Notes under the pieces: generated by a model
Told to the model about the DNA's origin: nothing
Seen by the model: only the letters and a program-made list of their open reading frames with translations
Databases searched by the model: none
Program-made: the position numbers and the translations under genes
Assembly (NCBI GenBank): GCA_903864935.1
Contig: CAIPHT010000006.1
Location: forward strand, 37,129 to 101,128
Direction of reading: 5' to 3'
DNA length: 64,000 nucleotides
Origin: Candidatus Vogelbacteria bacterium
GTDB lineage: Bacteria > Patescibacteriota > Minisyncoccia > Phycocordibacterales > XYD1-FULL-46-19
In this document: one piece after another, positions 1 through 64,000 of the stretch
Layout of the letters: each line of letters opens with the position of its first letter
How positions within the stretch are numbered: position 1 is the first letter of the stretch

Positions 1-509
1 ATATCAAGACAGGGGAGCAGTCCGTAGCCGGACAAGCCACTGTCTCAATGATTAATTCGGGACTCTTCCAAATTGAGAGTTATGTCCCCGAAATTTATAT
101 TGCTAATTTAAAGGTGGGTAACCAAGCCGAAGTCACCCTTGATGCCTATGGCCCCGAGACCAAATTCTCAGCTCAAGTTATCTCCATTGATCCGGCCGAA
201 ACTCTTCGTGACGGCATCTCCACCTACAAAGTTAAATTACAGTTTTCTAAAGATGATGCGAGAATCAAACCGGGAATGACAGCCAACTTGCTCATTACCG
301 CCCTCAAGAAGCCTAATACGATATCTGTCCCAGCGGCGGCAATTATCACGCGAGGGAGCCAAAAATTTGTTGAAGTGGCCACCGGCACGGAAGGTAAAAA
401 TGTTGAGAAATTAATTACCACTGGCGAATTGGGTGCTCTCGGTCAAACCGAGATCTTAAGTGGGCTCATCACTGGCGATCAAGTTATTCTTAATCCTCAA
501 ACAAAATAA
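1..509 (+). CDS. Efflux periplasmic adaptor (membrane-fusion protein, HlyD/MacA-like), C-terminal part. The gene starts upstream of the window.
   Basis: The frame is open from position 3 with no stop before the ATG at 48. Composition is typical of the adaptor-protein beta-barrel and MP domains. It sits directly upstream of an FtsX permease and ATPase, a macAB-like arrangement. Confidence 0.55.
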   Translation, partial: IKTGEQSVAGQATVSMINSGLFQIESYVPEIYIANLKVGNQAEVTLDAYGPETKFSAQVISIDPAETLRDGISTYKVKLQFSKDDARIKPGMTANLLITALKKPNTISVPAAAIITRGSQKFVEVATGTEGKNVEKLITTGELGALGQTEILSGLITGDQVILNPQTK

Positions 510-511
510 TC

Positions 512-1768
512 ATGTTTTCGGCTCTTAATTACCGCATCGGCTTCTTCCTCGCTGTGCGTCAGATCAGACGGTCAAGCATTTGGACCAATACCCTTATTGT
601 CTCAGTGATGATTCTTACCTTTCTTAACCTGGTGGTGGTATCGGGCATTTTGGTCGGCTTAATTCAAGGCGCCGTTGACGCAGTGCGACTTCATTACACC
701 AGCGACATCATCATCTCCACTCCGACAAGCAAATCATCAATTGAGAACAGCCCCGCCGTTATCGCGGCTTTGGCGGCCGACCCTCGGATCGACAGTTACT
801 CCTCACGCTATCTAGAGGGAGCAACCGTTGAAGCTGGCTACAAAGAACAACACAAAGATAATGAGAAACCCAATATCGCCTCAGCTGGTGTCTCGGGCAT
901 TAATCCGCAAACTGAAGACCGAGTAACTGGGCTCTCGACTTACCTAGTTGAAGGATCATATCTTCTTCCCACTGATTATGACCAAGTTCTTGTTGGTGCT
1001 TATTTGTTAAAAAAATATCTCCCTATCGACAGCCCTGGTTTCTCAACCCTTGAAGGTGTCGCCCCAGGGACGAAGATACGACTCACGCTAAACGGTGTCC
1101 AACGCGAAGTCACCGTTAAGGGAATTATCAAGAGTAAAATCGATGAGATTAATATGCGTATCTTTATGACTGACTCACAACTCCGAAGTCTGGCCGGGCG
1201 AAGCACTTATAACGTCAACGAGATCGCCGTTAAATTAAAGCCTGGGGTTGATCCCAACGCCGTTCGTGATGCGCTTATCGGTCAGGGCCTCTCTCGTGTG
1301 GCCAAAGTCCAGACTTACGCCGACGCTGAACCAAAATTTATTAAAGATATGATTGCCACCTTTGCTCTCTTGGGCAACATGATTAGCTCAATTGGTTTGG
1401 TTGTCGCTTCGATCACCATCTTTATCGTTATCTTTATCAACGCCATTACTAGACGCAAGTTTATTGGGATTCTGAAGGGTATAGGCATCTCCGGTGAAGC
1501 CATTGAGATTTCTTACATCCTCCAATCTTTCTTCTACGCTATTACTGGTTCAATTATCGGCCTTATCATTGTTTATGCTGTCTTACAACCCTTAATTGCC
1601 GCGCACCCTATCAATTTTCCCTTTAGCGATGGTATCTTGGTAGCCCCCTTATCCTCGACCTTCCTCCGAATGAGTCTATTAATTGTCGCCACCATCTTCG
1701 CCGGCTATATACCAGCACGCATGATTGTACGCAAAAATACTTTAGACTCAATTTTAGGTAGAAATTAG
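512..1768 (+). CDS. ABC transporter permease, FtsX/MacB-like, with an N-terminal TM, a large periplasmic domain and a C-terminal TM bundle.
   Basis: 418 aa. N-terminal TM helix, long soluble stretch, then 3 C-terminal TM helices (FtsX topology). It is 3 nt after the adaptor stop and 4 nt before the ATPase. Confidence 0.7.
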   Translation: MFSALNYRIGFFLAVRQIRRSSIWTNTLIVSVMILTFLNLVVVSGILVGLIQGAVDAVRLHYTSDIIISTPTSKSSIENSPAVIAALAADPRIDSYSSRYLEGATVEAGYKEQHKDNEKPNIASAGVSGINPQTEDRVTGLSTYLVEGSYLLPTDYDQVLVGAYLLKKYLPIDSPGFSTLEGVAPGTKIRLTLNGVQREVTVKGIIKSKIDEINMRIFMTDSQLRSLAGRSTYNVNEIAVKLKPGVDPNAVRDALIGQGLSRVAKVQTYADAEPKFIKDMIATFALLGNMISSIGLVVASITIFIVIFINAITRRKFIGILKGIGISGEAIEISYILQSFFYAITGSIIGLIIVYAVLQPLIAAHPINFPFSDGILVAPLSSTFLRMSLLIVATIFAGYIPARMIVRKNTLDSILGRN

Positions 1769-1772
1769 CATT

Positions 1773-2441
1773 ATGATTGAAACAAAGAATTTAAAAAGAT
1801 CTTTTAAGAATGGTGAGGCCGAGACGCTCGTCCTGAAGGGAGTTGACCTGCGTGTCGAGACGGGTGAGTTTGTGGCCATTATGGGCCGTTCAGGGGCCGG
1901 TAAGAGCACCTTAATGTATCAGATCAGCCTCTTAGATGAACCGACCTCGGGCGAAATCAAAATTGACGACGTTGACACTCATCTAATGAGCCCTGAAGAA
2001 AAAACTCAATTCCGTTTACAGAAGCTCGGCTACGTCTTCCAAGATTACGCTTTAATTCCTGAATTAACTGCTCTAGAGAATGTCGTTCTGCCACTTCTTA
2101 TGAGAGGCATGGGCAAGAAAGAAGCTTACCTCTTAGCTGCCGAGTCATTAGAGAAAGTGGGGCTCAGGGATCATATCAAACAACTTCCCAGTCAACTCTC
2201 AGGTGGAGAGCAACAACGCGCGAGCATTGCTCGAGCCATCGCCCACAAACCAGACATTCTCTTTGCTGATGAACCAACTGCCAATCTTGATAATGAATCC
2301 TCTAAGACGGTTATGTCCCTATTTTTAGAACTTCACAAAGAGGGTCAGACCATTGTGATGGTCACTCACGAAGAACAATACGGCAGAATGGCCGAGAAAA
2401 TTATCCGCATCGACGACGGTCAAATAATTGGTATCGAATAA
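1773..2441 (+). CDS. ABC transporter ATP-binding protein (MacB/LolD-type).
   Basis: Walker A GRSGAGKST, ABC signature LSGGEQQR, Walker B ILFADEPT, and an H-loop VTHE. Confidence 0.85.
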   Translation: MIETKNLKRSFKNGEAETLVLKGVDLRVETGEFVAIMGRSGAGKSTLMYQISLLDEPTSGEIKIDDVDTHLMSPEEKTQFRLQKLGYVFQDYALIPELTALENVVLPLLMRGMGKKEAYLLAAESLEKVGLRDHIKQLPSQLSGGEQQRASIARAIAHKPDILFADEPTANLDNESSKTVMSLFLELHKEGQTIVMVTHEEQYGRMAEKIIRIDDGQIIGIE

Positions 2442-2476
2442 CAAAACCCCTTGCCCGAACGATGTCGAGCAAGAGG

Positions 2477-3469
2477 TCAGTAAAAGTAATCCTCCTCTTC
2501 GTCATTTCCTTCATCCTCAGGAACCGGAGGCAGACTCTCAGTTGGGACAACGACGACGGGCTTAGCCGGGAGGGGTGGATATATCTCCACAACCAGATGA
2601 CCATTTTTCTCGTGATTGACACGAAGTTGCAGGTCCTTAACACGCTTCTCAACACTACCCAGCTCTAAAGCCTTAGCTGCTCGCCGATGAGCAAGGGTTG
2701 GCAGGTGATCCCAACCGACAATCTTGGCAAGATGCTCCATGTGGGGGTATTTTGTCCCACCCGGTAAACGTAGGAGTGTCTCGACAACAACGTGCAAGGG
2801 CATCCCTGAATCAGCCAATCTGGCTAGTACCGGCTGAGCGCGTTTAAGCCGAGAGAATCTTTCGAGGGAGCGTCCATCTTGTGGGTAAGTCGACAGGCAC
2901 ATATCAATATACCAGGCCAGATCGTTCATCTGCCCCTGCAATTGCTTGTTTCGATTCAACTCGACCCAGCAAGCATCCCTGACGAACTCTTCGTCTCGGA
3001 GGTCAAAGCAGAAGCGAGCCCCACGAGGAAAATCTTGACGCACATCTTTGGTTTGGAGTTCCTGGCGAGTTCGTCGGTAATAATGTTTGTTAACAGTTAT
3101 ACCGAAGGTCCTATTCTTCCAACCAGAGACAGTTTTCTCGGCCAGCTCGTTTAGCTTAGACCAAACAAGCGGTGCGACAATCCGATACTGTGCCTCAGAA
3201 AGTCGAAAGAGTTTGTGCCGAGTATTCGGTCCAGCATTACTCCGCCGGTATGGTCGAGATCGCCAGAAGCCAATCTCACAAAGCAAGGCCTCGTTTGTCC
3301 TCCCAACTCGAGAATCTAGAGATCTTTCGCCTGGGCCAATTATTGCAATAACACTTAAGGCCCCTTTCGGATTTTCGGCTTGAGAGACAGACCCGTTACT
3401 GTAAATCTCCCACACAAAACGAGCGTGCCGTTGAACTTTAACGATGTCGTCAGCAATCTGCTTAAGCAT
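2477..3469 (-). CDS. Hypothetical protein in a GC-rich island, with an acidic C-terminal tail (EDEGNDEEEDYFY). A central segment weakly resembles wHTH plasmid replication initiators of the Rep_3 type.
   Basis: 330 aa. Perfect SD (gaaaggaggtgaa) 8 nt before the ATG. Local GC is about 52 %, against about 44 % in the flanks. The motif RHKLFRLSEAQYRIVAPLVWSKLNE resembles the Rep_3 N-terminal wHTH pattern; this was aligned by eye only. Confidence 0.45.
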   Translation of the reverse strand: MLKQIADDIVKVQRHARFVWEIYSNGSVSQAENPKGALSVIAIIGPGERSLDSRVGRTNEALLCEIGFWRSRPYRRSNAGPNTRHKLFRLSEAQYRIVAPLVWSKLNELAEKTVSGWKNRTFGITVNKHYYRRTRQELQTKDVRQDFPRGARFCFDLRDEEFVRDACWVELNRNKQLQGQMNDLAWYIDMCLSTYPQDGRSLERFSRLKRAQPVLARLADSGMPLHVVVETLLRLPGGTKYPHMEHLAKIVGWDHLPTLAHRRAAKALELGSVEKRVKDLQLRVNHEKNGHLVVEIYPPLPAKPVVVVPTESLPPVPEDEGNDEEEDYFY

Positions 3470-3590
3470 AATTCACCTCCTTTCGAGAGTGTGTTGTAGT
3501 TCACAAAGACCTAATTTTTCCTACCCCCAACTTACCATAAATTCAATTTTTCTGGCAATGGAAAAGCGCCACCCCAAGGGGCGACGCTTG

Positions 3591-4829
3591 TCAAGAGTCC
3601 AAACTCTTCTCGAGGATATCAAGAAGTTTTTGCTCTGTTGATGGAGACAAAGGAGGATTTGCTCTTATCATTACCTTTGCCTTAGTGACAGAAGAACTTT
3701 TCTTTCTCCCTGTGAAAATCAAGGTGTCTTCGAGGCCTGGCAAGACTAGTTGTTTAGGGAGAAGGCAGGGAACCCTTTTTACCCTAACCATCACACCCCA
3801 GCGATAGTACGGGCCAGACGGCGCAACGTAGTGGCAACACTTTTCTACTGGGCAGAACTGGCAAGGGTCACGATAGCCAACCGGCCAGTCTTCCAGTTTG
3901 AATTTTCGCGATGGAGGGGCTTTAGGAATGACTCTGTCCTCGCAAGAATTCTGAAAGTGATCAGCACATAGGGTGCGAGACAATACCCAAAGAGCAGGAT
4001 TTATCGCTAAATGGTCAAAGCCATTTCCAACCATAAACCATTGCGACCAACGGGCAACCAAGTCCGTTATTGTCTCACTGACTCTAAAGGCAATCTGACC
4101 TTTCCAATGATGCATTGCACCCCGTCCGCCAGGTTCATAGGGTTTAGCCAGAGAAAACTTCACAATCTTGGTTCCCTGAAGCAACCGAAGAGCGTGAAAG
4201 TCGATGGGCAATGGAGTAGCAAACACAGGAATCAAGCCAAAAGTCTGAAGCCAAATCGTAAACAACGAGAAAATCTTGCGTCTAATACCTTTCAAACCTT
4301 TAGATTTGCCGACTTCCCTGTAGTCTACTCGAGAAAAGGCTTCTTCAAAATCCTCAACACAGTTGAAGACATTAAGGACATTCCCGTCCCAGACTTCTTG
4401 AATTACTCGAGCGTTGTGTCTCCACGACCGAGCAAAGTCTCGATACTTTGGCCCCATCTTACCTACACCAATTTCTAAGCCGAGAGCCAATAGAATTTCT
4501 CCAGTTACGTCACTGAACAACTCACAAATTCTCTCCTCGGTCCACGACTCAATAATCCTTCGTGGCTCAAAGAGATCGGGATGAACAAGCGCCATTTGGT
4601 CAAGCCAACGAACAGGATCGTCCGAGACCATGCCTCCACGCATTGTTATCGACGCGAAGAACAGGAAATTCGCTCTGGCCCTTGGGTCTTTGGGCAAATT
4701 GACAAAACGGCTTTCGGGCAAGACAACATCATCAAACACCCCCTCCTTCTTTTCCCACGCTTTTTGAAGGGCGGAGAAAACTCGATAAGCACGAGTCTCG
4801 TCAACGACGATACGGTTTTTCTTTTCCAT
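3591..4829 (-). CDS. Hypothetical protein with a Cys-rich C-terminal region (six Cys, including C-x2-C-x4-CC). First gene of the GC-rich two-gene unit.
   Basis: 412 aa. Its SD (gaaaggaggtgaaaa) is identical to that of the downstream gene. High local GC. I recognise no known family. Confidence 0.45.
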   Translation of the reverse strand: MEKKNRIVVDETRAYRVFSALQKAWEKKEGVFDDVVLPESRFVNLPKDPRARANFLFFASITMRGGMVSDDPVRWLDQMALVHPDLFEPRRIIESWTEERICELFSDVTGEILLALGLEIGVGKMGPKYRDFARSWRHNARVIQEVWDGNVLNVFNCVEDFEEAFSRVDYREVGKSKGLKGIRRKIFSLFTIWLQTFGLIPVFATPLPIDFHALRLLQGTKIVKFSLAKPYEPGGRGAMHHWKGQIAFRVSETITDLVARWSQWFMVGNGFDHLAINPALWVLSRTLCADHFQNSCEDRVIPKAPPSRKFKLEDWPVGYRDPCQFCPVEKCCHYVAPSGPYYRWGVMVRVKRVPCLLPKQLVLPGLEDTLIFTGRKKSSSVTKAKVMIRANPPLSPSTEQKLLDILEKSLDS

Positions 4830-4931
4830 TTTTCACCTCCTTTCGGGTAGGTTGTTGTGGATCACTTGATCCGATTGTAGAGACCTTTCCTTCCTCAAGC
4901 TAACAGATTGCCTGTTATTGTCAAAAACTAA

Positions 4932-4971
4932 GGTAATAAACCATTCACGACCGTGAATGAATTGCTACCTT
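4932..4971 (+). repeat. 40-bp imperfect palindrome, family A copy 1 (ggtaataaaccattcacgaccgtgaatgaattgctacctt).
   Basis: Outer GGTAA..TTACC arms and inner CATTCACG-a-CCGTGAATG arms. Copies at 5557 and 30551. Confidence 0.6.
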
Positions 4972-4997
4972 GATATAAATTATCTATAATTTAAGAA

Positions 4998-5561
4998 ATG
5001 AAAAAGATTTCTAGAATAAATCACAAAGAAGTTATTTTAAGAACTATTGGCCTAGCTGGTTTACTTGCGGTCTCGGCTGTTGCCCCTGGGGTTTTGGTTC
5101 TTTATAAAAAACACAAGAAAATCCAGTATGAAAAACAGTCCAGAAATTATATAAACAGGGCAACGCAAAATCTAATCAAAGATGGTTTTGTCGAAATAAA
5201 AATTAACGAACAGGGAATAAAGTGCCTCCGTCTAACCAATCGTGGTCAAGAAGCCCTAAAGGAATACGCTTTGGCTGGGCTAGAAATCAAAAAACCTTGG
5301 CGTTGGGATCACAAATACCGGGTAATTATCTTCGATATTAAGGAATTTAAACGAGGAACGAGAGACAAACTAAGGCACTGGCTAGAACATCTTGGCTTTG
5401 TTCGCCTACAAAACAGTGTCTGGGTTTATCCCTATGATTGTCGAGAGGTCGTGATCTTACTTAAAGCTAATTTTAAAATAGGGAAAGAAGTCCTATATAT
5501 GACAGTTGATTCTATAGAAAACGATAAGTGGCTCAAGAAAGAATTTGGTCTGGCTAGGTAA
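4998..5561 (+). CDS. Short PaaX-like protein: N-terminal hydrophobic segment, a wHTH, and a Cas2/PaaX-middle-domain-like beta-alpha-beta core.
   Basis: 187 aa. The segment WRWDHKYRVIIFDIKEFKRGTRDKLRHWLEHLGFVRLQNSVWVYP matches the PaaX pattern W.GKW...L...GF.......P and the Cas2-like strand-helix-strand layout. TATAAT lies 7 nt upstream of the ATG with no SD. The gene is flanked by 40-bp palindromes at 4932-4971 and 5557-5596. Confidence 0.5.
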   Translation: MKKISRINHKEVILRTIGLAGLLAVSAVAPGVLVLYKKHKKIQYEKQSRNYINRATQNLIKDGFVEIKINEQGIKCLRLTNRGQEALKEYALAGLEIKKPWRWDHKYRVIIFDIKEFKRGTRDKLRHWLEHLGFVRLQNSVWVYPYDCREVVILLKANFKIGKEVLYMTVDSIENDKWLKKEFGLAR

Positions 5562-5596
5562 CAAACCGTTCACGGTCGTGAATGGTTTACTACCTT
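5557..5596 (+). repeat. 40-bp imperfect palindrome, family A copy 2. Overlaps the stop codon of the PaaX-like gene.
   Basis: ggtaacaaaccgttcacggtcgtgaatggtttactacctt. Confidence 0.6.
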
Positions 5597-5648
5597 TCTT
5601 TTTATTAAGAATTGTGATAATTTGCCAACAGAAAGGAGGTGATTAACA

Positions 5649-5984
5649 ATGTTTTTTAAAAGAAAAGCTGTTTCTGTACAACTTAAAGAGGGTGACGAGA
5701 TCCGGGTTCATAACAAGGGGATGTCTTGGGCCGTCTACTTTTATCGCTTTAACCGTCGCATAGGCGTTTGGGAGGAAATACGTTGTAGGAGCTCATTCCT
5801 TCGAATGGAAGTACCTCTCGGGGGGAGTAAGGAGGACCAAATCGCTGCAGCGAAAGGGGTGGTCGAGACCATCGCCGGATTCGCTGGTTATACCCTCTCC
5901 ACAGGGCCTAGCGAAAGGGTTGGGTGTGAAAGCGATGATCCTATTGTTCATGGTTGGGTAGGGGAACCAGTTTACAGGGTCTAA
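5649..5984 (+). CDS. Hypothetical small protein.
   Basis: 111 aa. Strong SD (gaaaggaggtga) 8 nt upstream. Followed by a rho-independent terminator at 5994-6030. Confidence 0.4.
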   Translation: MFFKRKAVSVQLKEGDEIRVHNKGMSWAVYFYRFNRRIGVWEEIRCRSSFLRMEVPLGGSKEDQIAAAKGVVETIAGFAGYTLSTGPSERVGCESDDPIVHGWVGEPVYRV

Positions 5985-5993
5985 GAGGATGCC

Positions 5994-6030
5994 TCCGGTG
6001 CGCGCTTGCGTGCACCGGGGGATTTTTGTG
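5994..6030 (+). terminator. Rho-independent terminator.
   Basis: CCGGTGC-gcgcttgc-GCACCGG stem followed by gggatttttgtg. Confidence 0.6.
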
Positions 6031-6043
6031 AAAAAACGAAAAA

Positions 6044-6071
6044 TTGAAATCTTCTCATTTCGTGGTAGAAT
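6044..6071 (+). promoter_or_regulatory. Candidate sigma-70 promoter of leuS.
   Basis: TTGAAA, a 16-nt spacer, then TAGAAT. The -10 element ends 6 nt before the leuS ATG at 6078, which suggests a leaderless transcript. Confidence 0.4.
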
Positions 6072-6077
6072 TTGGAA

Positions 6078-9056
6078 ATGGAAAAAAAATCTAAATACGA
6101 TCATAAAAAGATCGAGGCCAAGTGGCAAAAGAAATGGGTAAAAGATAAAACTTACGAGACCAAGGACCCTTCGACAGGCTCAGGGCGAGCGGGAAGTAAG
6201 AAGCCCAAGGCCTATGTTCTCGACATGTTCCCATACCCCTCTGGTGACGGACTTCACGTTGGGCATCCTAAGGGCTATATTGCCACTGATATTTACTCCC
6301 GTTTCAAGCGCATGAACGGTTTTAACGTCTTGCACCCGATGGGTTGGGACGCTTTTGGTTTGCCAGCCGAGAATTATGCCATTAAGAACAAGATTAATCC
6401 TGAGGTCGCCGTTAAGAAAAATGTTAAACGCTTTAGAGAACAAATAGACAAAATTGGTTTTGATTATGATTGGTCGCATGAGATTAATACCACTGACCCC
6501 AAGTACTATAAATGGACACAATGGATTTTCTTACAATTATATAAAAAGGGGCTCGCTCATGAGTCTTGGGAGCCAATTAATTGGTGCCCATCGTGCAAGA
6601 CAGGTCTCGCCAATGAAGATCTTGAGAATGGTAAATGTGAGCGCTGTGGCTCTGAAGTAGAGAAGAAGCCCATGCGTCAATGGATTCTTAAGATTACCGA
6701 TTATGCCGAACGTTTGCTCTCCGACTTAGATGCTCTTAATTGGCCCGAATCCGTCAAGGAATCTCAACGCAATTGGATTGGCAAAAGTGAAGGTTCCGAA
6801 ATTTCCTTCCCGATCAAAACAAAATATAAGTATGTCTTACTCCACGGCTGGCGCAGTAGCTCTAAGACCTGCTTCTTCCCTTGGCTTAAGAAAGAGCTCG
6901 AGGCCGAGGGTCATGAGGTTATCGCTCTTGATATGCCTCACCCACTGCTACCTGATGTCGTAGAGCAAGCGGATTATGTTTTGTCGAAGGTCAAATTCGA
7001 TGAGAACACAATTCTTTTGGGCCACTCACTTGGTTCTGTTGTCTCTTATCGCATCTTAGAAAAACTTAAGACACCAATTCATAAATTAATTTTGGTCGCC
7101 GGTTTAATTGAGCCTAAATTCCGCGACCATGACCGCTTGCTTGCCAAGTATTTAATGAGTTGGAAATTTGATTTTGAGAAAATTAAGAAAACTGTTGGCG
7201 AAATTGTCATTCTTGAAGACAATAATGACGTTATCATCCCCGATGGCGAATCGAATGTGATAAAACAGGCCCTTGGTGGTTATAATTACCGCCTAGAGGC
7301 CGAGAAAGCCCATTTCTGCGGGACGGTTGAACCTTTGGTCTTAGAGCACAGCCTCGACAAGATCAAGGTCTTCACCACTCGGGCCGACACCTTGTTTGGT
7401 GCGACTTATTTAGTCGTGGCGCCTGAACATCCGATAATTGAGAGGTTGTCTCCTCAGATTGATAATATCAAAGAAGTTAGAAAATATGTCGCCAAGGCCA
7501 GCAAGCGAACAGAAATTGAGCGAACAGCTGAAGGCAAAGACAAAACAGGAGTTAAACTTGAAGGTCTAACAGCCATTAATCCAGTTAATAACAAAGAAAT
7601 TCCCATTTGGGTCGCCGATTATGTTCTCCCTGATTACGGCACAGGAGCAATTATGGCTGTTCCGGCTCACGACGAACGCGACTATCAGTTTGCGAAGAAA
7701 TTTAATCTGCCGGTTATCCAAGTTATTGGTGAGGACTTGCCAACCAGACTAGAAAATTGGGGGCAAGCCTATGCTGGTTATGGTAAATTAATTAATTCTG
7801 GTAATTTCACCGGGATGGAGAGTACCAAGGCGAAGGGAGCAATTACCAAACTCGCTCGGGGGCAAATGGTCACCAAATACAAACTTCGTGACTGGGTCTT
7901 CTCGCGTCAACGTTATTGGGGCGAACCGATCCCAATTATTCATTGCCCTAAGTGTGGTGTTGTGCCCGTCCCCGAGAAAGAATTACCCGTCGTTCTACCT
8001 AAAGTGAAGAGCTATGAGCCAACTGGCACAGGGGAGTCACCGCTGGCCGCTATCTCTAAGTGGGTCAATGTGAAGTGTCCGATTTGTGGCGAGAAGGCCA
8101 AACGTGAGACCAATACCATGCCTCAGTGGGCCGGGTCATCTTGGTATCATCTGCGTTATATTGATCCGAAGAATAACAAGGCTCTCGTTGATAAAAAGAA
8201 AGAGAAATATTGGTCACCGGTAGACGTGTATGTTGGTGGCACCGAGCACGCCACTCGTCACTTAATCTACGCTCGCTTCTGGCACAAATTCCTCTTCGAT
8301 ATCGGAGCGGTGAGCCAAACCGAACCTTATGCTCGACTTAAAAATCAGGGGATGATCTTGGGTGCCGACAACCGCAAAATGAGTAAGCGTTGGGGTAATG
8401 TTATTAACCCCGATGATATTGTGCGCGATTTTGGCGCTGACACTCTCCGCGTTTATGAGATGTTTATGGGACCCTTCGAGCAAGGCGCGTCATGGAGTAC
8501 TGATAACTTAATGGGCGCGAGACGCTTTGTGGAGAAAGTTTGGAGATTAAGTCAACGACTTCGCACAGCTGGTTCATCAAGTAAAGCCCTTGAGGTCTTA
8601 CTCCACAAAACTATCAAGCAAGTCACTTCAGATATCGATAATTTCAACTACAACACGGCCATCTCGGCGCTCATGATATTAACGAATGAGTGGGAAAAAG
8701 TTGGGGGCGTAACTAAAGAAGATTGGCTAATTTTTCTCAAATTATTCGCACCTTTTGCTCCGCACTTAGCCGAAGAGTTGTGGTCTAATCCGCCAGCTGG
8801 CGGAGGACAAAAAGGTTCTATCCACCTCGCCAAGTGGCCAGAATTTGATGAGAAGAAGCTCGTGAGCGACACCGTCACCCTCGTCATCCAAGTTAACGGC
8901 AAAACCAGAGAATCAATTATTGTAGACAGGGACACCTCACAAGAAGAGGCCGTAAAAATGGCTCTAAATAACGATATTATTAAAAAATGGGTGGGTGAAG
9001 TCGTACCCAAGAAGATAATTTATGTACCCAATCGTTTGCTCAATCTGGTCGTCTAA
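6078..9056 (+). CDS. leuS: Leucyl-tRNA synthetase carrying an inserted YdeN/RBBP9-type serine-hydrolase (alpha/beta-hydrolase) domain, nt about 6822-7346.
   Basis: HIGH motif HVGHPKGY, Zn motif CPSCK...CERCG, CP1 hallmarks VFTTRADT and AVPAHDERD, KMSKS as KMSKRW, and a C-terminal anticodon-binding domain. Between NWIGKSEGSEISFPI and KVFTTRADT there are about 175 residues, where E. coli has about 10. These align along their length with B. subtilis YdeN (LHGW.SS..FFPWLKK.L...G..V.ALDMP.P..P; GHSLG nucleophile elbow). The ORF track starts at the TTG at 6072; the ATG at 6078 is the more likely start. Confidence 0.9.
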   Translation: MEKKSKYDHKKIEAKWQKKWVKDKTYETKDPSTGSGRAGSKKPKAYVLDMFPYPSGDGLHVGHPKGYIATDIYSRFKRMNGFNVLHPMGWDAFGLPAENYAIKNKINPEVAVKKNVKRFREQIDKIGFDYDWSHEINTTDPKYYKWTQWIFLQLYKKGLAHESWEPINWCPSCKTGLANEDLENGKCERCGSEVEKKPMRQWILKITDYAERLLSDLDALNWPESVKESQRNWIGKSEGSEISFPIKTKYKYVLLHGWRSSSKTCFFPWLKKELEAEGHEVIALDMPHPLLPDVVEQADYVLSKVKFDENTILLGHSLGSVVSYRILEKLKTPIHKLILVAGLIEPKFRDHDRLLAKYLMSWKFDFEKIKKTVGEIVILEDNNDVIIPDGESNVIKQALGGYNYRLEAEKAHFCGTVEPLVLEHSLDKIKVFTTRADTLFGATYLVVAPEHPIIERLSPQIDNIKEVRKYVAKASKRTEIERTAEGKDKTGVKLEGLTAINPVNNKEIPIWVADYVLPDYGTGAIMAVPAHDERDYQFAKKFNLPVIQVIGEDLPTRLENWGQAYAGYGKLINSGNFTGMESTKAKGAITKLARGQMVTKYKLRDWVFSRQRYWGEPIPIIHCPKCGVVPVPEKELPVVLPKVKSYEPTGTGESPLAAISKWVNVKCPICGEKAKRETNTMPQWAGSSWYHLRYIDPKNNKALVDKKKEKYWSPVDVYVGGTEHATRHLIYARFWHKFLFDIGAVSQTEPYARLKNQGMILGADNRKMSKRWGNVINPDDIVRDFGADTLRVYEMFMGPFEQGASWSTDNLMGARRFVEKVWRLSQRLRTAGSSSKALEVLLHKTIKQVTSDIDNFNYNTAISALMILTNEWEKVGGVTKEDWLIFLKLFAPFAPHLAEELWSNPPAGGGQKGSIHLAKWPEFDEKKLVSDTVTLVIQVNGKTRESIIVDRDTSQEEAVKMALNNDIIKKWVGEVVPKKIIYVPNRLLNLVV

Positions 9057-9148
9057 TCCACATCAAAGTGGGGCAAGAGCGACCTTTATTAGACCACAGG
9101 TTGACAACATTTGACTTATTGTGGGTTTAATGATACAACTATATCACT

Positions 9149-10180
9149 ATGAATATATTATATAAAGATATAACAAAGAAGCTTCTGGCTGAATTGCCAG
9201 TTCGCAGTCGTGATGTTCTCACCAAACGTTATGGTTTGGGCAAGGTCTCCAAGCGCGAGACACTTGAGGCTATTGGCGGTGAATACAAGATCACCCGCGA
9301 GCGTGTTCGTCAGATCGAAGCCTTTGCTATTAATCTTATTAAGAAATCCAAGTCTTATGCCGGCGCCGAAGCCGCTTTTACCCAACTCAAGAAATCTATG
9401 GACGAGTTTGGAGGTGTCGTTCACGAGCAAATGTTCCTCGAATCTCTCGCCAAGGACAAGACAACTCAGAACCATATTCACTTCATCTTGGTTGTCTCTG
9501 ATGCCTTTACTAAACTCAAAGAGGACGAGAACTTCCATTACCGTTGGACCACCAACCCTGATCTTGCCGTTAAAGTTCATCAATCATTACAAAATCTCTG
9601 CTCCAACTTCTCTGAGGGCGACCTCGTATCCGAACCAGAGCTCGTCAACAAGTTCTTGGTTGAACTCAAGAGTGTCAAAGACACCTCTGATGATCCTAAG
9701 GTTGACCGTTTTGCCAACAAGTGGCTCTCGCTATCCAAACTCTTAGCCAAGAATCCGCTTGGCGAATGGGGTCTCGCTGCTTCGCCTAATATCCGTATGC
9801 GCGGTATCCGCGATTACGCCTACTTGGTTCTCCGTCAGAACAAAGCGCCGATGCATTTTGCTGAGGTTGCCAAAATGATCAACAAAACTTTCCACCGTGA
9901 GGCTCATCCTGCCACCTGTCACAACGAATTGATTAAGGACAACCGTTTTGTTCTCGTTGGTCGTGGTCTCTACGCGCTCACCGAATGGGGTTACTCTAAG
10001 GGCACCGTTATTGAAGTTATCCAACGTCTGATCAAAGAGAATGGCCCCCTAACTCGTGACGAAGTCTTAGCTAAAGTGTTGAAAGAGCGCCAAGTGAAGA
10101 GCAACACTATCCTCGTTAATCTTCAGAATCCTAAATTCTTCAAGAAAAATTCTGACGGCAAGTTTGCTATTGCGAAGTAA
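9149..10180 (+). CDS. Protein with a sigma-70 region-4-like HTH domain at the N-terminus; the remainder is unknown.
   Basis: LTKRYGL...ETLEAIG...ITRERVRQIE matches the region-4 HTH consensus. 343 aa. Terminator at 10194-10236. Confidence 0.5.
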   Translation: MNILYKDITKKLLAELPVRSRDVLTKRYGLGKVSKRETLEAIGGEYKITRERVRQIEAFAINLIKKSKSYAGAEAAFTQLKKSMDEFGGVVHEQMFLESLAKDKTTQNHIHFILVVSDAFTKLKEDENFHYRWTTNPDLAVKVHQSLQNLCSNFSEGDLVSEPELVNKFLVELKSVKDTSDDPKVDRFANKWLSLSKLLAKNPLGEWGLAASPNIRMRGIRDYAYLVLRQNKAPMHFAEVAKMINKTFHREAHPATCHNELIKDNRFVLVGRGLYALTEWGYSKGTVIEVIQRLIKENGPLTRDEVLAKVLKERQVKSNTILVNLQNPKFFKKNSDGKFAIAK

Positions 10181-10193
10181 ACCCCTCCTTTCT

Positions 10194-10236
10194 CCCGCCA
10201 GACCTTAAGTGAGCCCAAGGTCTGGCGGGTTTTTTG
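10194..10236 (+). terminator. Rho-independent terminator.
   Basis: CCCGCCAGACC-loop-GGTCTGGCGGG followed by TTTTTTG. Confidence 0.65.
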
Positions 10237-10258
10237 TCATTAATGTATAATAAAGTTA

Positions 10259-11461
10259 ATGCAAGTTGTTTTTTGGGCTCTCACTTATTTTGTTTATTTT
10301 CTGCCCTTCGCTTTAGCCTATCTGACGTGGGTATTTTATCTGTACTATATCAGAGAAAAATATATCAACGACGAGCCCCGCATTCTGCTCGAGATCAAAA
10401 TTCCTAAAGAAGTAACTAAGTCGCCCAAAGCGATGGAACTTTTTTATGAAGTGATGGAGCAAGGCTACGAAGGTGAGTTGATCGACCGATACATCAAGGG
10501 GAGCATACGTGGCTGGTTTTCAATGGAGCTAGTCTCGATTGGCGGACAAATTCATTTCTATTTTAATATCCCAAAATTTTTCCAAAATGTGATTGAGGCT
10601 CGACTCTACTCTCAATATCCAGAGGTGGAGATAAGTTTAGTGGAGCAAGATTATACTAAAGAGGTCACCTTCGGCCAGCCCGGCTCACCGTGGGATGTGA
10701 AAATTTGGGAATATGTTTTGGATGAGAAAGATGAGGCTCTGCCTATCAAGACCTATATCGATTACGAGATGGACCGCGACCCTAAAGAAGAATTCAAGAT
10801 CGAACCAATGACTCCAATGTTAGAATTTTTGGCCTCAGTTAAGCCTTTTGAGCGCGTCTGGATCCAGATCATGATTATGGCCGCAAAAAAACGAGTACCA
10901 ATGTATAACGACAAAGACAAGAAAACTGAAATGGTAACTTGGAACAAGAAAGGTAAAGAATTAGTAGAAAAGTTATCCAGACGTGATACCAAAGAAAGCG
11001 ACTTAGCCAAAGCCTGGACCAAAAATGTAAGCACCGATGCCGAGCGAGATGCGCTCAAGTCTGTTCAACGCAATCTAAACAAAATACCATTTGATGTCGG
11101 GATACGCGCCGTCTACGCCTCAAGCCAAGGTTTGAAGCCGGCAACAGGGGTAGGTCTTAATTCATCTTTCAAACAATATGGCTCTAATAATCTAAATCGC
11201 TTCAAGGCTAAGATCCAAACCAGTTATGACAACCCTTGGCAAGATCCTTGGGGTTGGCGGGCCAAGCGTTTGCAACTTAGGCACTTCCAATATTATTGCA
11301 ATCGTTCTTATTTCTATCCTCCAGCAAGTAAAAAACCAATCGGACTCTCCACAGAAGAATTAGCCACCATCTACCACTTCCCAAGTAGCACCGCCAGCAC
11401 CCCAACTCTTGGCCGTATCCCATCCAAGCGTGGCGAACCACCAGAGAATTTGCCAATTTAA
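10259..11461 (+). CDS. Hypothetical protein with an N-terminal membrane anchor.
   Basis: 400 aa. Hydrophobic N-terminus (FWALTYFVYFLPFALAYLTWVFYLYY). TATAAT lies 7 nt before the ATG. Confidence 0.4.
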   Translation: MQVVFWALTYFVYFLPFALAYLTWVFYLYYIREKYINDEPRILLEIKIPKEVTKSPKAMELFYEVMEQGYEGELIDRYIKGSIRGWFSMELVSIGGQIHFYFNIPKFFQNVIEARLYSQYPEVEISLVEQDYTKEVTFGQPGSPWDVKIWEYVLDEKDEALPIKTYIDYEMDRDPKEEFKIEPMTPMLEFLASVKPFERVWIQIMIMAAKKRVPMYNDKDKKTEMVTWNKKGKELVEKLSRRDTKESDLAKAWTKNVSTDAERDALKSVQRNLNKIPFDVGIRAVYASSQGLKPATGVGLNSSFKQYGSNNLNRFKAKIQTSYDNPWQDPWGWRAKRLQLRHFQYYCNRSYFYPPASKKPIGLSTEELATIYHFPSSTASTPTLGRIPSKRGEPPENLPI

Positions 11462-11465
11462 TTTT

Positions 11466-12440
11466 ATGACTGAAGAAAGAAAACCCCTATCAGCCTGGGC
11501 AAAATTGGGCTTAACCATAATAATCACCGCGACCAGTGCCTTGGCCTTATTTGTTGTCTTGGCCGTTTTCCCGCCACGCAATTTCCCAGCCAACTCCTTC
11601 ATCCATGTTGACCGCGGTAAGACCGTCACCATGATTGGCCAAGAACTTAAAGCGAAGGGGATTATTCGCTCCGTTACCGCCTTTAAATTTTTCACCGTCC
11701 TCTTAGGTGGTGAGAAGCGAATGCAAGTCGGAACATATTTCTTCAGGCAACCAAGCTCGGTTATTAATGTCGCCCTTAAGATTACCAATCGCTTCTTAGG
11801 GATTAAGCCTTATCGAGTAACAGTGACCGAAGGTCTGTCAAATGAAAAAATTGCCAATCTCTTAGCCAAACAAATTCCCCATTTCGATAAAAAAGATTTT
11901 CTCGAGAAAACCAAGGGTTCGGAGGGTAAACTTTTTCCCGACACCTATTTCTTCTCGCCCCTCGACAATGTCGATGACATAATTTTTGAGATGAGCCAGA
12001 GCTGGCAAGAACAGACTAAAGATATTCGCGCCGAGACCCTCTTCTCGGGCAAATCTTTTGACGACATCTTAACCATGGCCTCAATTATTGAGAGAGAAAC
12101 GAGAACGGCCGAAGATCGGCGCCTCGTTAGCGGCATTCTTTGGAAGCGAATGAGTCTGGGTATGCCCCTGCAAGTTGATGCGACTTTCGAATATTACACC
12201 AAATATAATACTTATACGATAACCAAAGCCGAGATGAAGAAAGATTCGCCTTATAATACCTATACCAACAAGGGTCTACCGCCCACACCAATAGCCAACC
12301 CCGGCCTCGATTCGATCATTGCCGCCCTCCATCCAACCCAAACAGATTATCTCTATTATCTTACCGGCCGTGATGGCAAAATGTATTATGCCACCGATTT
12401 TGCTGGACATAAGAAGAATCGTCGCTTATATTTGGACTAA
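11466..12440 (+). CDS. mltG: Endolytic murein transglycosylase MltG (YceG family).
   Basis: N-terminal TM helix and a conserved C-terminal YceG motif set (NPGLDSIIAALHP...DYLYYL...G...FA.T...H..N). The start is moved from the ORF-track 11409 to the ATG at 11466 so it does not overlap the upstream gene. Confidence 0.75.
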   Translation: MTEERKPLSAWAKLGLTIIITATSALALFVVLAVFPPRNFPANSFIHVDRGKTVTMIGQELKAKGIIRSVTAFKFFTVLLGGEKRMQVGTYFFRQPSSVINVALKITNRFLGIKPYRVTVTEGLSNEKIANLLAKQIPHFDKKDFLEKTKGSEGKLFPDTYFFSPLDNVDDIIFEMSQSWQEQTKDIRAETLFSGKSFDDILTMASIIERETRTAEDRRLVSGILWKRMSLGMPLQVDATFEYYTKYNTYTITKAEMKKDSPYNTYTNKGLPPTPIANPGLDSIIAALHPTQTDYLYYLTGRDGKMYYATDFAGHKKNRRLYLD

Positions 12441-13636
12441 TGTCCACAAAAAAACAACAACGGGTATTTGTCGGTATGAGTGGCGGAGTAGACAGCTCGG
12501 TCTCGGCCGCTTTGCTTAAGCAGGCCGGTTATGAAGTAATTGGCGTTTTTATCCGTGTCTGGGAACCGGCCGGTTTTGTTTGCAACTGGAAGGAAGAGCG
12601 ACGCTGGGCGAGACGAGTAGCGGCCCACTTAGACATCCCCTTACTTACCCTCGATTTAAGCAGGGAATATAAAAAGAGAGTTGTTGATTATTTTATCTCT
12701 GAATATAAAGCTGGGCGAACACCAAATCCTGACGTGATGTGTAATAAGCATATCAAATTTGGTGTTTTCTATGATTGGGCAATGGCTCACGGTGCCGATT
12801 TTGTGGCAACGGGACACTACTCTCGCGTCGAAAAAACGCGAGAATTATCAATGATCAATTCTCAATTTTCTCAAGCCCCGGTTTCCCGAGGTGAGTCCTC
12901 AAGTGCTGTGCCCCTCGAAGCCCTTGGGCGAAGTGGGGAGCCCGAGGTCTCACCTCAAGAGGGGCTTGTTCTAGAAATTGCCAAAGACTTAAACAAGGAC
13001 CAATCATACTTCCTCTGGAATCTTAAAACCGAGCAACTCTCTAAAATCCTTTTCCCAATTGGCCAATACACCAAACCTGAAGTGCGCAAACTCGCAACAA
13101 AATTCAAACTCCCCACCGCCCTTAAAAAAGACAGTCAGGGTTTATGTTTTGTTGGCAAAATTGATTTCAAAGATTTTTTAAAACGCGAGATTAAAGAAAA
13201 AGAGGGAAATGTCTTAAATGAAAGAGGGGAAGTAATAGGCAAGCATGAAGGGGCCACCTTTTTTACCATTGGCGAAAGACATGGCTTCGAAATTAGCACC
13301 AAATCACCAAGTGAATTGCCTTATTACATCATTGCCAAAGATATTAAGAAAAATACTCTCACTGTCTCAAACAAAAATAATCAAGGGCGTGCCTTGATTA
13401 CGGAAATAAAAATAGAAAAAACAAATTGGATTTCTGATCCCCAAAAGCTACCAACTAAAAGCTACCAACTAAAAGCTAGGGTCCGCTACCGTCAACCCCT
13501 CCAAAAATGCTCACTGTTAATAGTTGATGGTCAATCGTCAATAGTCACTTTCGACCAACCCCAAATCGCCGCCCCCGGCCAATCGCTTATCTTATATCAT
13601 AAGGATATCTGCCTCGGCGGGGGAATTATTGCCTAA
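12440..13636 (+). CDS. mnmA: tRNA 2-thiouridylase MnmA, with an in-frame insertion of about 23 residues encoded by a palindromic repeat element.
   Basis: PP-loop VFVGMSGGVDSSVSA, plus DQSYFLW and a C-terminal GQSLILYHKDICLGGGII. The extra segment ...RGESSSAVPLEALGRSGEPEVSPQEG... is encoded by nt 12888-12956, which is a diverged copy of the repeat at 35667-35733. Confidence 0.85.
   Translation: MSTKKQQRVFVGMSGGVDSSVSAALLKQAGYEVIGVFIRVWEPAGFVCNWKEERRWARRVAAHLDIPLLTLDLSREYKKRVVDYFISEYKAGRTPNPDVMCNKHIKFGVFYDWAMAHGADFVATGHYSRVEKTRELSMINSQFSQAPVSRGESSSAVPLEALGRSGEPEVSPQEGLVLEIAKDLNKDQSYFLWNLKTEQLSKILFPIGQYTKPEVRKLATKFKLPTALKKDSQGLCFVGKIDFKDFLKREIKEKEGNVLNERGEVIGKHEGATFFTIGERHGFEISTKSPSELPYYIIAKDIKKNTLTVSNKNNQGRALITEIKIEKTNWISDPQKLPTKSYQLKARVRYRQPLQKCSLLIVDGQSSIVTFDQPQIAAPGQSLILYHKDICLGGGIIA
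12888..12956 (+). repeat. About 69-bp palindromic element in its full-length form, inserted in frame in mnmA. Outer arms are GAGGTGAGTCCTC / GAGGTCTCACCTC; the core CCCCTCGAAGCC..CGAAGTGGGGAG is shared with 35667-35733.
   Basis: Direct sequence comparison with the intergenic copy at 35667-35733. Confidence 0.6.
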
Positions 13637-13677
13637 ATTTGACGAAAAGAAATTAAGAGAGTTTACTTAAATCAGAC

Positions 13678-13729
13678 AGCGAGGTGTTCTCGCGCAAAAG
13701 AAAAGGGCTCAAAAAGGGAGGAAAAACCC
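13678..13729 (+). promoter_or_regulatory. Conserved leader of small-protein cassette 1: hairpin aGCGAGgtgttCTCGCg, an A-rich tract, then the SD aagggagg.
   Basis: Near-identical to 14060-14112. Confidence 0.45.
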
Positions 13730-13966
13730 ATGAGCAACGATGATAACTTTACCCCGCCGTTCATCCCGTTCGGGGAAACAAATTCGGCTGACCCAAAAGG
13801 GGAGACCGATATCCTCAGACCCGGCAGTGTATTTGGCCCTCCGGGGTCAACAATCGGCCAGCTTCAAGCTGACAGGTTCCAGCGGATTCTCGGTGGAGAT
13901 CTTTCCCGAGAAGAATTAAAGGGAACGGACATCGAGAGATTCCGGAGGGCGAAGCATGGATTGTGA
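13730..13966 (+). CDS. Small hypothetical protein (cassette 1, 78 aa).
   Basis: SD aagggagg 9 nt upstream. Leader and terminator are shared with cassette 2. GC-rich island. Confidence 0.35.
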   Translation: MSNDDNFTPPFIPFGETNSADPKGETDILRPGSVFGPPGSTIGQLQADRFQRILGGDLSREELKGTDIERFRRAKHGL

Positions 13967-13983
13967 TGCTTTGTCTTTCCCGG

Positions 13984-14023
13984 CCCCCGACACGCACCAG
14001 CGTTGTCGGGGGCAGTTTTGTTT
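13984..14023 (+). terminator. Rho-independent terminator of cassette 1.
   Basis: CCCCCGACA-cgcaccagcg-TTGTCGGGGG followed by cagTTTTGTTTG. Confidence 0.6.
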
Positions 14024-14059
14024 GACTATTTTCATTACTAAGCGTTTAATCAATTTAGA

Positions 14060-14112
14060 AGCGAGGTGTTCTCGCGAAACAAAAAAGCTCAAACAAGGGA
14101 GGAAAACAACCC
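14060..14112 (+). promoter_or_regulatory. Conserved leader of small-protein cassette 2.
   Basis: Same hairpin AGCGAGGTGTTCTCGCG, A-rich tract and SD as 13678-13729. Confidence 0.45.
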
Positions 14113-14484
14113 ATGAGCAATAGTATGAAAGTAGTTACGTTCGGAAGGAGTATCCTTTCCGGCGTCATCTTTTGCGAGATAGGAGGAACAGTTGCTTTCG
14201 CCAAAAAAGCGGGCCCCCAACCTAAGGAGGGAGAAACCTGGGAGGTAATACCTCACCGGAACGGGGATGACGGAACTTACTTCCTCCTTGAACTCCTTAA
14301 GAAAATTGAGGAGGGCCCTAAGTCCCCCTCTGTCGAAGAGATCCTTGGGACCATCAACTTCGACGGCAATGGCCCCGGTCCCGAAGGGCCACCTGAACTG
14401 CCGGAGGACTTCGACGCCGGTGGCGTTATCGAACCGAGTGACCGCCCCTGGGATGGTGGAGTTCACCGACGCTTACCAATCTGA
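14113..14484 (+). CDS. Small hypothetical protein (cassette 2, 123 aa), with a hydrophobic N-terminus and a Gly/Pro/acidic-rich C-terminus.
   Basis: SD aagggagg upstream. Preferred over the overlapping minus-strand ORF 14089-14466 because of the SD and the paralogous cassette structure. Confidence 0.35.
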   Translation: MSNSMKVVTFGRSILSGVIFCEIGGTVAFAKKAGPQPKEGETWEVIPHRNGDDGTYFLLELLKKIEEGPKSPSVEEILGTINFDGNGPGPEGPPELPEDFDAGGVIEPSDRPWDGGVHRRLPI

Positions 14485-14502
14485 ACCCGGTTTCTTTCGT
14501 TG

Positions 14503-14541
14503 CCCCCGACACGCATCAGCGTTGTCGGGGGCAGTTTTGTT
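14503..14541 (+). terminator. Rho-independent terminator of cassette 2.
   Basis: CCCCCGACA-cgcatcagcg-TTGTCGGGGG followed by cagTTTTGTTT. Paralogous to 13984-14023. Confidence 0.6.
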
Positions 14542-14650
14542 TATTCAAAAAACCCTTATTTGTCGAAGTCCAACTTCGTAAACTATACAAAACTGTTAAT
14601 AAGTGACAAATATTTTTATTTTTGGCTATTTTTTGTTACTATATTAGACA

Positions 14651-16480
14651 ATGACATCTGAAGAAATCCGGCAAAAGTTCTTAGACTTTTTCGAACAAAG
14701 GGGGCACAAGATAGTGCCTTCGGCTTCGCTTATCCCTAGTACTTACGGCGACGAGGGGACTCTCTTCACCACGGCGGGGATGCAACCCATGATTCCTTAC
14801 TTACTAGGCAAAGCCCACCCCGAAGGTGTAAGAATTGCCGACGTGCAGAAATGTCTGCGCACAATTGACATCGATGACGTGGGTGACAACAGGCATAATA
14901 CTTTTTTCGAAATGTTGGGTAATTGGTCACTTGGTGATTATTTTAAAGCTGAGTCCATCCCTTGGAGTTTCGATTTTCTCACTAACAAAGAATATGGCTT
15001 GGGTCTCGACCCGGCTAGATTTTACGTTACCGTCTTTAAAGGTCAAGAGGCCACCGCCGAAGGCGGGGCAAGCATCCCGCGCGACGAAGAATCAATCAAA
15101 ATCTGGCAAGAAGTTTTTGCTAAATATAATATTTCTAATGAAGTGGCGGGCGAAGACGGAGTTGTTAAAGAAGGAGTAAGAATAATCCCACTTGGTGTTG
15201 ATGACAACTTCTGGATTGCCGGTAATTCTGGCCCCTGCGGTGGAGATACTGAGATTTTTTATGATGTCTACCCGAACGACAAAGTCGGGCGGGCCAACCC
15301 AGAAGGTAATTTTAATGACCTCGTAGACTCCTTCAGATTAATTGAGGTGTGGAATAACGTCTTCATGGAGTACAACAAGACCACAGAGGGCAAATATGAG
15401 CCTCTAGCGGCCAAAAATGTAGACACCGGCATGGGCTTAGAACGCACAACGGCCGTCGTTAATGGCAAGGACAATATTTTTGAGACAGATCTCTTTGCCC
15501 CTATTCTCAGCGAGATTAAACAACAGGTGGCCAATTTTGATGTTAAAGCTTCACGTATTGTTGCCGACCATGTGCGTACCGCTGTCTTTATGATTGCCGA
15601 CGGGGTGACTCCATCAAACACTGACCGAGGCTATATCTTAAGACGAATTATCCGTCGCGCGGTGCGTTATGCTGACAGTATGCAGGCTGACAATGAGGTC
15701 TTAAGCAAAGTGGCCTATATTGTGATTGAAAAATATAAAAAAGTTTATCCCGAACTTGAGCAAAACCGTGAGCAAATTTTTACTGAGCTAAATAAAGAGG
15801 AAGAAAAATTTAGAAAGACACTCGAGCAAGGCCTTAAAGAATTCGAGCGAGGTCAGGACCCCTTCGATCTCTACCAAACTTTTGGCTTCCCGATTGAATT
15901 AACCGAGGAATTGGCTCAAGAAAGAGGGATAACAATAGACAGAAAGAAGTTTGATGAGCAAATGATTGAGCATCAAGCTATTTCTAAGGCTGGCTCTGAG
16001 CAGAAGTTCAAAGGCGGGCTTGCCGAGCACTCCGAGCAGACGATTAAATATCATACCGCTACCCACCTCTTACACTCCGCCTTGCGACAAGTCTTGGGGA
16101 AAGAAGTTGGACAGAAGGGGAGCAACATCACCGACGAGCGTCTGCGCTTCGACTTCGCTTGGCCAAATAAATTGACCGATGCACAAAAGATTGAGGTAGA
16201 AAAAATTGTGAACGATAGCATCTCCGCCAATTTGCCCGTCTGTCGCATTGAGCTCTCTAAAGAAGAGGCCGAGAAAACCGGCGCCCTGCACTTCTTCGGT
16301 GAGAAATATGGCGACACTGTCTCGGTTTATTATATTGGTGATGGTATCGACGATGCCGTATCTAAAGAATTCTGCGGTGGCCCTCATGTCAAGAATACCG
16401 GCGCCCTCGGCCACTTCAAAATCACTAAGGAAGAGGCCTCCTCGGCCGGAGTCAGACGCATTAAAGCCATTTTGGAATAA
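14651..16480 (+). CDS. alaS: Alanyl-tRNA synthetase, compact 609-aa form that lacks the C-terminal C-Ala domain.
   Basis: Class-II AlaRS N-terminal motifs (FLDFFEQRGH, GNWSLGDYFK), the editing-domain zinc site HTATHLLH, and CGGPHV. Confidence 0.85.
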   Translation: MTSEEIRQKFLDFFEQRGHKIVPSASLIPSTYGDEGTLFTTAGMQPMIPYLLGKAHPEGVRIADVQKCLRTIDIDDVGDNRHNTFFEMLGNWSLGDYFKAESIPWSFDFLTNKEYGLGLDPARFYVTVFKGQEATAEGGASIPRDEESIKIWQEVFAKYNISNEVAGEDGVVKEGVRIIPLGVDDNFWIAGNSGPCGGDTEIFYDVYPNDKVGRANPEGNFNDLVDSFRLIEVWNNVFMEYNKTTEGKYEPLAAKNVDTGMGLERTTAVVNGKDNIFETDLFAPILSEIKQQVANFDVKASRIVADHVRTAVFMIADGVTPSNTDRGYILRRIIRRAVRYADSMQADNEVLSKVAYIVIEKYKKVYPELEQNREQIFTELNKEEEKFRKTLEQGLKEFERGQDPFDLYQTFGFPIELTEELAQERGITIDRKKFDEQMIEHQAISKAGSEQKFKGGLAEHSEQTIKYHTATHLLHSALRQVLGKEVGQKGSNITDERLRFDFAWPNKLTDAQKIEVEKIVNDSISANLPVCRIELSKEEAEKTGALHFFGEKYGDTVSVYYIGDGIDDAVSKEFCGGPHVKNTGALGHFKITKEEASSAGVRRIKAILE

Positions 16481-16484
16481 TAAA

Positions 16485-17009
16485 ATGAAAGAATCTTGGG
16501 AAGGAGAATTTCAACATTTTATCAGAAACGAAGACGAAGCTGATTTGCTTTGGTTTACAGTAGAAATGGTAATAAAAGAAGCTGGCAAAAAAGAATTACT
16601 GGCTAACCCAAAAATATTAGATATTGGCGGAAGACAAGGAGAATTTTCTAAATTTTTAAATAGTAAAGGAATAAAAGCTGTTAGTATTGATTTACTAAAA
16701 GTCGACCATAACCAAGGAGCAGAACAGGTCCAGGCCAATATTCATAAATTACCTTTTCAAAACGAGAGTTTTAATATTATTGTTGCTAATAGCGTCTTTG
16801 ATGATTTGCTTTATAAATTTAATTATTCAACCGTAATCAAAGAGATTGCTAGGGTTTTGGAACCCAATGGTATTTTTATTATGCTAGCTAGTGCTATTAA
16901 TAGCCACAAAGTCCCAGAATTAAGCGAGTATTTTTCTAGAATTGACACTCCTTTTACAAAAAATTTGGCTTTTAGCGAAGAAGAAGCAATCCTCTGGCAG
17001 AAAAAATAA
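16485..17009 (+). CDS. Class I SAM-dependent methyltransferase.
   Basis: Motif I ILDIGGRQGEFS and post-I/II acidic residues. The start is moved to the ATG at 16485, after the alaS stop; the ORF-track start at 16248 overlaps alaS. AT-rich region. Confidence 0.55.
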   Translation: MKESWEGEFQHFIRNEDEADLLWFTVEMVIKEAGKKELLANPKILDIGGRQGEFSKFLNSKGIKAVSIDLLKVDHNQGAEQVQANIHKLPFQNESFNIIVANSVFDDLLYKFNYSTVIKEIARVLEPNGIFIMLASAINSHKVPELSEYFSRIDTPFTKNLAFSEEEAILWQKK

Positions 17010-17018
17010 ATTTTATAA

Positions 17019-17519
17019 ATGATGGAAAAAATAGAAGAACAAAAAGTTGGCCCTAAAGAGGGGAAAGAAAACGTTTTGGAAGGATTTAAGATTGGGGTTT
17101 TTGGAATAATCAGGGACGAACAAAATCGAGTTCTACTTTGTCTACGAACAGATTACGACATGTGGAATTTGCCCGGTGGCGGTTTAGAAAAAGGAGAATC
17201 ACCCTGGGACGGGACAATTCGCGAAGTCAAAGAGGAAACTGGTTTTGATGTTGAAATTGTCAGACTGGCTGGGGTTTACAGCAAACCAGATAAAAATGAA
17301 GTAATTTTTAACTTTGAGTGTCAAATTACTGGAGGAGAAGCAACGTTAAACGACGAAGCAAGAGATATCAAATGGTTTGCTTTTGATGAAATCCCTCATA
17401 ATACTTCACCCAAGCATATTGAAAGAATCAAGGACTTGCTCGAAAATAAACCTGAAACAATAATGAAAGTTCAGAGTGGCAAATCTTCAATCGAATTGAT
17501 AAAAGAAGGAAAGCTATAA
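17019..17519 (+). CDS. NUDIX hydrolase.
   Basis: Nudix box GGGLEKGESPWDGTIREVKEETGF, consistent with the Nudix-box consensus (G-x5-E-x5-7-REVKEETG; spacer is 5 here). Confidence 0.75.
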   Translation: MMEKIEEQKVGPKEGKENVLEGFKIGVFGIIRDEQNRVLLCLRTDYDMWNLPGGGLEKGESPWDGTIREVKEETGFDVEIVRLAGVYSKPDKNEVIFNFECQITGGEATLNDEARDIKWFAFDEIPHNTSPKHIERIKDLLENKPETIMKVQSGKSSIELIKEGKL

Positions 17520-17560
17520 TAAAATGCCCCCGATTGAAGAATTACAACAATAAATAATCT

Positions 17561-17926
17561 ATGGAAAATCCAACTCAAAAGCTTAACGCAGAGGGAAAAG
17601 AGACATTAAAGCAAGAATATTTAGCTGATTTTATTGATTTTCGCAACAATTATCTCGACGACTTGCCAAGAGAAATTGTGGAGCAAGATGATCCCAATTT
17701 AGAGAGATATAAGTGTCGAGGAAATTTCTGGTTTGGACTTTCAAGTCGAATCATCGATCTGATAACTGAGGGAATTATTACTAGCCCTGAAGCGATAGAA
17801 AAATACCAAGAATTTTATGCTTATCAAAAAAGCCTGAAGTGGGACGGAGAAAATTTTAGGACTCAAGCTGACATCGACTATATTAATGAAATCTTAGATT
17901 TTTTTATAAAAGAATTGAGTAGCTAA
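17561..17926 (+). CDS. Hypothetical protein.
   Basis: 121-aa ORF in an AT-rich block. No recognisable motif. Confidence 0.35.
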   Translation: MENPTQKLNAEGKETLKQEYLADFIDFRNNYLDDLPREIVEQDDPNLERYKCRGNFWFGLSSRIIDLITEGIITSPEAIEKYQEFYAYQKSLKWDGENFRTQADIDYINEILDFFIKELSS

Positions 17927-17931
17927 ATAAA

Positions 17932-18804
17932 ATGACAAATTTTGATGAATTCAAGAAGCCGTTACCAAAAGATCCCAAGGAAATAAGCGATGGGATTGAC
18001 GGACTTTTGAGGCCAGCCGAATTTTTTGAGCCCAGAGACGAGGAGGATAGAGATGAAATTGATAAAAAAATAAGAGAAATTGGTTCAAAAAAGAAAGAAC
18101 CTTTTAAATTACCGACCCTTGAGGAGGCTGTGGGGATGACACCAGAGCAGGAAGAAGCTTTCCACGAACTGAGACGAGAACAAGGCAAAGAAGAGGCCCC
18201 CAATATTTTTCCTGAGCCATTTGGTGATTTAGAAGGAGATTCTCCGGCCCAAAAGAAATTCAACCGGATAATGAGAGAAAATCGAGAACAAAACACGGCG
18301 ACGAGTAAAAAAGAAGAAACAGGGGAACCTATCGAAGATAAAAGATATTCTCAAACAATAGACCCAAAGAAAGATGTTCAAGATCTTGTCGACCCAGATT
18401 TCTTGGGTGGCAGAATGATTTCTAGTGGCATCATTATTTTTTGGCCAACAATGTCTGAAGAAAATTTTCAGTCCCTAGGCTCAAACGCCCTCTCGGCTTT
18501 TGTTCACCCAATGTCTCATTACCGACAAAATTTTGAAGAAAAGCGGGACGAGTTTTTAAACATTAACGATAAAAAAGAGGTGCTATTATATTACGGAGCC
18601 GATAATTACCAAAAGATGGTTGATTTTCAGAACGGTTACGTTAAACGAATAATGGAGCTAAGCGACCCCAACCAAATAAGAAAATATGATAAGTTGGTGG
18701 ACGAATTCAATGCTGACCGAGAAAGAATTATAAAAGAAAGGGATTATGAAGGTTTACAAAAATATATTGCCAAAGTAAAGGCACTGATTAGGGAGACGAA
18801 ATAA
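17932..18804 (+). CDS. Hypothetical protein.
   Basis: 290-aa ORF with an acidic/Lys-rich N-terminus. AT-rich block. Confidence 0.35.
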   Translation: MTNFDEFKKPLPKDPKEISDGIDGLLRPAEFFEPRDEEDRDEIDKKIREIGSKKKEPFKLPTLEEAVGMTPEQEEAFHELRREQGKEEAPNIFPEPFGDLEGDSPAQKKFNRIMRENREQNTATSKKEETGEPIEDKRYSQTIDPKKDVQDLVDPDFLGGRMISSGIIIFWPTMSEENFQSLGSNALSAFVHPMSHYRQNFEEKRDEFLNINDKKEVLLYYGADNYQKMVDFQNGYVKRIMELSDPNQIRKYDKLVDEFNADRERIIKERDYEGLQKYIAKVKALIRETK

Positions 18805-18857
18805 CTTTTGCACAGGATTTACTTAACACTTAATCTTATTCGGTGTTATAATAATAA

Positions 18858-21320
18858 GTGATGTTCGCCTCTAAGAAAAAAGTGGGGAGTAATGTTATTG
18901 GTGTTATCGATATTGGTAGCGCGCGGGTTAGCGGTGCCTTAATGACTGACTGGCCCAAGATAACAGGGGAGACAAGCGAGAGTGTCAATTGGCAAGAATT
19001 GCCCGATTGGGACAGATTCCAAGCGGGAATTGAGCAATCACTCGAGCGCGTTCTTAAGAAATTAGCCAAGGGCAAACACGCTAAACCAACGGAGTTATTT
19101 GTTTTCCTCTCGGCCCCCTTTTTTATCGGTAGCACCAAGATTGTACGTACCAAAGATAAAGCCCCTTTTGAGATTACTCCACCTTATCTCGCTGGCTTGG
19201 TAAAAAAAGATATTCTAAGCTTTGATCGTGGACAGAAGGGCGATCTCGTTCGACTCGAGAACGAGATTATGCAAATTAAGCTCAACGGCTATTCAGTTAC
19301 CGAACCGCTCGGCCAGATGGCCACCGAGATAGAACTCTCTCACTGGCAAAGCGAGAGTCACATTTCCTTAATTGAGAAATTCAAAGAGATTATTAAGGGA
19401 GAATTTCCCGAAGCACGAATAACTTTCCATTCCTTCGCCTATGCCTCTTACGCCGTTTTTAGCGAATTATTGCCCGAGAAGGATCTGATTATCATCGACA
19501 CCGGCAACGAATTGACCGATGTCATCGTTATTAAAGATGGTTATCTTGCCGAACACTTATCCTTCCCTTTGGGTAAGAATTATCTTATTCGTTCTGTCAC
19601 CAAGTCTCTCCAGACTGTGCCCGTTGACACTGAGGGTATTCTTAATCGTTACGCGAGCAGTAAGACAAACAATCAACTAAAGAATCGTCTCGAACCAGCT
19701 CTCGTTAAGCCCGCCGAAGAATGGTTGGGAAATCTTGGCGAATCTCTAACCCGCGCCCTAAAGACAACAATACTGCCCGAAGATATTTATATTTTTGGTG
19801 ACGAACCAAGCGACAAAGTCTTCGCTGATTTTATAAAAAAGGCCGATTTTTCATCCATTTCTATCGGTCACAAACCTTTTAGAGTCTATTATTCAGAGAA
19901 ACCGCTCGGTCAAGCACTTGAGCACTTGTCAGGCAAAATTTCTCCACCCGTTGGCAATAATTTCCTTTTGGCAGAGGCCCTCTTTTGTGCTATGCTGAAG
20001 GGTAGCAAATTGAATCTTTGGCCATTTAATCAATTAATAACAACTATGCATGATATAACTAAAAACAAAAAAAGTTTGCGTGATATCTTCCCCGAGAACA
20101 AAGTCGGGACGGGGACTATTAATAATTCTATGAATGAAGAGCCTAATTTCAAAACTTCGAGCTACACCCCTCAGAGACCAGTACGGTCTAGCACCGGCTT
20201 GAGCCTAAAGATCAAAATCTTTGCCGGAGTTCTCGTCTTAGCCATCATTATCGCCGGCGGTTTTGCCCTCTCATCACAATTTGCCAAGATTACCGTTAAG
20301 GTTACTCCCAAACAAGGTCGCCTGATGGTCAGCAATACCTATGAGGCCAACAAGTTGGCCGGTGAAGGGCTCAAGTTTTCTCTGGCCTCCAATATTTCGG
20401 TTGAAGATAGTGCCAACGTTCCAGCCAGCGGCGTAGTTGCCGTTAAGAACAAGACTCGAGGCAAAATTGTCATCTCTAATACAAGCAACACTAGTCAGAA
20501 CCTAATCGCTACCACCCGCTTCCAAACTCAAACTGGTTTAATCTATCGGATTGAGAAAAATATCAGCGTACCAGTCGGTCAGTCAGAGGTCACCGTTGTC
20601 GCTGATCAGCCCGGCCCAGATTACAATCTAGCCAGTGCCGATTTTACTATCCCTGGCTTTAAGGGGACGCCCAAATTCACTCAATTCTCCGCCAAGACAA
20701 AGGAGGCTCTCACCGGTGGGGCAATTGGCAATCAACCAAAAGTCTCGGACGAAGATCTTGCCAAGGCAACCGCTGGCCTCAAAGCCAAACTTCTGGCTGC
20801 CGCCGTGGCCAAACTTAAGCCCCAAATTCCCGACGGTTTTATCCTTTTTGACGGAGCAGTTATTGCCAATTTCACCCCAGAGATTAGTAGCGACCCCAGC
20901 AAGCCTGGCGAAGCGATCCTTAAGCTTAAGGCGGATGCCACCGGTATCCTCTTCAACGAGAGAGAGCTGGCAGGATTTCTAGCCAAGCAACAAGTTCCCG
21001 ATTACAAGGACGAACCGGTTGATGTCACCAATTGGTCAAGTTTCAAATTTAGCTTGATAAATAACGATAATTCTGACCTAAGCAGTGTCGACAAAGTCAG
21101 TTTCAAACTTGAGGGGACCGGCCAATTAGTCTGGGCCTTCGACCCCGCAATGCTTAAACAGAAGCTCCAATCTGCCGGAGCAAACAATTATAAGACGGTC
21201 TTCACCCAAGATTTTCCTATGATCCAAGTGGCCAACATTGTCTTCACCCCACCCTGGGTGAGGAGTATCCCAAGTGACCCCAACCGGATCTCGGTCGAGA
21301 CAAGCATTAGCAAGCCTTGA
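18858..21320 (+). CDS. Large membrane-anchored protein with an N-terminal actin-like ATPase domain (FtsA/PilM-like), one TM helix and a long extracytoplasmic C-terminal region.
   Basis: Phosphate-1-like motif IGVIDIGSARVSGAL. TM helix IFAGVLVLAIIIAGGFALS near residue 450. 820 aa. TATAAT lies 4 nt before the ATG. Confidence 0.45.
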   Translation: MMFASKKKVGSNVIGVIDIGSARVSGALMTDWPKITGETSESVNWQELPDWDRFQAGIEQSLERVLKKLAKGKHAKPTELFVFLSAPFFIGSTKIVRTKDKAPFEITPPYLAGLVKKDILSFDRGQKGDLVRLENEIMQIKLNGYSVTEPLGQMATEIELSHWQSESHISLIEKFKEIIKGEFPEARITFHSFAYASYAVFSELLPEKDLIIIDTGNELTDVIVIKDGYLAEHLSFPLGKNYLIRSVTKSLQTVPVDTEGILNRYASSKTNNQLKNRLEPALVKPAEEWLGNLGESLTRALKTTILPEDIYIFGDEPSDKVFADFIKKADFSSISIGHKPFRVYYSEKPLGQALEHLSGKISPPVGNNFLLAEALFCAMLKGSKLNLWPFNQLITTMHDITKNKKSLRDIFPENKVGTGTINNSMNEEPNFKTSSYTPQRPVRSSTGLSLKIKIFAGVLVLAIIIAGGFALSSQFAKITVKVTPKQGRLMVSNTYEANKLAGEGLKFSLASNISVEDSANVPASGVVAVKNKTRGKIVISNTSNTSQNLIATTRFQTQTGLIYRIEKNISVPVGQSEVTVVADQPGPDYNLASADFTIPGFKGTPKFTQFSAKTKEALTGGAIGNQPKVSDEDLAKATAGLKAKLLAAAVAKLKPQIPDGFILFDGAVIANFTPEISSDPSKPGEAILKLKADATGILFNERELAGFLAKQQVPDYKDEPVDVTNWSSFKFSLINNDNSDLSSVDKVSFKLEGTGQLVWAFDPAMLKQKLQSAGANNYKTVFTQDFPMIQVANIVFTPPWVRSIPSDPNRISVETSISKP

Positions 21321-21358
21321 CGATTAGCCTATTAATTTGCTAAGATAAGCAGGTCATT

Positions 21359-21580
21359 TTGAGAATGGATAAAGACGAAAAAAACCAAACGGTTTCCGGT
21401 GTTGTCACCGAGGCTTTGCCCAACACTCAATTCAAAGTGAAGATTGGCCCCGACCAAGAGGTTCTAGCCTATTTGGCCGGCCGTATGCGTCTACATCGGA
21501 TTAGAGTTCTGATTGGCGATAAGGTCGAGCTCGTGCTAGATGACTATGGTGGGAGAGGCCGAATCACCCGACGCTTTTAA
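21359..21580 (+). CDS. infA: Translation initiation factor IF-1.
   Basis: S1-like OB-fold sequence (GVVTEALPNTQFKV...LAYLAGRMRLHRIRVLIGDKVELVLDDY). The start could instead be the second ATG at 21365. Confidence 0.75.
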   Translation: MRMDKDEKNQTVSGVVTEALPNTQFKVKIGPDQEVLAYLAGRMRLHRIRVLIGDKVELVLDDYGGRGRITRRF

Positions 21581-21585
21581 ATAAA

Positions 21586-21702
21586 ATGAAAATTAAGTCG
21601 ACAATCAAAAAGAGATGTGCCCAATGCAAAATGGTTAAACGCCGAAGCCATCTTTATATTATTTGCCCTAATAAGCCTCGCCACAAGCAAAAGCAAGCCT
21701 AA
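21586..21702 (+). CDS. rpmJ: 50S ribosomal protein L36.
   Basis: Manual translation gives MKIKSTIKKRCAQCKMVKRRSHLYIICPNKPRHKQKQA (38 aa, C-x2-C...C...H zinc ribbon). It lies between infA and rpsM and is below the ORF-track size cutoff. Confidence 0.8.
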   Translation: MKIKSTIKKRCAQCKMVKRRSHLYIICPNKPRHKQKQA

Positions 21703-21705
21703 ACT

Positions 21706-22086
21706 ATGCGTATCTCTGGTATTACCATCCCCGATAATAAGCGGTTAGAATATGCCTTGACGGCCATTTATGGTATTGGCTTGGCTCGTTCCCGCAAAAT
21801 TCTAGACGCGGCCAAAGTTTCTCATGCCAAAAAAGGTCCTGAAATTTCCCCTGAAGAAGAGAATCAGATTCGTAAAGCCGTTGAAAGTTTCAAGATTGAA
21901 GGAGATCTTAAACGAGAAGTTTCTGCTAATATCAAACGTTTGAAGGATATCAAGTGCTACCGTGGGACCCGTCACTTGAAGGGTTTGCCAAGTCGAGGTC
22001 AGCGCACCAAAACCAATTCCCGTACCCGTCGAGGCAACGTCAGAAAGACTATGGCCTCCGGTAGGAGAAAAGCTGATAAGAAATAA
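21706..22086 (+). CDS. rpsM: 30S ribosomal protein S13.
   Basis: MRISGITIPDNKRLEYALTAIYGIG... is the S13 consensus. Conserved infA-rpmJ-rpsM-rpsK-rpsD-rpoA-rplQ order. Confidence 0.9.
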   Translation: MRISGITIPDNKRLEYALTAIYGIGLARSRKILDAAKVSHAKKGPEISPEEENQIRKAVESFKIEGDLKREVSANIKRLKDIKCYRGTRHLKGLPSRGQRTKTNSRTRRGNVRKTMASGRRKADKK

Positions 22087-22107
22087 AAAGTAATAAATTA
22101 TTGAGTT

Positions 22108-22533
22108 ATGGGAAAGAAAAGAATAATTAAAAAAGGAGGTCAAGATAGTGGCAAAACCGCTAGTGGCGCTCGTGTACCTAAGAAAAAATTAGATCACGGC
22201 GTTTTGAATATCGAGGCAACTTACAACAACACCAAGGTTTCTCTCGCAGACACCAAAGGCAATCTCTTTGTCTGGTCTTCGAGTGGCTCGCTCGGTTTTT
22301 CTGGTTCCAAGAAAGGCACACCTTTTGCCGCTGGCAAGGTTGGTGATTTAATTGCCGATAAGGGAATTGCCATGGGTCTTAAGGATGTAGACGTGGTTAT
22401 CAAGGGCGTTGGTGCTGGTCGCGAATCAGCCATGCGCGCCTTTGCCGCTAAAGGTATCAACATTTTATCAATTAAAGACCGCACCCCAGTGCCATTTAAT
22501 GGCCCCAAGGCGCCTAAGCCCCGCCGAGTATAA
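22108..22533 (+). CDS. rpsK: 30S ribosomal protein S11.
   Basis: S11 motifs (NIEATYNNTKVSLADTKGN...SSGSLGFSGSKKGTPFAA). Confidence 0.9.
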   Translation: MGKKRIIKKGGQDSGKTASGARVPKKKLDHGVLNIEATYNNTKVSLADTKGNLFVWSSSGSLGFSGSKKGTPFAAGKVGDLIADKGIAMGLKDVDVVIKGVGAGRESAMRAFAAKGINILSIKDRTPVPFNGPKAPKPRRV

Positions 22534-22536
22534 TAT

Positions 22537-23151
22537 ATGAAATTAGGACCAAAATTTAAAATTTGTCGTCGAGTTGGAGACCGTGTTTTCGGTAAGTGCG
22601 AAGGCACCAAGTTTACTGTCTCTGGTACCGAACGTATCCGCCGTGGTGGCAAGCACCCTAAGGGCGCTCCGTCCGAATACGCCTTACAGTTAACCGAGAA
22701 GCAGAAGGCTCGTTTTACCTATGGGATGACCGAGCGACAATTTTCTAATTACGTTAATGAAGCTAAGAAGAAGCAGGGTGGCGACCCCGGAGTTGAGCTC
22801 TACAAGCGTTTGGAGTCTCGTATCGACAATGTTATCTACCGCCTCGGTATCACCAGCTCCCGCCAAGCTTCTCGTCAGCTCGTTTCTCACGGCCACATTA
22901 CCGTTAATGGCAAGAAAATTCGTGTCCCTTCCTACTTAGTTAAGATTGGAGACAAAATTGGCATTCGTGAGGGTAGCAAGAACAAAGGTCCTTTTACTGG
23001 TCTCGCCGAGAAATTAGCTGGCAAGAGTGTCCCCGAATGGCTTAGCTTCGATCTGCAGAAGGGCGAAGTAACCATTAAGGGCGAGCCTGTCTTTGGGCAA
23101 GCTGAAGGAACTATAAACTACGGAGTCATTCTTGAGTTCTATAGTCGTTAA
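22537..23151 (+). CDS. rpsD: 30S ribosomal protein S4.
   Basis: S4 N-terminal domain and S4 RNA-binding domain (SRQLVSHGHITVNGKKIRVPSYLVKIGD). Confidence 0.9.
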   Translation: MKLGPKFKICRRVGDRVFGKCEGTKFTVSGTERIRRGGKHPKGAPSEYALQLTEKQKARFTYGMTERQFSNYVNEAKKKQGGDPGVELYKRLESRIDNVIYRLGITSSRQASRQLVSHGHITVNGKKIRVPSYLVKIGDKIGIREGSKNKGPFTGLAEKLAGKSVPEWLSFDLQKGEVTIKGEPVFGQAEGTINYGVILEFYSR

Positions 23152-23185
23152 AATATAACTTATTATTAATAGCTTTTAAAAAAAT

Positions 23186-24148
23186 ATGCCGGATTTTAAT
23201 ATAATTTTACCTTCCAAGCCTCGTATCGCCAGCGAAAAGGAATTCGTCGGTGTCTATGAGATTGAAGGGCTCTACCCAGGCTACGGCCACACTCTCGGTA
23301 ATTCGCTTCGTCGAATTATTTTGTCGTCCCTTCCCGGTTTTGCGATTACCTCCCTCAAGATTGATGGGGTTAATCATGAGTTCTCAACAATGGCTGGTGT
23401 TAAGGAGGATGTTATCAACATCATTCTTAATCTCAAGCGTGTCCGCTTCCAAGTTATTGGTGACGAGGCTCAGACCGTCAAATTACTGGTTAAGGGTGCC
23501 AAGGATGTCACCGCCAAGGATTTAATTCTCCCTGGTCAGGTTACGGTTATTAATCCTGAGCAACCAATTGCCACTATTACCGACAAGAATGTTACGCTCG
23601 AGGCTGAAGTTGTCTTAGAGAAGGGCCTTGGTTATGTCTCAAGTGATGTACTTAAGAAAGACCGCGTTGAAGTTGGCAATATTGCTCTTGATGCCGCCTT
23701 CACTCCAATCAAGAAAGTTAGTTATGAGGTAGAGAATATGCGTGTTGGCAATCGCACCGATTTCAACAAACTCATTATCCATGTTGAGACTGATGGTACT
23801 ATTACTCCCCGCGAAGCTCTTGAGCAGAGTATCAAAATTATGATCAATCAGCTCAAAGCGATTGTTGATTTCAAAGAGGAAGAGGAGGAAGAGAAAATGC
23901 CTTCACTCAAGGATATTAAGAATGAGGCCAATACCAGCGATGGCGAAGAAGATGCCTTGAAGACGAAGATTGAGGACTTGGGCCTCTCTGTTCGCACCCA
24001 AAAAGCGCTCACCAATGCCAGTGTCCGCACCATCGGTGGTCTCTCTCGCAAGAAGGAGGCTGATGTTAAAGAAATTGAGGGTCTCGGCGATAAAGGTTTA
24101 CAAGAAATCAAAAAAGTGTTAGAAGATTATGGTCTAAGCCTTAAATAA
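23186..24148 (+). CDS. rpoA: DNA-directed RNA polymerase alpha subunit.
   Basis: N-terminal domain motifs (PGYGHTLGNSLRRILLSS) and a C-terminal alphaCTD (LSVRTQKALTNASVRTIGGL). Confidence 0.9.
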   Translation: MPDFNIILPSKPRIASEKEFVGVYEIEGLYPGYGHTLGNSLRRIILSSLPGFAITSLKIDGVNHEFSTMAGVKEDVINIILNLKRVRFQVIGDEAQTVKLLVKGAKDVTAKDLILPGQVTVINPEQPIATITDKNVTLEAEVVLEKGLGYVSSDVLKKDRVEVGNIALDAAFTPIKKVSYEVENMRVGNRTDFNKLIIHVETDGTITPREALEQSIKIMINQLKAIVDFKEEEEEEKMPSLKDIKNEANTSDGEEDALKTKIEDLGLSVRTQKALTNASVRTIGGLSRKKEADVKEIEGLGDKGLQEIKKVLEDYGLSLK

Positions 24149-24153
24149 TTAAT

Positions 24154-24507
24154 ATGCAACACCAAGCCAAAGGCCGAAAATTCAGTCGAGTTAAGAAAGT
24201 CAGAGTCGCTCTCTTGCGCTCTTTGGCAAGCAATTTAATTTTGCGCGAGAAAATGACCACGACTGAACCAAAGGCTAAAGAAATCCGTCCTTACGTTGAG
24301 AAACTCGTTACGAAAGCCAAGAAAGATACTCTGGCCAACCGCCGCTTGGTGATTGAAGAGATCGGTCAAGATAAGAAGGTTCTTGCTAAATTGTTCGGTG
24401 AGTTAGGCCCCCGCTTCAACGAACGACGCGGTGGTTATACCCGCATTATGAAGCTTGGTCGTCGTATTAGTGATGGTAGCCCAATGGCGATAATTGAATT
24501 TGTATAA
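24154..24507 (+). CDS. rplQ: 50S ribosomal protein L17.
   Basis: L17 consensus (LLRSLASNLILREKMTTTEPKAKEIRPYVEKLVT...GGYTRIMKLGRR). Confidence 0.85.
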   Translation: MQHQAKGRKFSRVKKVRVALLRSLASNLILREKMTTTEPKAKEIRPYVEKLVTKAKKDTLANRRLVIEEIGQDKKVLAKLFGELGPRFNERRGGYTRIMKLGRRISDGSPMAIIEFV

Positions 24508-24511
24508 TCAT

Positions 24512-24877
24512 ATGGAAAAGCAAACTGTAAAAAAAGAATATGTCATTGATGCTACAGGGCAAGCCTTGGGACGCATTGCGAGTGAAGCCGCTAAGGTTTT
24601 GCGTGGCAAAGATACTGTTGAATTCATCAACAACATCGCTCCTAAAGTTACCGTTAAAGTTATCAATGCTAGCCATATTGATGCCAGCCAGAAGAAGCTT
24701 AGGGAAAAGATTTATACCCATTATACTGGTCATCCCGGTGGCTTGCGCAAAACCTCTCTCGCTCGTATGATTGAGAAGAAGGGTTGGGAAGAGCCCATCA
24801 AGAAGGCCGTTTATGGTATGCTCCCAGCCAATCGTTTGCGCGCGGTCATGATGAAGAATTTAATAATCACCGAATAG
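24512..24877 (+). CDS. rplM: 50S ribosomal protein L13.
   Basis: YVIDATGQALGRIASEAAKVLRGK... and YTHYTGHPGG match L13. The start is moved to the ATG at 24512, the sixth codon of the ORF-track frame. Confidence 0.85.
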   Translation: MEKQTVKKEYVIDATGQALGRIASEAAKVLRGKDTVEFINNIAPKVTVKVINASHIDASQKKLREKIYTHYTGHPGGLRKTSLARMIEKKGWEEPIKKAVYGMLPANRLRAVMMKNLIITE

Positions 24878-24901
24878 TTCAATATATTCACTATAAATAA
24901 T

Positions 24902-25315
24902 ATGGCAACTACTACCACAACCAAAGAAAGATATGTCGAGGCAATCGGCCGTCGCAAGACGGCAACCGCCAGAGTCCGTCTCACCAAGGCGAGCAAGGAC
25001 AGCGTCGTTGTTAACAACAAGACCTTAGACGCCTACTTCCCAACCATTGAGATGCGTGAGCGTGTTAAGAAGGCTCTGGCTAAGATTGGCGAACACGGTG
25101 CCTTTGCTATCTCCGCTCAGATTACTGGTGGGGGAGTAAGCGCCCATACCGATGCCATGATTATGGGTCTTGGACGTGCCATCATCAAGATCAAGCCTGA
25201 GATCAAACCTGAGATCAAGAAAGAAAAGATGTTAACCCGTGATGCCCGCGAGAAAGAACGCCGCAAGTTCGGCCTCAAGAAGGCTCGCAAGAGTCCTCAG
25301 TGGAGCAAGCGTTAG
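24902..25315 (+). CDS. rpsI: 30S ribosomal protein S9, with a Lys/Glu-rich insertion before the conserved C-terminal tail.
   Basis: GRRKTATARVRL, the conserved core, and a C-terminal ...ARKSPQWSKR. Confidence 0.85.
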   Translation: MATTTTTKERYVEAIGRRKTATARVRLTKASKDSVVVNNKTLDAYFPTIEMRERVKKALAKIGEHGAFAISAQITGGGVSAHTDAMIMGLGRAIIKIKPEIKPEIKKEKMLTRDAREKERRKFGLKKARKSPQWSKR

Positions 25316-25329
25316 TCTCAAATCCTACC

Positions 25330-25360
25330 AATCAGCCCAGTTGACAAACTGGGCTGATTT
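25330..25360 (+). terminator. Hairpin terminator after the rplM-rpsI operon.
   Basis: ATCAGCCCAGTT-gaca-AACTGGGCTGAT followed by a weak T tract. Confidence 0.45.
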
Positions 25361-25416
25361 AGTGTTCAATAGAAAAAGAAAATACACTCGTGCCAAAGGC
25401 ACAGGAAAGGAAGAAT

Positions 25417-25557
25417 ATGAGCTGCATAGATCAAGTCGGTATTGTTGTCTTTGCTGCGGGAGTGGCCTTGGTTGTCTTTTCCATGTATAGACTCATGGCA
25501 GAGGCCCTGAGTTCAACCGAAAAAGACAAGGAGCCCTTTGGGATTGAATGGTTTTGA
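25417..25557 (+). CDS. Possible 46-aa single-TM small protein. Not in the ORF track because it is under 60 aa.
   Basis: SD ggaaaggaag 6 nt upstream. Hydrophobic core IVVFAAGVALVVF. Strong terminator immediately downstream at 25574-25615. Confidence 0.25.
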   Translation: MSCIDQVGIVVFAAGVALVVFSMYRLMAEALSSTEKDKEPFGIEWF

Positions 25558-25573
25558 CCTACCGATAACTACA

Positions 25574-25615
25574 CCCGGCGCGCCCCAAGCGCGCCGGGTG
25601 GTTTCTTTTTATTTT
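25574..25615 (+). terminator. Rho-independent terminator.
   Basis: CCCGGCGCGCC-ccaa-GCGCGCCGGG followed by tggTTTCTTTTTATTTTT. Confidence 0.65.
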
Positions 25616-25619
25616 TCTT

Positions 25620-25890
25620 AATTTATGCCATAGTAAAACTACACAGCTTAAGGGCTCACTTGCCACAAGTTCTAGGACAGAAACTTAATCTTGTGCAAAG
25701 GAGGAGAAGACGGAGGGAAGACCTCTGAGATGAAAAAGGTCTTACATTGGGCAAGACGGTAGGTATGACAGATGGGAAGACTGCGGTTGTTCCCCGCACC
25801 CCTGTCACTGGCAAGCTGAATGGGCCGAGCTGGATAGGGGTGTCACAATAGTGGCATCCCGCCTTTTTATTTAAACTTATCCCCATTTTT
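25620..25890 (+). ncRNA. Candidate structured non-coding region. The strand is unknown and no family is assigned.
   Basis: About 270 nt lies between a strong terminator and the REP element, with no credible ORF. Several local hairpins, for example AAGACCT-ctgagatgaaaa-AGGTCTT. I see no convincing match to RNase P, SRP, tmRNA or 6S RNA conserved motifs. Confidence 0.2.
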
Positions 25891-25896
25891 GTATAC

Positions 25897-25919
25897 TATG
25901 CGAGATTGGATATCGCACA
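25897..25919 (+). repeat. REP hairpin (tatgcgaGATTGGATAtcgcaca).
   Basis: 7-bp stem and 9-nt loop. Identical core at 26640, 30888 and 49459, and an inverted copy at 26105. Confidence 0.7.
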
Positions 25920-25949
25920 ATAAGGGTTTTTATGATAATATAATGACCA

Positions 25950-26624
25950 ATGAGGGAGAAGCCCACGGAAGACTACATTTATCACATTTTTAATCGCGGA
26001 GTAGACAAGCGAGAAATTTTTTCTGATGACAGTGATCGTCAACGTTTTTTGGCCTGTCTTTATCATTTTAATGACACAGCTCAAGTGAGAAATATCGATC
26101 GCGTGTGCGATATCCAATCTCGCACAAATGACGACCGGGATAAATTAGTGGAGATACTAGCCTTTACCCTGATGCCTAACCACTTCCATCTCTTAGTAAA
26201 ACCTCTGATTGAAGACGGTGTTTCTGAATTTATGAAAAAAATTGGTATTGGCTACACTCATTACTTTAATATAAAAAACGAACGATCAGGAAGTCTCTTT
26301 CAAGGTAAATATAAATTTGTAAGGATAGAAGACGATGAGCAGCTAAACTATATACCTTATTACATCCACTTTAATCCAGCCGAACTCGTTGATTCGGGAT
26401 GGAAAGAAAAAAAAGTTCAGGATAGTCAAAAGGTTTTTGATTTTTTAAAATCTTATAGATGGTCAAGTCTTCGAGATTATCTCGGCCAAGACAATTTCTC
26501 TCAAATTATAGACAAAGGGGTCCTGACAGACTACCTAGGGAGCCCCGAAGAATTTGAGAAGGAAATCTCTGCTTGGCTCAAAGAAATGGGCTCAATAGAC
26601 CATACAAATCTGTGGATAGAGTAG
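25950..26624 (+). CDS. IS200/IS605-family Y1 (HUH) transposase of the RAYT type.
   Basis: YHIFNRGVDKREIF, HUH motif NHFHLLV, then GYTHYFN....SGSLFQGKY with the catalytic Tyr. 224 aa, which is typical RAYT length. Confidence 0.8.
   Translation: MREKPTEDYIYHIFNRGVDKREIFSDDSDRQRFLACLYHFNDTAQVRNIDRVCDIQSRTNDDRDKLVEILAFTLMPNHFHLLVKPLIEDGVSEFMKKIGIGYTHYFNIKNERSGSLFQGKYKFVRIEDDEQLNYIPYYIHFNPAELVDSGWKEKKVQDSQKVFDFLKSYRWSSLRDYLGQDNFSQIIDKGVLTDYLGSPEEFEKEISAWLKEMGSIDHTNLWIE
26105..26127 (+). repeat. REP hairpin copy in inverse orientation, embedded inside the RAYT coding sequence.
   Basis: tgtgcgaTATCCAATCtcgcaca, encoding DRVCDIQSRTND. Confidence 0.6.
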
Positions 26625-26639
26625 CCAAAATATCCTTAT

Positions 26640-26662
26640 TGTGCGAGATTGGATATCGCACA
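26640..26662 (+). repeat. REP hairpin (tgtgcgaGATTGGATAtcgcaca).
   Basis: Perfect 7-bp stem; see 25897. Confidence 0.7.
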
Positions 26663-26746
26663 TATTGCATAAAATGGCTATTTTGATAGAATTAAGGTCA
26701 AGATAGTTAAGAATAAGAGAAAATTAGCTAAAATAGCTTATAAATT

Positions 26747-27319
26747 ATGACTAAAAACATAGACGAAAACGAGGAGGATTTTGAGTTCGTGGAGAATACC
26801 GAAGATAGGGCGCCAGAGGCAGCCGAGATGGGCGGGAAATTGAAGAAAGTTAAAGAAGAACTCAAAGCCTGCCAGACCGAACGCTCTGAATACCTTGATG
26901 GCTGGCAACGCGCCAAGGCAGACTACCTGAATCTTAAAAAGGAGGGGGAAGCAGGGAAAAGCGAGCTGGCCAAATGGGCCAAAGAAGGAGTACTTGCAGA
27001 TCTCTTCGTTCTCGCCGACAGCTTCGAGATGGCCTTCATCAACAAAGAAGCTTGGGAGCAGGCACCAGAGAATTGGCGGAAGGGGGTGGAATATATTTAT
27101 AACCAATTGCAAAACATTTTCCGCGACCACGGAGTAGAAGAGATAGAACCCAAGGTGGGCGACAAATTCAATCATGCGGAACAGGAACCCATCGCGACAA
27201 TTGAAACTGATAACAAAGAAGAAGATGATGAAATTGTTGAAATAATTAAGAAAGGTTACCGTCTACATGGGAAGATAGCGAGACCGGCGAGTGTAAAAGT
27301 TAAGCATTATCAAAATTAA
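26747..27319 (+). CDS. grpE: Nucleotide exchange factor GrpE.
   Basis: Coiled-coil N-terminus and a conserved GrpE core (LADLFVLADSFE...HGVEEIEP.GDKFNHAEQEPIATIE..IVEIIKKGYRLHGKIARPASVKV). Directly upstream of dnaK. Confidence 0.8.
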   Translation: MTKNIDENEEDFEFVENTEDRAPEAAEMGGKLKKVKEELKACQTERSEYLDGWQRAKADYLNLKKEGEAGKSELAKWAKEGVLADLFVLADSFEMAFINKEAWEQAPENWRKGVEYIYNQLQNIFRDHGVEEIEPKVGDKFNHAEQEPIATIETDNKEEDDEIVEIIKKGYRLHGKIARPASVKVKHYQN

Positions 27320-27438
27320 TTTCCAATTATCAATTCTCAATTTTCAATCAAGTCTCCAATGTTTCAATTTTAAAATTTACTGAAAATTGAGAACTGAAAA
27401 TTGATCATTATTAGATTAAAAAACAGATAAAAATAAAC

Positions 27439-29415
27439 ATGAGCAAGATATTAGGCATAGACTTAGGTACTACAAATTCAGCAATGGCGGTCGTTGAGGG
27501 CGGTTCTCCACGAATCGTTGAGAACGTTGAAGGTATGCGCACCACCCCGTCTATCGTGGCCGTTTCTAAAGCTGGCGAGCGACTGGTGGGACAATTAGCT
27601 AAGCGCCAAGCCATCACCAACCCAAAAAACACTATCTTCGGGGTGAAGCGCTTGATGGGTCATAAATTTAACGATCCCAATATCCAAAAAGACAAAGGGC
27701 TCGTCTCCTTCACTATGGAGCAATCCACTGATGGTGGCGTGCAAGTGAAGTTGGGAGATAAGGCCATGCGTCCTGAGGAAGTCTCCGCTCAAATTCTCCA
27801 GAAATTAAAGCATGATGCCGAAGCTAAACTTGGCGAGAAGATTGAAGAAGCAGTGATTACTGTCCCGGCCTACTTCGACGACTCTCAACGTAAGGCCACC
27901 AAGGATGCTGGCGAGATTGCCGGCTTCAAGGTTCGTCGTATCATCAACGAGCCAACAGCCGCCGCGCTCGCTTATGGCCTTGATAAGAAGAAGGATGAGA
28001 AAGTGGTGGTCTACGACTTCGGCGGTGGAACCTTCGACGTCTCGGTCCTCGAAATTATCGGTGGGGAAGAAGAGCAGAGTATCTCCGTTAAGTCCACCGA
28101 TGGTGACTCCCATATGGGCGGTGAAGATATTGATCAGAAGATTATCGAATGGATTGGTGGCGAATTTAAAAAACAAAATGGTATTGATATCACCAAGGAT
28201 GAGCTCGCTCTCCAACGTTTGAAAGAAGCCGCCGAGAAAGCCAAACATGAGCTCTCGACAATGAACCAAACCGAGATTAATATCCCATTCATCACCTCTG
28301 ATGCCAATGGCCCCGTGCACCTCAACATGAGCATGACGCGCGCCACCTTGGAGGACCTCTCACGTGAGTTCGTCGACAAGTCTATCGAGATTACTAAACG
28401 CGCCATGGAGGCCTCTGGACTGGCTATGAGCGATATCAACGAGATTATTATGGTAGGAGGTCAGACCCGTATGCCAGCCATCCAAGAGGCGGTGAAGGCC
28501 CTCTTCGGCAAAGAGCCGAACCGTTCAATTAACCCAGACGAAGTGGTCGCTATCGGCGCCGCTATCCAAGGAGGGATATTTGCCGGTGATGTGAAAGATG
28601 TCTTGCTTCTTGATGTCACCCCACTTTCCCTTGGTATCGAAACCATGGGGGGAATTGCCACCAAGATTATTGAGCGCAATACCACTATCCCAACATCGCG
28701 CTCCCAAGTTTTCTCAACCGCCGCCGACAATCAACCCTCCGTTGAGATTCATATTGTCCAAGGTGAACGCGAGCTCGTTGGTGACAACAAAACTCTGGGT
28801 CGCTTTATCTTAGATGGTATCCCACCAGCCCCACGTGGCCTGCCCCAAGTCGAGGTCACCTTCGATCTTGATGCCAATGGTATTTTGTCGGTCAAAGCAA
28901 AAGAAAAGACGACAAACAAAGAACAATCAATTCGCATTGAGGCTAAAACAAGTTTGAGTAAAGAAGATATCGAAAGAATGAAAAAAGATGCTGAACTTCA
29001 TGCCGAAGAAGATAAGAAAAAGCGTGAAGTTATCGAGACTCGGAATATGGCGGACCAACTTATCTATCAAGCTGAGAAAGCAATCAAAGATGTCGGAGGC
29101 ACCTCAGGTGCCGGAGATACTGTAAGTACAAATAAGATCCCCGAAGATATTAAGAGGGGAGTTGAAGACAAAATTACTGCTCTCAAAGGTGTGAAAGATG
29201 GCGAAGATCTCACTGCGATAAAAACCGCGACCGAAGCCCTCTCCACCGAAATGCAAAAAATTGGTGAAGCGATGATGTCCTCCTCCGCTAAAGCTACGGA
29301 AGGACAAGAAGGCGCTAACCCCGCCTCGGATGCATCCTCGGCGGGCGACACCGACGACACCAACCCTTCCTCCGATTCCCCCGAAGGCAACGTCCGCGAC
29401 GCTGAGACCAAGTAG
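27439..29415 (+). CDS. dnaK: Molecular chaperone DnaK (Hsp70).
   Basis: [38 protein letters not shown], and a substrate-binding domain with a C-terminal lid. Confidence 0.95.
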
Positions 29416-29421
29416 GTTTTA

Positions 29422-29456
29422 GAAGTTGGCACTTCGCGTAGCCAAGTCCAACTTCG
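29422..29456 (+). repeat. Short-form GAAGTTGGACTTC-family palindromic element immediately after the dnaK stop.
   Basis: gaagttggCacttc-gcgtagcc-aagtccaacttcg. The arms are inverted relative to the pyrD copies. Confidence 0.5.
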
Positions 29457-29534
29457 AAAACTTTAATTTATTCAAAAGGAAAACCCACCGTGTGTCAGAC
29501 GGAGGGTTCTCCGAATTCACACGGCGGGTGGGGA

Positions 29535-30359
29535 TCAATACGCCTTAGTTTCCAGGCAGTGACGAACACCGTAGTCTGCCTCTTTCGAGTGGGTCTCCCC
29601 AAGGCTAATGGCGATCGCCAGGGCACGCTCAGGATCTTTTTTGGCTAGTCTCAACAGCATTTTCGCCAAGTTGGGGCTCTGGTGCGGACATGCGAACATG
29701 ACTGTGCCAAGAGTGTCAGCCATAAGCTCTGGCGCCAAAAACCAGAAAACCTCAGGAAGATTTAGAAAGTGTTCATTCGTCTTGGGATTACATGTCGCTG
29801 AAATACCCGCCTTGGTGAGAAGAGCAAGGGCCTCCGCTAAATTAAGGCCCTTGGCCGCATGGGCAATTCGCGTAAGCTCCACCGCCTGATTTGCCATTTC
29901 TTGGCGGGCCATCGCTTCCTTCTCTCTCTCATTCTTTCCCTTAATATACCAATAAATGGGGAGGGCCATAAAGTAGAGAACGAGCACCTCTGTGACAGAG
30001 AACAGGGCAACCCACAGCGGAGTCGGAAGGTTCGTGATCCCGAAGAAATAGATAAACGGGACAAGAACAACCCCAGTAAAGGCCAAGATCGCTTCTCCAC
30101 GAAAAATAAAATTCTTCGCGTCGGGGTCAAGCGCATTCCAAAACCCTTTCAACTCTTTCCGCACCGTTGCCCACTTCTGGCTCAACTTCTTGCCGTAAGC
30201 AAGGTTGACCATAGAAGCAAGGGCGATCAAGGCACACGGCAGCATGACCTTAAAGGGTTGGGACATCATCGCCGAGGCCAACATGGACAGGAGAAGGCAG
30301 ATGGCCAAAACCACAACTTCAAGTCTCTTCGCGTTCATGACAATGTTCCTTTTCTTCAT
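29535..30359 (-). CDS. Hypothetical multi-pass membrane protein.
   Basis: 274 aa with at least four predicted TM helices. It sits in the insertion between dnaK and dnaJ on the opposite strand. Confidence 0.4.
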   Translation of the reverse strand: MKKRNIVMNAKRLEVVVLAICLLLSMLASAMMSQPFKVMLPCALIALASMVNLAYGKKLSQKWATVRKELKGFWNALDPDAKNFIFRGEAILAFTGVVLVPFIYFFGITNLPTPLWVALFSVTEVLVLYFMALPIYWYIKGKNEREKEAMARQEMANQAVELTRIAHAAKGLNLAEALALLTKAGISATCNPKTNEHFLNLPEVFWFLAPELMADTLGTVMFACPHQSPNLAKMLLRLAKKDPERALAIAISLGETHSKEADYGVRHCLETKAY

Positions 30360-30550
30360 CCGCGGGGAATGCTCAGGGCCGATTTCTACGCAGGGTAGAC
30401 CTAAGTCACCTTCGCCTGCAACAGAGCAAGCTACGGCGAACCAAGGAGGGGGTTGCCCTAATCAGCTGATTTCAAGAGTGCCTTACTGAATTTCAGACAC
30501 TCACTTTCTGCTTCTAATTATACTCTCATTTTACTGCCCTGTCAAGCCAT

Positions 30551-30590
30551 GGTAATCATCCATTCACGACCGTGAACGATTTGTTACCTT
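30551..30590 (+). repeat. 40-bp imperfect palindrome, third copy of family A (ggtaatcatccattcacgaccgtgaacgatttgttacctt).
   Basis: Same architecture as 4932-4971 and 5557-5596. Confidence 0.6.
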
Positions 30591-30616
30591 GTTCGAAACC
30601 TTTCCCCCAACAAAAG

Positions 30617-30649
30617 AGCCCGCCATACGGAGGCGAGCTCCATTGGCGG
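30617..30649 (-). terminator. Terminator hairpin E1, a paralogue of 30946-30978.
   Basis: cccgcca..ggaggcgagctcca..ttggcgg, followed on the minus strand by CTTTTGTTGG. Confidence 0.5.
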
Positions 30650-30677
30650 ACTAGCGGTTTGGCAGTGTCCTTTCCGT

Positions 30678-30794
30678 TCAACAAAAGGCCTTAACCAGAA
30701 AGTACAGCACCATCCCTCCGACGACGAGCACCATCAACCACTGTGGCGGACCAATCGGAACAGGGTCGTCATCCCAATATCTTTTCTCACTCAT
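30678..30794 (-). CDS. Possible 38-aa single-TM micro-protein.
   Basis: SD aggaga 6 nt upstream. Hydrophobic core LMVLVVGGMVLYFLV. The terminator hairpin E1 at 30617-30649 lies downstream on the minus strand. Confidence 0.25.
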   Translation of the reverse strand: MSEKRYWDDDPVPIGPPQWLMVLVVGGMVLYFLVKAFC

Positions 30795-30887
30795 GGCGAA
30801 TCTCCTCTAAGTTGCCATCGTTCTGCTTTCTATTATACACCTTTCTATTCTCTCTGTCAAGCCCAACTCTTGTCTAAAAAACCTTAG

Positions 30888-30910
30888 TGTGCGAGATTGG
30901 ATATCGCACA
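30888..30910 (+). repeat. REP hairpin copy (gtgtgcgaGATTGGATAtcgcacac, 9-bp stem).
   Basis: Identical to the RAYT-flanking REPs. Confidence 0.7.
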
Positions 30911-30945
30911 CTTTAGTAAAATGTAGATAAAAATATAAACAAAAG

Positions 30946-30978
30946 ATCCCGCCAACAGAGACGAACTCCATTGGCGGG
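30946..30978 (-). terminator. Terminator hairpin E2.
   Basis: cccgccaacagagacgaactccattggcggg matches E1 at 28 of 32 positions. T-rich on the minus strand. Confidence 0.5.
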
Positions 30979-30995
30979 GGAATAAGCTGATTATC

Positions 30996-31211
30996 TTATC
31001 TCCTGGATCTCTCCCACTCCTCTCTGGTAAAGCCAAAAGGTATGTAGGCCGGAGCAAGAGATGAGGAAGTGCTTCTTGAGGGCCCGTGGGGTAAAATCAG
31101 ACGGGCACACCTCTCAGCGTCACCCTGTGGTTGGCGGGGTGTCTCCACCCTGATCTTGACGGATCCATCGTCTGGAACACAGCAATTATATCCACCGTTT
31201 AGGTCAGCCAT
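30996..31211 (-). CDS. Small hypothetical protein (71 aa, contains a CC pair).
   Basis: SD agggag 9 nt upstream on the minus strand. Terminator E2 downstream. Confidence 0.35.
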   Translation of the reverse strand: MADLNGGYNCCVPDDGSVKIRVETPRQPQGDAERCARLILPHGPSRSTSSSLAPAYIPFGFTREEWERSRR

Positions 31212-31327
31212 GATAAAATTCTCCCTAGGGTTAGATGTTCACACTCTGTCTGTACGATAGCATTTTTTATATTATTGTCAACCCGACCCTTGTTCATCCT
31301 TAAAAACATAGTATAATCAACATCATT

Positions 31328-32449
31328 ATGCCCAAAGATTATTACAAAACTCTAGGTGTGGAGAAGGGGGCCTCGAAGGAGGAGCTCAAGAAAGCCTTCC
31401 ATAAACTCGCCCACAAACATCATCCTGACAAACAGGGTGGCGATGAAGCGAAGTTCAAAGAAATTAACGAGGCCTATCAAATTCTCTCAGACGACAATAA
31501 GCGCGCGCAATATGACCGCTTCGGCGAAGCGGGAACTAATGGCGGATTTGGTGGAGGACAACCAGGGGGCGGGCAAGGTGGAGGCTTCGGCGGATTTGAT
31601 TTCTCGGGCTTTCAAAATGCTAATGGCGGACAAGGTTTTGAATTTGATCTCGGTGATATCTTCGGCGAAATGTTTGGTGGCGGCGGCGGACGCGGTCAGG
31701 TACGACGTGGACGCGATATCTCTGTCGATATTCAGATTAGCTTCAAAGAGGCGGTCTTTGGTGTAGAGCGCAATATTTTAATCAATAAAATTAGCGAATG
31801 TGATACTTGTCATGGCTCTGGTGCGGAGGCTGGCTCACAAATGAAAAAATGTGCCACTTGTGGCGGCAAGGGTAAGGTCAACGAAACCCGTCGTTCCATC
31901 TTCGGCACCTTCCAATCTTCCCACGAATGCCCCGACTGTCATGGCAAAGGCGAAGTCCCAGACAAGAAATGCAAGACCTGCCGTGGCGAAGGTGTCTATA
32001 ACAAGCAAACAAATATTAAAGTTGCTGTTCCCGCTGGCATGGATGCCGGCGAGATGATACGTCTCACTGGACAAGGCGAAGCGGTTGCCGGTGGACAAGC
32101 CGGAGATCTTTATGTGAAAGTTCATATCGAGAAAGATAATATTTGGAAGCGAGTGGGTAATGACCTCACAACCGAAATTAAAATTAAATTAACAGATGCG
32201 CTCTTAGGTTCTGACTACAATCTCGAAACACTCGATGGCCCATTAACGCTTAAAGTCCCGGCCGGCCTCACCTATGGCGAAATATTGCGTGTGAAGGCGA
32301 AGGGGGTACCGGCACGTTCCGCCTCCGCCAGAGGCTTCGGCGAGACAAAGCGAGGAGACCTACTTATCCGCGTCACTTTTCCAACACCAGCCAAACTCTC
32401 CAAGACGGCTCGCAAAGCTATTGAGGATCTTCAGTCTGAGGGCCTCTAG
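31328..32449 (+). CDS. dnaJ: Molecular chaperone DnaJ.
   Basis: J-domain with HPD (KKAFHKLAHKHHPDK), a G/F-rich linker, four CxxCxGxG zinc-finger repeats, and a C-terminal domain. Confidence 0.9.
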   Translation: MPKDYYKTLGVEKGASKEELKKAFHKLAHKHHPDKQGGDEAKFKEINEAYQILSDDNKRAQYDRFGEAGTNGGFGGGQPGGGQGGGFGGFDFSGFQNANGGQGFEFDLGDIFGEMFGGGGGRGQVRRGRDISVDIQISFKEAVFGVERNILINKISECDTCHGSGAEAGSQMKKCATCGGKGKVNETRRSIFGTFQSSHECPDCHGKGEVPDKKCKTCRGEGVYNKQTNIKVAVPAGMDAGEMIRLTGQGEAVAGGQAGDLYVKVHIEKDNIWKRVGNDLTTEIKIKLTDALLGSDYNLETLDGPLTLKVPAGLTYGEILRVKAKGVPARSASARGFGETKRGDLLIRVTFPTPAKLSKTARKAIEDLQSEGL

Positions 32450-32521
32450 ACATAAGCTCCCAATTATGATATAAGATGGAGAGAGGAGCTATCCTGACAA
32501 CAGGAGAAAGGAAACCCAACC

Positions 32522-32680
32522 ATGCTTCTGACTGTTGTGGAATTGTTGGCAATTGTTTTCTTGTCCCTAGGAATCTATGTTCTGCTCTGCTGGATAAGAA
32601 AGGACAGCAAGGAAAAGAGGGAACAGAAAAGGCAAGAACAGCTCCACAGAGGAGCAAGTATGCCAAAGACTTACGACTAA
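32522..32680 (+). CDS. Possible 52-aa single-TM small protein.
   Basis: SD aggagaaagg upstream. TM helix LLTVVELLAIVFLSLGIYVLLCW. Followed by terminator D2. Confidence 0.3.
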   Translation: MLLTVVELLAIVFLSLGIYVLLCWIRKDSKEKREQKRQEQLHRGASMPKTYD

Positions 32681-32693
32681 CCTTAGCCACACC

Positions 32694-32762
32694 ACCCGCC
32701 GGCGCCAAACGGAGACCCTCCGTCTGGCACACGGCGGGTTTTCTGTTTTTTCAAAATTACCC
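32694..32762 (+). terminator. Double-hairpin, probably bidirectional, terminator. Member D2 of a three-copy family.
   Basis: cccgccggcgcc...cggagaccctccg...ggcacacggcggg followed by TTTTCTGTTTTTT. Related copies at 29470-29530 and, inverted, at 49503-49552. Confidence 0.55.
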
Positions 32763-32807
32763 CGACCTATTTCCCATACTTATAATTATAACCTTATGTA
32801 CAAAATC

Positions 32808-32834
32808 AGACGGCCGTCCAAAAGTGTACATAAG
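32808..32834 (+). repeat. 27-bp direct repeat, left copy (agacggccgtccaaaagtgtacataag). Contains the perfect palindrome GACGGCCGTC.
   Basis: 26 of 27 identical to 33403-33429, in the same orientation. Confidence 0.65.
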
Positions 32835-32850
32835 GTTCTTTATAAAATAT

Positions 32851-33372
32851 TTAGATAATATCTGTTTCTTTAACTTCAAAAAATTTCAGAAAAGGCGTAA
32901 TCTTCGCTACTTTCAAAAACTCAATAAATTCTGGGGGTAACGGGGCGGGGCCAAGCCAGACACTCTGTTGCATTTTTTTGAAACCGAGGGTTACCAATTC
33001 TATCCTCAACCAGTTTCTGTCTTTACGTCTCGCTTCGGGAATGTCAAAAGCTATAATAATCTTGCGGTCTGATTTTTTCTGTTTATTTTCTACTCTGGCA
33101 TATTTTTTAGAAAACTTACTTTTACCAAATTTATTCTTACCGAAAACTGTGATTTTCCAAAGACCATCTTTATTTTCAACCAAACCCTGCTTTTTCAGGC
33201 GAGACAGGGCAACCCTAAGAGAATTATCAAAAACTTTATCCTCCTTTATTTTAGAACCCTCCCCCAGATCATCAAAGCCAGGACCAACACGCCGAAGCAT
33301 CCGTTCTCTCAAACGGCTATAATTTCCGGGACTATTCGATAAGAAAAATAACAATTCTTCACCAATACTCAT
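32851..33372 (-). CDS. Short PaaX-like protein 2 (wHTH plus Cas2-like core), a paralogue of 4998-5561.
   Basis: RKIIIAFDIPEARRKDRNWLRIELVTLGFKKMQQSVWLGPAP gives the same pattern as the first copy. The N-terminal wHTH is LRVALSRLKKQGLVENKDGLWKIT. The start is moved to the ATG at 33372, because the ORF-track start at 33426 lies inside the flanking direct repeat. Confidence 0.45.
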   Translation of the reverse strand: MSIGEELLFFLSNSPGNYSRLRERMLRRVGPGFDDLGEGSKIKEDKVFDNSLRVALSRLKKQGLVENKDGLWKITVFGKNKFGKSKFSKKYARVENKQKKSDRKIIIAFDIPEARRKDRNWLRIELVTLGFKKMQQSVWLGPAPLPPEFIEFLKVAKITPFLKFFEVKETDII

Positions 33373-33402
33373 TTTTTTATTTATCACCATATTATCATAT
33401 TT

Positions 33403-33429
33403 GGACGGCCGTCCAAAAGTGTACATAAG
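33403..33429 (+). repeat. 27-bp direct repeat, right copy (ggacggccgtccaaaagtgtacataag).
   Basis: See 32808-32834. Confidence 0.65.
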
Positions 33430-33498
33430 ATAAATTAGACAGCTCTAGGCAAAACGAAGAGAAAAGAGTAACATTAAATCGGAAAGCAACTTCAACTC

Positions 33499-33741
33499 AT
33501 GGAGGACAGTGCGATGCAACAGGAATATCGTTGCGACCGTTGGCTCCACGGTATTGGAGTCTTCCTTGTTTTTGTCAGTTTGGCCTTGTTGGCCTGGTCA
33601 ATCAATGAGGAAAGTCTTGGGATTTTTGTCTCCTTTATTTTCTTTCTAATTGTCGGTTTTGCCCTAAGCTACGAACCCGGCAAGATAGAGGAGAAACTAA
33701 GGAAATTCCGAGATTGGCGAGAAAAAACTAATCGTGAATAA
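33499..33741 (+). CDS. Small hypothetical membrane protein (80 aa, two TM helices).
   Basis: Hydrophobic helices GIGVFLVFVSLALLAW and IFVSFIFFLIVGFAL. Terminator at 33742-33776. Confidence 0.35.
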   Translation: MEDSAMQQEYRCDRWLHGIGVFLVFVSLALLAWSINEESLGIFVSFIFFLIVGFALSYEPGKIEEKLRKFRDWREKTNRE

Positions 33742-33776
33742 CCCGCCCAGCAGAGCTGGGCGGGTTTCCTCTTTTT
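33742..33776 (+). terminator. Rho-independent terminator.
   Basis: CCCGCCCAGC-agag-GCTGGGCGGG followed by TTTCCTCTTTTT. Confidence 0.65.
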
Positions 33777-33795
33777 ATGCTATCATAAGGCAAAT

Positions 33796-35130
33796 ATGGA
33801 AAGCTGGATCAAAACTAGGAACAAAATTATTGGTTGGAATTATCGAAATATTCTCAAACCAATTCTCTTCAAATTCGATCCTGAAGATATCCACGACTTA
33901 TTTATTAAAGTAGGGAATCTCCTTGGCCAAACATCCGCCACTCGATATTTAACAAGAGTTCTTTTTGATTATGAGAACCCAGTGCTTGAACAAGAAATTT
34001 TGGGCATCAAATTTAAAAATCCAGTTGGCCTCTCGGCTGGCTTCGACAAGAATGCAAGACTAACAAAAATCTTACCAGCTGTTGGCTTTGGTTTTGCTGA
34101 AGCGGGTTCAGTCACTGGCCGACCCTGCAAGGGCAATGAGGGGCGACATTTATGGCGCTTGCCTAAGTCTAAGAGTTTGATTGTTTATTATGGTTTGACG
34201 AATGATGGGGCAGAGGCCATCGCCAGGCGATTGTTAGAAGTCCAACTTCAAGTGAGCCCGAAGTTGGACTTCGAACAAGAAGCCAAGGGTCCGGAAGTTG
34301 GACTTCGGGCTCACTTGAAGTCCAACTTCCTACACAAGTCCAACTTCGTTCTGGGCATCAGTCTCGCCAAAACAAACGACCAAAAAACCATCACGACCGA
34401 AGCGGGGACTGCTGATTATATTAAAGCCTATGAAGCCTTCCTCAAGACCGACGTTGGCGACTACTTCACCATCAACATCAGTTGCCCCAACACCTTTGGT
34501 GGCGAACCTTTTGTTGAACCAGAACGTCTTGATTTGTTACTCTCCGCTTTTGCTAAAATAAGAGACGAAGAATCTGCCCGAGGACTACCCTCGGTCAAAG
34601 CGAAAGAAGTCCAACTTCAAGTGAGCCCGAAGTTGGACTTCGTGAGCGTCAACCGTCCACTTTTTATAAAACTCCCACCAGACCTAAGTGAAGAAAAACT
34701 AGACGCCATTATTGAACTGGTCAAGAAATATAAAATCAATGGCTTCGTCTCGACAAATCTCACCAAGGACCGAAACAATCCACTAATTAAAGATAAAATA
34801 AAGGATCCTTTGCCCACAGACAAAGGGGGATTGTCAGGTAAGATTGTTGAGGAGCTCGCAACCAAGCAAATTGAATATATTTATAAAAAAATAAAAGATC
34901 TCCCTCAGACCGAGAGACCTATCATCATTGGTTGCGGAGGCATCTTCACAGCCCAAGACGCCTACAACAAAATCAAAGCTGGCGCCTCACTCCTCCAACT
35001 CATCACCGGGATGATTTTCGAAGGCCCTCAAGTCATTAGCGAGATCAATCAAGGCCTGGTCACCCTGCTCCAAAAAGATGGGTATAAAAATATAAGTGAG
35101 GCGGTAGGGAAGTCTACTTGCCAACCATAA
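33796..35130 (+). CDS. pyrD: Dihydroorotate dehydrogenase (class 2-like), carrying three in-frame palindromic-element insertions that add about 100 aa.
   Basis: GFDKNA, NISCPNT, GGLSG, IIGCGGI...DA..KI.AGASLLQL.TG. It is 444 aa, against about 340-360 for typical DHODH. The extra peptides EVQLQVSPKLDF (twice) and PEVGLRAHLKSNF are encoded by the repeats at 34237-34273, 34292-34330 and 34606-34642. Confidence 0.8.
   Translation: MESWIKTRNKIIGWNYRNILKPILFKFDPEDIHDLFIKVGNLLGQTSATRYLTRVLFDYENPVLEQEILGIKFKNPVGLSAGFDKNARLTKILPAVGFGFAEAGSVTGRPCKGNEGRHLWRLPKSKSLIVYYGLTNDGAEAIARRLLEVQLQVSPKLDFEQEAKGPEVGLRAHLKSNFLHKSNFVLGISLAKTNDQKTITTEAGTADYIKAYEAFLKTDVGDYFTINISCPNTFGGEPFVEPERLDLLLSAFAKIRDEESARGLPSVKAKEVQLQVSPKLDFVSVNRPLFIKLPPDLSEEKLDAIIELVKKYKINGFVSTNLTKDRNNPLIKDKIKDPLPTDKGGLSGKIVEELATKQIEYIYKKIKDLPQTERPIIIGCGGIFTAQDAYNKIKAGASLLQLITGMIFEGPQVISEINQGLVTLLQKDGYKNISEAVGKSTCQP
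34237..34273 (+). repeat. 37-bp palindromic element, short form (GAAGTCCAACTTC-aagtgagcccg-AAGTTGGACTTC-g), in frame in pyrD.
   Basis: Perfect 13-bp inverted arms. Translated as EVQLQVSPKLDF. Confidence 0.75.
34292..34348 (+). repeat. Inverse-orientation copy of the 37-bp element plus an adjacent half-element, in frame in pyrD.
   Basis: cggaagttggacttcgggctcacttgaagtccaacttcc, then aagtccaacttcg. Translated as PEVGLRAHLKSNF..HKSNF. Confidence 0.7.
34606..34642 (+). repeat. 37-bp palindromic element, second direct copy, in frame in pyrD.
   Basis: Identical to 34237-34273. Confidence 0.75.
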
Positions 35131-35154
35131 CCTTATTTTGTTAATATTATCGTT

Positions 35155-35526
35155 ATGGAGAACTTAGATCCAAAAAACACAAAAAAGGAAACCATAGCAA
35201 TGATAGAGAGATTGCCCGATGAAACCCTCTCACAATTGGCAATAGCCGGCTTCGTACATGTTACGGGTCTGGGAACTCAAATTTTGCGAGTAGAGGATGT
35301 TATCAAGGCTAATGAAAGGGATCTTGGACGTTGGAATACGTATAACGGTAAGACCGTCTTGGTAACCGTCGATGGCCAAGTCTGGCTTGGCAAAGGCCTT
35401 CTGTCCAACGAGCTGGTTGCCGAACTCTGCCCAAATGGTCAGGGAGCGAACATCCCCTGCTCTTATGGAGAGATGATCTATGTCGACAGACTCCTTGACC
35501 GCTTTGCTCACCCCTACGGCATATAG
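35155..35526 (+). CDS. Hypothetical protein.
   Basis: 123-aa ORF. No recognisable motif. Confidence 0.35.
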   Translation: MENLDPKNTKKETIAMIERLPDETLSQLAIAGFVHVTGLGTQILRVEDVIKANERDLGRWNTYNGKTVLVTVDGQVWLGKGLLSNELVAELCPNGQGANIPCSYGEMIYVDRLLDRFAHPYGI

Positions 35527-35666
35527 CCGGCCCCCATTACTCCCGCCCGTACGGCGGCAACGAATCCCGTTGCTAGCAGTACGTGGCGGGATTTTTTGTT
35601 TAAGAAAAGGAAGTTAGAAGTCGGATCTGGCTACGCGAGATACGACTTCAGAACTTCCTAACAAAA

Positions 35667-35733
35667 GAAGTCCAACTTCAAGTGCCTGCCCCTCGAAGCC
35701 TTGGCGAAGTGGGGAGCCCGAAGTTGGACTTCG
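35667..35733 (+). repeat. Full-length (about 67 bp) palindromic element: GAAGTCCAACTTC-aagtg-cctgCCCCTCGAAGCCttggCGAAGTGGGGag-cccg-AAGTTGGACTTC-g.
   Basis: The 37-bp form in pyrD equals this element minus the inner roughly 30 bp. Intergenic, between the 35155 gene and the convergent tyrS. Confidence 0.7.
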
Positions 35734-35747
35734 CGAGTGATTAGAAT

Positions 35748-36962
35748 TTATTTAAAAATAATTTTCTTGTAGGTTTTTTTACCAGTCCGAAGAAGAACAA
35801 AATCTCGCCCATCTTTAGTTATAGAAACAAGACTATTGGAAACAGGGACATCGTCAACATAAACTCCACCACCATCCACAAGCCGACGCGCCTGCGTTTT
35901 AGACATTGCCATTTGTGCCAACATCAATAAATCCGCAATATTAATACCAACTTCATTAATTTCTACTTCCAAACTCGGTATTGCCTCCGAATCAGCTCCA
36001 GCTCCAGAGAAAAGCTCAAGCGCCGCTTGTTTGGCCTTCTCCGCCTCAGCCTCGCCATGGATAAACTTAGTCACTTCATAAGCCAAAACTTCTTTGGCCT
36101 GCTTTATCTCCGCGCCTTCTAATTTTTCTAAATTGGCGATTTCTTCGAGGGAAAGGAAGGTAAAAATCTTCAAGAATTTACCCACATCACGGTCGTCAAC
36201 ATTAATCCAGTATTGATAAAAATCGAAGGGGGAGTATTTGCTCGCCTCAAGCCAGACAGCGCCCCCCACACTCTTGCCCATCTTCTTGCCATCGCTGGTC
36301 GTGATAAGGGGAATAGTGAAAGCATAAACTTCTTGCTCACGCTTGCGACGGATCAAATCCACACCGGCCAAGATATTGCCCCACTGATCGCTCCCTCCGA
36401 TCTGCAATTTGCAAGCAAACTCATCATGAAGATGAAGATAATCGACAGCCTGTAGCAAAAGATAATTAAACTCAAAAAAAGTTAGGCCTTGTTCACTCTC
36501 TAAGCGGTCACGATAGGTCTCATTCTTAATCATCTCGTTGACCTTAAAATAGGAGCCATATTCTTGCAAGAATCCAAGATAATTAACATCACGGAACCAA
36601 TCAAGATTATTCACAAACTCCACTTCATAACCTTTTAGAAGTTTGCGCACCTGAGCCGAGAGAGAAGCGTAATTGTGGTCTAAGGTCTCAGTGCTCATCA
36701 TCTGACGCATCTCAGTGCGACCAGAGGGATCTCCCACCATACCAGTGGCACCACCGACGAGACACACGGGCTTATGGCCAGCCGCGGCCAAACGGGCCAT
36801 GGTAATGATCAAAGCCAAACTCCCTACATGCAAACTGTCGGCGGTCGGATCAAACCCAGCATAAAAGGAAATTTTCTCTTTCCCCAAGACTTCACCAAGC
36901 TTGCCCTCGTGTGACTCTTGGGCGAGTAACCCACGCGCCTTTAATTCTTCGATAATATTCAT
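35748..36962 (-). CDS. tyrS: Tyrosyl-tRNA synthetase with a C-terminal S4 domain.
   Basis: HIGH-region GFDPTADSLHVGSL, KMSKS as KMGKS, and a C-terminal S4-like RRLVDGGGVYVDD. Confidence 0.9.
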   Translation of the reverse strand: MNIIEELKARGLLAQESHEGKLGEVLGKEKISFYAGFDPTADSLHVGSLALIITMARLAAAGHKPVCLVGGATGMVGDPSGRTEMRQMMSTETLDHNYASLSAQVRKLLKGYEVEFVNNLDWFRDVNYLGFLQEYGSYFKVNEMIKNETYRDRLESEQGLTFFEFNYLLLQAVDYLHLHDEFACKLQIGGSDQWGNILAGVDLIRRKREQEVYAFTIPLITTSDGKKMGKSVGGAVWLEASKYSPFDFYQYWINVDDRDVGKFLKIFTFLSLEEIANLEKLEGAEIKQAKEVLAYEVTKFIHGEAEAEKAKQAALELFSGAGADSEAIPSLEVEINEVGINIADLLMLAQMAMSKTQARRLVDGGGVYVDDVPVSNSLVSITKDGRDFVLLRTGKKTYKKIIFK

Positions 36963-36974
36963 AGTAACTCAATT

Positions 36975-37922
36975 CTAGCGATTTTTAAGGAATTTAACAA
37001 CAACCCGAGCCGCCTGCTCTAAGTGACTTTCGGACAACTGATCGACAGTATCGCCAGCACTATGATAAATCTCGTAAAGTTTCTTGAGATCAGCGCAAGC
37101 CACGAGAATCTTCTTCCGAAATTTCTTAATATTTTTTATCGGGAAACATTCGCTAACAAATTCTTCGTCGGTACTAAGTTTAGTCTCGCCATTACCCACG
37201 CAATCAATAACTAAAATTCTCTCGGCTTCCTTGAAGAGGCGCGGATGGCGCTTTTCTAAAATTCTGAAACCTCGGCCCCAATATTGTGGTCGGTCATAAG
37301 AAATTTCTTCATTACCGCTAAAAATAAACAAGCAATTTTCTAATAACTCCTGATGGTTAATAATTACTCCCATCATAGTAGACACACCCGAGGCATTGTC
37401 GGTCGCCCCGGTCTCGAGACAATCATAATGAGCAAAAACTAAATACTGGGGATTATTCTTATTCCCAACCAAGATATTCTTAGACAAGAAGCCTGTTCGC
37501 TCGACGTCAATCGAGCCCTCAATCTCTTCGCCTGACATTAATTGAACCAAATCTTTTTTATTTATCGCCAAAGAAGGGAAGTGATAATGTTGGGCCAAGG
37601 AGAGGTCGTCGGACTTAGGATTAAAATTAATATTCGCTCCACCCTCATAATCAAGCAGAGAATTTATGACCTTCGATTTCCTAGTAATCTTACCGTCAAC
37701 AAAAGAGGTCGGACGACAATCAATTTCTTTATCATCTACCACAAGACAGGTCTTAATATTCTTAGGATATGAGGTGTGGAATTTCTCAACAATAAAAGGT
37801 ATCCCTTGTTCCTTCAGATAAGCTTCGAGAAACTTCGCCGTCTTTTGTTCGTTCTTACCCAGTCGCGGAGAAAACTTTATTAATTCCTTAACAAAGTGGA
37901 GATAGAAGTCTTTGTTTGACAT
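36975..37922 (-). CDS. M28-family zinc peptidase-like protein.
   Basis: FAHYD...DNASGV matches the M28 metal-binding motifs (H.D ... D-N-A-S-G). 315 aa. Confidence 0.55.
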   Translation of the reverse strand: MSNKDFYLHFVKELIKFSPRLGKNEQKTAKFLEAYLKEQGIPFIVEKFHTSYPKNIKTCLVVDDKEIDCRPTSFVDGKITRKSKVINSLLDYEGGANINFNPKSDDLSLAQHYHFPSLAINKKDLVQLMSGEEIEGSIDVERTGFLSKNILVGNKNNPQYLVFAHYDCLETGATDNASGVSTMMGVIINHQELLENCLFIFSGNEEISYDRPQYWGRGFRILEKRHPRLFKEAERILVIDCVGNGETKLSTDEEFVSECFPIKNIKKFRKKILVACADLKKLYEIYHSAGDTVDQLSESHLEQAARVVVKFLKNR

Positions 37923-38043
37923 AATTACATTATAAGCTATCAGCTCATGGCGTAAACTTGACAGAAGAGGTGCTCTGTGCTATCATTAAGGCAGACATTG
38001 AAATAACAAGGTTCGAAAACAACAGGGAAAAGGAGGTCCAATC

Positions 38044-38529
38044 GTGGACATTCAGAAAGTTGCCGAACGTGTGGCCGGTTACTCGACCGCGACGGCCGTG
38101 TCGGTTGTCATTGACGACCTGCTGTGGCCGGTTGTGATGTTGTGGCAAGGGTCAGTATGGGGTGGGGTCATCATGTTTTTGATCGCTCTCCTGGCCAACC
38201 TCGTAATGATCTGGGCTTACGACAAGATCAAGAAGGACCTCTTCTGTTTCGAGGACCTCCGAGCCCTGGCCGAGAACGAGCAGGCCACCAGAGGGATGCG
38301 CCTCCTGGCTTGGTTTGTCCGAGCCGGCAAGGTGCCAGCCTTTCTGGCCATCTCGTTCTACGACCCCTTCATCTCCGTGCTTTACATGCGAAGGGGGGCG
38401 GGTAAGTACCAGATGGAGAATCGTGACTGGGGCTACTTCATGCTGGCGATGTTCATCGCCTGCACAGGGTGGACCGCTTGCTGGGGAGGAGCCATCCTCA
38501 CCGGCAAAACTATTTGGGGGCTGCTCTAA
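38044..38529 (+). CDS. Hypothetical membrane protein (GC-rich).
   Basis: 161 aa, four hydrophobic helices, about 58 % GC. Terminator at 38549-38582. Confidence 0.4.
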   Translation: MDIQKVAERVAGYSTATAVSVVIDDLLWPVVMLWQGSVWGGVIMFLIALLANLVMIWAYDKIKKDLFCFEDLRALAENEQATRGMRLLAWFVRAGKVPAFLAISFYDPFISVLYMRRGAGKYQMENRDWGYFMLAMFIACTGWTACWGGAILTGKTIWGLL

Positions 38530-38548
38530 GCCTCTCCGCGTACGTCAG

Positions 38549-38582
38549 GGCCGGCTCGAGCTTCTCGAGCCGGCCCTTTTAC
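38549..38582 (+). terminator. Rho-independent terminator.
   Basis: GGGCCGGCTCGAG-cttc-TCGAGCCGGCCC followed by TTTTACT. Confidence 0.65.
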
Positions 38583-38653
38583 TACCTGCTCGAAGCCTTA
38601 AACCAATTGAATACTTTTAACCGTAAGCATATAATAAAAATAGAGAAAATATC

Positions 38654-39832
38654 ATGACCATTGAAGATCTATATACTCCGCTAGAGGAGGCAAAGAAAGA
38701 AATACGTAGACGTTGGGCCGACAAAGATTTAGAAAAAAAAGTGGCCAAATTTTTAAAAGGGAATATTCCCGATGTTTTTTTGCATGAACCACTCGCTATC
38801 TCCACGACTCACGTCGCCACGCCCAATTGGGCGCTCTTAGAATTCAGAAAGGAGGCGCAAGAGATTGGTCTTAAACCATTAATTTTTGAATACCTAGAAG
38901 ATGCCTTTATCACCACCAACTTCGACAAGGCCTCACTCGCGCGAATGGTCTTCTATCACGGGCGTGATGATCATGGCGATATGATGACGACCAGTCGCCA
39001 TGTTATCGACCTTACTGGCAAAGAGGAGAAGAAGAAGATCAAAGACATCGAGACACTCTGGGGAAGCAACTTAGTTGAGTTTCATCATGGCGTCTTCATG
39101 TCTTATTGCCCGGGCGTCGACGTGACCGACGGCTCCAGTTTCTACAAGGCGATGGGCAATTGCGCCAAAGAATATTATCCTTATATCCTCGCTCTCTATA
39201 TTAGAAACGGTGTTCTCTTCGAGAATTATATTGCCAACCGACACGAACAAAAATTCCTCGACGAAATTCTCTTTCCCGCTTTTGAAATCGTCCAAAAAGA
39301 ATTCGGCCTCAAACCTCTGATTGTAACCATCGCGCCCCAGAATGAAGCCGATAATAAATATTGGTGGTGTTATCCCGAATTTATTAAAACTCTAATTCCT
39401 AAGAACAAAGAGGAGGAGGAACGAGAGACTGTCCACAATGTCAACAAAGCCAGTGGCCTAAGTGTCGAGGAGCTCAAGGAATTAATGAGCAAGTGGCAAG
39501 TTAAACTCAAGATGGAGGATTGGAATCTCTCGCTCGAGATTGTGAAATTCTATCGCAAAAATGGTTACCATCAGAGCGGCGACTTTATTGCTGATCCGCT
39601 TAAAAAAGAAGCGATTATCCTCCTCACTCACAATCCTTGGCGCGGCGATGAAGAATATACCTTGGTGCATGAGATGCTCCACGTTCTTCTCTATGATTAT
39701 GATAAATATAGCGAAGATTTAATTTTGAAAAATTTCCAAAAATCCAGCCTCGAACACGACGCCTATATGGAGAAACTAGAGGAGACCACTCACAACCTCA
39801 CAAGGATAATTCTGGGGAGGAGTGATAGATAA
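38654..39832 (+). CDS. Hypothetical protein with a C-terminal HExxH motif. Putative zinc metalloprotease-like.
   Basis: 392 aa. HEMLH near the C-terminus. No other recognisable family motifs. Confidence 0.4.
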   Translation: MTIEDLYTPLEEAKKEIRRRWADKDLEKKVAKFLKGNIPDVFLHEPLAISTTHVATPNWALLEFRKEAQEIGLKPLIFEYLEDAFITTNFDKASLARMVFYHGRDDHGDMMTTSRHVIDLTGKEEKKKIKDIETLWGSNLVEFHHGVFMSYCPGVDVTDGSSFYKAMGNCAKEYYPYILALYIRNGVLFENYIANRHEQKFLDEILFPAFEIVQKEFGLKPLIVTIAPQNEADNKYWWCYPEFIKTLIPKNKEEEERETVHNVNKASGLSVEELKELMSKWQVKLKMEDWNLSLEIVKFYRKNGYHQSGDFIADPLKKEAIILLTHNPWRGDEEYTLVHEMLHVLLYDYDKYSEDLILKNFQKSSLEHDAYMEKLEETTHNLTRIILGRSDR

Positions 39833-39876
39833 GGGAATTTTCTTTTGTCTAAAAGTTTTTATGCTATAATATCGAC

Positions 39877-40212
39877 ATGGACAAAAAGTCTAAAATTCTA
39901 CTCTTCATTGTGGGCTTGGGAATTCTCGCTTCAATTGGTGTTTCTTTTTATAAATACGTTGTCTTGCGCGATTATCAAATTTTCGCCGAGATGCCTTGCG
40001 ACCCGGCAATCGATAATTGTTTTGTTCGCACCGCCGAAGATAATTCAACCTCCACTTACAAATTACTTAGCCGTCAGGCTTCGAATATCCCGCTTTGTGA
40101 CCCAACAAATATTAATTGCCAAGCTCTCACTTGCCAGCCAAATGAGAAAAATTGCGTTATCACTACTTGCTCAGAGAAAGATCTCCCTGAGGGTGAGGCT
40201 TGTTCGAGATAG
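39877..40212 (+). CDS. Secreted or membrane-anchored Cys-rich small protein (10 Cys).
   Basis: N-terminal signal-anchor LLFIVGLGILASIGVSF and a Cys-rich C-terminal half. TATAAT lies 7 nt upstream of the ATG. Confidence 0.4.
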   Translation: MDKKSKILLFIVGLGILASIGVSFYKYVVLRDYQIFAEMPCDPAIDNCFVRTAEDNSTSTYKLLSRQASNIPLCDPTNINCQALTCQPNEKNCVITTCSEKDLPEGEACSR

Positions 40213-40330
40213 AGAAATTAAACTTTTGACTTTCTAAAAATCAAAAGGGGGTCGGACCGAAGTCCAACCCCCTTATTTGGGATAACTTTCCTGTTTGAGA
40301 GGAATCATGAGCTGTCCTCCGAGAGCGCGG

Positions 40331-41560
40331 CTAAATGCCTCGTTGGGCGCGGTAAGCCACAAAGGCCTCTTCTCCGTATGGGTCCGGTTTGGTAACATCA
40401 CCGCAAAAGATGTGTGATCGCGCCTGACAACCACGTAGGCCGTTCCGACGGAACTCGGTGAAGACCGGATGATTTCTCCATGTCTCGACAAAGTTTTCGT
40501 CGAAGAGGGGCAACTCGTCACCTTTGTAGTAACCAGAGAAAAGCAGTGACGGGCAGGGCAGCATCCGGCCGCCAGCGTCAATGACCACTCCCGACTGAGC
40601 CGCTCGGCATTCATTGCGGGGCGCTAATCCCAGAAGCTGAGAGATAATCGCCGAATTGGAGAGACCGACATCGTAGTTACCATCGACTCTCTTGTGAAAG
40701 AGGTCGACGATTGACTCGAAGAAGGCTTCCGGAGTTGGTGTCAACTCTTGATGGGCGGGTCGGAACGGCTTAAACAGGCTGAAGTTGCAAGGGATGCCGA
40801 TTCCGCGACCGTAGTCGAGGACGGCCTGATACCGGCCGATGTTAGTAGCCATCAGGGTGAAGATGAGCTCCACCCGGATTCCGGCCTCGACCATTTTCCG
40901 AATGGCCCAGTCTGCCTTGGCGAAAACTCCGGCACCGCGATTTGCGTCGTGGTCTCCGTTCAGCCCTTCCAGGCTGACAAACATCGCCAGATTTCTCATC
41001 GCTGCCAATTCCTGGATCATCTCTTCGTTCAGCAGTGTGCCGTTGGTGACAATGTTCACGGCAAACTCATGGTGAGCGCAAAGCCGGAGAATTGAACGAA
41101 TATCAGGGTGAACGAATGGCTCACCGCCGATAACGCTAACCTCGAACACTCCGGTTTTGGCCAGGATGTTGAGCGCCTTCTCGACTTCGGCGAAGGGCAT
41201 CTGATACCCGTAGCCGTCTTGCAGACAGTGTAGGCAGTGCAGATTGCACTTTCCGGTAATCCCGAGCTCCACACCCCAAGGGAAAGGAGTCTGGATCTGC
41301 GGCGTGACGTTGAAGACCTCCGGCGACAGCTCCACTTCTACGCTGAACAGGAAAGCTTTCGTGTCGGCCTTAACCTGTTCAAGTGGCAACTGATACTCCG
41401 TGGCCAATTCTTGAACAATCTGCTCAACGCCTTGTCCTTGGTTGAGCATCTTGTCCAGGATCATTCTTCCGGTTTGGTTCACTCCAATGACCCGCCGCGA
41501 ATCAATGAAGTAAGCCCAACTTTCCCCGTTCTTTCCGGGACTGAATCTTACTTTCGTCAT
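40331..41560 (-). CDS. Radical SAM / SPASM-domain peptide maturase with an N-terminal PqqD-like RRE domain. RiPP-modifying enzyme.
   Basis: CX3CX2C cluster GITGKCNLHCLHC, and Cys-rich C-terminal SPASM-like motifs (C-x17-C, GC-x7-C-G). N-terminal PqqD/RRE-like segment ...WAYFIDSRRVIGVNQTGRMILDKMLNQGQGVEQIVQELATEYQLPLEQVKADTKAFL. The start is placed at the ATG with SD aggaga 8 nt upstream; the ORF-track start is 41608. GC is about 55 %. Confidence 0.75.
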   Translation of the reverse strand: MTKVRFSPGKNGESWAYFIDSRRVIGVNQTGRMILDKMLNQGQGVEQIVQELATEYQLPLEQVKADTKAFLFSVEVELSPEVFNVTPQIQTPFPWGVELGITGKCNLHCLHCLQDGYGYQMPFAEVEKALNILAKTGVFEVSVIGGEPFVHPDIRSILRLCAHHEFAVNIVTNGTLLNEEMIQELAAMRNLAMFVSLEGLNGDHDANRGAGVFAKADWAIRKMVEAGIRVELIFTLMATNIGRYQAVLDYGRGIGIPCNFSLFKPFRPAHQELTPTPEAFFESIVDLFHKRVDGNYDVGLSNSAIISQLLGLAPRNECRAAQSGVVIDAGGRMLPCPSLLFSGYYKGDELPLFDENFVETWRNHPVFTEFRRNGLRGCQARSHIFCGDVTKPDPYGEEAFVAYRAQRGI

Positions 41561-41638
41561 GTTGGCTTCTCCTGTTGAAATGGGCGGTCCGAGAGGAGGG
41601 GATAACACGAGTTAATCCTCCTCCCGGACCACGAATCA

Positions 41639-41815
41639 TCAGAGCTGGGACGCGGCGACCGCTACCTCCTGGGCAACGGGCGTTTGGTTCCTCGGCGTGT
41701 GCGTCGGTCCGGGGGACCCACCACAGCTTTGCAGGCAACAGCCCGCTTCCACCGGCTCGGGGTTCGCCCCCTTGCAGGTGACTTCCGGCTTCTGGTACTG
41801 CTTGTGCTTGTCCAT
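41639..41815 (-). CDS. Candidate RiPP precursor peptide, 58 aa: MDKHKQYQKPEVTCKGANPEPVEAGCCLQSCGGSPGPTHTPRNQTPVAQEVAVAASQL.
   Basis: Manually translated minus-strand ORF, absent from the ORF track. SD aaaggag 10 nt upstream. It ends 78 nt before the rSAM start. It has four Cys and is Gly/Pro/Thr rich. Confidence 0.4.
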   Translation of the reverse strand: MDKHKQYQKPEVTCKGANPEPVEAGCCLQSCGGSPGPTHTPRNQTPVAQEVAVAASQL

Positions 41816-42054
41816 AGGTATCTCACTCCTTTCAAAGGACAGTTGTGACCCAAAACAATATTGGGTACATCTATTTTTACGCTACCATAATTTTTATATC
41901 TTGTAAACAGGCCCTAGACTATAATACTATTTAGTTTTATAGTATTTACATTACCATCATTTAGAGTAGAATCACTTTAGAGTGTTCTTCGTAAATGCTA
42001 TAATTCTAAGCACTTAACCCCCCATAAACCATGGGAGAAAGGAGATAGACGGCC

Positions 42055-43734
42055 ATGTTAAAAGTCAAGAACATCAGCAAAAGCTACGGTACTAAAGTCG
42101 TTTTCTCCGACGTCTCCTTTGGTTTGGAGAAGGGTCAAAGAGCGGCTTTGGTTGGTAGCAACGGAGTGGGGAAAACAACCCTACTCAAGATTGTCGCGGG
42201 GCTAGACGAAACAGAGACGGGCCAAGTAGAAATTAGCCGGGGCACCTGCCTGGGCTATATGCCTCAAGATACCAGCCTGACTGGACCTGAGACAATTTGG
42301 CAATATCTGCAACGAGTGACCGGCATCGCTTCGCTTGAAAAAGAGCTGGGCGAACTGGAAGCGGCTGACCTAAGCGACAAAACGATGAGCGATCGTTACG
42401 CCAGTGTCCGCGAGCGTTATGACCATCTTGATGGCTACACGCTCAAGCATCGAGCCGAAGTGATGATGTCTGGTTTCAGTATGGACGATGTTGGGCTGGA
42501 TCGGCCGTTATCCGATCTGTCCAGTGGCCAAAAGAGCAAAGTTGCTCTGATTGGCATCCTGCTGGCCGGTATTGATCTACTTCTGCTTGATGAGCCGACG
42601 AATAACTTGGATTTACCGGCCCTGATCTGGCTGGAAGATTACCTGTTGAAGTCTGAAGCGGCGTGCATCATTGTCTCGCACGATCGACGTTTTCTTGACA
42701 GAGTTGCCGACCGAGTCTTTGAGTTGAATCGACAGACCCACTCGCTCAATGTGAGCAACGGGTCATACAGCGAGTACCTTGCCCGTAAGCTGAAAGATCG
42801 GGTCCAGCAGAAAGAGCAGTATCGTCAACAACAGGAAGAGATCGGGCGCTTGACCGAACAGGCGAGAGAGAAGAAAGCCTCCGCCTTGCGTGGTTCGAGT
42901 TGGCAAGGAAGTGACAGTGACAAGTACCTTCGGGGATTTAAACGAGACCGAGCCTCAAAGTCAGGGAAGGTTGCCAAAGTTCTTGAGAAGAGGATTGATC
43001 AAATGGACAAGATCGATCGACCAATCGAACGTGAGCCACTCTCCATCTCACTTGAGGCTGAGAGCAATGGTCGTCCTCTGGATATCTCGCTCGACAATGT
43101 CGTCACTGGGTACCCTGGCCAATTTGAGTTAGGACCAATAAGCTTTGCTATTGGTTATGGCAATCGCATTGGGTTCCTCGGCCTTAACGGCAGTGGCAAG
43201 TCAACGCTCCTGAAAACAATCACTGGTCAACTTCCCGCCATCTCGGGCCAAGTGTCCCTTGGCTATGGTCTCAAGATTGGCAATATGATGCAGGAGCACG
43301 AGACTCTTCCTCGCGAAGAGACTCTGCTCAACTTCATCAAAGATCAAACTGGCCAACCTGACCAAGACGTCTTCTCTACCCTCGTGAAGTTTGGTTTCGG
43401 AGAGAAAGACATTCGGGGCAAGATCTCCGAGATCAGTCCCGGTGGTCGCGCTCGTCTTCTGCTGAGCTTGTTTTCCCTGCTGTCCGTTAACGCTCTGGTC
43501 CTCGATGAGCCCACCAATCATCTTGATGCCGAAGCAGTGGACGCGTTGGAAGAAGTCTTGGCCAGCTACAAGGGAACCGTGATTCTGGTCTCTCATGATC
43601 GTGATTTCCTTGAGAAAGCCAAGATCGACTCTGCCTACCTCATTACCGACGGACAATTGACCAAGGTGGACGACTTCCACGAATATGTCACCATGGCTGA
43701 ACAGAAAGCGAGAAAATTGCTTAGAACTATTTAA
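42055..43734 (+). CDS. ABC-F family ATPase: two ABC cassettes and no TM domain.
   Basis: Two Walker A motifs (GSNGVGKTT; GLNGSGKST), two signature motifs (LSSGQKSK; ISPGGRAR), and an inter-domain linker. 559 aa. Confidence 0.8.
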   Translation: MLKVKNISKSYGTKVVFSDVSFGLEKGQRAALVGSNGVGKTTLLKIVAGLDETETGQVEISRGTCLGYMPQDTSLTGPETIWQYLQRVTGIASLEKELGELEAADLSDKTMSDRYASVRERYDHLDGYTLKHRAEVMMSGFSMDDVGLDRPLSDLSSGQKSKVALIGILLAGIDLLLLDEPTNNLDLPALIWLEDYLLKSEAACIIVSHDRRFLDRVADRVFELNRQTHSLNVSNGSYSEYLARKLKDRVQQKEQYRQQQEEIGRLTEQAREKKASALRGSSWQGSDSDKYLRGFKRDRASKSGKVAKVLEKRIDQMDKIDRPIEREPLSISLEAESNGRPLDISLDNVVTGYPGQFELGPISFAIGYGNRIGFLGLNGSGKSTLLKTITGQLPAISGQVSLGYGLKIGNMMQEHETLPREETLLNFIKDQTGQPDQDVFSTLVKFGFGEKDIRGKISEISPGGRARLLLSLFSLLSVNALVLDEPTNHLDAEAVDALEEVLASYKGTVILVSHDRDFLEKAKIDSAYLITDGQLTKVDDFHEYVTMAEQKARKLLRTI

Positions 43735-43819
43735 CATGGGGTCGACTAGATTTTTTCTAGTCGGCCCTTTTGCAATTCACTCTTTTACTCCAAACCTTTT
43801 ATTGGTATAATAATTATCA

Positions 43820-44377
43820 ATGGGTGCAAAGTTTAAAATTCAAGACACAGGTAAGTACGGTTTAGGAGTTTTTGCTGATGAAGATATTAAAAAAGGGGAG
43901 ACGATAAAAGTTTTTGATGGTGAAGTAATTGATTTTGCCGAGACCGAGGAGAGAATAAAAGAGGGGAGCGAGAACAGAACAGATACCTTTCAGGTCGGTT
44001 TAGAATTAGATATGGACCTCGATGAAGAATCTCGATCATTCAACCATAGTTGCAACCCTAATGCCGGATTCAGAGGAATAAGCGAACTTATCGCCATTAG
44101 GGATATCAAGAAGGGCGAAGAGATGACTTATGATTACTCGGCCACAGTTGGCCCAAACGTCCCCGCTTCTCTCTGGGAGATGTCTTGTGATTGCGGAGCA
44201 ACCAATTGCCGTAAGATTATTGGCAATGTCCTCACTATCCCCAAAGAACAACTTAATAAATACCGTCAAGCCGGAGCACTCCAAGACTACATACTAAAAG
44301 AACTCGATATTATAGAAAAAAATAACGGGATTTCCCCTAAATACAAACCAATCCCAGGTCACGAAGAATTATCATAA
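43820..44377 (+). CDS. SET-domain protein (putative lysine methyltransferase).
   Basis: NHSCNPN, GEEMTYDY, and post-SET C.C....C. Confidence 0.65.
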   Translation: MGAKFKIQDTGKYGLGVFADEDIKKGETIKVFDGEVIDFAETEERIKEGSENRTDTFQVGLELDMDLDEESRSFNHSCNPNAGFRGISELIAIRDIKKGEEMTYDYSATVGPNVPASLWEMSCDCGATNCRKIIGNVLTIPKEQLNKYRQAGALQDYILKELDIIEKNNGISPKYKPIPGHEELS

Positions 44378-44392
44378 TCAACAAATATTATC

Positions 44393-46162
44393 GTGAGTGA
44401 AAATCTAGTTACAAATATTGGGCATTGTCTAACTTCAGCTTCCGAAATGGTTGGGGGCAACATGAGTCTTGTTTATTATTCTCATATCCCCACCGCTATC
44501 ATTACACTACTAATGGGCTTTTTTGTTCTCCGAGCCGGCAAAAACAGTTTGTCTTCGAAAATTTTGTTTGCTTTTTGCTTAACTTTCTCGATTTATATTT
44601 TTGCCAATCTTATGTCGTGGATTGGGACAAGTAGTGTCTGGATTACTTTCTTCTGGTCACTTCTCGGCTTAACGGATATCCTCTTTTATCTTCTTGGATT
44701 ATACTTTTTCTATGTCTTCGTTGACGGCAAAGACATCAGCTTCCGTCTCAAATTGGTCTTGGTGGCTATCTTCGTCCCATTTTTAATAATGTCCCCCACA
44801 CGCTTGAATATCCCCGGTTTTGACTATATTAATTGCACAGCCCTGGACACTAATTTCTTAAACTATTTATTTTATGCCAAGATATTCATTGCCATATGGT
44901 TGGCAATTTTAGCTATTTATAAATATTTAAAAGCCAAGAGCGAAGACCGTCAGCGCATTGTCATTCTTTCTCTCGGCCTTGGTCTCTTCTTGTTCTCTTT
45001 TTTTGCAACCAGTTATCTTTCTGATATTTATCAAAGATACGACATCGAACTCTACGGTCTCTACGCCATGACGGCCTTTATGGGTATCTTGGCTTACCTG
45101 ATTGTTAAATTTAAAGCTTTTAACATCAAGCTTATCGGCTCGCAAGCTCTCGTCTATGCCTTAATTATCCTGATTGGGTCACAATTCTTCTTTATCAAAA
45201 CAACCATCAATATGTTCCTGACCGGCATAACTTTTGTTATGGCCCTCATCTTCGGCGGACTCTTAATCCGTAGTGTGCAACGTGAAGTGACCCAGCGCGA
45301 AGAAATTGAGAAATTGGCCGAGAACTTGGCCAAATCTAACGACAGCCTCTATGTCGCTAATGAGAAATTGAAGGAACTCGATCGCCAGAAGACGGAGTTC
45401 GTCTCGATTGCTTCCCATCAACTCCGAAGCCCTCTCACCGCCATCAAGGGTTATTCGTCAATGCTCTTAGAAGGTTCTTTTGGTCCCGTTGAAGACAAGG
45501 CCAAGGGAGCGATTGATGTTATCTACCAATCTAGTCAACGTCTGATGACCGTGATCGAAGACTTCTTGAACATCACCCGTATCGAACTCGGCCGAATGAA
45601 GTATGAGTTATCCGTCTTTGACCTTGGTCAGATTGCTCAGACTGTTATTAAAAATCAGGAACCCAACGTATTAAAAAGAGGGCTTAAAATTGAATTCGTT
45701 GATGGCACTAATAATCATCAAATTTCGGCTGATAGCGGTAAAGTCACTCAGGTGGTCTCTAATATTGTTGACAATAGTATCAAATACACGCCAAGTGGCT
45801 GGATCAAGGTTAGTGTAGAAAACAGGCCGATGGGCAAAAGCAAATCTAAAGAAACAGTACGCTTAACCGTCTCAGACAGTGGGGTGGGTATCAACAAAGA
45901 AACCCTGCCCAAACTCTTCGATAAGTTTGTGCGCGCTGATGATGCGGGCAAAACAAATATCTCGGGTACAGGTCTTGGTCTCTATGTTGCCAAGCAAATT
46001 GTGGAGGGCTTAGGTGGCAAAATCTGGGCCGAATCCGAAGGCAAGGGTAAGGGTGCTCAGTTTATTGTTGAATTCCCGCGTTCGACCGGCGAAGTCACCC
46101 AATCCAAAAGCAAAATTGAGTCTTACACCAAAGCGGACCTTGATAAACTGAAGAAAAAATAG
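44393..46162 (+). CDS. Sensor histidine kinase with an N-terminal multi-TM sensor domain and no adjacent response regulator.
   Basis: At least 7 TM helices. HisKA H-box SIASHQLRSPLT. HATPase_c N, G1 and G2 boxes (NIVDNSIKYT, DSGVGI, GTGLGL). Confidence 0.8.
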   Translation: MSENLVTNIGHCLTSASEMVGGNMSLVYYSHIPTAIITLLMGFFVLRAGKNSLSSKILFAFCLTFSIYIFANLMSWIGTSSVWITFFWSLLGLTDILFYLLGLYFFYVFVDGKDISFRLKLVLVAIFVPFLIMSPTRLNIPGFDYINCTALDTNFLNYLFYAKIFIAIWLAILAIYKYLKAKSEDRQRIVILSLGLGLFLFSFFATSYLSDIYQRYDIELYGLYAMTAFMGILAYLIVKFKAFNIKLIGSQALVYALIILIGSQFFFIKTTINMFLTGITFVMALIFGGLLIRSVQREVTQREEIEKLAENLAKSNDSLYVANEKLKELDRQKTEFVSIASHQLRSPLTAIKGYSSMLLEGSFGPVEDKAKGAIDVIYQSSQRLMTVIEDFLNITRIELGRMKYELSVFDLGQIAQTVIKNQEPNVLKRGLKIEFVDGTNNHQISADSGKVTQVVSNIVDNSIKYTPSGWIKVSVENRPMGKSKSKETVRLTVSDSGVGINKETLPKLFDKFVRADDAGKTNISGTGLGLYVAKQIVEGLGGKIWAESEGKGKGAQFIVEFPRSTGEVTQSKSKIESYTKADLDKLKKK

Positions 46163-46202
46163 TCAACTTCACCTCTGGCCCCTTTTCTGTTACCATTAGA
46201 CC

Positions 46203-47207
46203 ATGACAGAAAATAACAAAAAAATCTTATTATCCGGTGTTAAGCCAACGGGCCGTCCCCATATCGGCAATTATTTTGGGGCAATGAAACAATTCGTCGA
46301 TCTCCAAGATGAGTATCAAGGCTATGTCTTTATTGCCGATCTTCACTCTCTCACTACCACTCGTGACCCCAAACAACTCAAGCAAGACACCTTAGACCTC
46401 GTCATTGATTATCTCGCGATTGGCCTCGATCCTGACAAAGTTATTTTCTATAAACAATCAGAGGTTTTAGAGCATGCCAACCTCGCTTGGATCTTCAATT
46501 GTCTAACCACTATGCCTTATCTTGCTCGCGCACATGCTTACAAGGCAGCCGAGGCCAAAAATAAGGAGGCTAACCCCGCTGACAGCGGGGTGAATGTTGG
46601 CCTCTTCGATTATCCCATCCTGATGGCGGCCGACATCCTTCTCTACGACGCCGATGTTGTACCAGTCGGGGCGGATCAGAAACAGCATGTCGAAATTGCT
46701 CGTGATACTGCCGAGAAATTTAATTATCATTATGGCGAAACTTTCAAATTGCCGGAGCCTCTTATTATGGAAGGGGTTAAGACTATTGTCGGACTCGACG
46801 GCCAAAAGATGAGTAAGAGCTACAACAATACCATCCCGCTCTTTGCCGAAGAAAAAGAATTAAAGGACTTGGTGATGAGTATTAAGACCGACTCTCTTGG
46901 GGTCGAAGATCCAAAAAATCCCGAGGAGTGCAATGTCTTTGCTTTGCACAAACTCTTCACTCCCGCCGACCAGCTCGCCGAGATTAAGAAGCGTTATGTC
47001 GAAGGGGGGATTGGGTATAAAGAATCTAAAGACTTGCTCTTCGAGAGTATTAATAATTATCTCAAACCCTTACGCGAGAAGAGAAAAGAAATTGCTAAGG
47101 ACCCCGCTCGCGTTATCGACATTCTCAAAAAAGGCGCCGAGCTCGCTCGTGGCCGTGCCCAAGCCAAAATGGCTGACGTGAATACCAAAGTGGGGATTGA
47201 TTTATAA
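46203..47207 (+). CDS. trpS: Tryptophanyl-tRNA synthetase.
   Basis: HIGH-like SGVKPTGRPHIGNYFG and KMSKS. 334 aa. Confidence 0.9.
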   Translation: MTENNKKILLSGVKPTGRPHIGNYFGAMKQFVDLQDEYQGYVFIADLHSLTTTRDPKQLKQDTLDLVIDYLAIGLDPDKVIFYKQSEVLEHANLAWIFNCLTTMPYLARAHAYKAAEAKNKEANPADSGVNVGLFDYPILMAADILLYDADVVPVGADQKQHVEIARDTAEKFNYHYGETFKLPEPLIMEGVKTIVGLDGQKMSKSYNNTIPLFAEEKELKDLVMSIKTDSLGVEDPKNPEECNVFALHKLFTPADQLAEIKKRYVEGGIGYKESKDLLFESINNYLKPLREKRKEIAKDPARVIDILKKGAELARGRAQAKMADVNTKVGIDL

Positions 47208-47208
47208 A

Positions 47209-47240
47209 TTACCAATTTAGACGACCGTCAAAATTGGTAA
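47209..47240 (+). repeat. Palindrome TTACCAATTT-agACGACCGTCa-AAATTGGTAA between convergent genes. Probably a bidirectional terminator.
   Basis: 10-bp arms. The central ACGACCGTC core is shared with other repeat families in the window. Confidence 0.5.
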
Positions 47241-47307
47241 CATTTTTTGCAATTGTAAATTTTGTTACCAATTTTTGATAACGTTTTTTAGAAAAAAGAA
47301 AGCCGCC

Positions 47308-47592
47308 CTAGCTTTCGTCAGGGCGGTTGTGGTTCATGACCTCACGGATGGTGTAACATCCGCAAACAATCAGCAACATCTGGACACAACCCAGATGGCG
47401 ACCGGTTTCCCCCACTTGCTCAGGGTTCTCAACATACTCGACAATCCCGTCAAGCAGGTAATGAGCATGAGCGAGCATGTCCCAACGGGAACAGAATTTG
47501 TCATCGAGACCTAATCGGATTTTGGGGATCTCCTCGGCCTCAAACCGCTCCCGATACAGCTCGACGACAGCTAGAATTTTCTTCTTCGTCAT
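47308..47592 (-). CDS. Hypothetical protein (94 aa).
   Basis: SD aaggaga 8 nt upstream of the ATG at 47592. The ORF-track start at 47661 is probably too long. Confidence 0.35.
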   Translation of the reverse strand: MTKKKILAVVELYRERFEAEEIPKIRLGLDDKFCSRWDMLAHAHYLLDGIVEYVENPEQVGETGRHLGCVQMLLIVCGCYTIREVMNHNRPDES

Positions 47593-47694
47593 GACTTTTC
47601 TCCTTTGTTTAAGACCCAAACCTAGCCTAATTATGCACAAATAATATTCCAAGACAAACATTTGCCAAAAGATTAATTAGTGTTATCATGTAAA

Positions 47695-47865
47695 TAAGCT
47701 CTTGAGCCGATTAACAACCGGGCGAAACCTCAAGGCAAATGAGTTACAAATCAGGGTGGCACCGCGGAATTATCCGCCCCTGGGACTAGAAGTCCTTGGG
47801 GTGTTTTCTTTGTCTCGCCGAAGTCTTACCTAGACGAAGGCGGATAATTACAAAATTATTTATTA
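47695..47865 (+). promoter_or_regulatory. T-box riboswitch leader of aspS.
   Basis: Canonical T-box sequence AGGGTGGCACCGCGG at 47753-47767, followed by an intrinsic terminator (CCCCTGGGAC...GTCCTTGGGG TGTTTTCTTTG). A short stem I (CTTGAG...CTCAAG) encloses AACAAC, a candidate AAC (Asn) specifier. Confidence 0.6.
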
Positions 47866-47877
47866 ACAAACAAATTT

Positions 47878-49209
47878 ATGATAAACAGAATAAAAATTAG
47901 TGAGTTAGGTCAGCATATTGGTGAGGAGGTGAGTATCGCCGGATGGGTCGACGTGCGTCGTGACCATGGCAAATTAATCTTCATTGATTTGCGCGATGCT
48001 TCAAGCAAAGTTCAAATGGTCGTTCTTCCCGCCCATGAAGGAGCCGTCGAGACCGCTCAGAAATTAAGACCAGAGTGGGTTATTCGCGTTACTGGTGCTG
48101 TAAACAAGCGCCCTGACAAAATGATTAAAGAAGGACAAGAAAATGGCGATGTGGAAATTGAAGTTAAAGAAATCGAAATCTTAGCCGAAGCTAAAGAGTT
48201 ACCATTTGATAAAGACAGCGAATTAAACTTCGACACTTATCTTGATTATCTTCCTCTTACCCTTCGTCGAGAGAAAGCTCGAGCGATCTTCCGTGTCCAA
48301 GCGCAAATTCTCAAATCCTTCCGCGAATTCTTAACCGGTGAAGGCTTCGTCGAATTCCAAGCCCCTAAACTTATCGGTGATGACGCCGAAGGGGGAGCGA
48401 ACTCCTTCGATGTGGAGTACTTCGGCCACACTGCTCACTTGGCTCAGAGTCCTCAACTCTATAAGCAAATCATGGTGGGCATCTTCGAGCGTGTCTTTGC
48501 CGCCGGCAACGTCTATCGCGCCGAGAAGCACAGCACCACCAGACACTTAAATGAATACACTAGTCTCGATATCGAGATAGGCTTCATTACTGACCACACA
48601 GACGTGGTAAAAATGGAAATGAGATTCCTCGCCAAAATTATGGAGGACCTCAAGGCTAATTGCGCCAAAGAATTTGCCCTCTTCGATGCCGATATTCCTA
48701 ATGTCCCGCTTGAAGTCCCGATGATGAAATTGCGCGCTGCCCAGCAGGTGATTAAAGAAGAATTCGGCGAAGATTGCTCGAGCGAACCAGACCTCGAACC
48801 CCAACACGAACGTTGGCTCTGTGAGTATTCGAAAAAGAAATTTGATTCAGATTTTATTTTCATCTCACACTTCCCAATCACCAAGCGTCCATTCTACACC
48901 ATGGAGGACCAGACTGACCCCGGTTATGCCATGGGCGGGGACTTACTTTTCCGCGGTGTTGAGATTACCACTCTCGCGCAACGTATTCACGATTACGATA
49001 TGCTCGTGGCCTCAATGGAGAAGAAAGGGCTTAACCCCGAGAAATTTAGTTATTATCTCCAAGCCTTCAAATACGGCATGCCTCCTCACGGCGGACTAGG
49101 CTTAGGTCTTGAGCGCCTCACCGCCAAGCTCCTTGGTATTGAGAATGTGAAAGAAGCAACCCTCTTCCCTCGTGACCTAAACCGCATCGACAATCTTCTC
49201 TCAAAATAG
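47878..49209 (+). CDS. aspS: Aspartyl-tRNA synthetase, archaeal/type-2 form of about 440 aa, possibly non-discriminating.
   Basis: Class IIb core (QSPQLYKQ, FRAE-like, GGLGLGLERL) and a C-terminal FPRD. That tail is AspRS type-2-like rather than the AsnRS ...FPRTPR. Confidence 0.75.
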   Translation: MINRIKISELGQHIGEEVSIAGWVDVRRDHGKLIFIDLRDASSKVQMVVLPAHEGAVETAQKLRPEWVIRVTGAVNKRPDKMIKEGQENGDVEIEVKEIEILAEAKELPFDKDSELNFDTYLDYLPLTLRREKARAIFRVQAQILKSFREFLTGEGFVEFQAPKLIGDDAEGGANSFDVEYFGHTAHLAQSPQLYKQIMVGIFERVFAAGNVYRAEKHSTTRHLNEYTSLDIEIGFITDHTDVVKMEMRFLAKIMEDLKANCAKEFALFDADIPNVPLEVPMMKLRAAQQVIKEEFGEDCSSEPDLEPQHERWLCEYSKKKFDSDFIFISHFPITKRPFYTMEDQTDPGYAMGGDLLFRGVEITTLAQRIHDYDMLVASMEKKGLNPEKFSYYLQAFKYGMPPHGGLGLGLERLTAKLLGIENVKEATLFPRDLNRIDNLLSK

Positions 49210-49458
49210 AAACATAACAAAAGCCGAGAGTTTCCTCTCAGCTTTCCGAGGCGTCACTCTCGGGTTATGACACTAAATTCGATAACGATGACGTCGCATG
49301 ACGTACTCCTTCCGCGGCTAGGCCGCTAGTGATGGCCGACCCCTGACGTAGGCAAGCGGGGTAACCCTGGCGTGGACCGCTAAAACAACCAAAAGATCAA
49401 TAATTATAGTGTAGCATACCATTAATCTTTTGTCAAGCCCATCCCAAGAAAGCCTTAT

Positions 49459-49481
49459 TTTTCGATATCCAATCTCGAAAC
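49459..49481 (+). repeat. Degenerate REP hairpin (tttcgaTATCCAATCtcgaaa). Same loop as the RAYT REPs but a variant stem.
   Basis: Loop identical to the REP family. Confidence 0.45.
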
Positions 49482-49502
49482 ATTATAAAAATGTGGACAA
49501 AA

Positions 49503-49552
49503 GAAAAACCCGCCGTGTGCCCGACACGGAAGGCTTTTCCGTGGGGCACGCG
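49503..49552 (+). terminator. Double-hairpin bidirectional terminator D3, in inverted orientation relative to D2.
   Basis: cccgccgtgtgccc-gacacggaaggcttttccgtg-gggcacgcgacggg, between convergent genes. Confidence 0.5.
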
Positions 49553-49575
49553 ACGGGAGATAAGGAGAGAAAATA

Positions 49576-49845
49576 CTAGGCAGAGAACAACTTCCTCCAA
49601 AAAGAAGAGGCGAACTCCGCCAAGACAATAGCCATAAAGACAACCGCCGTATTAATGAGAGCTGCCACCACCATGGCTACGAGGGCGGTGGCCTCATTAT
49701 TAGGCATTCCCAGACTTTGCGCCGTCAGGGCCGTCAACACATAAATAATCAGACCAGACACCATCCACACGATCAAATCCCAAGGCACATAAAACATGAC
49801 TTTCTCCTTCTCAAAAGCTTGCGAGATTAACTCGTAGCCGTTCAT
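49576..49845 (-). CDS. Small hypothetical membrane protein (89 aa, 2-3 TM helices).
   Basis: Hydrophobic helices. The start is uncertain and could extend to 49974. Confidence 0.3.
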   Translation of the reverse strand: MNGYELISQAFEKEKVMFYVPWDLIVWMVSGLIIYVLTALTAQSLGMPNNEATALVAMVVAALINTAVVFMAIVLAEFASSFWRKLFSA

Positions 49846-49957
49846 TACTCTATTCTGTTTTTTATTATACACCCATTGGAGCCTCTTGTCAAGAGCAGAA
49901 AAACAGCCCAAAAATCTGAAAAATTGGGAGAATTTGGTATAATAGAAAATAAGTTTT

Positions 49958-50686
49958 ATGGATAATGACTTCAAAGTAAAAGTAGGGGAATTCGAGGGAC
50001 CTTTGGACCTCTTGTTAAACCTGATAGAGAAGAGAAAATTGCATATCTCGCAGGTGTCTCTGGCGCAAGTGGCCGATGATTATATTGGTTATCTCAAGAG
50101 CGAAGACGATGGGCAATCAATGGAGGCGATGGCGAATTTTATTATGGTGGCCTCAACACTGATGTTGATTAAGTCGCTCGCGCTCTTGCCCGGTCTCCAA
50201 CTTAACGAAGAAGAGAAAAGTGATATCTCAAATCTCGAAGACCGGCTTAAACAATTGCAGAGAGTGAGAGAATTAAGTTTGCATGTGAAAGAGAGGTTTG
50301 GGAAGGAGGTGATTTTTACGCAAACTGAGAGAGCAAAGAAGGTTACAGTCTTCGCTCCCACTAACGAGATAATCATTCCCAACTTACTAACCGCAATCAA
50401 AGAGCTCATCAAGAATCTTCCTAAAGTTGAAGTGATTCCCGAGAAAATTATTCGGAAAGTAATTAGTCTAGAAGAAGTAATTAGTGACTTGGCTAAGCGC
50501 GTGGGGCAAGCAATGAAAATGTCTTTTAAAGACTTTGTGAAGGATAAAGCCGACAAGGTGAATATTATTGTGAGTTTCTTGGGTATGCTTGAGCTCGTTA
50601 AACAAGGTGCGATTAATATTGAGCAAAAGGCCCATTTCGAGGATATTGGGATGGAGTCAACAACGGTTGGAATTCCGCGTTATTAA
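49958..50686 (+). CDS. scpA: Segregation and condensation protein A.
   Basis: N-terminal ScpA motif (FEGPLDLLLNLIEKRKLHISQVSLAQVADDYIGYL). Confidence 0.8.
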   Translation: MDNDFKVKVGEFEGPLDLLLNLIEKRKLHISQVSLAQVADDYIGYLKSEDDGQSMEAMANFIMVASTLMLIKSLALLPGLQLNEEEKSDISNLEDRLKQLQRVRELSLHVKERFGKEVIFTQTERAKKVTVFAPTNEIIIPNLLTAIKELIKNLPKVEVIPEKIIRKVISLEEVISDLAKRVGQAMKMSFKDFVKDKADKVNIIVSFLGMLELVKQGAINIEQKAHFEDIGMESTTVGIPRY

Positions 50687-50718
50687 ATTATTTAAAAATA
50701 TTATTAATTTTTGTTGAT

Positions 50719-51498
50719 ATGCAAGAAAATTTAGGCAACATAGCTCCGGCACCAGATGACAAGAAAGAGGAAAGGTTAGCCGTCGCCATTGTCCCAGTAG
50801 AAGAATTAATCCCAGACATAAAACCACAAACTAAAGCTGATAATTCATTTAGAGAACGAGAGGCAACTAATCATTTTACGGATGTTTTTAGTGACAGTCT
50901 CTTCCAATTTCAAAAAGCCTTAGGCACAAGATTAAGCTTTGAATTAACCAAGGCAGGCGATGGGGAGGGACTAAAAAATTTAGATTACGGTGAAGGTGGC
51001 TGGGGTAGGATATTTAAAGATAAAATCGTCGTAGATCTCTGTGCTGGCTGGACACCTTATGGTTACATTTTTGCAGCACTTTATGGAGCAAAGGGGTATG
51101 TTGGAGTTGATAAATATGACTCTGAAGCTTTGCTTGAGCAACTAGACGAAATAGATAAAGCGCTGAAAAAACTTAAAAATAAATCAAACGGGTATATTAA
51201 TATTTCAAAGGAACAATTAAGACCGACACCAGCAGCTATTGTAAATGAGGATGTCTTGTCTTTTCTAGAGAGGCTACCTAAAGACTCCGTAAGTTTTCTT
51301 AGTTCGGGGAACATTGGAGTTTTTACAGACTCAGACGGTAAATATGTCAGGTCGTGCAATGAGCAAATATCACGAGCATTAAACCCAAACGGAATAATTG
51401 TTGCAAATGAAAGTCTTTTTGATGGTGAGGATACTGAAAAATTAGTCAACGAAAGTGGATATTTAATAGCTCGAAAAAAGAAGAAAAACTTGTTATAA
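50719..51498 (+). CDS. Hypothetical protein with a class-I methyltransferase-like fold, inserted between scpA and scpB.
   Basis: Motif-I-like VVDLCAGWTPYG and NPNGIIV. 259 aa. AT-rich. Confidence 0.4.
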   Translation: MQENLGNIAPAPDDKKEERLAVAIVPVEELIPDIKPQTKADNSFREREATNHFTDVFSDSLFQFQKALGTRLSFELTKAGDGEGLKNLDYGEGGWGRIFKDKIVVDLCAGWTPYGYIFAALYGAKGYVGVDKYDSEALLEQLDEIDKALKKLKNKSNGYINISKEQLRPTPAAIVNEDVLSFLERLPKDSVSFLSSGNIGVFTDSDGKYVRSCNEQISRALNPNGIIVANESLFDGEDTEKLVNESGYLIARKKKKNLL

Positions 51499-51506
51499 TA
51501 AGATTA

Positions 51507-52061
51507 ATGACTCTAGAAGCAAAGATTGAGGCAGTTTTGTTCTATCGTGCCGAACCGGTCAAGAAAGCCGAGCTGGCTAAATTGCTGAATACCGACCAAG
51601 AAGCCCTCTCTGAGGCAATAAACGGCCTTAAAACAAGGCTAGAGGGCCAAGGCTTATGTTTGCTTGAATTAGGCGAGGAACTCGAATTGGGGACCGCTCC
51701 AGAGGCTTCAGAATTAATCGAGCAAATGGCTAAAGAGGAGCTCTCCAAAGAGCTCGGCAAAGCGGCTCTTGAGACCCTCACCCTTATCGCTTACCAAGGG
51801 CCAATTAGTCGTCCCGAGATTGATCAAGTACGAGGAGTGAACTCCAGTTTTATCCTACGCAATCTAATGGTCCGCGGTTTGGTCGAGAGAGTTACTGACA
51901 GCAAAGATTCGCGTCGCTTCCTCTATCAACCGACACTCGAACTCTTGCGCCACCTAGGTTTAGAAAAAATTGGGGACCTACCTGAGTATGAAATTGTTCA
52001 ACAAGAGATTAATAAATTTTTAGAGACCAACGAAGAAGAGAATGGAGGAGGAATTAACTAA
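51507..52061 (+). CDS. scpB: Segregation and condensation protein B.
   Basis: Tandem wHTH ScpB pattern (AVLFYRAEPVKKAELAKLL... and ETLTLIAYQGPISRPEIDQVRGVNSSFILRNLMVRGLVE). Confidence 0.8.
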   Translation: MTLEAKIEAVLFYRAEPVKKAELAKLLNTDQEALSEAINGLKTRLEGQGLCLLELGEELELGTAPEASELIEQMAKEELSKELGKAALETLTLIAYQGPISRPEIDQVRGVNSSFILRNLMVRGLVERVTDSKDSRRFLYQPTLELLRHLGLEKIGDLPEYEIVQQEINKFLETNEEENGGGIN

Positions 52062-52995
52062 AAAAAATCGCCATCGAGAAGTGCTCATCACCCTTCTTAT
52101 ATCCTTTTTATTTATGGGGGTTGGCTTTTTCTTAACTTACCAGACGGACCCACTTAACCTCTCAACTCAAAATGAGAAGAAGGAACGAGAGGCTGTAGCT
52201 GAGCAAGCAAGAATCAGTGGTCTCAAGCAAAACTTTTTTGGCCATCTCAAGCTCGAGGCCAAGGCTTATATCATCTATAATTCTGAAACAGGCGAAATCG
52301 TCGCGGGTCGTAATGAGAAAAAAATTTTACCTCTCGCCTCTTTAACAAAAGTAATGACTGTCCTCGCCACCAGTGAACAAATTGGCCCCAATACGAATAT
52401 AACAATTGGCAATAATATTGACGAGAATGCCACAACCCTAAGAAAAGGGGAGCGGTGGCAAATGGCTAATTTGGCCGCCTTGACCCTTGTCAGTTCCTCG
52501 AATGAGGGAGCCGAGGCTCTGGCCGAAGCAGCAGCGACAAGCAGTGCCGCCTTAGTCGAAATAATGAACCAAAAAGCAAAATCCCTTAATTTAAATTCAT
52601 TTCATTTTATCAACCCGACCGGTCTTGATGAGAACTATCTTCCGGGCGGAGTGGGCACCGCTCTTGATGTGGCCAAACTTTTCTCTTACGTTCTAAAAAA
52701 TAAGCCTGAGTTACTCTCAGCAACAAAAGAAAGTTCAGTCTCTGAGCAAGACTCTTCGGGCCTAACGCACAATGTTCTCAATACCAATACCGCTGTTAAC
52801 GAGATCCCCGGCCTCTTCGCCGGAAAGACTGGTTATACTGATCTCGCCGGAGGCAACTTGGCCGTGGCGGCAAATATCGGTCTGCATCGTCCGCTCATCT
52901 TTGTCGTTCTTGGCTCAAGCAAAGAAGGCCGTTTCTCTGATACCAAGAAATTGACTGAGGCCACTTTCAAATATTACGCCCAAATTAATAAATAA
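52042..52995 (+). CDS. Serine-type D-Ala-D-Ala carboxypeptidase (PBP5/DacA-like).
   Basis: SxxK (ASLTKVMT), SxN (SSN) and KTG (KTGYT) motifs. N-terminal TM anchor. Confidence 0.75.
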   Translation: MEEELTKKNRHREVLITLLISFLFMGVGFFLTYQTDPLNLSTQNEKKEREAVAEQARISGLKQNFFGHLKLEAKAYIIYNSETGEIVAGRNEKKILPLASLTKVMTVLATSEQIGPNTNITIGNNIDENATTLRKGERWQMANLAALTLVSSSNEGAEALAEAAATSSAALVEIMNQKAKSLNLNSFHFINPTGLDENYLPGGVGTALDVAKLFSYVLKNKPELLSATKESSVSEQDSSGLTHNVLNTNTAVNEIPGLFAGKTGYTDLAGGNLAVAANIGLHRPLIFVVLGSSKEGRFSDTKKLTEATFKYYAQINK

Positions 52996-53008
52996 TTTTT
53001 AATAAACT

Positions 53009-54073
53009 ATGTTATACCCAAGCCTTATTAAAGTTTTCCTCGCCTCGGCCGGTGCCTTCTTTATCGGGATGGCGATTACTCCGATCCTTACCAATTGGCT
53101 CTACAATAACAAAATGTGGAAGAAGAAGGCGGGCAAAATTTCGCCCGATGGTTGCGCGACCCCCATTTTTAACGAACTACACAAAGATAAGGAGGTGGGA
53201 ACTCCCCGTATGGGCGGGATTGTTATTTGGGGGAGTGTACTTCTGGTCACCATTCTTTTTTGGCTCTTAAGCCTTCTTTGGCCCGACCATAGTCGACTTA
53301 ATTTTCTCAGTCGCAATCAAACCTGGTTACCACTCTTCACCCTCCTCGTCGGAGCAATCGTCGGCTTCATTGATGATTGGCGTCAAGTTAAAGCCGAGCA
53401 AGATTGCCATAAGGCTGGCTTGCCCTTCTCTCAGCGACTCTTGGTTGTTGTTGTCCTTGGATTAATTGGCGGTTATTGGTTTTATTTCAAATTGGGAATG
53501 GTGGCCATTGCCATTCCCTTTGTCGGCAGTCTCTATCTTGGTTGGTTGATAGTCCCTCTGTTTATCTTAGTTATGATTGCCCTTTTCTCAAGCGGGGTGA
53601 TTGACGGCCTCGACGGTCTCTCCGGCGGAGTGATGGCCATTATTTTTTCGTCCTACACTATCATCGCCTTTGCCCAAGGGCAATTCGACTTAGCCGCTTT
53701 TTGTGGGGCAGTCGCCGGCGGGCTCTTGGCCTTCCTTTGGTTTAATATCCCTCCCGCTCGCTTCTATATGTCTGAGACGGGCATCTTAGGACTCACTACC
53801 GCTCTCACTGTTGTCGCTTTCCTCACCAACTCAGTCGCCACCTTACCAATTATCGCCCTGCCCCTCGTCGCCACTGTTCTCTCGGTTGTTATTCAACTCG
53901 CCTCCAAAAAATTAAGACAAGGCAAAAAGGTTTTCTTAGTCGCACCACTTCATCACCACTTCGAAGCTTTAGGTTGGCCCGCTTATAAAGTAGTTATGCG
54001 CTACTGGGTTATCGGGATTATCTTCGCCATTATTGGTCTTATTATTACACTCTTCGGAGGACCAAAATTATAA
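53009..54073 (+). CDS. mraY: Phospho-N-acetylmuramoyl-pentapeptide transferase MraY.
   Basis: 10 TM helices. DDW..., GVIDGLDGLSGG, and the PLHHHFE motif. Confidence 0.85.
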   Translation: MLYPSLIKVFLASAGAFFIGMAITPILTNWLYNNKMWKKKAGKISPDGCATPIFNELHKDKEVGTPRMGGIVIWGSVLLVTILFWLLSLLWPDHSRLNFLSRNQTWLPLFTLLVGAIVGFIDDWRQVKAEQDCHKAGLPFSQRLLVVVVLGLIGGYWFYFKLGMVAIAIPFVGSLYLGWLIVPLFILVMIALFSSGVIDGLDGLSGGVMAIIFSSYTIIAFAQGQFDLAAFCGAVAGGLLAFLWFNIPPARFYMSETGILGLTTALTVVAFLTNSVATLPIIALPLVATVLSVVIQLASKKLRQGKKVFLVAPLHHHFEALGWPAYKVVMRYWVIGIIFAIIGLIITLFGGPKL

Positions 54074-54083
54074 TTTTTTTATT

Positions 54084-54659
54084 ATGTCACCCTTTGAAGG
54101 AAGAGATAGTATCCCGCTTAGCCCAGCTGAGAGAATTAAGAACGGGCTCGAATTTCTAAAAGAAAACGAAGAAGGTTTTCAAATTAACTTGCAGAATGGC
54201 GAATTCATAATGAGTGCCGGACCAGGAAAAAGACTGCAAGAAATTCTGGGGCTAGAGGGTTATGATTTTAACACTACGGTTGCTCAATTAATCGGCGACG
54301 CCGAAGATCTTGGTTATAAAATTAAACAAGAACTAGTTGCCAAGGGGAGTATTATTTTTACTTTGACCAAAACAATTAAACCAAAAGGGGAGACAATCAT
54401 CGATAAGGGCTATAACCAAGGTTTGGAATTTTTAACAAACAATCACGACGATATTGTTATTCGTCTCGGGTTCATCCCCAAAATGGAAACGGTGGCCGCT
54501 GAAGCGTTCGAGAGATCGATCGAAGCCGGACTGGATTTCTCTGGGTCAACATTTAATTTAGTTTTATCTTCCCTCATCAAGAAATCCTCCGAACTTGGTT
54601 ATCTTGTCACCAAGACTCAAGAAGGGGGTAATGACATTATTAAGTTAACTCGTTTATAA
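54084..54659 (+). CDS. Hypothetical protein (191 aa).
   Basis: The start is placed at the ATG at 54084, after the mraY stop. Confidence 0.35.
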   Translation: MSPFEGRDSIPLSPAERIKNGLEFLKENEEGFQINLQNGEFIMSAGPGKRLQEILGLEGYDFNTTVAQLIGDAEDLGYKIKQELVAKGSIIFTLTKTIKPKGETIIDKGYNQGLEFLTNNHDDIVIRLGFIPKMETVAAEAFERSIEAGLDFSGSTFNLVLSSLIKKSSELGYLVTKTQEGGNDIIKLTRL

Positions 54660-54666
54660 TAGGGTA

Positions 54667-55764
54667 GTGAAAACAAAGAAACCAGATCGAATTTTTTTCT
54701 TCCTCACCTTGATTTTAGTCTTGGTGGGCGTCGCCATTTTTTCTTCGGCGGCCATGGGTCAAGTGGGCAAAGATAGTGCCAGCTTCACCACGATTGTGGT
54801 TAAGCAAGTGGCTATCCTCTTGGCTGGTTTGGTCTTGATGGTGATAAGTGCCAATTTACCTTACCAAAATCTTAAGAAATGGTCACCCTTTATTCTGCTT
54901 GGCGGGCTCGCCTTATCGGCCCTCGTCTTCGTCCCCGGTCTTGGCTTCATGTACAACGGCGCTACGCGTTGGATCAACGTTGGCTTTATCACTATCCAAC
55001 CAGCCGAATTCCTCAAACTCGCTTTTATTATTTTCTTGGCCGCTTGGGCCGGCGCGCGCAAAGAAAAAATTAAGAGTCTCACTGAAGGCTTCCTACCTTT
55101 CCTTATTTTCTTAGCTTTAGTCGTAGCGGTAATGTTCTTCCAAAAGGATACCGGGACTCTCATGGTCATGGTGGCCGGAGCTATCGGGATCTTTATCGCG
55201 GCAGGAGGGAGAATCTGGCACCTTCTGGCCCTAGGTTTGATTGGGGTTATTGCCTTCGGGGCCTTGGTCGTCGTGCGCCCTCACGTTCGAGACCGCGTGA
55301 CCACCTTCCTTGATCCAAGTCGTGACGAGCAAGGCTCTTCTTATCAAATTAATCAATCACTCATTGCTATCGGTTCAGGCGGTTTAATGGGACGAGGCTT
55401 CGGTCAGAGTATCCAAAAATTTAATTTCCTACCCGAGCCAATCGGTGACTCTATCTTTGCCGTAGCCAGTGAAGAGTTCGGGATTGTCGGCTCAAGTCTC
55501 CTGGTCCTTCTTTTCCTTGCCTTTGCCCTCTATGGCTATCGCTTAGCCAACAAAACGAGTGATAGTTTTGGCCGCCTCCTAACCGTTGGACTAGTCACGC
55601 TTATTGCGGCCCAAGCTTTTATTAATATCGGGGCAATGCTTGGGCTCCTCCCTCTAACCGGCGTACCCCTGCCATTTATCAGTCATGGCGGAACGGCCCT
55701 CCTCTTGGTTTTAATCGAGGTCGGTATTATACTTAGCATATCGCGCCATCATGGCGCCAAATAA
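54667..55764 (+). CDS. SEDS-family peptidoglycan glycosyltransferase (FtsW/RodA).
   Basis: 10 TM helices. Conserved SEDS motifs (GATRWI, QPAEF.K, FLPEPIGDSIFAV, HGGTALL). GTG start. Confidence 0.8.
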   Translation: MKTKKPDRIFFFLTLILVLVGVAIFSSAAMGQVGKDSASFTTIVVKQVAILLAGLVLMVISANLPYQNLKKWSPFILLGGLALSALVFVPGLGFMYNGATRWINVGFITIQPAEFLKLAFIIFLAAWAGARKEKIKSLTEGFLPFLIFLALVVAVMFFQKDTGTLMVMVAGAIGIFIAAGGRIWHLLALGLIGVIAFGALVVVRPHVRDRVTTFLDPSRDEQGSSYQINQSLIAIGSGGLMGRGFGQSIQKFNFLPEPIGDSIFAVASEEFGIVGSSLLVLLFLAFALYGYRLANKTSDSFGRLLTVGLVTLIAAQAFINIGAMLGLLPLTGVPLPFISHGGTALLLVLIEVGIILSISRHHGAK

Positions 55765-55770
55765 TTAATT

Positions 55771-56910
55771 ATGAAGATATTATTCACCGGTGGGGGGAGC
55801 GGGGGACACTTTTACCCCATTATCGCTATTGCCGAAGAGATAAGAAATTATGCCACGAGAGAACATTTGGTTCAGCCAAGTCTCTCCTTTATGTCTGACG
55901 CACCCTACAACGAGCGGGTCCTCTTCGAGAATGAAATAAAATTTATTAAAGTTCGAGCCGGCAAATTACGTCGCGACATCTCACCAATAAGCGTCATTAA
56001 GAATTTCTTTGATTTGTTCAGAACCTTGTTTGGTGTGATTGAAGCCATTTTCAAAGTTTTTAGCCTCTACCCCGATGTAGTAGTGGGCAAGGGCGGTTAT
56101 GCCAGTTTCCCTGCCTTACTCGCCGCAAGGATCTTCCGCATCCCAGTCTTTATTCATGATTCTGATTCTCACCCTGGGCTCGTCAATCGTTGGGCCGGCA
56201 AATTTGCCACTAGGGTCGCCCTGTCTTACCCTGAGGCCATAAAATTCTTCCAAGCTGATAAGGTCGCCGTGACCGGCAATCCTCTACGCCAAGAAATTAT
56301 CACACCGACTCAGAGTGGTGCTTATGAGTATCTGCGTTTAGACAAGAATCTGCCGGTCATCTTTGTCACCGGGGGATCACAAGGAGCCAGTAAAATTAAC
56401 GAGATTATTGTCGATGTTTTACCTCAATTAATTGAAAAGTATCAAATCATTCACCAAGTGGGGAAGTTGAAGTATGCCGATCTTGCCGGCCGCGCCAAGT
56501 TTGTTCTCAAGGGGAACCCCTTTGCCGATCATTACAAAATTTTTGATTATCTTGATGTCGCCGCTCTTCGCATGACCGCCGGTGTCGCCTCGCTGGTTAT
56601 CACTCGCGCTGGCTCCTCCTTATTCGAGATTGCCAATTGGGGTCTACCCTCAATCGTGATCCCTATTCCCGAAGAGATAAGTCACGACCAACGCACCAAC
56701 GCCTTCACCTATGCTCGAAGTGGGGGGGCGGTCGTCATCGAAGAAAAAAATCTCACCCCATCAATTCTCCTCTTTGAAATTGATAAAATAATGACGGACG
56801 AGAAAATGCGCGAAGACATGATTAAGGGAGCCAAGTCATTTGCCCGTCCAGATGCCGCCTTTGTTATTGCCGGCGAAATTTTAAAAATCGCTTTAAGTCA
56901 TGAAGAATAA
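55771..56910 (+). CDS. murG: Undecaprenyl-PP-MurNAc-pentapeptide UDP-GlcNAc transferase MurG.
   Basis: FTGGGSGGHFYPIIAIAEE N-terminal motif and a GT-B C-terminal domain (GGSQGA). Confidence 0.85.
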   Translation: MKILFTGGGSGGHFYPIIAIAEEIRNYATREHLVQPSLSFMSDAPYNERVLFENEIKFIKVRAGKLRRDISPISVIKNFFDLFRTLFGVIEAIFKVFSLYPDVVVGKGGYASFPALLAARIFRIPVFIHDSDSHPGLVNRWAGKFATRVALSYPEAIKFFQADKVAVTGNPLRQEIITPTQSGAYEYLRLDKNLPVIFVTGGSQGASKINEIIVDVLPQLIEKYQIIHQVGKLKYADLAGRAKFVLKGNPFADHYKIFDYLDVAALRMTAGVASLVITRAGSSLFEIANWGLPSIVIPIPEEISHDQRTNAFTYARSGGAVVIEEKNLTPSILLFEIDKIMTDEKMREDMIKGAKSFARPDAAFVIAGEILKIALSHEE

Positions 56911-58219
56911 TATCATCACCAGATTTGCTCCCAGCCCGACCGGCTTATTGCACGCGGGTAATTACCGCACAGCGGTTTTTAGCTATCTTCAAGCAAGACA
57001 AAATGGTGGCAAATTTATTTTGCGTATCGAAGATACCGACCGCGAACGCTCAAAAAAAGAATACGCCGACAATATTATTGAGAGCTTGGCTTGGCTTAAC
57101 TTAGACTATGACGAAACCTTCTATCAATCAGAACAGGCGTCTAAACATCGAGAATATTTAGAAAAACTGATTGCTGAAGGCAAGGCTTATGTTTCTCAAG
57201 AAGAGATAAAGAAAGAAGGTGATCGAGCTGAGGTCATTCGCTTCAAGAACCCCGGCAAAAAAGTTAGCTTCCGTGACTTAATCCGTGGCGAAGTGGTCAT
57301 GGATACTAGCGACTTGGGTGACTTCGTTATTGCTAAGAGTCTCGACGAGCCCGTCTTCCACCTAGCTGTCGTTGTTGATGATTATGAGATGGGTATCACT
57401 CAAGTTATTCGCGGTGAGGACCACATCTCTAATACCCCCAGACAAATTCTAATTCAAGAAGCAATTGGTGCGCCAACACCCGAGTATGCTCATTTGCCAT
57501 TAGTCCTTTCGGCTGATCGCTCTAAACTGTCAAAACGTCGTGGCGCTTTAGCAATTACAGAGTATCGCGATCGAGGCTATTTGCCTGAAGCTGTTCTCAA
57601 CTATATGGCCATGCTTGGCTGGAATCCCGGCACAGAACAAGAAATTTTTTCTAAAGAAGAACTAGTAAAAGTTTTTGATTTATCTAAAGTTCAAAAAGGG
57701 GGAGCCTTCTTTGACCAAACCAAACTTGATTGGTTCAATCGTGAATTTATAAAAAGACAAACCCAAGACAAAAAAGTAAAAGAGGTTCTTGGACGATGCC
57801 CAACCAGAGTAAAAGAATTACCTCTTTATTCTGACGACAAACTCGCTTCTATCTCCCATCTCCTAACCGAGAGGATCAATAATTATAGCGAAGTGGCCGA
57901 CATGCTTGGTCGAGGCGATTTCGATTTCTTCTTCACCACACCTCATCCTAGCCAAGAGCTCCTACGTGGCGGAACTTACTTAAGCCAAACCCTAGATATT
58001 GTTAAAAATCTTCCCGCGGATAATTTTTCTAATTCAGAGGATATTAAGAAGGCTCTCTGGGATTTTGCCACCGAGAAGGGCCGGACCGAGGTCCTCTGGC
58101 CCATGCGCGTTGCCTTAACCGGGCAAGAGAAATCTTCCGACCCCTTCACGGTGGCCGCGATTCTCGGCAAAGAAGAGACAATAAAAAGACTCACTCATGC
58201 TGAGCAAATTTTACGTTAA
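56900..58219 (+). CDS. gltX: Glutamyl-tRNA synthetase.
   Basis: RFAPSPTGLLHAGNYRTAVFSYL (HIGH region) and KLSKR (KMSKS). 439 aa. Confidence 0.9.
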   Translation: MKNNIITRFAPSPTGLLHAGNYRTAVFSYLQARQNGGKFILRIEDTDRERSKKEYADNIIESLAWLNLDYDETFYQSEQASKHREYLEKLIAEGKAYVSQEEIKKEGDRAEVIRFKNPGKKVSFRDLIRGEVVMDTSDLGDFVIAKSLDEPVFHLAVVVDDYEMGITQVIRGEDHISNTPRQILIQEAIGAPTPEYAHLPLVLSADRSKLSKRRGALAITEYRDRGYLPEAVLNYMAMLGWNPGTEQEIFSKEELVKVFDLSKVQKGGAFFDQTKLDWFNREFIKRQTQDKKVKEVLGRCPTRVKELPLYSDDKLASISHLLTERINNYSEVADMLGRGDFDFFFTTPHPSQELLRGGTYLSQTLDIVKNLPADNFSNSEDIKKALWDFATEKGRTEVLWPMRVALTGQEKSSDPFTVAAILGKEETIKRLTHAEQILR

Positions 58220-59486
58220 GTTTTTAATTTTATTTTTTACCCTAACAACTTCTTTAATAGTTGGTGGGCAGTATTTAAGCGCCGCCACAACAGAAGATCT
58301 CCAAGCGAAGATCACAACCCAACAAGCACAGATCAAGCAACTAGATATCGAGATTGCCAGTTATCAAAAACAACTCACTCAAACCGGAGCGCAAAAAGCT
58401 TCGTTGAATAAAGAACTCGCGACGCTCGAATTAACTAGGAAAAAACTCCAGGCCGATATCGCCGTTACCCAAAATAAAATTTCGATCACTAATAGTAATA
58501 TCCAAAATTTGAACCAGGGGATCAAGACCACAGCCGAGAAGATTGACGATAATCAAAAAGCTCTCGGCCTGTCTCTCCGTCTCGTTAATGAAGCTGAACA
58601 AAGCAGTCTGGTTGAAGTCATGGTAAGTGACCAAAGCACAACCGAACTCTGGGACAATCTCGCTCGCTATCAGAGTCTTGGTCAACAAGTTGATACTCTC
58701 ATCAGCACCTTAAGACAAGACAAAAAACAATTAGAGGGAACTAAGATCCAAAAAGAGGCGGAGAAAAAAACTCTGACCACTCTCCAAAGCCAATTGACCG
58801 ATCAGAAAGTAATTACCGATCAGACCAAACAAGCCAAGAATACTTTATTGGTCGAAACAAAAAACAAGGAATCAAATTATCAGACCCTCCTCGCTGACCG
58901 CTTAAAAAAGAAACAACAAGTTGAGAGCGAGATGCTCGCGGCCGAAGCGGCTCTCCATTACACCGCGACACCCGGACAATTACCTCACCCTGGCTCTGGC
59001 GTGCTCGCTTGGCCACTTGATAAAGTGGTTATTACCCAAGGTTTTGGTAATACCGATTTTGCGAAAAGTAATCAAGCGATTTATAATGGTAAAGGTCATA
59101 ATGGTATCGACTTAGGTACGCCAACCGGGACAACTCTTAAGTCGGCCGTTGATGGGGTAGTCATGGGAACAGGGGACACCGATCTCACTTGCAAGGGGGC
59201 CTCCTACGGACGTTGGATTCTAATCGGCGGAGATAATGGCCTCGCCACCCTCTTCGGCCACTTGTCAGTAATTAAGGTAACCGAGGGTCAGAGAGTAGCA
59301 ACCGGACAGATGGTGGGCTACACCGGCAGTACCGGTTATGCTACTGGTCCGCATCTCCACTTCTCAGTTGTGGCTAAAGATGCCGTCCAAGTTGGTTCAC
59401 TTAAGAGCAAGGTGGCTGGCTGTGGCACATACCGCTTGCCCTTGGCCGCCTTCAGCGCCTATCTCAACCCTTTAAATTATTTATGA
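58197..59486 (+). CDS. M23-family peptidase with an N-terminal coiled-coil (EnvC-like murein hydrolase activator).
   Basis: Signal peptide, a long coiled-coil, and an M23 domain (GIDLGTPTGT...HLHFSV). Confidence 0.75.
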   Translation: MLSKFYVKFLILFFTLTTSLIVGGQYLSAATTEDLQAKITTQQAQIKQLDIEIASYQKQLTQTGAQKASLNKELATLELTRKKLQADIAVTQNKISITNSNIQNLNQGIKTTAEKIDDNQKALGLSLRLVNEAEQSSLVEVMVSDQSTTELWDNLARYQSLGQQVDTLISTLRQDKKQLEGTKIQKEAEKKTLTTLQSQLTDQKVITDQTKQAKNTLLVETKNKESNYQTLLADRLKKKQQVESEMLAAEAALHYTATPGQLPHPGSGVLAWPLDKVVITQGFGNTDFAKSNQAIYNGKGHNGIDLGTPTGTTLKSAVDGVVMGTGDTDLTCKGASYGRWILIGGDNGLATLFGHLSVIKVTEGQRVATGQMVGYTGSTGYATGPHLHFSVVAKDAVQVGSLKSKVAGCGTYRLPLAAFSAYLNPLNYL

Positions 59487-59510
59487 TCAATAAAACTTTT
59501 TTAATAAAAT

Positions 59511-59759
59511 ATGGCAAATAACAAAGAAGCTGGTCTGGTTAAATTAATCGTCTTAATTGTCGTCGTGATCATCATCTTAAGCTATCTTGGTATCAATATT
59601 CAGAAGGTAGCTGAGTCTGATGCCGGCAAAGCCAATTTTGGCTATGTTTGGCACATTATCCAACAAATAGGGGGTTGGCTAGCTGGTTTATATCAAAAGT
59701 ATCTCGCTAATTACCTAAATCCGGCTCTCAGACGATTGCCATTTAACCTTGCAAAATAA
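59511..59759 (+). CDS. Small hypothetical membrane protein (82 aa).
   Basis: TM helices LVKLIVLIVVVIIILSYLGI and IIQQIGGWLAGLY. Confidence 0.35.
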   Translation: MANNKEAGLVKLIVLIVVVIIILSYLGINIQKVAESDAGKANFGYVWHIIQQIGGWLAGLYQKYLANYLNPALRRLPFNLAK

Positions 59760-60010
59760 GGGTTTTTTAACTAGAAGGGGAGCTAAAAAGAGGCTTTTAG
59801 GGTTGACTTTTTTAGCCTCTTATGCTATGATATAAATACCTACAGATGTCAAGAGTGACAGCGAACGCTTAATCCTTGTAGGCCGTCGAAATTAATAATA
59901 TCGGCTCCCTTAATTAGCTATTTATTATTAAAGCTGACCTCGTTTACACCAAGGCCAGAAGGTAATAGATAGTTTTAAATTGACTTATTTTACAAACCCT
60001 ACAAATAGGC

Positions 60011-60478
60011 TTGGCAAGCCTTATTATCACTGCAAGCTCCACCGGTCCCGCTCTGGCTATTAATCCGCTCGTTACGAGCAAGATAAATGGTCAAGAAGTA
60101 GCTCAGGTTGAGACTTACAGTATCGAACGTCCAACTAGTACCGCCTCAGGCGCCATCTACGACAAGATTGTCGCCTCTAGCGCCAAGTATGGCATCCACA
60201 CCGACACCGCCCTCCGTATCGCTAAGTGTGAAAGTGATTTCGCTCAATACGATAACGCTGGTGAGGTCAAGCGTGGTAAAGTGAACCCTCAAGATGTTGG
60301 AGTCTTCCAAATCAACGAGAAGTGGCACTTAGACCAAAGTCAGGCCGAGGGCCTCGACATTCATACAACCGCCGGCAATATTGAATATGCCATGCAGTTG
60401 ATGAAGAAAGAGGGTAATCGTCACTGGAATTGGAGCAAGCCATGTTGGGGCGCTGAAGGCCCCGTCAAAAAAGCCTAA
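60011..60478 (+). CDS. Lytic transglycosylase (SLT domain).
   Basis: AKCESDFAQYDNAGEVKRGKVNPQDVGVFQINEKWH contains the catalytic E-S and GxxQ motifs of family-1 SLT domains. TTG start immediately after an in-frame stop. The N-terminus looks like the end of a signal peptide, so the true start or frame upstream is uncertain. Confidence 0.5.
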   Translation: MASLIITASSTGPALAINPLVTSKINGQEVAQVETYSIERPTSTASGAIYDKIVASSAKYGIHTDTALRIAKCESDFAQYDNAGEVKRGKVNPQDVGVFQINEKWHLDQSQAEGLDIHTTAGNIEYAMQLMKKEGNRHWNWSKPCWGAEGPVKKA

Positions 60479-60485
60479 TAAAAAA

Positions 60486-60520
60486 AGAAACCCTGGGTTA
60501 AATCCTGGGGTTTCTTTTTT
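60486..60520 (+). terminator. Rho-independent terminator.
   Basis: GAAACCCTGGG-ttaaat-CCTGGGGTTTC followed by TTTTTT. Confidence 0.6.
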
Positions 60521-60593
60521 AGATTTTTATGTTATAAATATAATTAGATGAAACATGTGCCCCGTTGCTCAAACCAAGGGAGGGTTTAAACCC

Positions 60594-60773
60594 ATGAACG
60601 AGCATAACCACGTATCAGAAGACGAAATGGCTGCCCTGTGTGGCGCCACCGTCGAAGACGCAGAGGCCGAAGCCATCTGCGACAGAATCAAGGAATGCCT
60701 TGATTGTCGTCGTGCCTGGATGGCTTATGTCAGCACGCACGAATGCACAGGCACCTGCCAGTGCGCCGAATGA
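60594..60773 (+). CDS. Cys-rich 59-aa protein. Reads as either a zf-HC2-like anti-sigma zinc-finger or a RiPP-precursor-like peptide.
   Basis: SD gggaggg 8 nt before the ATG at 60594. The C-terminus ECLDCRRAWMAYVSTHECTGTCQCAE has 7 Cys and one H-x3-C-x2-C-like arrangement. GC-rich island. Confidence 0.35.
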   Translation: MNEHNHVSEDEMAALCGATVEDAEAEAICDRIKECLDCRRAWMAYVSTHECTGTCQCAE

Positions 60774-61311
60774 ACCCAACCCGCCCGTCTGTTAAGCCAC
60801 CGGCAAGCCCGTCGTCTTGATGAGACGGGCTTTGCTATTACTTTAAATTATAAATAAGCGATTTTTAAGGCGAAAAGTGAAAAAAATCGAAAAATGACCA
60901 AATTTGGCTTTTTGAGGATCTTTAAGAAAATAGCGATATTAACACTTTTTGACGGCCGTCAGGAAATGTTAATAAGGGTTCGGGGTCAGAAATTTAGCGA
61001 TAAGTTGACAGAGAAGTGAAGAAAATATTTTTGGAAAATAATTTTTAGACGGCAGGGTAGGGGGTTTTAATATCGCAAAATGCATTGTCCGACGTCAAGG
61101 CACACATCGGACAATGCCCTTCGATTTTGCAACATTAAGCCTACGGCTTATGTCGCAAAATCTATGTTGTGCGACATATACCATAGTTATCCACAGCTAG
61201 CTAAAAGCCCTCCCCCTTTACAAGATTGACAATTTGTTTCACATTTGATAATCTATCTTTCAGACAAAGTGGTGAGCAACTAGTGCTTACCCAAACAAAA
61301 AGGAGAAGTCC

Positions 61312-61527
61312 ATGCCCCACGTACCAGACCCGAACCCCATCATAGGGAAAGCTCATGAAGATGCCCTCTCCCCCGCCCTGGAGGAAGAGGGTGGGCAAGC
61401 CGCATTCAGGCCGGACCCGACACCTTTCCACCGGGCAGTCCTCAAAAGCATGCAGAGGCAGGAAAGAAACCTGCCCCCGAGCCTGAGGCGGGTAAACGGC
61501 CACATGGTGGCCAGCTACAGCGACTAG
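61312..61527 (+). CDS. Small hypothetical protein (71 aa, Pro-rich).
   Basis: Strong SD aaaggagaag 7 nt upstream. Terminator at 61553-61596. Preferred over the overlapping minus-strand ORF 61201-61671. Confidence 0.3.
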   Translation: MPHVPDPNPIIGKAHEDALSPALEEEGGQAAFRPDPTPFHRAVLKSMQRQERNLPPSLRRVNGHMVASYSD

Positions 61528-61552
61528 CCCCCGGGAGGGGCAAAAGAGATTC

Positions 61553-61596
61553 CCCCGGCGCGACTGCAACAAGCAGAGCGCCGGGGCTTTTTTATT
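61553..61596 (+). terminator. Rho-independent terminator.
   Basis: CCCCGGCGC-gactgcaacaagcaga-GCGCCGGGG followed by CTTTTTTATT. Confidence 0.65.
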
Positions 61597-61713
61597 ATTT
61601 TTTATAATTTGACTGAGTACTATTTTAATAGTATAAATAAACACAGAAAGTTCGCCGGTGCCGTGTGGCACTGACTGTCAAAAAAGTTGCAAACAGAACA
61701 GAGGAGAGAGGTC

Positions 61714-62262
61714 ATGAAGAAACTGGTTTTTGTCTTTCTTGCGCTCGTAATGTTTATTCCCCAGGCCACAGTTCAAGCCGACTCACGGCCCTTCGTGCCA
61801 TACTTATGGGCAAGGGAGATGTCTATTCCCTACTTCGCGTTCGGCGTCCCCGACAAAGAAGCCGGGAAGTTTGTGGAGGGGGTAATGTTAAATCCACCCA
61901 CCATCAGCCTGGAGAAAGGCGAGGTGGGGAGGGTCTTCTTCCTGTACAAGGACAAGTTAACGGGAGAAGAAAGTCATTGTTTCTTCCGTCTCAGCGACCT
62001 AACGGGAGACCCACGGGAGACCGAGTGGTGGCAGAAGACCATCTATCGCTTCCCGGCCGACAATCTTCGCAAGATGGTCGATGAGGCAGCGAGTGTAAAG
62101 ACTTGTCCCGAAGGAGAAAAGGTCACCGATCTTATCCTCGCCGACATGGTAGCCCGTGGCTATGCCACCAAAGACGAGATTGGCAAGGAACGCCTACCTC
62201 TAACTCGCACCCGTGAGATTATGCGCAATTACACAGGGGAAATAGAGATCGCCATCTTCTGA
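61714..62262 (+). CDS. Secreted hypothetical protein (182 aa).
   Basis: SD gaggagagagg upstream. Signal peptide MKKLVFVFLALVMFIPQATVQA. A bidirectional terminator hairpin follows at about 62283-62325. Confidence 0.45.
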   Translation: MKKLVFVFLALVMFIPQATVQADSRPFVPYLWAREMSIPYFAFGVPDKEAGKFVEGVMLNPPTISLEKGEVGRVFFLYKDKLTGEESHCFFRLSDLTGDPRETEWWQKTIYRFPADNLRKMVDEAASVKTCPEGEKVTDLILADMVARGYATKDEIGKERLPLTRTREIMRNYTGEIEIAIF

Positions 62263-62316
62263 CCAACCCCCCCCAGACAGTAAAAGCCCCGTCTCGCCTA
62301 GTGCGAGGCCGGGGCT

Positions 62317-62508
62317 TTAGTTTTGAACCATATCGGCCCCCTCGATCTGCACCGGCATTTTGTCGCCCTCAAGGCGTGATAAGCGCCCCAAGCCAAAGGC
62401 CAAGACAGCCACCAGGATAACAAGCAAGGCCACGAAGAGCTCTTTCTCATAATCTCTTAGCTTCCCCAGTTTGCCCTTGATTTTTTCCCCTATTTGATTT
62501 ATACTCAT
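62317..62508 (-). CDS. Possible small membrane protein (63 aa).
   Basis: TM helix LFVALLVILVAVLAFGL. No clear SD. Confidence 0.2.
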   Translation of the reverse strand: MSINQIGEKIKGKLGKLRDYEKELFVALLVILVAVLAFGLGRLSRLEGDKMPVQIEGADMVQN

Positions 62509-62537
62509 ATGGTTAATATTATACCAATTATAGCAAT

Positions 62538-62816
62538 ATGGCACATAGAAAAGCAGGTGGTACTGCCAAAAACTTAAGAGACTCTAATCCTAAGTACCTA
62601 GGAACCAAATTATATGACGGTGAGGCCACTCAGTCTGGTAGCATTATTATTCGTCAGCGTGGCACCAAGATTATGGCTGGTAAGAATACTGCTGTTGGTA
62701 AGGACCACACTATCTACGCCAAGACCGCCGGTACCGTTAAGTTTGGCACCAAGCGCAAGCTCGGCTTCAATGGCAAGACTAAGATTATGCGTTCAGTCTC
62801 AGTCGAGGCTAAATAG
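62538..62816 (+). CDS. rpmA: 50S ribosomal protein L27.
   Basis: [24 protein letters not shown]...IIIRQRGTK...GKDHTIYA matches the L27 consensus. Confidence 0.9.
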
Positions 62817-63252
62817 CCTCCACCAAAATAAGAATATCTTTACGAGAGTCGCCCGCTTTGAGGGCGATTTTTGTTTCCCCTACTTCCTTGATTGGTTTGT
62901 CGAGAATAATAAGATCAGCGGGCAATTCTACCCCCACAGTCTTCTTTATCGCTTCGGCAATATCTTTAGCATGGAGAGAAGCAAATAAGTGGCCAGCACC
63001 ATTGGCCTTAACCTTGATAACCAGGGGACTCTCCCCTACTCTCATCAAAAATTGATCGACGAGAGAAATTGTTTTTTTCACCTGCTCCACTTGTCCCTGC
63101 TTAAGACCCAAAACTCGCGAGAGGTTCGCTGGGCTAGCCAAAATAGCTTTATTATTGCCTAATAAGAAATTTCGCGCGAAGCCATCGTTGACCTCCTTCA
63201 CCTCATGCTTGCGTCCCACCTTAGCGACGTCTTGTAATAAGATAATCTTCAT
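62809..63252 (-). CDS. rplI: 50S ribosomal protein L9.
   Basis: [31 protein letters not shown] is the L9 N-domain. 147 aa. Confidence 0.85.
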
Positions 63253-63264
63253 TCTTCTGTTGTA

Positions 63265-64000
63265 CTACTTCTTCAGTAAAATTTCAACCGCTTTGTCCAT
63301 CTGAGGATCTTTGCCTGCCTTGGCATCATCGATAGTGAACGGGACGACGACATCTGGCTTGAGGCCATTAAGAGAGATCGAGTGATTCTTTGGTGTATAC
63401 CACTTAGCAATAGTGACTTTAATTGAGCTATCACCAAGCGGAATTAATTCCTGTACTGAGCCTTTGCCAAAGGTCTGCTCGCCCACCAACTTGGCTTTAC
63501 CATATTCAGACAAAGCACCGGCCAGAATTTCGGAGGCTGAGGCACTCCCCTTGTCGACAAGAATAACCATCTTAAGTTTGTCGCTGAAGATGTCGTAACC
63601 CTGACTGCGATAAACCTTATCGGGAACTTTACCACCATGCTTCTCTACCACCACCGGTTTACCTGAGGGCAAGAACCAGCTGGCCATATCTACGGCCGCA
63701 TCCAAGAAGCCTCCGGGATTACCTCTTAAATCAAGAATTAACTTGTCAGACTTTGTGTCAACAAATTGTTTCAAAGCATCACGGAAGAGGCCCGGCGAAA
63801 CTGCCGAGAAATTGTAGAGGCGTATAACAAAGACGCCGTTATCCATCTTCTTAGTATCAATGGTCGGGATAGTAATAACCTCGCGCTTGATAGATACATC
63901 GAACGGTTTGTCTTTGTCCGTCATCTTCGTTGAAGAAGCCAAACGCAATACGCTCAATTTAACAACCGTTCCCTCTGGCCCACGAATCAGGTTGACTGCT
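63265..64000 (-). CDS. C-terminal processing (S41 family) peptidase, partial. The N-terminus lies beyond the window end.
   Basis: LDLRGNPGG, GSASASEI and FGKG are S41 motifs. The reading frame stays open to position 64000. Confidence 0.75.
   Translation of the reverse strand, partial: AVNLIRGPEGTVVKLSVLRLASSTKMTDKDKPFDVSIKREVITIPTIDTKKMDNGVFVIRLYNFSAVSPGLFRDALKQFVDTKSDKLILDLRGNPGGFLDAAVDMASWFLPSGKPVVVEKHGGKVPDKVYRSQGYDIFSDKLKMVILVDKGSASASEILAGALSEYGKAKLVGEQTFGKGSVQELIPLGDSSIKVTIAKWYTPKNHSISLNGLKPDVVVPFTIDDAKAGKDPQMDKAVEILLKK

Follow-up and report, generated by a model that had tools for sequence, protein, structure and literature searches.

Mini-PaaX genes of Patescibacteria lie between paired palindromes that combine a common CGRYCG centre with paralogue-specific arms

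Analysis of a 64,000-nucleotide stretch of a Candidatus Vogelbacteria genome (hereafter the window) revealed a short PaaX-like gene, gene A, enclosed by two long palindromes. Comparison with related loci showed that this layout is a family rule: the gene lies between two sites which share a CGRYCG centre and bear arms specific to each paralogue. Our data suggest that the encoded protein, which we term mini-PaaX, is probably a dimeric autorepressor with a PaaX-type pair of 40-bp operators and a few extra targets. A first-pass annotation of this DNA had named operators of the gene A protein as an alternative explanation for the palindromes, and on the sequence comparisons presented here this appears to be the best-supported reading. 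No description of the mini-PaaX family or its palindromes was found in the literature searched.

Gene A (4998..5561, plus strand) was defined by ORF calling, Pfam, NCBIfam and an AlphaFold model, and encodes 187 aa. The upstream site, PalA-up (AAGGTAATAAACCATTCACGACCGTGAATGAATTGCTACCTT, 4930..4971), is a 42-bp two-fold-symmetric sequence situated 26 nt before the ATG, with the core CGACCG at 4948-4953 and the outer blocks AGGTAA and TTACCT. The downstream site, PalA-down (AGGTAACAAACCGTTCACGGTCGTGAATGGTTTACTACCT, 5556..5595), has the core CGGTCG at 5573-5578. The stop codon of gene A (TAA, 5559-5561) falls within this site, which is followed by a T-rich stretch including a T-run at 5596-5606. 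The first-pass annotation had described near-identical 40-bp palindromes upstream of the start and across the stop. Both positions were correct and the flanking pair is real, but the two sites are 85% complementary rather than nearly identical. A third copy, the PalA orphan, was confirmed at 30551..30590 (core CGACCG at 30567-30572). The centre motif TTCACGRYCGTGAA occurred three times in the window against 0.03 expected, a count reached in 0 of 100 shuffles. Searching metagenome contigs with the PalA DNA pattern gave a single, uninformative match, which fell in protein-coding DNA from an unrelated organism of high GC content.

The gene A product consists of a winged helix (approximately aa 9-82), a linker helix and a Cas2-like domain (approximately aa 100-187). 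In Pfam, residues 102-174 matched PaaX_M (PF20803, 'central Cas2-like domain') with E=2.2e-17 and 63 bits (cutoff 24), whereas CRISPR_Cas2 remained below its cutoff (E=6e-4, 20.3 bits versus 23.8). A winged-helix family also gave a sub-threshold Pfam match. Among NCBIfam models, TIGR01573 (Cas2) scored 31 bits, above its cutoff of 24.5 but over profile positions 1-39 of 96 only, and the PaaX equivalog TIGR02277 scored 26 bits, far below its cutoff of 264.55. The N-terminal PaaX winged helix PF07848 did not match A in Pfam and matched its paralogue B (below) with merely E=0.055. The C-terminal effector-binding domain PF08223 was absent from A in the same search, the protein stopping at 187 aa.

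In the AlphaFold model of A (pLDDT 84, with just 57-67 over most of residues 1-50), a region of winged-helix topology precedes a ferredoxin-like domain. The top PDB fold match of the model was E. coli PaaX 8a39 (E=4e-6, 196 columns, both domains), ranked ahead of Rv0674, 3l09, Cas2 structures and winged-helix proteins. The first-pass description of a PaaX-like product with a winged helix-turn-helix and a Cas2-like core was supported by both the PaaX_M and the 8a39 matches. A PDB sequence search with A returned nothing significant, PADLOC found only partial Cas2 matches, and PHROGs yielded a weak transcriptional-regulator match for A and nothing more. Asp113 and Glu116 are invariant in the gene A protein family, and Asp113 aligns with the Asp that ends strand 1 of Sulfolobus Cas2, which is the Cas2 active-site Asp; its conservation may reflect a catalytic, metal-binding or structural role. 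We know of no Cas2-type Asp in full-length PaaX.

The window contains a second mini-PaaX paralogue with its own, differing palindrome pair, which the first-pass annotation had overlooked. Gene B (32851..33372, minus strand) encodes 173 aa with a Pfam PaaX_M match of E=3.8e-14. Its product is identical to the 173-aa database protein P0389, and 118 of its residues align with A at 29% identity. The PalB upstream site (33388..33429, core CGGCCG at 33406-33411) has its dyad 36 nt from the gene B ATG. The PalB downstream site (CTTATGTACA..ACGGCCGT..TGTACATAAG, 32793..32834) begins 16 nt past the stop codon and is placed between the ends of convergent genes, and a PalB orphan was located at 60935..60976 (core CGGCCG at 60953-60958). 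A third arm family is represented by the orphan PalC (TTACCAATTTAGACGACCGTCAAAATTGGTAA, 47209..47240), for which no cognate gene was found within the 64-kb window. PalC begins 2 nt past the stop codon of a class Ib (Trp/Tyr) tRNA synthetase gene, and a T-run and terminator hairpin lie downstream of it. The CG-R-Y-CG centre is common to all seven PalA, PalB and PalC sites.

Two further observations concern the vicinity of PalC. An isolated extra half-site, GTTACCAATTTTTGA, lies at 47262-47285 (about 47265-47278), approximately 25 bp past PalC. A T-box leader suspected at approximately 47690-47800 had no Rfam match at gathering thresholds. No contigs on record turned up when proteins A, P0389 and P0400 were looked up by exact sequence.

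Gene A has more than 500 relatives of approximately 185 aa. All those with a named source came from Patescibacteria or from an unclassified bacterium, and their source annotations read either 'Cas2' or 'PaaX', neither of which fits mini-PaaX proteins. A profile search returned 626 clusters (50% identity) at E<=1e-30 and 3237 at E<=1e-10, of similar length throughout among the matches listed. We scanned 80 homologous loci from other Patescibacteria genomes for CGRYCG-centred palindromes, requiring pairing at 11 or more of 16 arm positions. This strict scan, whose counts are lower bounds, detected an upstream site in 58 loci, a downstream site in 63 and both in 47; at least one flanking palindrome was present in 74 of the 80. 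In two of the six loci with neither, both sites were visible by eye, the stop codon lying inside the downstream one. A stricter test of outer-block symmetry only did not improve site detection. The distant B subfamily followed the same layout, with an upstream site in 5 of 5 loci and both sites in 4 (proteins 38-72% identical to B; named sources Liptonbacteria and Jorgensenbacteria).

Palindromes of this type are rare away from the genes. Merely 11 non-flanking CGRYCG-centred sites were found across 579 kb, and shuffled sequences gave none. Together with one orphan per family in the 64-kb window, this is not the distribution of ubiquitous intergenic REPs. The arms differ between genes even within one genome: in a genome of the sub-megabase class, at least seven mini-PaaX paralogues each had different arms.

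Downstream sites were kept whether the next gene was co-directional (34 loci) or convergent (26 loci). Neighbouring genes belonged to 88 Pfam families over 73 loci, unrelated housekeeping genes with no recurrent partner, so that no partner gene hints at mini-PaaX function. Neither transposase nor Cas1 was found among the 25 most frequent of these 88 families, and a scan of viral contigs detected no mini-PaaX relatives.

Two loci of the survey had unusual sites. The flanking palindromes of a homologue in L033, at approximately 3970 and 4560, are centred on AAGCTATAGCTT instead of CGRYCG, a rare core variant. In L053, the intergenic region upstream of fusA (5520-5800) contains a cluster of three CGRYCG-centred sites with three arm families; one has the arms of the locus itself and another those of a paralogue in L025, which is from the same genome.

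Alignment of the sites revealed a common build: an outer block of 9-10 bp that is specific to the paralogue, an A/T-tract spacer of approximately 5 bp, the core N-CGRYCG-N, a second spacer and a second outer block. Two-fold symmetry was bipartite, with 93-95% beside the core, 60-75% at positions 2-5 and 83-97% at positions 7-15, and it fell to background past position 17. Within the spacer an A-tract gives way to a T-tract (A 53-68% at positions 7-10, T 42-59% at positions 3-5). The four half-sites within a locus agreed by at least 95% at positions 7-14, compared with 37% identity between loci. Mismatches of G:T versus A:C type numbered 37 and 48 in upstream sites and 60 and 47 in downstream sites, revealing no wobble bias on either strand. 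The weak inner zone and the lack of wobble excess are unlike a stem selected for pairing. As judged from this symmetry, the pattern fits recognition of bent duplex DNA by a symmetric protein dimer that contacts each half-site in two zones.

Variation in the protein parallels that of the sites. Mean pairwise identity rose from 26% in the predicted recognition helix and 31% over the whole winged helix to 61% in the Cas2-like domain. The sites vary likewise, with variable outer blocks and an invariant centre.

Comparison of orthologues indicates selection on both flanking sites. Orthologous 38-bp sites were 82-95% identical, compared with 41-64% at fourfold-degenerate positions. Between the window and L081, identity was 0.51 at fourfold-degenerate positions, 0.95 in PalA-up and 0.87 in PalA-down. 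Downstream sites were conserved equally with upstream ones, and the downstream site is thus functional and no relic. In contrast, paralogues from one genome with similar synonymous divergence had sites that were merely 53% identical. Recent duplication followed by quick re-specification of such paralogues was considered and dropped because their synonymous sites are saturated.

Several properties of the upstream and orphan sites resemble those of operators. Gene A is preceded by the promoter-like sequence TTGCTA-17-TATAAT (4962..4990, plus strand; a consensus match only, 10/12), whose -35 hexamer (4962-4967) lies within the right arm of PalA-up and whose -10 hexamer ends 8 nt before the ATG. 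Across loci, the dyad of the upstream site was a median of 42 nt from the start codon. The PalA orphan is 5 bp from a 12/12 match to TTGACA-17-TATAAT (30545-30517, minus strand) that faces the gene at 29535-30359 (minus strand). In each of four related genomes (L062, L067, L069 and L071), an orphan site is positioned 86-90 nt upstream of the start of the operon containing the regulator gene. E. coli PaaX offers a precedent, as it binds TGATTC(N27)GAATCA, a palindrome of approximately 39 bp with hexamers about three helical turns apart, and represses its own promoter (PMC9493321). Taken together, promoter overlap, dyad spacing, orphan positions and the PaaX precedent support an autorepressor with a small regulon.

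Protein A has no ligand-binding domain. On this model, it would dimerize through its Cas2-like domain, and the dimer would bind the double-stranded 40-bp two-fold-symmetric site. The fast-evolving winged helix would read the outer blocks and the conserved Cas2-like core would sit over the CGRYCG centre, with the A-tract/T-tract spacer allowing the site DNA to bend. As the upstream site covers its own promoter, protein A would repress itself. The downstream site would most likely serve as a second operator, a roadblock or a terminator closing the unit. A few further copies, such as the one by promoter 30545-30517, would form a small regulon. Each paralogue in a genome has a private site sequence.

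Other data fit the autorepressor less well. PalB-down, between convergent gene ends, and PalC, past a stop codon, are not explained by a simple promoter operator, and downstream sites occur regardless of neighbour orientation. Across loci, neither -10 nor -35 elements kept a constant distance from the dyad. Arms in some loci are perfect across 20-24 bp, exceeding the expected need of one winged helix. Nor does the operator model account for the lack of a sensor or effector domain or for the invariant Asp113 and Glu116.

Several known systems resemble mini-PaaX in part. PaaX, the phenylacetate repressor of E. coli and Pseudomonas (8a39, 3l09), has the same order of winged helix and Cas2-like domain. 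Unlike PaaX, mini-PaaX lacks the C-terminal phenylacetyl-CoA effector domain, has no paa genes nearby and retains the Cas2-type Asp; its sites add a universal CGRYCG centre, its gene is bracketed by two of them, and many orthogonal paralogues occur per genome. Cas2 of CRISPR adaptation shares the fold and the motif (V/I)xFDI...R..LR..L...G....Q.SVW, active-site Asp included, but it has no counterpart of the added winged helix, and its model TIGR01573 was matched over only 39 of 96 positions. No CRISPR repeat array was found in the window, and the neighbours of genes A and B are unrelated. A likeness in layout is seen with the CI genes of lambda (OL/OR) and coliphage 186 (FL/FR), where an autoregulated repressor gene stands between its own operator sets as proposed here. 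Both phage systems form DNA loops between their operator sets. The folds are unrelated, however, and the mini-PaaX unit is a chromosomal element of 0.65 kb with many orthogonal copies and no phage context. What we propose is PaaX-type recognition of a long palindrome, here in a stripped-down and highly paralogous family whose genes are bracketed by their own sites and whose sites share a universal centre.

Patescibacteria account for much of bacterial diversity, and their gene regulation is almost unknown. Because each mini-PaaX gene is bracketed by its own sites, the predicted binding sites are evident from genome sequence alone. The many natural protein-site pairs of orthogonal specificity could permit regulon mapping in uncultured organisms and serve the study of specificity change in winged helices. 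They could also show whether DNA at an unvarying centre is contacted or cleaved by a Cas2-like fold.

In an alternative we consider unlikely, the unit is a DNA-transaction or selfish cassette whose active Cas2-like nuclease or nickase is positioned by the winged helix on the CGRYCG centre. Such a unit would serve excision, copy control, addiction or homing, much like a REPtron with its RAYT replaced by a winged-helix, Cas2-like protein. It would account for the invariant Asp113 and Glu116, the alignment of Asp113 with the Cas2 catalytic residue, the universal centre with variable arms, and a gene that stands alone and bracketed whatever its neighbours. The location of cassette A is also consistent with mobility, as it falls within a lineage-specific insertion missing in the closest relatives and its left flank differs in L081. 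Conversely, PaaX uses its Cas2-like domains solely as dimerization modules, the window contains CGRYCG at no less than the expected frequency (59 observed versus approximately 42 expected), orphan copies are few, and viral contigs yielded no relatives. A narrower version, a previously unknown DNA-transaction system with a catalytically competent Cas2-like domain and a hypervariable winged helix acting on the CGRYCG centre, seems to us decidedly unlikely. If true, it would provide a free-standing Cas2 relative tied to palindromic repeats and would bear on the origin of Cas2 and of CRISPR-type repeats.

In L086, where cassette A is absent, the stop codon of an ABC-transporter gene abuts the leuS promoter and overlaps the leuS -35 hexamer. 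This empty junction implies that the window carries a 3.6-kb insertion at about 2442-6043, the ends of which are far from the palindromes (4930 and 5595). The three closest LeuRS relatives (78-84% identical) retain the flanking synteny and lack cassette A at this place, and a different insertion occupies this ABC-transporter/leuS junction in L083 and L085. In a 94%-identical relative, L081, the cassette and approximately 30 nt of left flank are shared before the sequences diverge. Many mini-PaaX orthologue pairs are fully syntenic, across many lineages, and paralogues within a genome are old, aligning across the coding sequence only with saturated synonymous sites (pS 0.35-0.84). These data indicate that the cassette is gained and lost within larger segments, and that the palindromes show no sign of being transposition ends.

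Besides cassette A, the insertion contains two minus-strand ORFs, 2477-3469 and 3591-4829, and a small ORF of 111 aa, none of which matched Pfam, NCBIfam or PHROGs. The small ORF downstream of the cassette (5649-5984) has a counterpart in L081 (768-1055) with the RBS and start position kept; the proteins can hardly be aligned (29% over 28 aa), making this ORF either very fast-evolving or replaced. As leuS is likewise downstream of gene A homologues in L037, L041 and L044, we considered whether gene A has stood beside leuS since deep ancestry, a view weakened by the lack of the cassette there in the three closest LeuRS relatives. In the LeuRS gene itself (6072-9056, 994 aa), an inserted domain of the serine-hydrolase / alpha-beta-hydrolase kind occupies aa 254-403, before the editing domain. 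This insert is common to many Paceibacteria LeuRS homologues, some of which also contain a NUDIX domain.

An architectural or insulator role, which we judge unlikely to the same degree as the selfish cassette, would make the protein-DNA complexes transcription roadblocks, gene-end boundaries or chromosome-organizing sites, with the bracketing insulating the unit's own gene. Sites at both gene ends regardless of neighbour orientation would follow naturally, as would PalB-down between convergent genes and PalC after a stop codon and before a terminator hairpin. The L053 cluster of three different-family sites and the A-run/T-run extensions of several downstream sites, which resemble bidirectional terminators, point the same way. 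It is hard to justify paralogue-specific recognition for a generic boundary, however, and the upstream sites overlap promoters, while the conserved orphans 86-90 nt before an operon resemble operators.

The palindromes are very unlikely to act at the RNA level, as hairpins that terminate, stabilize or direct processing of transcripts, with the Cas2/VapD-like domain binding that RNA or acting on it as a ribonuclease. Ribonuclease activity has been reported for some Cas2 and VapD proteins, downstream sites within approximately 35 nt of the stop codon would be transcribed, and T-runs follow both PalA-down (5596-5606) and PalC. Yet T-runs were no general feature after sites (positions 17-30, surveyed loci), the dip in symmetry at positions 2-5 would fall inside the stem, and G:U bias was seen on neither strand. 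Upstream sites, moreover, are mostly upstream of the predicted transcription start, and orphans are upstream of promoters.

The window does contain a RAYT-like Y1 transposase gene (25950..26624; Pfam Y1_Tnp, NCBIfam), as the first-pass annotation had noted. Copies of its own REP, TGTGCGAGATTGGATATCGCACA, flank it in the two orientations (region 25885-26662), and further ones occur at 30888-30910 and 49449-49477. RAYT and REPs form a textbook REPtron, a separate system whose REP shares no sequence with PalA, PalB or PalC. Mobilization of the hairpin-gene-hairpin cassette in trans by this transposase, as an IS200/IS605- or PATE-like passenger, had been suggested in the first-pass annotation; despite the nearby RAYT and a superficially REPtron-like layout, we consider it highly improbable, since the RAYT is surrounded by distinct REPs that also occur elsewhere, palindromes and PaaX-like protein vary together across 80+ loci, transposase is not among the commonest neighbour families, orphans number approximately 1-3 per family with no REP-like population, and the empty-site comparison locates the insertion ends elsewhere.

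The mini-PaaX unit does resemble a REPtron in that a single gene is flanked by lineage-specific palindromes with copies elsewhere. It differs in that the gene A product is PaaX_M instead of HUH/Y1, that there are only approximately 1-3 orphans, that the sites overlap promoters, and that their symmetry is that of a protein-binding site on duplex DNA, as opposed to a hairpin.

The window has other repeats and promoters of note. Two 12/12 sigma-70 consensus promoters lie on the minus strand 315 bp apart, the one at 30517-30545 adjoining the PalA orphan and the one at 30832-30860 adjoining a REP copy. A separate repeat family consists of GAAGTCCAACTTC / GAAGTTGGACTTC inverted repeats at 34232-34334, 34603-34642, 35664-35684, 14566-14587 and 29444-29465, and a GC-rich hairpin family occurs at 13974-14023 and 14493-14542.

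What the first reader, a model, noticed from the sequence alone, without database searches (positions are those of the whole stretch)
6822..7346. LeuS carries an inserted YdeN/RBBP9-type serine-hydrolase domain immediately before the CP1 editing domain
About 175 residues sit between the catalytic-core segment NWIGKSEGSEISFPI and the CP1 entry strand KVFTTRADT, where E. coli LeuS has about 10. They align along their whole length with the B. subtilis YdeN / RBBP9 alpha/beta-hydrolase family: YVLLHGWRSSSKTCFFPWLKKELEAEGHEVIALDMPHP against FIVHGYQASSTNHWFPWLKKRLLADGVQADILNMPNP, the nucleophile elbow GHSLG, and a distal His. CP1 itself (TTRADT ... AVPAHDERD) is retained. A serine esterase grafted next to the post-transfer editing domain of an aminoacyl-tRNA synthetase is not an architecture I know of. 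The fold has esterase chemistry, so it could hydrolyse aminoacyl esters, that is, act as an auxiliary or replacement proofreading or trans-editing activity. The insertion is in frame and the motifs are intact, which argues against a pseudogene.
Basis: partly seen in the sequence, partly recalled or inferred. Interest (0 to 1): 0.85.

Follow-up and report, generated by a model that had tools for sequence, protein, structure and literature searches.

The report
Serine hydrolase nested in leucyl-tRNA synthetase
The leucyl-tRNA synthetase gene in this window really does carry a complete, apparently active RBBP9/YdeN-type serine hydrolase inside its editing domain; hundreds of Patescibacteria (CPR) species share this layout and I found no paper describing it, but comparison across genomes suggests the hydrolase is a self-sufficient passenger enzyme rather than a new proofreading site.

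Summary
leuS (6078-9056, 992 aa) is a full bacterial LeuRS (TIGR00396, 998 bits). A ~180-residue PF06821 Ser_hydrolase domain (6816-7367) is nested in the first beta-hairpin of CP1, three residues before the TTRADT editing strand. Its model (pLDDT 96.5) matches YdeN 1UXO and RBBP9 7OEX at TM 0.82-0.83.

It is not a mis-assembly. The exact protein lies on two contigs. 110 of the 120 nearest LeuRS clusters carry the same insert, with Ser and His invariant and a triad acid present in all 110. At least 564 GTDB species genomes, nearly all Patescibacteria, encode a relative. Non-synonymous divergence of the insert equals that of the host.

The proposed auxiliary or replacement editing role is only partly supported. 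CP1 motifs are intact in 120/120, so it is not a replacement. Close syntenic relatives lack the insert cleanly. One relative has it as a separate gene. The same domain also sits at a second LeuRS site, in IleRS, ValRS, AlaRS, SecA, TsaD, Der and Adk, and most often stands alone. NUDIX, HAD and LMW-phosphatase domains nest in the same synthetases.

Best reading: an autonomous, active passenger hydrolase. An aminoacyl-ester proofreading role remains possible (~0.25), because RBBP9 acts on free alpha-aminoacyl groups.

The parts
6078..9056 (+). leuS, bacterial-type leucyl-tRNA synthetase, 992 aa plus stop (an alternative TTG start lies at 6072)
   Evidence: ORF. TIGR00396 scores 998.5 bits. The exact protein is on record on two contigs.
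6078..6782 (+). N-terminal half of the catalytic core, with HVGH (6255-6266) and the ZN1 knuckles CPSC...CERC (6585-6647)
   Evidence: Pfam tRNA-synt_1 at 17-238. Motif positions.
6783..6815 (+). first strand of the CP1 beta-hairpin (residues 236-246, SEGSEISFPI)
   Evidence: DSSP on the AF2 model: E236-246.
6816..7367 (+). nested RBBP9/YdeN-type lidless alpha/beta hydrolase (residues 247-430)
   Evidence: PF06821 above its gathering score. 1UXO E=6e-17. Model pLDDT 96.5, TM 0.83 to 1UXO and 0.82 to 7OEX.
6843..6848 (+). HG dipeptide (H256-G257); inferred to be the oxyanion-hole motif
   Evidence: H in 109/110 and G in 110/110 nested homologues. The functional role is inferred from alpha/beta-hydrolase knowledge.
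7020..7034 (+). nucleophile elbow GHSLG; Ser317 is at 7026-7028
   Evidence: Ser in 110/110. Aligns to the GHSSG motif (catalytic S75) of RBBP9.
7218..7229 (+). acidic triad candidates D381 (7218-7220) and D384 (7227-7229); D384 aligns with RBBP9 D138
   Evidence: D381 position is D in 105/110. D384 position is D or E in 107/110. At least one is present in 110/110.
7311..7313 (+). catalytic His412 (AHFCG)
   Evidence: His in 110/110. Aligns with the GHF motif (H165) of RBBP9.
7359..7391 (+). second hairpin strand and the threonine-rich editing motif TTRADT (7374-7391)
   Evidence: E428-433 in the model. TTRxDT in 120/120 homologues.
7368..7874 (+). remainder of the CP1 editing domain, including GTG (7638-7646) and HDERD (7668-7682)
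   Evidence: PF13603 at 1.3e-62. HDxRD in 120/120.
7941..8087 (+). ZN2 region (HCPKC...CPIC); unoccupied here, but this is the alternative insertion site for the same hydrolase in other LeuRS
   Evidence: Alignment of P0099/P0111/P0112. L029/L047/L055. P0294/P0307/P0326.
8376..8390 (+). KMSKR (KMSKS-type) loop
   Evidence: Read directly from the sequence.
8595..8942 (+). anticodon-binding domain
   Evidence: Pfam Anticodon_1 at 1.2e-20.

Best explanation
Shown: the window's LeuRS is a complete bacterial LeuRS with synthetic and CP1 editing motifs intact. A whole lidless alpha/beta hydrolase of the RBBP9/YdeN family (PF06821, COG3545) is grafted, through linkers of only about 2-4 residues, onto the tip of the first beta-hairpin of CP1. 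The chimeric gene is inherited and under purifying selection across a large Patescibacteria clade, and the Ser-His-acid triad is invariant.

Inferred: the domain is an active, self-sufficient small-substrate hydrolase, acting on soluble short-chain or alpha-aminoacyl esters or amides, as ML-005 and RBBP9 do. It rides on LeuRS as a passenger. Nesting in an essential, constitutively made protein gives it expression and retention in a tiny genome. It neither replaces nor is required for CP1 proofreading. Its substrate need not be leucine-specific or tRNA-bound.

The LeuRS hairpin is one of several permissive landing sites that CPR class-I synthetases offer to small house-keeping hydrolases (this one, NUDIX, HAD, LMW phosphatase).
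For: - Identity and fold.
- Reality and spread: the exact protein lies on two contigs. 110 of the 120 nearest LeuRS clusters have the hairpin-nested domain. At least 564 GTDB species genomes encode a relative, nearly all Patescibacteria.
- Constraint: Ser 110/110, His 110/110, acid 110/110. pN of the insert against L004 is 0.078, against 0.071-0.100 for the host segments, with synonymous sites saturated.
- Autonomy: 84 of the 150 best 50%-identity cluster representatives are stand-alone proteins of about 180 aa. The 16 stand-alone GTDB loci have no leuS within 4 kb. In L001 a 75%-identical copy is a separate ORF, and a tree without support values places it inside the window's nested clade.
- Dispensability for LeuRS: P0027 and P0033 are syntenic, share the same CP1 sequence and lack the insert cleanly.
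- Promiscuity: the same domain sits in the LeuRS ZN2 knuckle, in IleRS and ValRS, and in AlaRS, SecA, TsaD, Der, Adk, IMPase and a methyltransferase.
- Other hydrolases in the same hosts: NUDIX at three LeuRS sites, HAD, LMWPc.
- Family biochemistry: ML-005 is a short-chain esterase (PMC6119806). RBBP9 is an aminopeptidase (PMC8866121).
Against: - No activity, substrate or geometry was measured. Model coordinates and PAE were not available, so I could not tell whether the hydrolase pocket faces the CP1 pocket or the CCA path.
- Fusion hosts are strongly enriched for editing synthetases: LeuRS at two sites, IleRS at the homologous CP1 hairpin just before TTTPWT, ValRS and AlaRS. Most other hosts are also tRNA- or ribosome-linked. 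A purely indifferent passenger does not obviously predict this.
- The very short linkers and the constant insert length (NWIG-to-TTR distance of 180-219 residues in 109 of 120) imply a fixed orientation next to the editing strand.
- RBBP9's requirement for a free alpha-amine is exactly what an aminoacyl-ester deacylase would need.
Confidence: 0.55

Rival explanations
1. Accessory proofreading. The nested hydrolase deacylates mis-aminoacylated tRNA or hydrolyses non-cognate aminoacyl-adenylates or esters through an aminoacyl-Ser317 intermediate. This would give LeuRS (and IleRS, ValRS, AlaRS in related organisms) an extra editing site in cis or in trans, covering substrates that CP1 handles poorly.
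For: - RBBP9 removes single N-terminal amino acids, needs a free alpha-amine and forms an aminoacyl-enzyme.
- The domain sits three residues from the TTRADT editing strand on very short linkers.
- IleRS carries it at the homologous hairpin just before TTTPWT.
- About 5 of 12 distinct host types are editing synthetases.
- The triad is invariant.
Against: - CP1 motifs are intact in 120/120, so nothing needs compensating.
- The insert is cleanly lost in close relatives with identical CP1.
- The second LeuRS site (ZN2) and the ValRS and AlaRS sites are not next to the editing pocket.
- Fusions exist to SecA, Adk, IMPase and a methyltransferase, and stand-alone copies are the majority.
- The L001 'hydrolase gene + leuS' pairing is not conserved in that LeuRS lineage.
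- NUDIX, HAD and LMWPc domains occupy the same loops.
Confidence: 0.27
2. Selfish or neutral insertion. The domain spreads by recombination through the highly conserved flanks of essential genes and persists because imprecise deletion would be lethal, with no benefit to the cell.
For: - Presence/absence polymorphism with clean boundaries among close relatives.
- An intein-like host range of essential conserved genes.
- Mosaic LeuRS genes: L001 has window-like flanks (about 75-80% DNA identity) but a different CP1 type.
Against: - An invariant catalytic triad over 110 diverged copies and pN equal to that of the host point to selection on the enzyme activity itself.
- No nuclease or splicing motifs. 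The boundaries are ...FPI|KTKY and DKIK|VFTT, and Pfam reports only alpha/beta-hydrolase families.
- The domain is retained as an intact separate gene after excision in L001.
Confidence: 0.08
3. Non-catalytic module. The hydrolase fold serves as a structural, regulatory or binding surface on CP1 (for tRNA, ribosome or a partner) and no longer catalyses hydrolysis.
For: - Rigid short linkers and constant size.
- RBBP9 was first described as a binding protein (the title of PDB entry 2QS9).
Against: Ser, His, the acid and the HG motif are invariant or nearly so in 110 nested copies. Non-catalytic alpha/beta-hydrolase derivatives normally lose these residues.
Confidence: 0.05
4. Assembly chimera or frameshifted pseudogene.
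For: None was found. The only hint was that the closest stand-alone homologue lies next to leuS in another metagenome.
Against: - The exact protein lies on two contigs.
- More than 100 independent clusters from NCBI, JGI, ENA and Logan assemblies have the same junctions.
- The reading frame is continuous.
- The full-length model has pLDDT 88.6.
- Base composition is even across the junctions.
Confidence: 0.01

Closest known systems
B. subtilis YdeN (PDB 1UXO) and the metagenomic esterase ML-005 (COG3545 / PF06821)
   Same: Same family by profile and fold: E=6e-17, 30% identity, TM 0.83. About 180 aa, no lid, Ser-Asp-His triad, GHSxG elbow. ML-005 hydrolyses short-chain pNP esters.
   Different: Those are free-standing proteins. 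Here the domain is nested inside another enzyme. The physiological substrate of YdeN is also unknown.
Human RBBP9 (PDB 2QS9, 7OEX, 9FCR)
   Same: Same family and fold (E=3e-9, TM 0.82). The catalytic Ser, Asp and His align. RBBP9 acts on a free alpha-aminoacyl group through an acyl-Ser intermediate.
   Different: Only 23% identity. The loop that carries RBBP9's amine-anchoring Glu108/Tyr99 cannot be aligned reliably, so substrate specificity cannot be transferred.
Canonical bacterial LeuRS with a CP1 editing domain (E. coli 4AQ7/4ARC, T. thermophilus 2BTE)
   Same: All LeuRS modules and motifs are present: HVGH, ZN1, CP1 with TTRxDT/GTG/HDxRD, ZN2, KMSKR and the anticodon-binding domain. TM up to 0.85 normalised to the target.
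   Different: No solved LeuRS (760-876 residues) has anything in the CP1 hairpin loop. In E. coli that loop is about 6 residues (NDYDNT; sequence from memory, not checked here).
Synthetases that carry an extra enzyme domain, e.g. NCBIfam NF040702 'isoleucine--tRNA ligase, N-acetyltransferase domain-containing'
   Same: A precedent for a class-Ia synthetase hosting an unrelated catalytic domain. The family appears in the hit list.
   Different: A different domain (GNAT) and a different host. I did not examine its insertion site.
Dedicated aminoacyl-tRNA editing modules (CP1, INS/YbaK, AlaX, DTD)
   Different: None of them has an alpha/beta-hydrolase fold or a Ser-His-Asp triad (my own knowledge). 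No such family matched the insert.

Membership tests
PF06821 Ser_hydrolase (YdeN/RBBP9, COG3545) | Profile match above the curated gathering score | tested here: met
   34.6 bits in the whole protein and 39.1 bits for the insert alone, against a gathering score of 22.
PF06821 Ser_hydrolase (YdeN/RBBP9, COG3545) | Compact lidless alpha/beta-hydrolase fold of about 180 residues | tested here: met
   AF2 model pLDDT 96.5. Foldseek top hits are 1UXO (TM 0.83) and 7OEX (TM 0.82); lidded hydrolases score TMt of 0.54 or less.
PF06821 Ser_hydrolase (YdeN/RBBP9, COG3545) | Ser (GxSxG) - Asp - His triad present in sequence | tested here: met
   S317, D384 (and D381) and H412 align to RBBP9 S75, D138 and H165. 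They are conserved in 110/110 nested homologues.
PF06821 Ser_hydrolase (YdeN/RBBP9, COG3545) | Triad residues assembled in space | tested here: inconclusive
   The high-confidence model superposes on solved family members at 2.3-3.1 A rmsd. Coordinates were not returned, so inter-residue distances were not measured.
PF06821 Ser_hydrolase (YdeN/RBBP9, COG3545) | Hydrolytic activity | not testable with these tools
   Needs enzyme assays or activity-based probe labelling.
Bacterial LeuRS (TIGR00396 leuS_bact) | Equivalog HMM score above cutoff | tested here: met
   998.5 bits against 548.4, in two stretches split by the insert.
Bacterial LeuRS (TIGR00396 leuS_bact) | HIGH and KMSKS signature motifs; CP1 placed after ZN1, with the threonine-rich motif and the conserved Asp | tested here: met
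   HVGH at 60, CPSC/CERC at 170/187, TTRADT at 433, HDERD at 531, KMSKR at 767. PF13603 at 1.3e-62.
Aminoacyl-tRNA editing domains (CP1, INS/YbaK, AlaX, DTD) | Homology to a known editing fold | tested here: not met
   The insert matches only alpha/beta-hydrolase families in Pfam, NCBIfam and the PDB.
Aminoacyl-tRNA editing domains (CP1, INS/YbaK, AlaX, DTD) | Deacylation of mischarged tRNA | not testable with these tools
   Needs biochemical assays.
Inteins / self-splicing insertions | N-terminal Cys/Ser, C-terminal His-Asn followed by Cys/Ser/Thr, Hint fold | tested here: not met
   The boundaries read FPI|KTKY and DKIK|VFTT. There was no Hint or intein Pfam hit, and the fold is an alpha/beta hydrolase.

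The most novel reading that the evidence does not exclude
The nested alpha/beta hydrolase is a third catalytic site of class-Ia synthetases in CPR bacteria. It would be a serine-nucleophile aminoacyl-ester (or aminoacyl-adenylate) hydrolase recruited several times independently (LeuRS at two sites, IleRS, ValRS, AlaRS). It would proofread substrates that CP1 cannot clear, and it could also act in trans when encoded separately. This would be a new structural class of aminoacyl-tRNA editing domain.
Probability: 0.22. Interest if true: 0.9.

Novelty: new variant of a known kind. Interest (0 to 1): 0.62.

Why it matters
Synthetase domain architecture is thought to be well catalogued. A current survey database paper (AARS Online) mentions no hydrolase or NUDIX domains in these enzymes.

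Here the majority form of LeuRS in a large bacterial radiation carries a catalytically intact serine hydrolase inside its editing domain. Its relatives add NUDIX, HAD and LMW-phosphatase domains to LeuRS and IleRS, giving proteins of up to 1,700 residues.

If the hydrolase acts on aminoacyl esters, it is a new kind of editing site. If it is a passenger, it shows a systematic 'enzyme-inside-enzyme' strategy in ultra-small genomes and marks surface loops of LeuRS that tolerate 180-residue insertions, which is useful for protein engineering. Either reading can be tested directly with a recombinant protein and an S317A mutant.

Tried and rejected
- Mis-assembly or pseudogene: rejected.
- 'The hydrolase replaces a decayed CP1': rejected. 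TTRxDT and HDxRD are present in 120/120.
- 'Hydrolase gene upstream of leuS is a conserved operon that compensates a non-canonical CP1'. L001 suggested this. Three other LeuRS of that CP1 type have no such upstream gene, so I dropped it.
- Intein or mobile-element reading: no supporting motifs.
- Mapping RBBP9's amine-anchoring Glu108/Tyr99 onto the insert: the alignment of that loop is unreliable, and my --keeplength column mapping was off by one, so I drew no conclusion from it.
- dN/dS: synonymous sites are saturated (pS 0.73-0.88), so I used only pN compared with the host.
- Measuring the distance from Ser317 to the CP1 or synthetic site: structure prediction returns no coordinates or PAE.
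- Fold search against afdb50: that library is not installed.
- Rfam and tRNA scans around the gene found nothing relevant.
- Six literature searches for the architecture returned nothing pertinent. Absence from this library is not proof that it is unpublished.
- The NJ tree has no support values and long terminal branches. I used it only for the placement of P0001.
Full report
**1. What is in the sequence**

A single open reading frame runs from 6072 (TTG) or 6078 (ATG) to 9056 on the + strand. GC content is even across it. The 992-aa product from the ATG is on record, letter for letter, on two public contigs of 10.5 kb and 165 kb.

Pfam finds the class-I catalytic domain (17-238), Ser_hydrolase PF06821 (254-403), the LeuRS editing domain PF13603 (424-593) and the anticodon-binding domain. 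PF06821 scores 34.6 bits against a gathering score of 22, and 39.1 bits for the insert alone. NCBIfam's bacterial LeuRS equivalog scores 998.5 bits against a cutoff of 548.4, in two stretches split by the insert.

By sequence, the insert hits B. subtilis YdeN (1UXO, E=6e-17) and human RBBP9 (E=3e-9).

**2. Where exactly the insert sits**

The full-length AlphaFold model has mean pLDDT 88.6 and pTM 0.79, built from 63 sequences. It has strands 236-246 (SEGSEISFPI) and 428-433 (IKVFTT), with the whole hydrolase (251-425, block pLDDT 79-95) between them. The linkers are about 4 and 2 residues long.

Insert-less relatives have about 9 residues in that loop. So the domain is grafted on the tip of the first beta-hairpin of CP1, three residues before the threonine-rich editing strand TTRADT. 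It is inside CP1, not before it.

The insert modelled alone has pLDDT 96.5 and superposes on YdeN (TM 0.83) and on RBBP9 with bound phenylalanine (7OEX, TM 0.82). Lidded hydrolases score far lower. No solved LeuRS structure (760-876 residues) contains such a domain.

**3. It is real, inherited and constrained**

A search with the whole LeuRS found that 110 of the 120 nearest clusters (52-85% identity) carry the hydrolase in the same hairpin. These clusters come from NCBI, JGI, ENA and Logan and are named Paceibacterota, Parcubacteria, Vogelbacteria, Taylorbacteria, Woesebacteria or Patescibacteria.

A pattern scan of one genome per GTDB species found at least 564 genomes encoding a relative, nearly all Patescibacteria. 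Of the best 80 loci, about 49 have the domain nested in the LeuRS hairpin.

In the 110 nested copies the nucleophile Ser and the His are invariant, an acidic triad residue is present in all, and the HG motif is present in 109-110. Against the closest genome locus (L004), the non-synonymous difference of the insert (pN 0.078) equals that of the LeuRS segments (0.071-0.100), while synonymous sites are saturated. This points to an active enzyme under selection, not a decaying insertion or an artefact.

**4. Does it serve LeuRS editing?**

Several results argue that it does not need to.

- (a) The CP1 motifs TTRxDT and HDxRD are present in all 120 homologues, so nothing has been replaced.
- (b) Two close, syntenic relatives (P0027, P0033) have the same MacB/FtsX - leuS - sigma70/HARE-HTH - DUF8128 neighbourhood and a nearly identical CP1 sequence. 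They lack the insert cleanly and have no hydrolase gene within 4 kb.
- (c) In metagenome locus L001 a 75%-identical copy is a separate 185-aa gene just upstream of an 817-aa leuS. In a neighbour-joining tree without support values, it falls inside the window's nested clade, which suggests a secondary fission.
  - That LeuRS belongs to a large second CPR lineage whose CP1 has YNSVPQT, YDSIPQT or FSAHFEA instead of TTRxDT (103 of 107 hits).
  - Three other members of that lineage have no upstream hydrolase gene, so the pairing is not a conserved operon.
- (d) The same domain family occupies a different LeuRS site, inside the ZN2 knuckle (HCxxC|insert|GVxPVPE).
- (e) It is also nested in IleRS and ValRS, and nested in or fused to AlaRS, SecA, TsaD, the Der GTPase, adenylate kinase, an inositol monophosphatase and a methyltransferase. 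Of the 150 best 50%-identity cluster representatives, 84 are stand-alone proteins of about 180 aa.
- (f) NUDIX (three sites in LeuRS), HAD and LMW-phosphatase domains are nested in the same synthetases, producing LeuRS of up to 1,564 and IleRS of up to 1,701 residues.

**5. What keeps the editing idea alive**

- The only substrate-defined member of the family, RBBP9, removes single N-terminal amino acids, requires a free alpha-amine and forms an aminoacyl-Ser intermediate (PMC8866121). This is the chemistry an aminoacyl-ester deacylase would use.
- The YdeN homologue ML-005 is a short-chain esterase (PMC6119806).
- Among roughly a dozen distinct host types, five are the editing synthetases: LeuRS twice, IleRS, ValRS and AlaRS.
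- In IleRS the insertion is at the homologous CP1 hairpin, directly before TTTPWT.
- The rigid, short linkers fix the domain next to the editing strand.

These points can also be explained otherwise. Large class-Ia enzymes have insertion-tolerant loops, and translation genes dominate the conserved gene set of CPR genomes. They nonetheless justify a probability of about one quarter for the editing reading.

**6. Verdict on mechanism**

Shown: a complete, selected, catalytically equipped RBBP9/YdeN-type hydrolase is nested in the CP1 hairpin of a fully equipped LeuRS, and this form is common across Patescibacteria.

Inferred (confidence about 0.55): it is an autonomous small-substrate hydrolase that uses LeuRS as a carrier, one instance of a wider habit of nesting house-keeping hydrolases in essential synthetases.

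Rival (about 0.27): it is an extra aminoacyl-ester proofreading site.

Minor rivals: a selfish insertion (0.08), a non-catalytic module (0.05) and an artefact (0.01).

**7. Novelty**

The sequences have been public since the first CPR genomes. For example, a Woesebacteria GW2011 protein is named 'Leucyl-tRNA synthetase', and JGI names one 'leucyl-tRNA synthetase/predicted alpha/beta hydrolase family esterase'.

Six full-text searches and the AARS Online survey paper gave no description of the architecture. I class it as a new variant of a known kind: a synthetase with an accessory enzyme domain. NCBIfam's ileS_w_GNAT is a precedent.

**8. Limits**

- No coordinates or PAE were available, so the decisive geometric test could not be run.
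- Counts from the capped tools (best 80, 120 or 150 hits) are samples, not a census.
- The tree has no support values.
- The library I searched does not cover subscription journals.

Noticed in passing
L001:10607-13060; proteins P0274-P0380: A second large lineage of CPR LeuRS has a conserved non-canonical CP1 entry strand (xYNSVPQT, YDSIPQT or FSAHFEA) in place of the threonine-rich TTRxDT editing motif, while keeping HDxRD. This applies to 103 of 107 hits to the L001 LeuRS. The editing competence of this CP1 type is unknown. L001's gene looks mosaic: its flanks are about 75-80% identical in DNA to the window, but its CP1 is of the other type.
   Followed up: partly
proteins P0038, P0058, P0064, P0090, P0112, P0119, P0121; loci L035, L036: Related LeuRS and IleRS carry further nested enzymes. 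NUDIX occurs at up to three LeuRS sites (after the LLxDLD helix, in the CP1 hairpin, and about 20 residues after HDERD), with up to three NUDIX stretches in one protein. HAD_2 and LMW phosphotyrosine-phosphatase domains also occur, and there is a second Ser_hydrolase stretch in Saccharibacteria IleRS. These proteins reach 1,500-1,700 residues. P0111 also has an insert of about 130 aa after HDERD that I did not run through Pfam.
   Followed up: partly
loci L012, L014-L016, L021, L030, L071: MAGs labelled Pacearchaeota or Woesearchaeota (DPANN archaea) encode a bacterial-type LeuRS, 40-57% identical to the window's across aligned segments, with the same hairpin-nested hydrolase. This means either CPR-to-DPANN gene transfer or mislabelled bins.
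   Followed up: no
window 19186-19268 (+), inside ORF 18858-21320 (+): ARAGORN calls an 83-nt tRNA-Gln(ttg) with the anticodon at position 37. It lies inside an 820-aa ORF that has no Pfam hit, and the Rfam gathering scan of the whole window reports no tRNA. It is probably a false call, or the ORF is spurious.
   Followed up: partly
window 5649-5984 (+): A 111-aa ORF lies directly upstream of leuS in a stretch with raised GC (~0.49) and strong positive GC skew. It is called as a gene on the ENA contig but has no Pfam or Rfam match. Relatives have a 111-aa gene on the opposite strand at the same place (L084).
   Followed up: no
window 14651-16480 (+): The window's AlaRS is short (609 aa: catalytic domain plus SAD, no C-Ala domain) and carries no hydrolase. 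A related organism's AlaRS (P0217) has the same hydrolase family nested after its catalytic domain.
   Followed up: no
window 33796-35130 (+): In the dihydroorotate dehydrogenase, 361 residues span a 290-position Pfam profile. This suggests another internal insertion of about 70 residues.
   Followed up: no
protein P0033 (913 aa; close relative of the window LeuRS): This LeuRS lacks the hydrolase but has an insertion of about 100 residues of unknown nature after HDDRD, at the site where other LeuRS carry NUDIX.
   Followed up: no

Follow-up and report, generated by a model that had tools for sequence, protein, structure and literature searches.

The insert in the mnmA gene of the 64-kb stretch of DNA that we analysed (hereafter the window) is best explained as two selfish palindromic elements, one nested within the other, lying in frame in a tolerant surface loop of the protein: a REP doublet on the outside, and a separate unit of about 30 nt inside it. 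We put the probability of this reading at roughly 70%. That the long form of the element is a short form to which another, independent element has been added is established by comparing the same sites in related genomes, where the parts occur separately. The features on which the argument rests are collected in Table 1.

Table 1. Features of the two palindromic layers and of the associated transposase gene, in window coordinates
Feature	Coordinates	Strand	Comparison or basis
Terminator-like hairpin, spacer AAGTGAGCCC as in the doublets but arms of another sequence, then a T run	10194..10229	+
Outermost inverted repeat CAAGCCCC, pairing with 12961-12968	12872..12879	+
In-frame mnmA hairpin, a composite of a REP doublet and the unit nested in it	12888..12956	+	Sequence, frame, alignment, fold, AlphaFold pLDDT
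5' arm GAGGTGAGTCCTC, REP-like 13-mer, one mismatch to the complement of the 3' arm	12888..12900	+	Same sequence in L001 and L002
Left half of the conserved spacer, AAGTG	12901..12905	+	Alignment of 11 family members
The ~30-nt unit in its nested 33-nt form, CTGTG + CCCCTCGAAGCCCTTGGGCGAAGTGGGG	12906..12938	+	Same site in L001 without the unit
Right half of the conserved spacer, AGCCC	12939..12943	+	Alignment of 11 family members
3' arm GAGGTCTCACCTC, a 5-3-5 mini-palindrome matching GARGTNNNACYTC	12944..12956	+
Outermost inverted repeat GGGGCTTG, pairing with 12872-12879	12961..12968	+
REP singlet GAAGTCCAACTTC, with the 3' extension seen in the transposase-proximal flank of L162	14565..14577	+
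Hairpin upstream of the transposase gene, TGCGAGATTGGATATCGCACA; positional homologue of CGAAGTTGGACTTCG in L162	25899..25919	+
RAYT-like Y1/HUH transposase gene, 224 aa, HFH at 78-80, YIHFNP	25950..26624	+	Syntenic in L001, L002 and L162
Hairpin downstream of the transposase gene; positional homologue of CGAAGTCCAACTTCG in L162	26640..26662	+
Bare 36-nt REP doublet in frame in pyrD, EVQLQVSPKLDF	34237..34272	+
Bare 36-nt REP doublet in frame in pyrD, EVGLRAHLKSNF, opposite orientation	34294..34329	-
REP singlet after the second pyrD doublet	34335-34347
Bare 36-nt REP doublet in frame, pyrD site 2	34606..34641	+	Site filled with the 30-nt unit in L161; L162 without the doublet
Intergenic 66-nt composite, arms GAAGTCCAACTTC / GAAGTTGGACTTC, consensus 30-nt unit at 35685-35714, same loop position	35667..35732	+

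The mnmA hairpin and the loop that carries it

The mnmA hairpin reads GAGGTGAGTCCTC AAGTG CTGTGCCCCTCGAAGCCCTTGGGCGAAGTGGGG AGCCC GAGGTCTCACCTC, and its 69 nt (23 codons) lie in frame within the 398-aa MnmA ORF (12440-13636), at residues R150-Q173. Its arms are complementary at 12 of 13 positions, and the palindrome extends further outwards through a second pair of inverted repeats. The original prediction, that a repeated palindromic element sits in frame in mnmA and gives the protein an extra segment of about 23 residues, is therefore upheld; residues 135-181 stand where solved MnmA structures have a 9-residue loop. Upheld too is its proposal that the inner core is common to mnmA and the intergenic composite, which survived a significance test set beforehand. 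Local alignment of the two gives 50 columns with three single-base gaps and two mismatches, and the score of 69 compares with 15.6 ± 2.6 (maximum 27) for 2000 dinucleotide shuffles. The intergenic composite is the best non-self match of the mnmA hairpin across the whole window, and in the window the 16-mer GAAGTGGGGAGCCCGA occurs in these two elements only, against an expectation of 0.01. The nested unit in mnmA has three bases more than the consensus, of which the extra C and G are complementary, and because the excess is of three bases the reading frame of the gene is kept.

In the protein, the insert is predicted to be disordered and to form a loop, whereas the rest of MnmA is predicted well: the AlphaFold model has a mean pLDDT of 80, with values below 50 in residues 144-173 only. 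Among orthologues, this loop is a hot spot for insertions. Translation would run through the composite, giving a disordered loop that joins two strands and rides in frame in a part of the surface that presumably tolerates it. Doublet-bearing MnmA sequences form no clade in a neighbour-joining (NJ) tree. A metagenome scan with MnmA returned relatives of at most 54% identity, and in its 80 loci the unit was absent with up to 5 errors allowed; none of the 80 has GC-rich 18-mers in common with the others, and they were of no help in dating the insertion.

The outer doublet family and its probable transposase

The outer layer is a 36-nt hairpin of 13+10+13 nt, in which two inverted 13-nt mini-palindromes surround the spacer AAGTGAGCCC. 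The mini-palindromes follow the pattern GARGT-NNN-ACYTC, and the arms in mnmA (GAGGT...) are a variant of it that occurs at the mnmA site only and beside none of the Y1 genes found. The family is strongly over-represented: GARGTNNNACYTC occurs 11 times in the window (0.22 expected), and GAAGTCCAACTTC, with up to two mismatches, 12 times (1.9 expected). Doublets fold at -20 to -22 kcal/mol, with z-scores of -4 to -6. Of the six doublets in the window, four are in-frame parts of ORFs: pyrD has three, together with a singlet, and mnmA has one. Copies of the element are found repeatedly in coding sequence, as had been suggested. The two size classes that had been described also exist, but the short form measures 36 nt rather than 37, and the intergenic long form 66 nt.

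Differences between the arms had been taken to mean that the family is actively diversifying. The mnmA doublet is identical at 36 of 36 nt in three genomes whose mnmA genes are 75-76% identical, and because of this the arms are not evidence of active diversification; their differences mark sub-families of a single 13-nt pattern.

The window holds one copy of a Y1 gene, in a place between rpsI and grpE that is common to the window, L001, L002/L003 and L162. Its 224-aa product matches Pfam Y1_Tnp at 36.5 bits (cut-off 23), and the HFH (HUH) and YIHFNP motifs are conserved. In NCBIfam the sole and best match is REP_Tyr_transpos, at 40.9 bits, below the curated cut-off of 80, and in a profile search of the PDB the sole match is E. 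coli TnpArep (4er8, E = 0.18). In L162, CGAAGTTGGACTTCG and CGAAGTCCAACTTCG flank the syntenic gene at ∼20-35 nt from its ends, and these flanks are exactly the arm of the pyrD and intergenic doublets of the window. Because the 13-mer stands on both sides of this gene, we identify the outer layer as a REP doublet, REPIN-like in its arrangement. The hairpins that flank the transposase gene of the window itself, CGAGATTGGATATCG, differ from the dispersed arms. On this evidence the outer family is probably tied to the conserved, syntenic, RAYT-like Y1/HUH transposase. A guide-like RNA was also considered, on the strength of a match to the spacer complement, GGGCTCACTT, at 25652-25661 in the long intergenic region upstream of the transposase gene, and was set aside, the match being missing from L001 and L002 and having a chance probability of ∼0.1.

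BIME-type mosaics are combinations of REPs. MITEs are defined by terminal inverted repeats and a fixed-length target-site duplication, and derive from insertion sequences of the DDE type. The inner unit differs from these in having no fixed-length target-site duplication, no related DDE transposase is present, and the linked enzyme is of the Y1/HUH class. The description of the family as MITE-like must therefore be given up, and since the associated enzyme is Y1/HUH (RAYT-like), REP/REPIN is the better label. REPs, REPINs and RAYTs (REP-associated tyrosine transposases) have been defined previously (PMC5581495, PMC8049555, PMC3733652). The family resembles these systems in that its unit is short, palindromic and strongly over-represented; that inverted doublets form a hairpin and coexist with singlets; and that the unit flanks a Y1/HUH gene that keeps its place in four related genomes, as a vertically inherited gene would. 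There are also differences. The units are of 13-15 nt and each is itself a mini-palindrome, the spacer is the best-conserved part of the doublet while the arms vary, which is the opposite of textbook REPINs, and the host is a member of the Patescibacteria (Paceibacterota). REPs fall into two super-families with a GTAG or CGTC tetranucleotide tag at one end (PMC3733652), and the ends of the present units have neither. Nor is the location extragenic, most copies in the window being in frame inside genes, although GTAG and CGTC REPs also occur within coding regions (PMC3733652). Our literature search for REPIN or RAYT together with Patescibacteria found no paper linking the two.

Another point of comparison is provided by the Rickettsia palindromic elements (RPEs), which are ∼100-150 bp long and confined to Rickettsia, and with which, to our knowledge, no transposase is associated. 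The likeness is that palindromic repeats lie in frame in genes that stay open and are presumably functional, in tolerant protein loops, and in the small genomes of host-dependent bacteria. By their description, RPEs are set apart from the present elements, which are of 36 and 30 nt, are nested, have an inner member that crosses phyla, and reside in Paceibacterota. RPEs are cited in PMC3733652.

Order of nesting

At the mnmA site, L001 has a bare 36-nt doublet with identical arms. L002 has the same arms and a different 36-nt palindrome, inserted at another position of the loop (AGCCC^GAGGT), and this second palindrome recurs in another hairpin of the L002 genome. At pyrD site 2 three states are seen: the unit is present in L161, the doublet is empty in the window, and the whole doublet is absent from L162. 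Three doublets, with arms that differ from each other, in some cases slightly, are filled at one position, AAGTG^AGCCC, and in one orientation. Taken together with the occurrence of the inner unit alone in 77 stretches of other genomes, these states lead us to conclude that the long form is the short form plus an independent second element. The inner unit would have been added later, in the lineage of the window, at this fixed position of the loop.

The original prediction had the relationship the other way round, with a single MITE-like family in which the ∼68-bp form is the master, the 37-bp form an internal deletion of it, and the arms diversify after insertion. Arms and loop ends common to both size classes, and the repeated copies in ORFs, would agree with such a scheme. 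We nevertheless consider it very improbable, given that orthologous sites carry short and long forms with two different inner pieces at two loop positions, and that the inner piece exists by itself in so many other genomes. Furthermore, a precise deletion of 30 or 33 nt would have had 1 nt of microhomology to work with, the mnmA arms are unchanged among genomes with diverged mnmA genes, and target-site duplication is lacking. It is important to note that this last point concerns the inner unit, the boundaries of the outer doublet at pyrD site 2 being ambiguous when checked for a duplication.

The inner unit: distribution, insertion and spread

The inner unit, CTTG + CCCCTCGAAGCCTTGGCGAAGTGGGG, is ∼30 nt long (33 nt in mnmA); CCCCTCGAAGCCTTGGCGAAGTGGGG is an imperfect palindrome behind a CTTG-type head, and the unit has a single hairpin, of 26 nt. 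Among species-representative genomes, 77 stretches contain its exact core of 26-28 nt, in surroundings unrelated to each other and without doublet arms; they span many classes of Patescibacteria as well as several other phyla. Carriers of several copies include Peregrinibacteria VMFU01, CAYPVH01 and CP066686.1. About three quarters of the copies sit in stretches that run for 150 codons or more without a stop, and copies occur in each of the six frames. The unit can persist inside genes because it adds a whole number of codons and contains no stop codon, whichever of the six frames is read. In protein databases it is flagged by the peptides PTSPRLRGAS, PLRQGFEGQA, PHFAKASRGK, LAPRSLGEVG, LPLEALAKWG and CPSKPWRSG. 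The central 16-mer of the unit is CGAAGCCTTGGCGAAG, and its variants include compensatory stems (such as CCTC/GAGG and CCGC/GCGG) and decayed forms.

Comparison of filled and empty forms of a DNA ligase gene shows a clean 30-nt insertion with no target duplication, and the same absence of a duplication holds in all three filled/empty comparisons made (the ligase gene and doublet loops). There is a bias in the left flank, with G at -5 in 53 of 82 copies and pyrimidines at -6 and -7, which amounts to a weak target motif. Direct repeats of at least 7 nt flank 15% of copies (1.6% in the control), and inverted repeats flank 7% (0.8% in the control). Preferred targets would be single-stranded loops, formed by hairpins or by slipped tandem repeats, and both layers would move as single-stranded DNA hairpins by means of a Y1/HUH enzyme.

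Elements of the IS200/IS605 family and their non-autonomous derivatives (PATEs) transpose as single strands; their left and right subterminal hairpins are distinct, and they far exceed the 30-nt unit in length. Like them, the inner unit is hairpin-based and inserts without target-site duplication, and it may also have in common with them a biased short sequence on the 5' side, a strand-specific orientation (one orientation in all three doublet loops) and, in the proposed mechanism, the Y1/HUH class of enzyme. It differs from them in its single hairpin and in its neighbours, since the RAYT homologues within 1.5 kb of it (in L061 and L064, 0.8-1.3 kb away) are flanked by other palindromes. For the latter reason we rejected the unit as the cognate flanking repeat of a RAYT; a RAYT homologue near the unit in 2 of 77 loci is a weak enrichment. 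Several other identities were rejected: an intron or intein (too short, and without a supporting feature), a CRISPR or TIGR-type array (tandems of two copies only, with near-identical linkers of 7-11 nt), a DNA-uptake sequence (far too few copies, and point mutation cannot generate a 30-mer) and a parS/dif-like site (the element is an insertion relative to orthologues). The unit had no match in the viral contigs scanned. Rfam 15 gave no match at the gathering threshold anywhere in the window; in E-value mode, 12800-13050 had nothing at E ≤ 10, and 25540-25960 and 13600-14680 had nothing meaningful. A literature search with 12-mers of the unit and the six peptides gave no match, and 10-mers match unrelated papers only. 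We know of no report in which one palindromic unit enters the loop of another at a fixed position, nor of one in which a 26-nt sequence is shared exactly across phyla.

There are several possible explanations for how such a unit spreads and is maintained. The first is homologous recombination or gene conversion after DNA uptake, perhaps with a drive or a function, with transposition rare or absent. Consistent with this, the pyrD and 35667 doublets match perfectly for 18 nt to either side of the place where the unit is inserted, the unit itself is conserved at 30/30 positions where the sequence around it has 61-79% identity, and the ligase site is filled in 12 of 117 homologues, scattered over an NJ tree, with the peptide variant GVK/GVN in 11 of these 12, encoded in L004, L013 and L068 by the rare head TTTA. 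That tree is, however, star-like and poorly resolved. The mnmA doublet, moreover, has different arms, and offers ∼8 nt of common sequence on each side only, and because the genes and flanks around the 82 unique copies are unrelated to one another, each new site needs a step of illegitimate insertion. We therefore think it unlikely that recombination is the main route.

A second explanation is that the hairpins are signals of use to the host and under selection, whether bound by a protein, acting in transcription or RNA stability, or cut or bound by a RAYT-like enzyme on the host's behalf. The nucleotide conservation of doublet and unit would fit such a role, as would the recurrence of the spacer in terminator-like hairpins after genes, and domestication of RAYTs and REPINs has been put forward as a possibility (PMC5581495). 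Against this, presence at one site varies among close relatives, copies lie in six frames, both orientations and unrelated genes, no Rfam family matches, and positions relative to genes follow no common pattern, all of which makes a host signal quite improbable in our view. Thirdly, the carriers of the exact core are metagenome-assembled genomes, so synthetic or chimeric sequence introduced by library preparation or assembly might be suspected. This can scarcely be the case, given that long ORFs are always left open, that the same site is filled in orthologues with diverged flanks across studies and assemblers, that decayed and compensatory variants exist, and that the unit is also found in the closed chromosome CP066686.1.

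Returning to the nested mobile elements that we favour, it is possible, although we hold this tentatively and at somewhat less than even odds, that the 30-nt unit represents a new class of ultra-small mobile hairpin, the smallest known, neutral to the reading frame and stop-free in six frames. Such an element would colonise single-stranded loops, those of REP doublets included, as a parasite of a parasite; it would be common, letter for letter, to Patescibacteria and several other phyla; and it would be either kept intact or re-installed at the same sites through a Y1/HUH enzyme acting in trans or a drive linked to uptake and recombination. Weighing against the reading that we favour, the identity of the unit across phyla and its 30/30 conservation are not accounted for by simple transposition followed by neutral decay.

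These findings would extend REPIN-RAYT systems to the Patescibacteria, here with elements that are mostly housed in essential genes, in a genome that is tiny and densely packed with genes, and the elements account for part of the odd extra loops in the proteins of these bacteria. They also provide a clear natural case of one palindromic element landing in the loop of another at a fixed nucleotide, which hints at the cut site of an enzyme. The 30-nt unit is patchy among close relatives at one site, yet far better conserved than the genes that carry it. If it is mobile, it would lower the minimum size known for mobile elements, and would need a carrier or enzyme that has yet to be described.

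The composite insert in mnmA and the order of its layers

The mnmA insert is 69 nt long (23 codons) and keeps the frame of the ORF. By the names attached to MnmA homologues, the host belongs to the Paceibacterota (Patescibacteria/CPR). The original prediction related it to an intergenic element at 35667-35733, and this similarity survives alignment statistics: local alignment of 12888-12956 with 35667-35732 gives a match spanning 50 columns, with three 1-nt gaps and a score of 69, compared with 15.6 ± 2.6 (maximum 27) for 2000 dinucleotide shuffles. The element is the top non-self match to the insert within the window, where the 16-mer GAAGTGGGGAGCCCGA is confined to these two sites. Every 13-nt arm of the outer 36-nt hairpin, or doublet, is itself a 5-3-5 mini-palindrome, and the pattern GARGTNNNACYTC occurs 11 times in the window against 0.22 expected. 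The 30-nt unit nested in the doublet loop is 33 nt long in mnmA: one added base sits in the head and two more, a complementary C and G, lengthen the central stem, leaving the frame intact.

Hairpin elements and neighbouring features of the window
Feature	Position	Description
MnmA ORF	12440-13636	398 aa
Composite mnmA insert	12888-12956	GAGGTGAGTCCTC-AAGTG-CTGTGCCCCTCGAAGCCCTTGGGCGAAGTGGGG-AGCCC-GAGGTCTCACCTC
Window-specific mnmA insertion	roughly 12822-12860	~39 nt, upstream of hairpin; GAGAATT/AATTCTC palindrome, TCAATTN heptamers
TCAATTN tandem repeats	27317-27410; 12850-12875	intergenic palindrome; again within mnmA
Short form, 36 nt		GAAGTCCAACTTC + AAGTGAGCCC + GAAGTTGGACTTC
Short-form doublets	34237, 34294 (minus strand), 34606	in frame in pyrD-like ORF 33796-35130
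Lone arms (singlets)	34335, 14565, 29443	
Long 66-nt form	35667	
Terminator-like hairpin	10194-10229	arms quite unlike doublet arms, 10-nt loop identical
Y1 transposase gene	25950-26624	between rpsI and grpE
Intergenic region 5' of transposase gene	25316-25949	634 nt; small ORF, ~230-nt stretch ending in terminator-like hairpin
Separate hairpin	35617-35649	GAAGTCGGATCTGGCTACGCGAGATACGACTTC
Palindrome family	4925-4979, 5550-5604, 30544-30598	GGTAA..CATTCACGACCGTGAATG..TTACC
Palindrome family	32775-32834, 33370-33429, 60917-60976	TTTGGACGGCCGTCCAAA
LeuRS ORF	6072-9056	994 aa; alpha/beta-hydrolase-like inserted segment (YVLLHGWRSS...)
Non-coding gap	13637-14650	1015 nt, mnmA to long ORF 14651 (alaS by L001/L002 synteny); duplications 13678/14060 and 13974/14493, GC-rich hairpins
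tRNA-Gln (ARAGORN)	19186-19268	83 nt, within 820-aa ORF 18858-21320; probably a false call

MnmA orthologues show large length differences at precisely the insert loop, and we compared the DNA of two orthologous loci from related genomes, L001 and L002/L003. At the same mnmA site L001 carries the bare 36-nt hairpin with unchanged arms (GAGGTGAGTCCTC AAGTGAGCCC GAGGTCTCACCTC), and L002/L003 has arms and loop as in the window plus a different 36-nt palindrome (CGCCTGCC...GGCAGGCC) after AGCCC. That palindrome also occupies the equivalent loop position of a second hairpin in L002, and a relative of it lies in the loop of a hairpin flanking the transposase gene in L001. For PyrD, the window's EVQLQVSPKLDF is replaced by EVQLQVPAPRSLGEVGSPKLD in the nearest relative (P0122 from L161, 82% identical), and the L161 DNA has the 30-nt piece at AAGTG^AGCCC of that doublet; in L162, the whole doublet is missing from this site. 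We conclude that the short hairpin came first and that the inner piece is a separate, later addition. Its insertion point, to the nucleotide, and its orientation agree in the three doublets that carry it. The earlier interpretation as a mobile palindromic repeat, in frame, is in part correct as to kind; its architecture and direction, with the short form derived from the full one, are wrong.

The nested pieces observed measure 27, 30, 33 and 36 nt, multiples of three throughout; the 27-nt palindrome (CCCGCCTGCCTAGGCATTTCGGGCAGG) is nested in the loop of a hairpin flanking the RAYT-like gene (REP-associated tyrosine transposase) at L001 20883-20935.

The arm variants had also been taken to imply a diversifying family. 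At the mnmA site the 36 nt of the doublet are identical across three genomes, against 75-76% identity for their mnmA genes; the chance of such identity is ~3e-5 per pair, so these arms are conserved rather than diversifying. The three MnmA sequences with the doublet do not group as a clade in an NJ tree, which may fit either one old insertion or repeated gain.

Solved MnmA structures have a 9-residue loop at the place taken here by residues 135-181. The AlphaFold model (on the orthologue alignment) has a mean pLDDT of 80.2, and its sole segment below 50 is 144-173, between predicted strands 128-132 and 176-180; catalytic-domain residues are conserved. An outer inverted repeat (CAAGCCCC...GGGGCTTG), which L001 and L002 also have, surrounds the insert. 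Several small repeats have collected in this loop. Orthologues including P0011, P0013, P0016, P0017, P0023 and P0025 have different peptide inserts (EVKPLGASRFNLQ, SPEDSPLGASQG, TCPERSRG) at the loop and near the C-terminus, consistent, as judged at the protein level, with other arm variants of the hairpin pattern. The gap downstream of mnmA, which gave no match in an Rfam search, is far shorter in the relatives (48 nt in L001, 139 nt in L002). At the place equivalent to the LeuRS insertion, the L001/L002 orthologues give weak to faint Abhydrolase_1 / Ser_hydrolase matches.

The outer hairpin and a Y1 transposase

Synteny around the Y1 transposase gene is conserved, as seen via neighbouring loci. 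Its protein scores 36.5 bits against Pfam Y1_Tnp (cut-off 23), and its top NCBIfam model is the REP-associated tyrosine transposase, at 40.9 bits and under the cut-off of 80; the HFH and YIHFNP motifs are conserved, and the sole match in a PDB profile search is E. coli TnpArep (4er8, E = 0.18). On its two sides the L162 gene has CGAAGTTGGACTTCG and CGAAGTCCAACTTCG, an exact match to the arm that the pyrD and intergenic hairpins of the window carry. These flanks align as positional homologues of the transposase-flanking hairpins of the window (TGCGAGATTGGATATCGCA) and of L002, the latter being the reverse complement.

RAYTs are single-copy genes with associated REPs, typically inverted doublets (REPINs), present in their flanks (PMC5581495), and the 36-nt hairpin fits this published description as a REP doublet. 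Unlike textbook REPs, the window's units are very short, most copies are intragenic, and the best-conserved part across sub-families is the spacer rather than the arm; the GTAG/CGTC tag of the REPs of PMC3733652 is absent. REPs inside genes and in-frame RPEs (Rickettsia palindromic elements) are already known (PMC3733652), and a literature search for REPIN/RAYT in Patescibacteria found nothing. Our conclusion is that the outer layer is a probable new member of the REP/REPIN-RAYT kind and that its setting is unusual.

The singlet at 14565 (14565-14595) shares its 3' extension, CTTCGTAAACTATACAAAACTG, with the transposase-proximal flank in L162 (1770-1810) and looks like the solo end of a RAYT unit. 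The region 5' of the RAYT-like gene, ~150 nt in L001/L002, includes a sequence complementary to the doublet spacer, GGGCTCACTT, possibly by chance (p ~0.1). PyrD orthologues P0123, P0124 and P0128 have an in-frame peptide, EIGSGYARSNRF, consistent, as judged from protein sequence, with a hairpin of the 35617 type. Both further palindrome families look like operator-type sites; a similar palindrome, GACGACCGTC, lies at L001 13927-13974.

The inner 30-nt unit

The inner unit stands out and appears to be undescribed; a literature search for its sequence and its six peptides found neither. A scan with CCCCTCGAAGCC(N)TTGG(N)CGAAGTGGGG, each species being represented by one genome, yielded 77 stretches; a scan of viral contigs yielded zero. 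Carriers come from many Patescibacteria classes, namely Levyi-, Curtiss-, Woese-, Roizman-, Collier-, Chisholm-, Uhr-, Staskawicz- and Zambryskii-bacteria, Peregrinibacteria/Peribacteria and Saccharimonadales; further carrier MAGs are, by submitters' labels only, Verrucomicrobiae, Haloferula, Gammaproteobacteria, Lysobacterales, Alphaproteobacteria, Bdellovibrionales, Babeliaceae and Limnocylindrales. Copies have unrelated flanks around a conserved block of (G)CTTG + 26 nt, and variants show compensatory outer-stem changes (CCTC/GAGG, CCGC/GCGG) around an invariant CGAAGCCTTGGCGAAG. At orthologous sites the unit is 30/30 identical despite flanks only 61-79% identical. It has zero stop codons in any frame, and copies are read in all six (PTSPRLRGAS, PLRQGFEGQA, PHFAKASRGK, LAPRSLGEVG, LPLEALAKWG or CPSKPWRSG); about three quarters of copies lie within stretches that run for 150 codons or more before a stop, and in 62 of 85 the longest open stretch is on the opposite strand. 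At L006, L035, L045, L058 and L059 (Peregrinibacteria VMFU01) the unit forms tandem pairs with a period of 37 nt amid CTGYCCG heptamer repeats, and the two copies of a pair lie in different frames of a single ORF.

Among 117 homologues of an ATP-dependent DNA ligase of Curtissbacteria type, 12 have exactly 10 additional residues at one site. Filled and empty DNA differ by a clean 30-nt insertion 3' of ...TTTTG (unit's strand), target duplication being absent; filled ligases are scattered over an NJ tree of poor resolution, and a few copies are decayed. Direct repeats 7 nt or longer flank 15% of unit copies (1.6% in the control) and inverted repeats 7% (0.8%), examples being 7-nt tandem repeats and loops of G/C-rich hairpins; this enrichment suggests that the unit prefers DNA able to expose single-stranded loops. 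Tandem 7-nt repeats other than TCAATTN flank it in many other genomes, e.g. at L010, L023, L044, L052, L064 and Peregrinibacteria loci.

Possible mobility and observed conservation

Single-strand "peel and paste" of the Y1/HUH type would fit the hairpin substrates and the absence of target duplication. The weak 5' target bias (YYG^), the fixed position and orientation within doublet loops, and a RAYT-like enzyme with nested inserts also in the hairpin flanking its gene (L001) would all be compatible with such chemistry, and we infer that the hairpins may move in this way. RAYT homologues near the unit at L061 and L064 have other repeats as flanks; no enzyme is tied to the unit. Transposition followed by neutral decay does not explain the unit's cross-phylum identity, nor its same-site patchiness with nucleotide-level conservation. 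They may reflect allelic spread of the unit by recombination, homogenisation, or a function.
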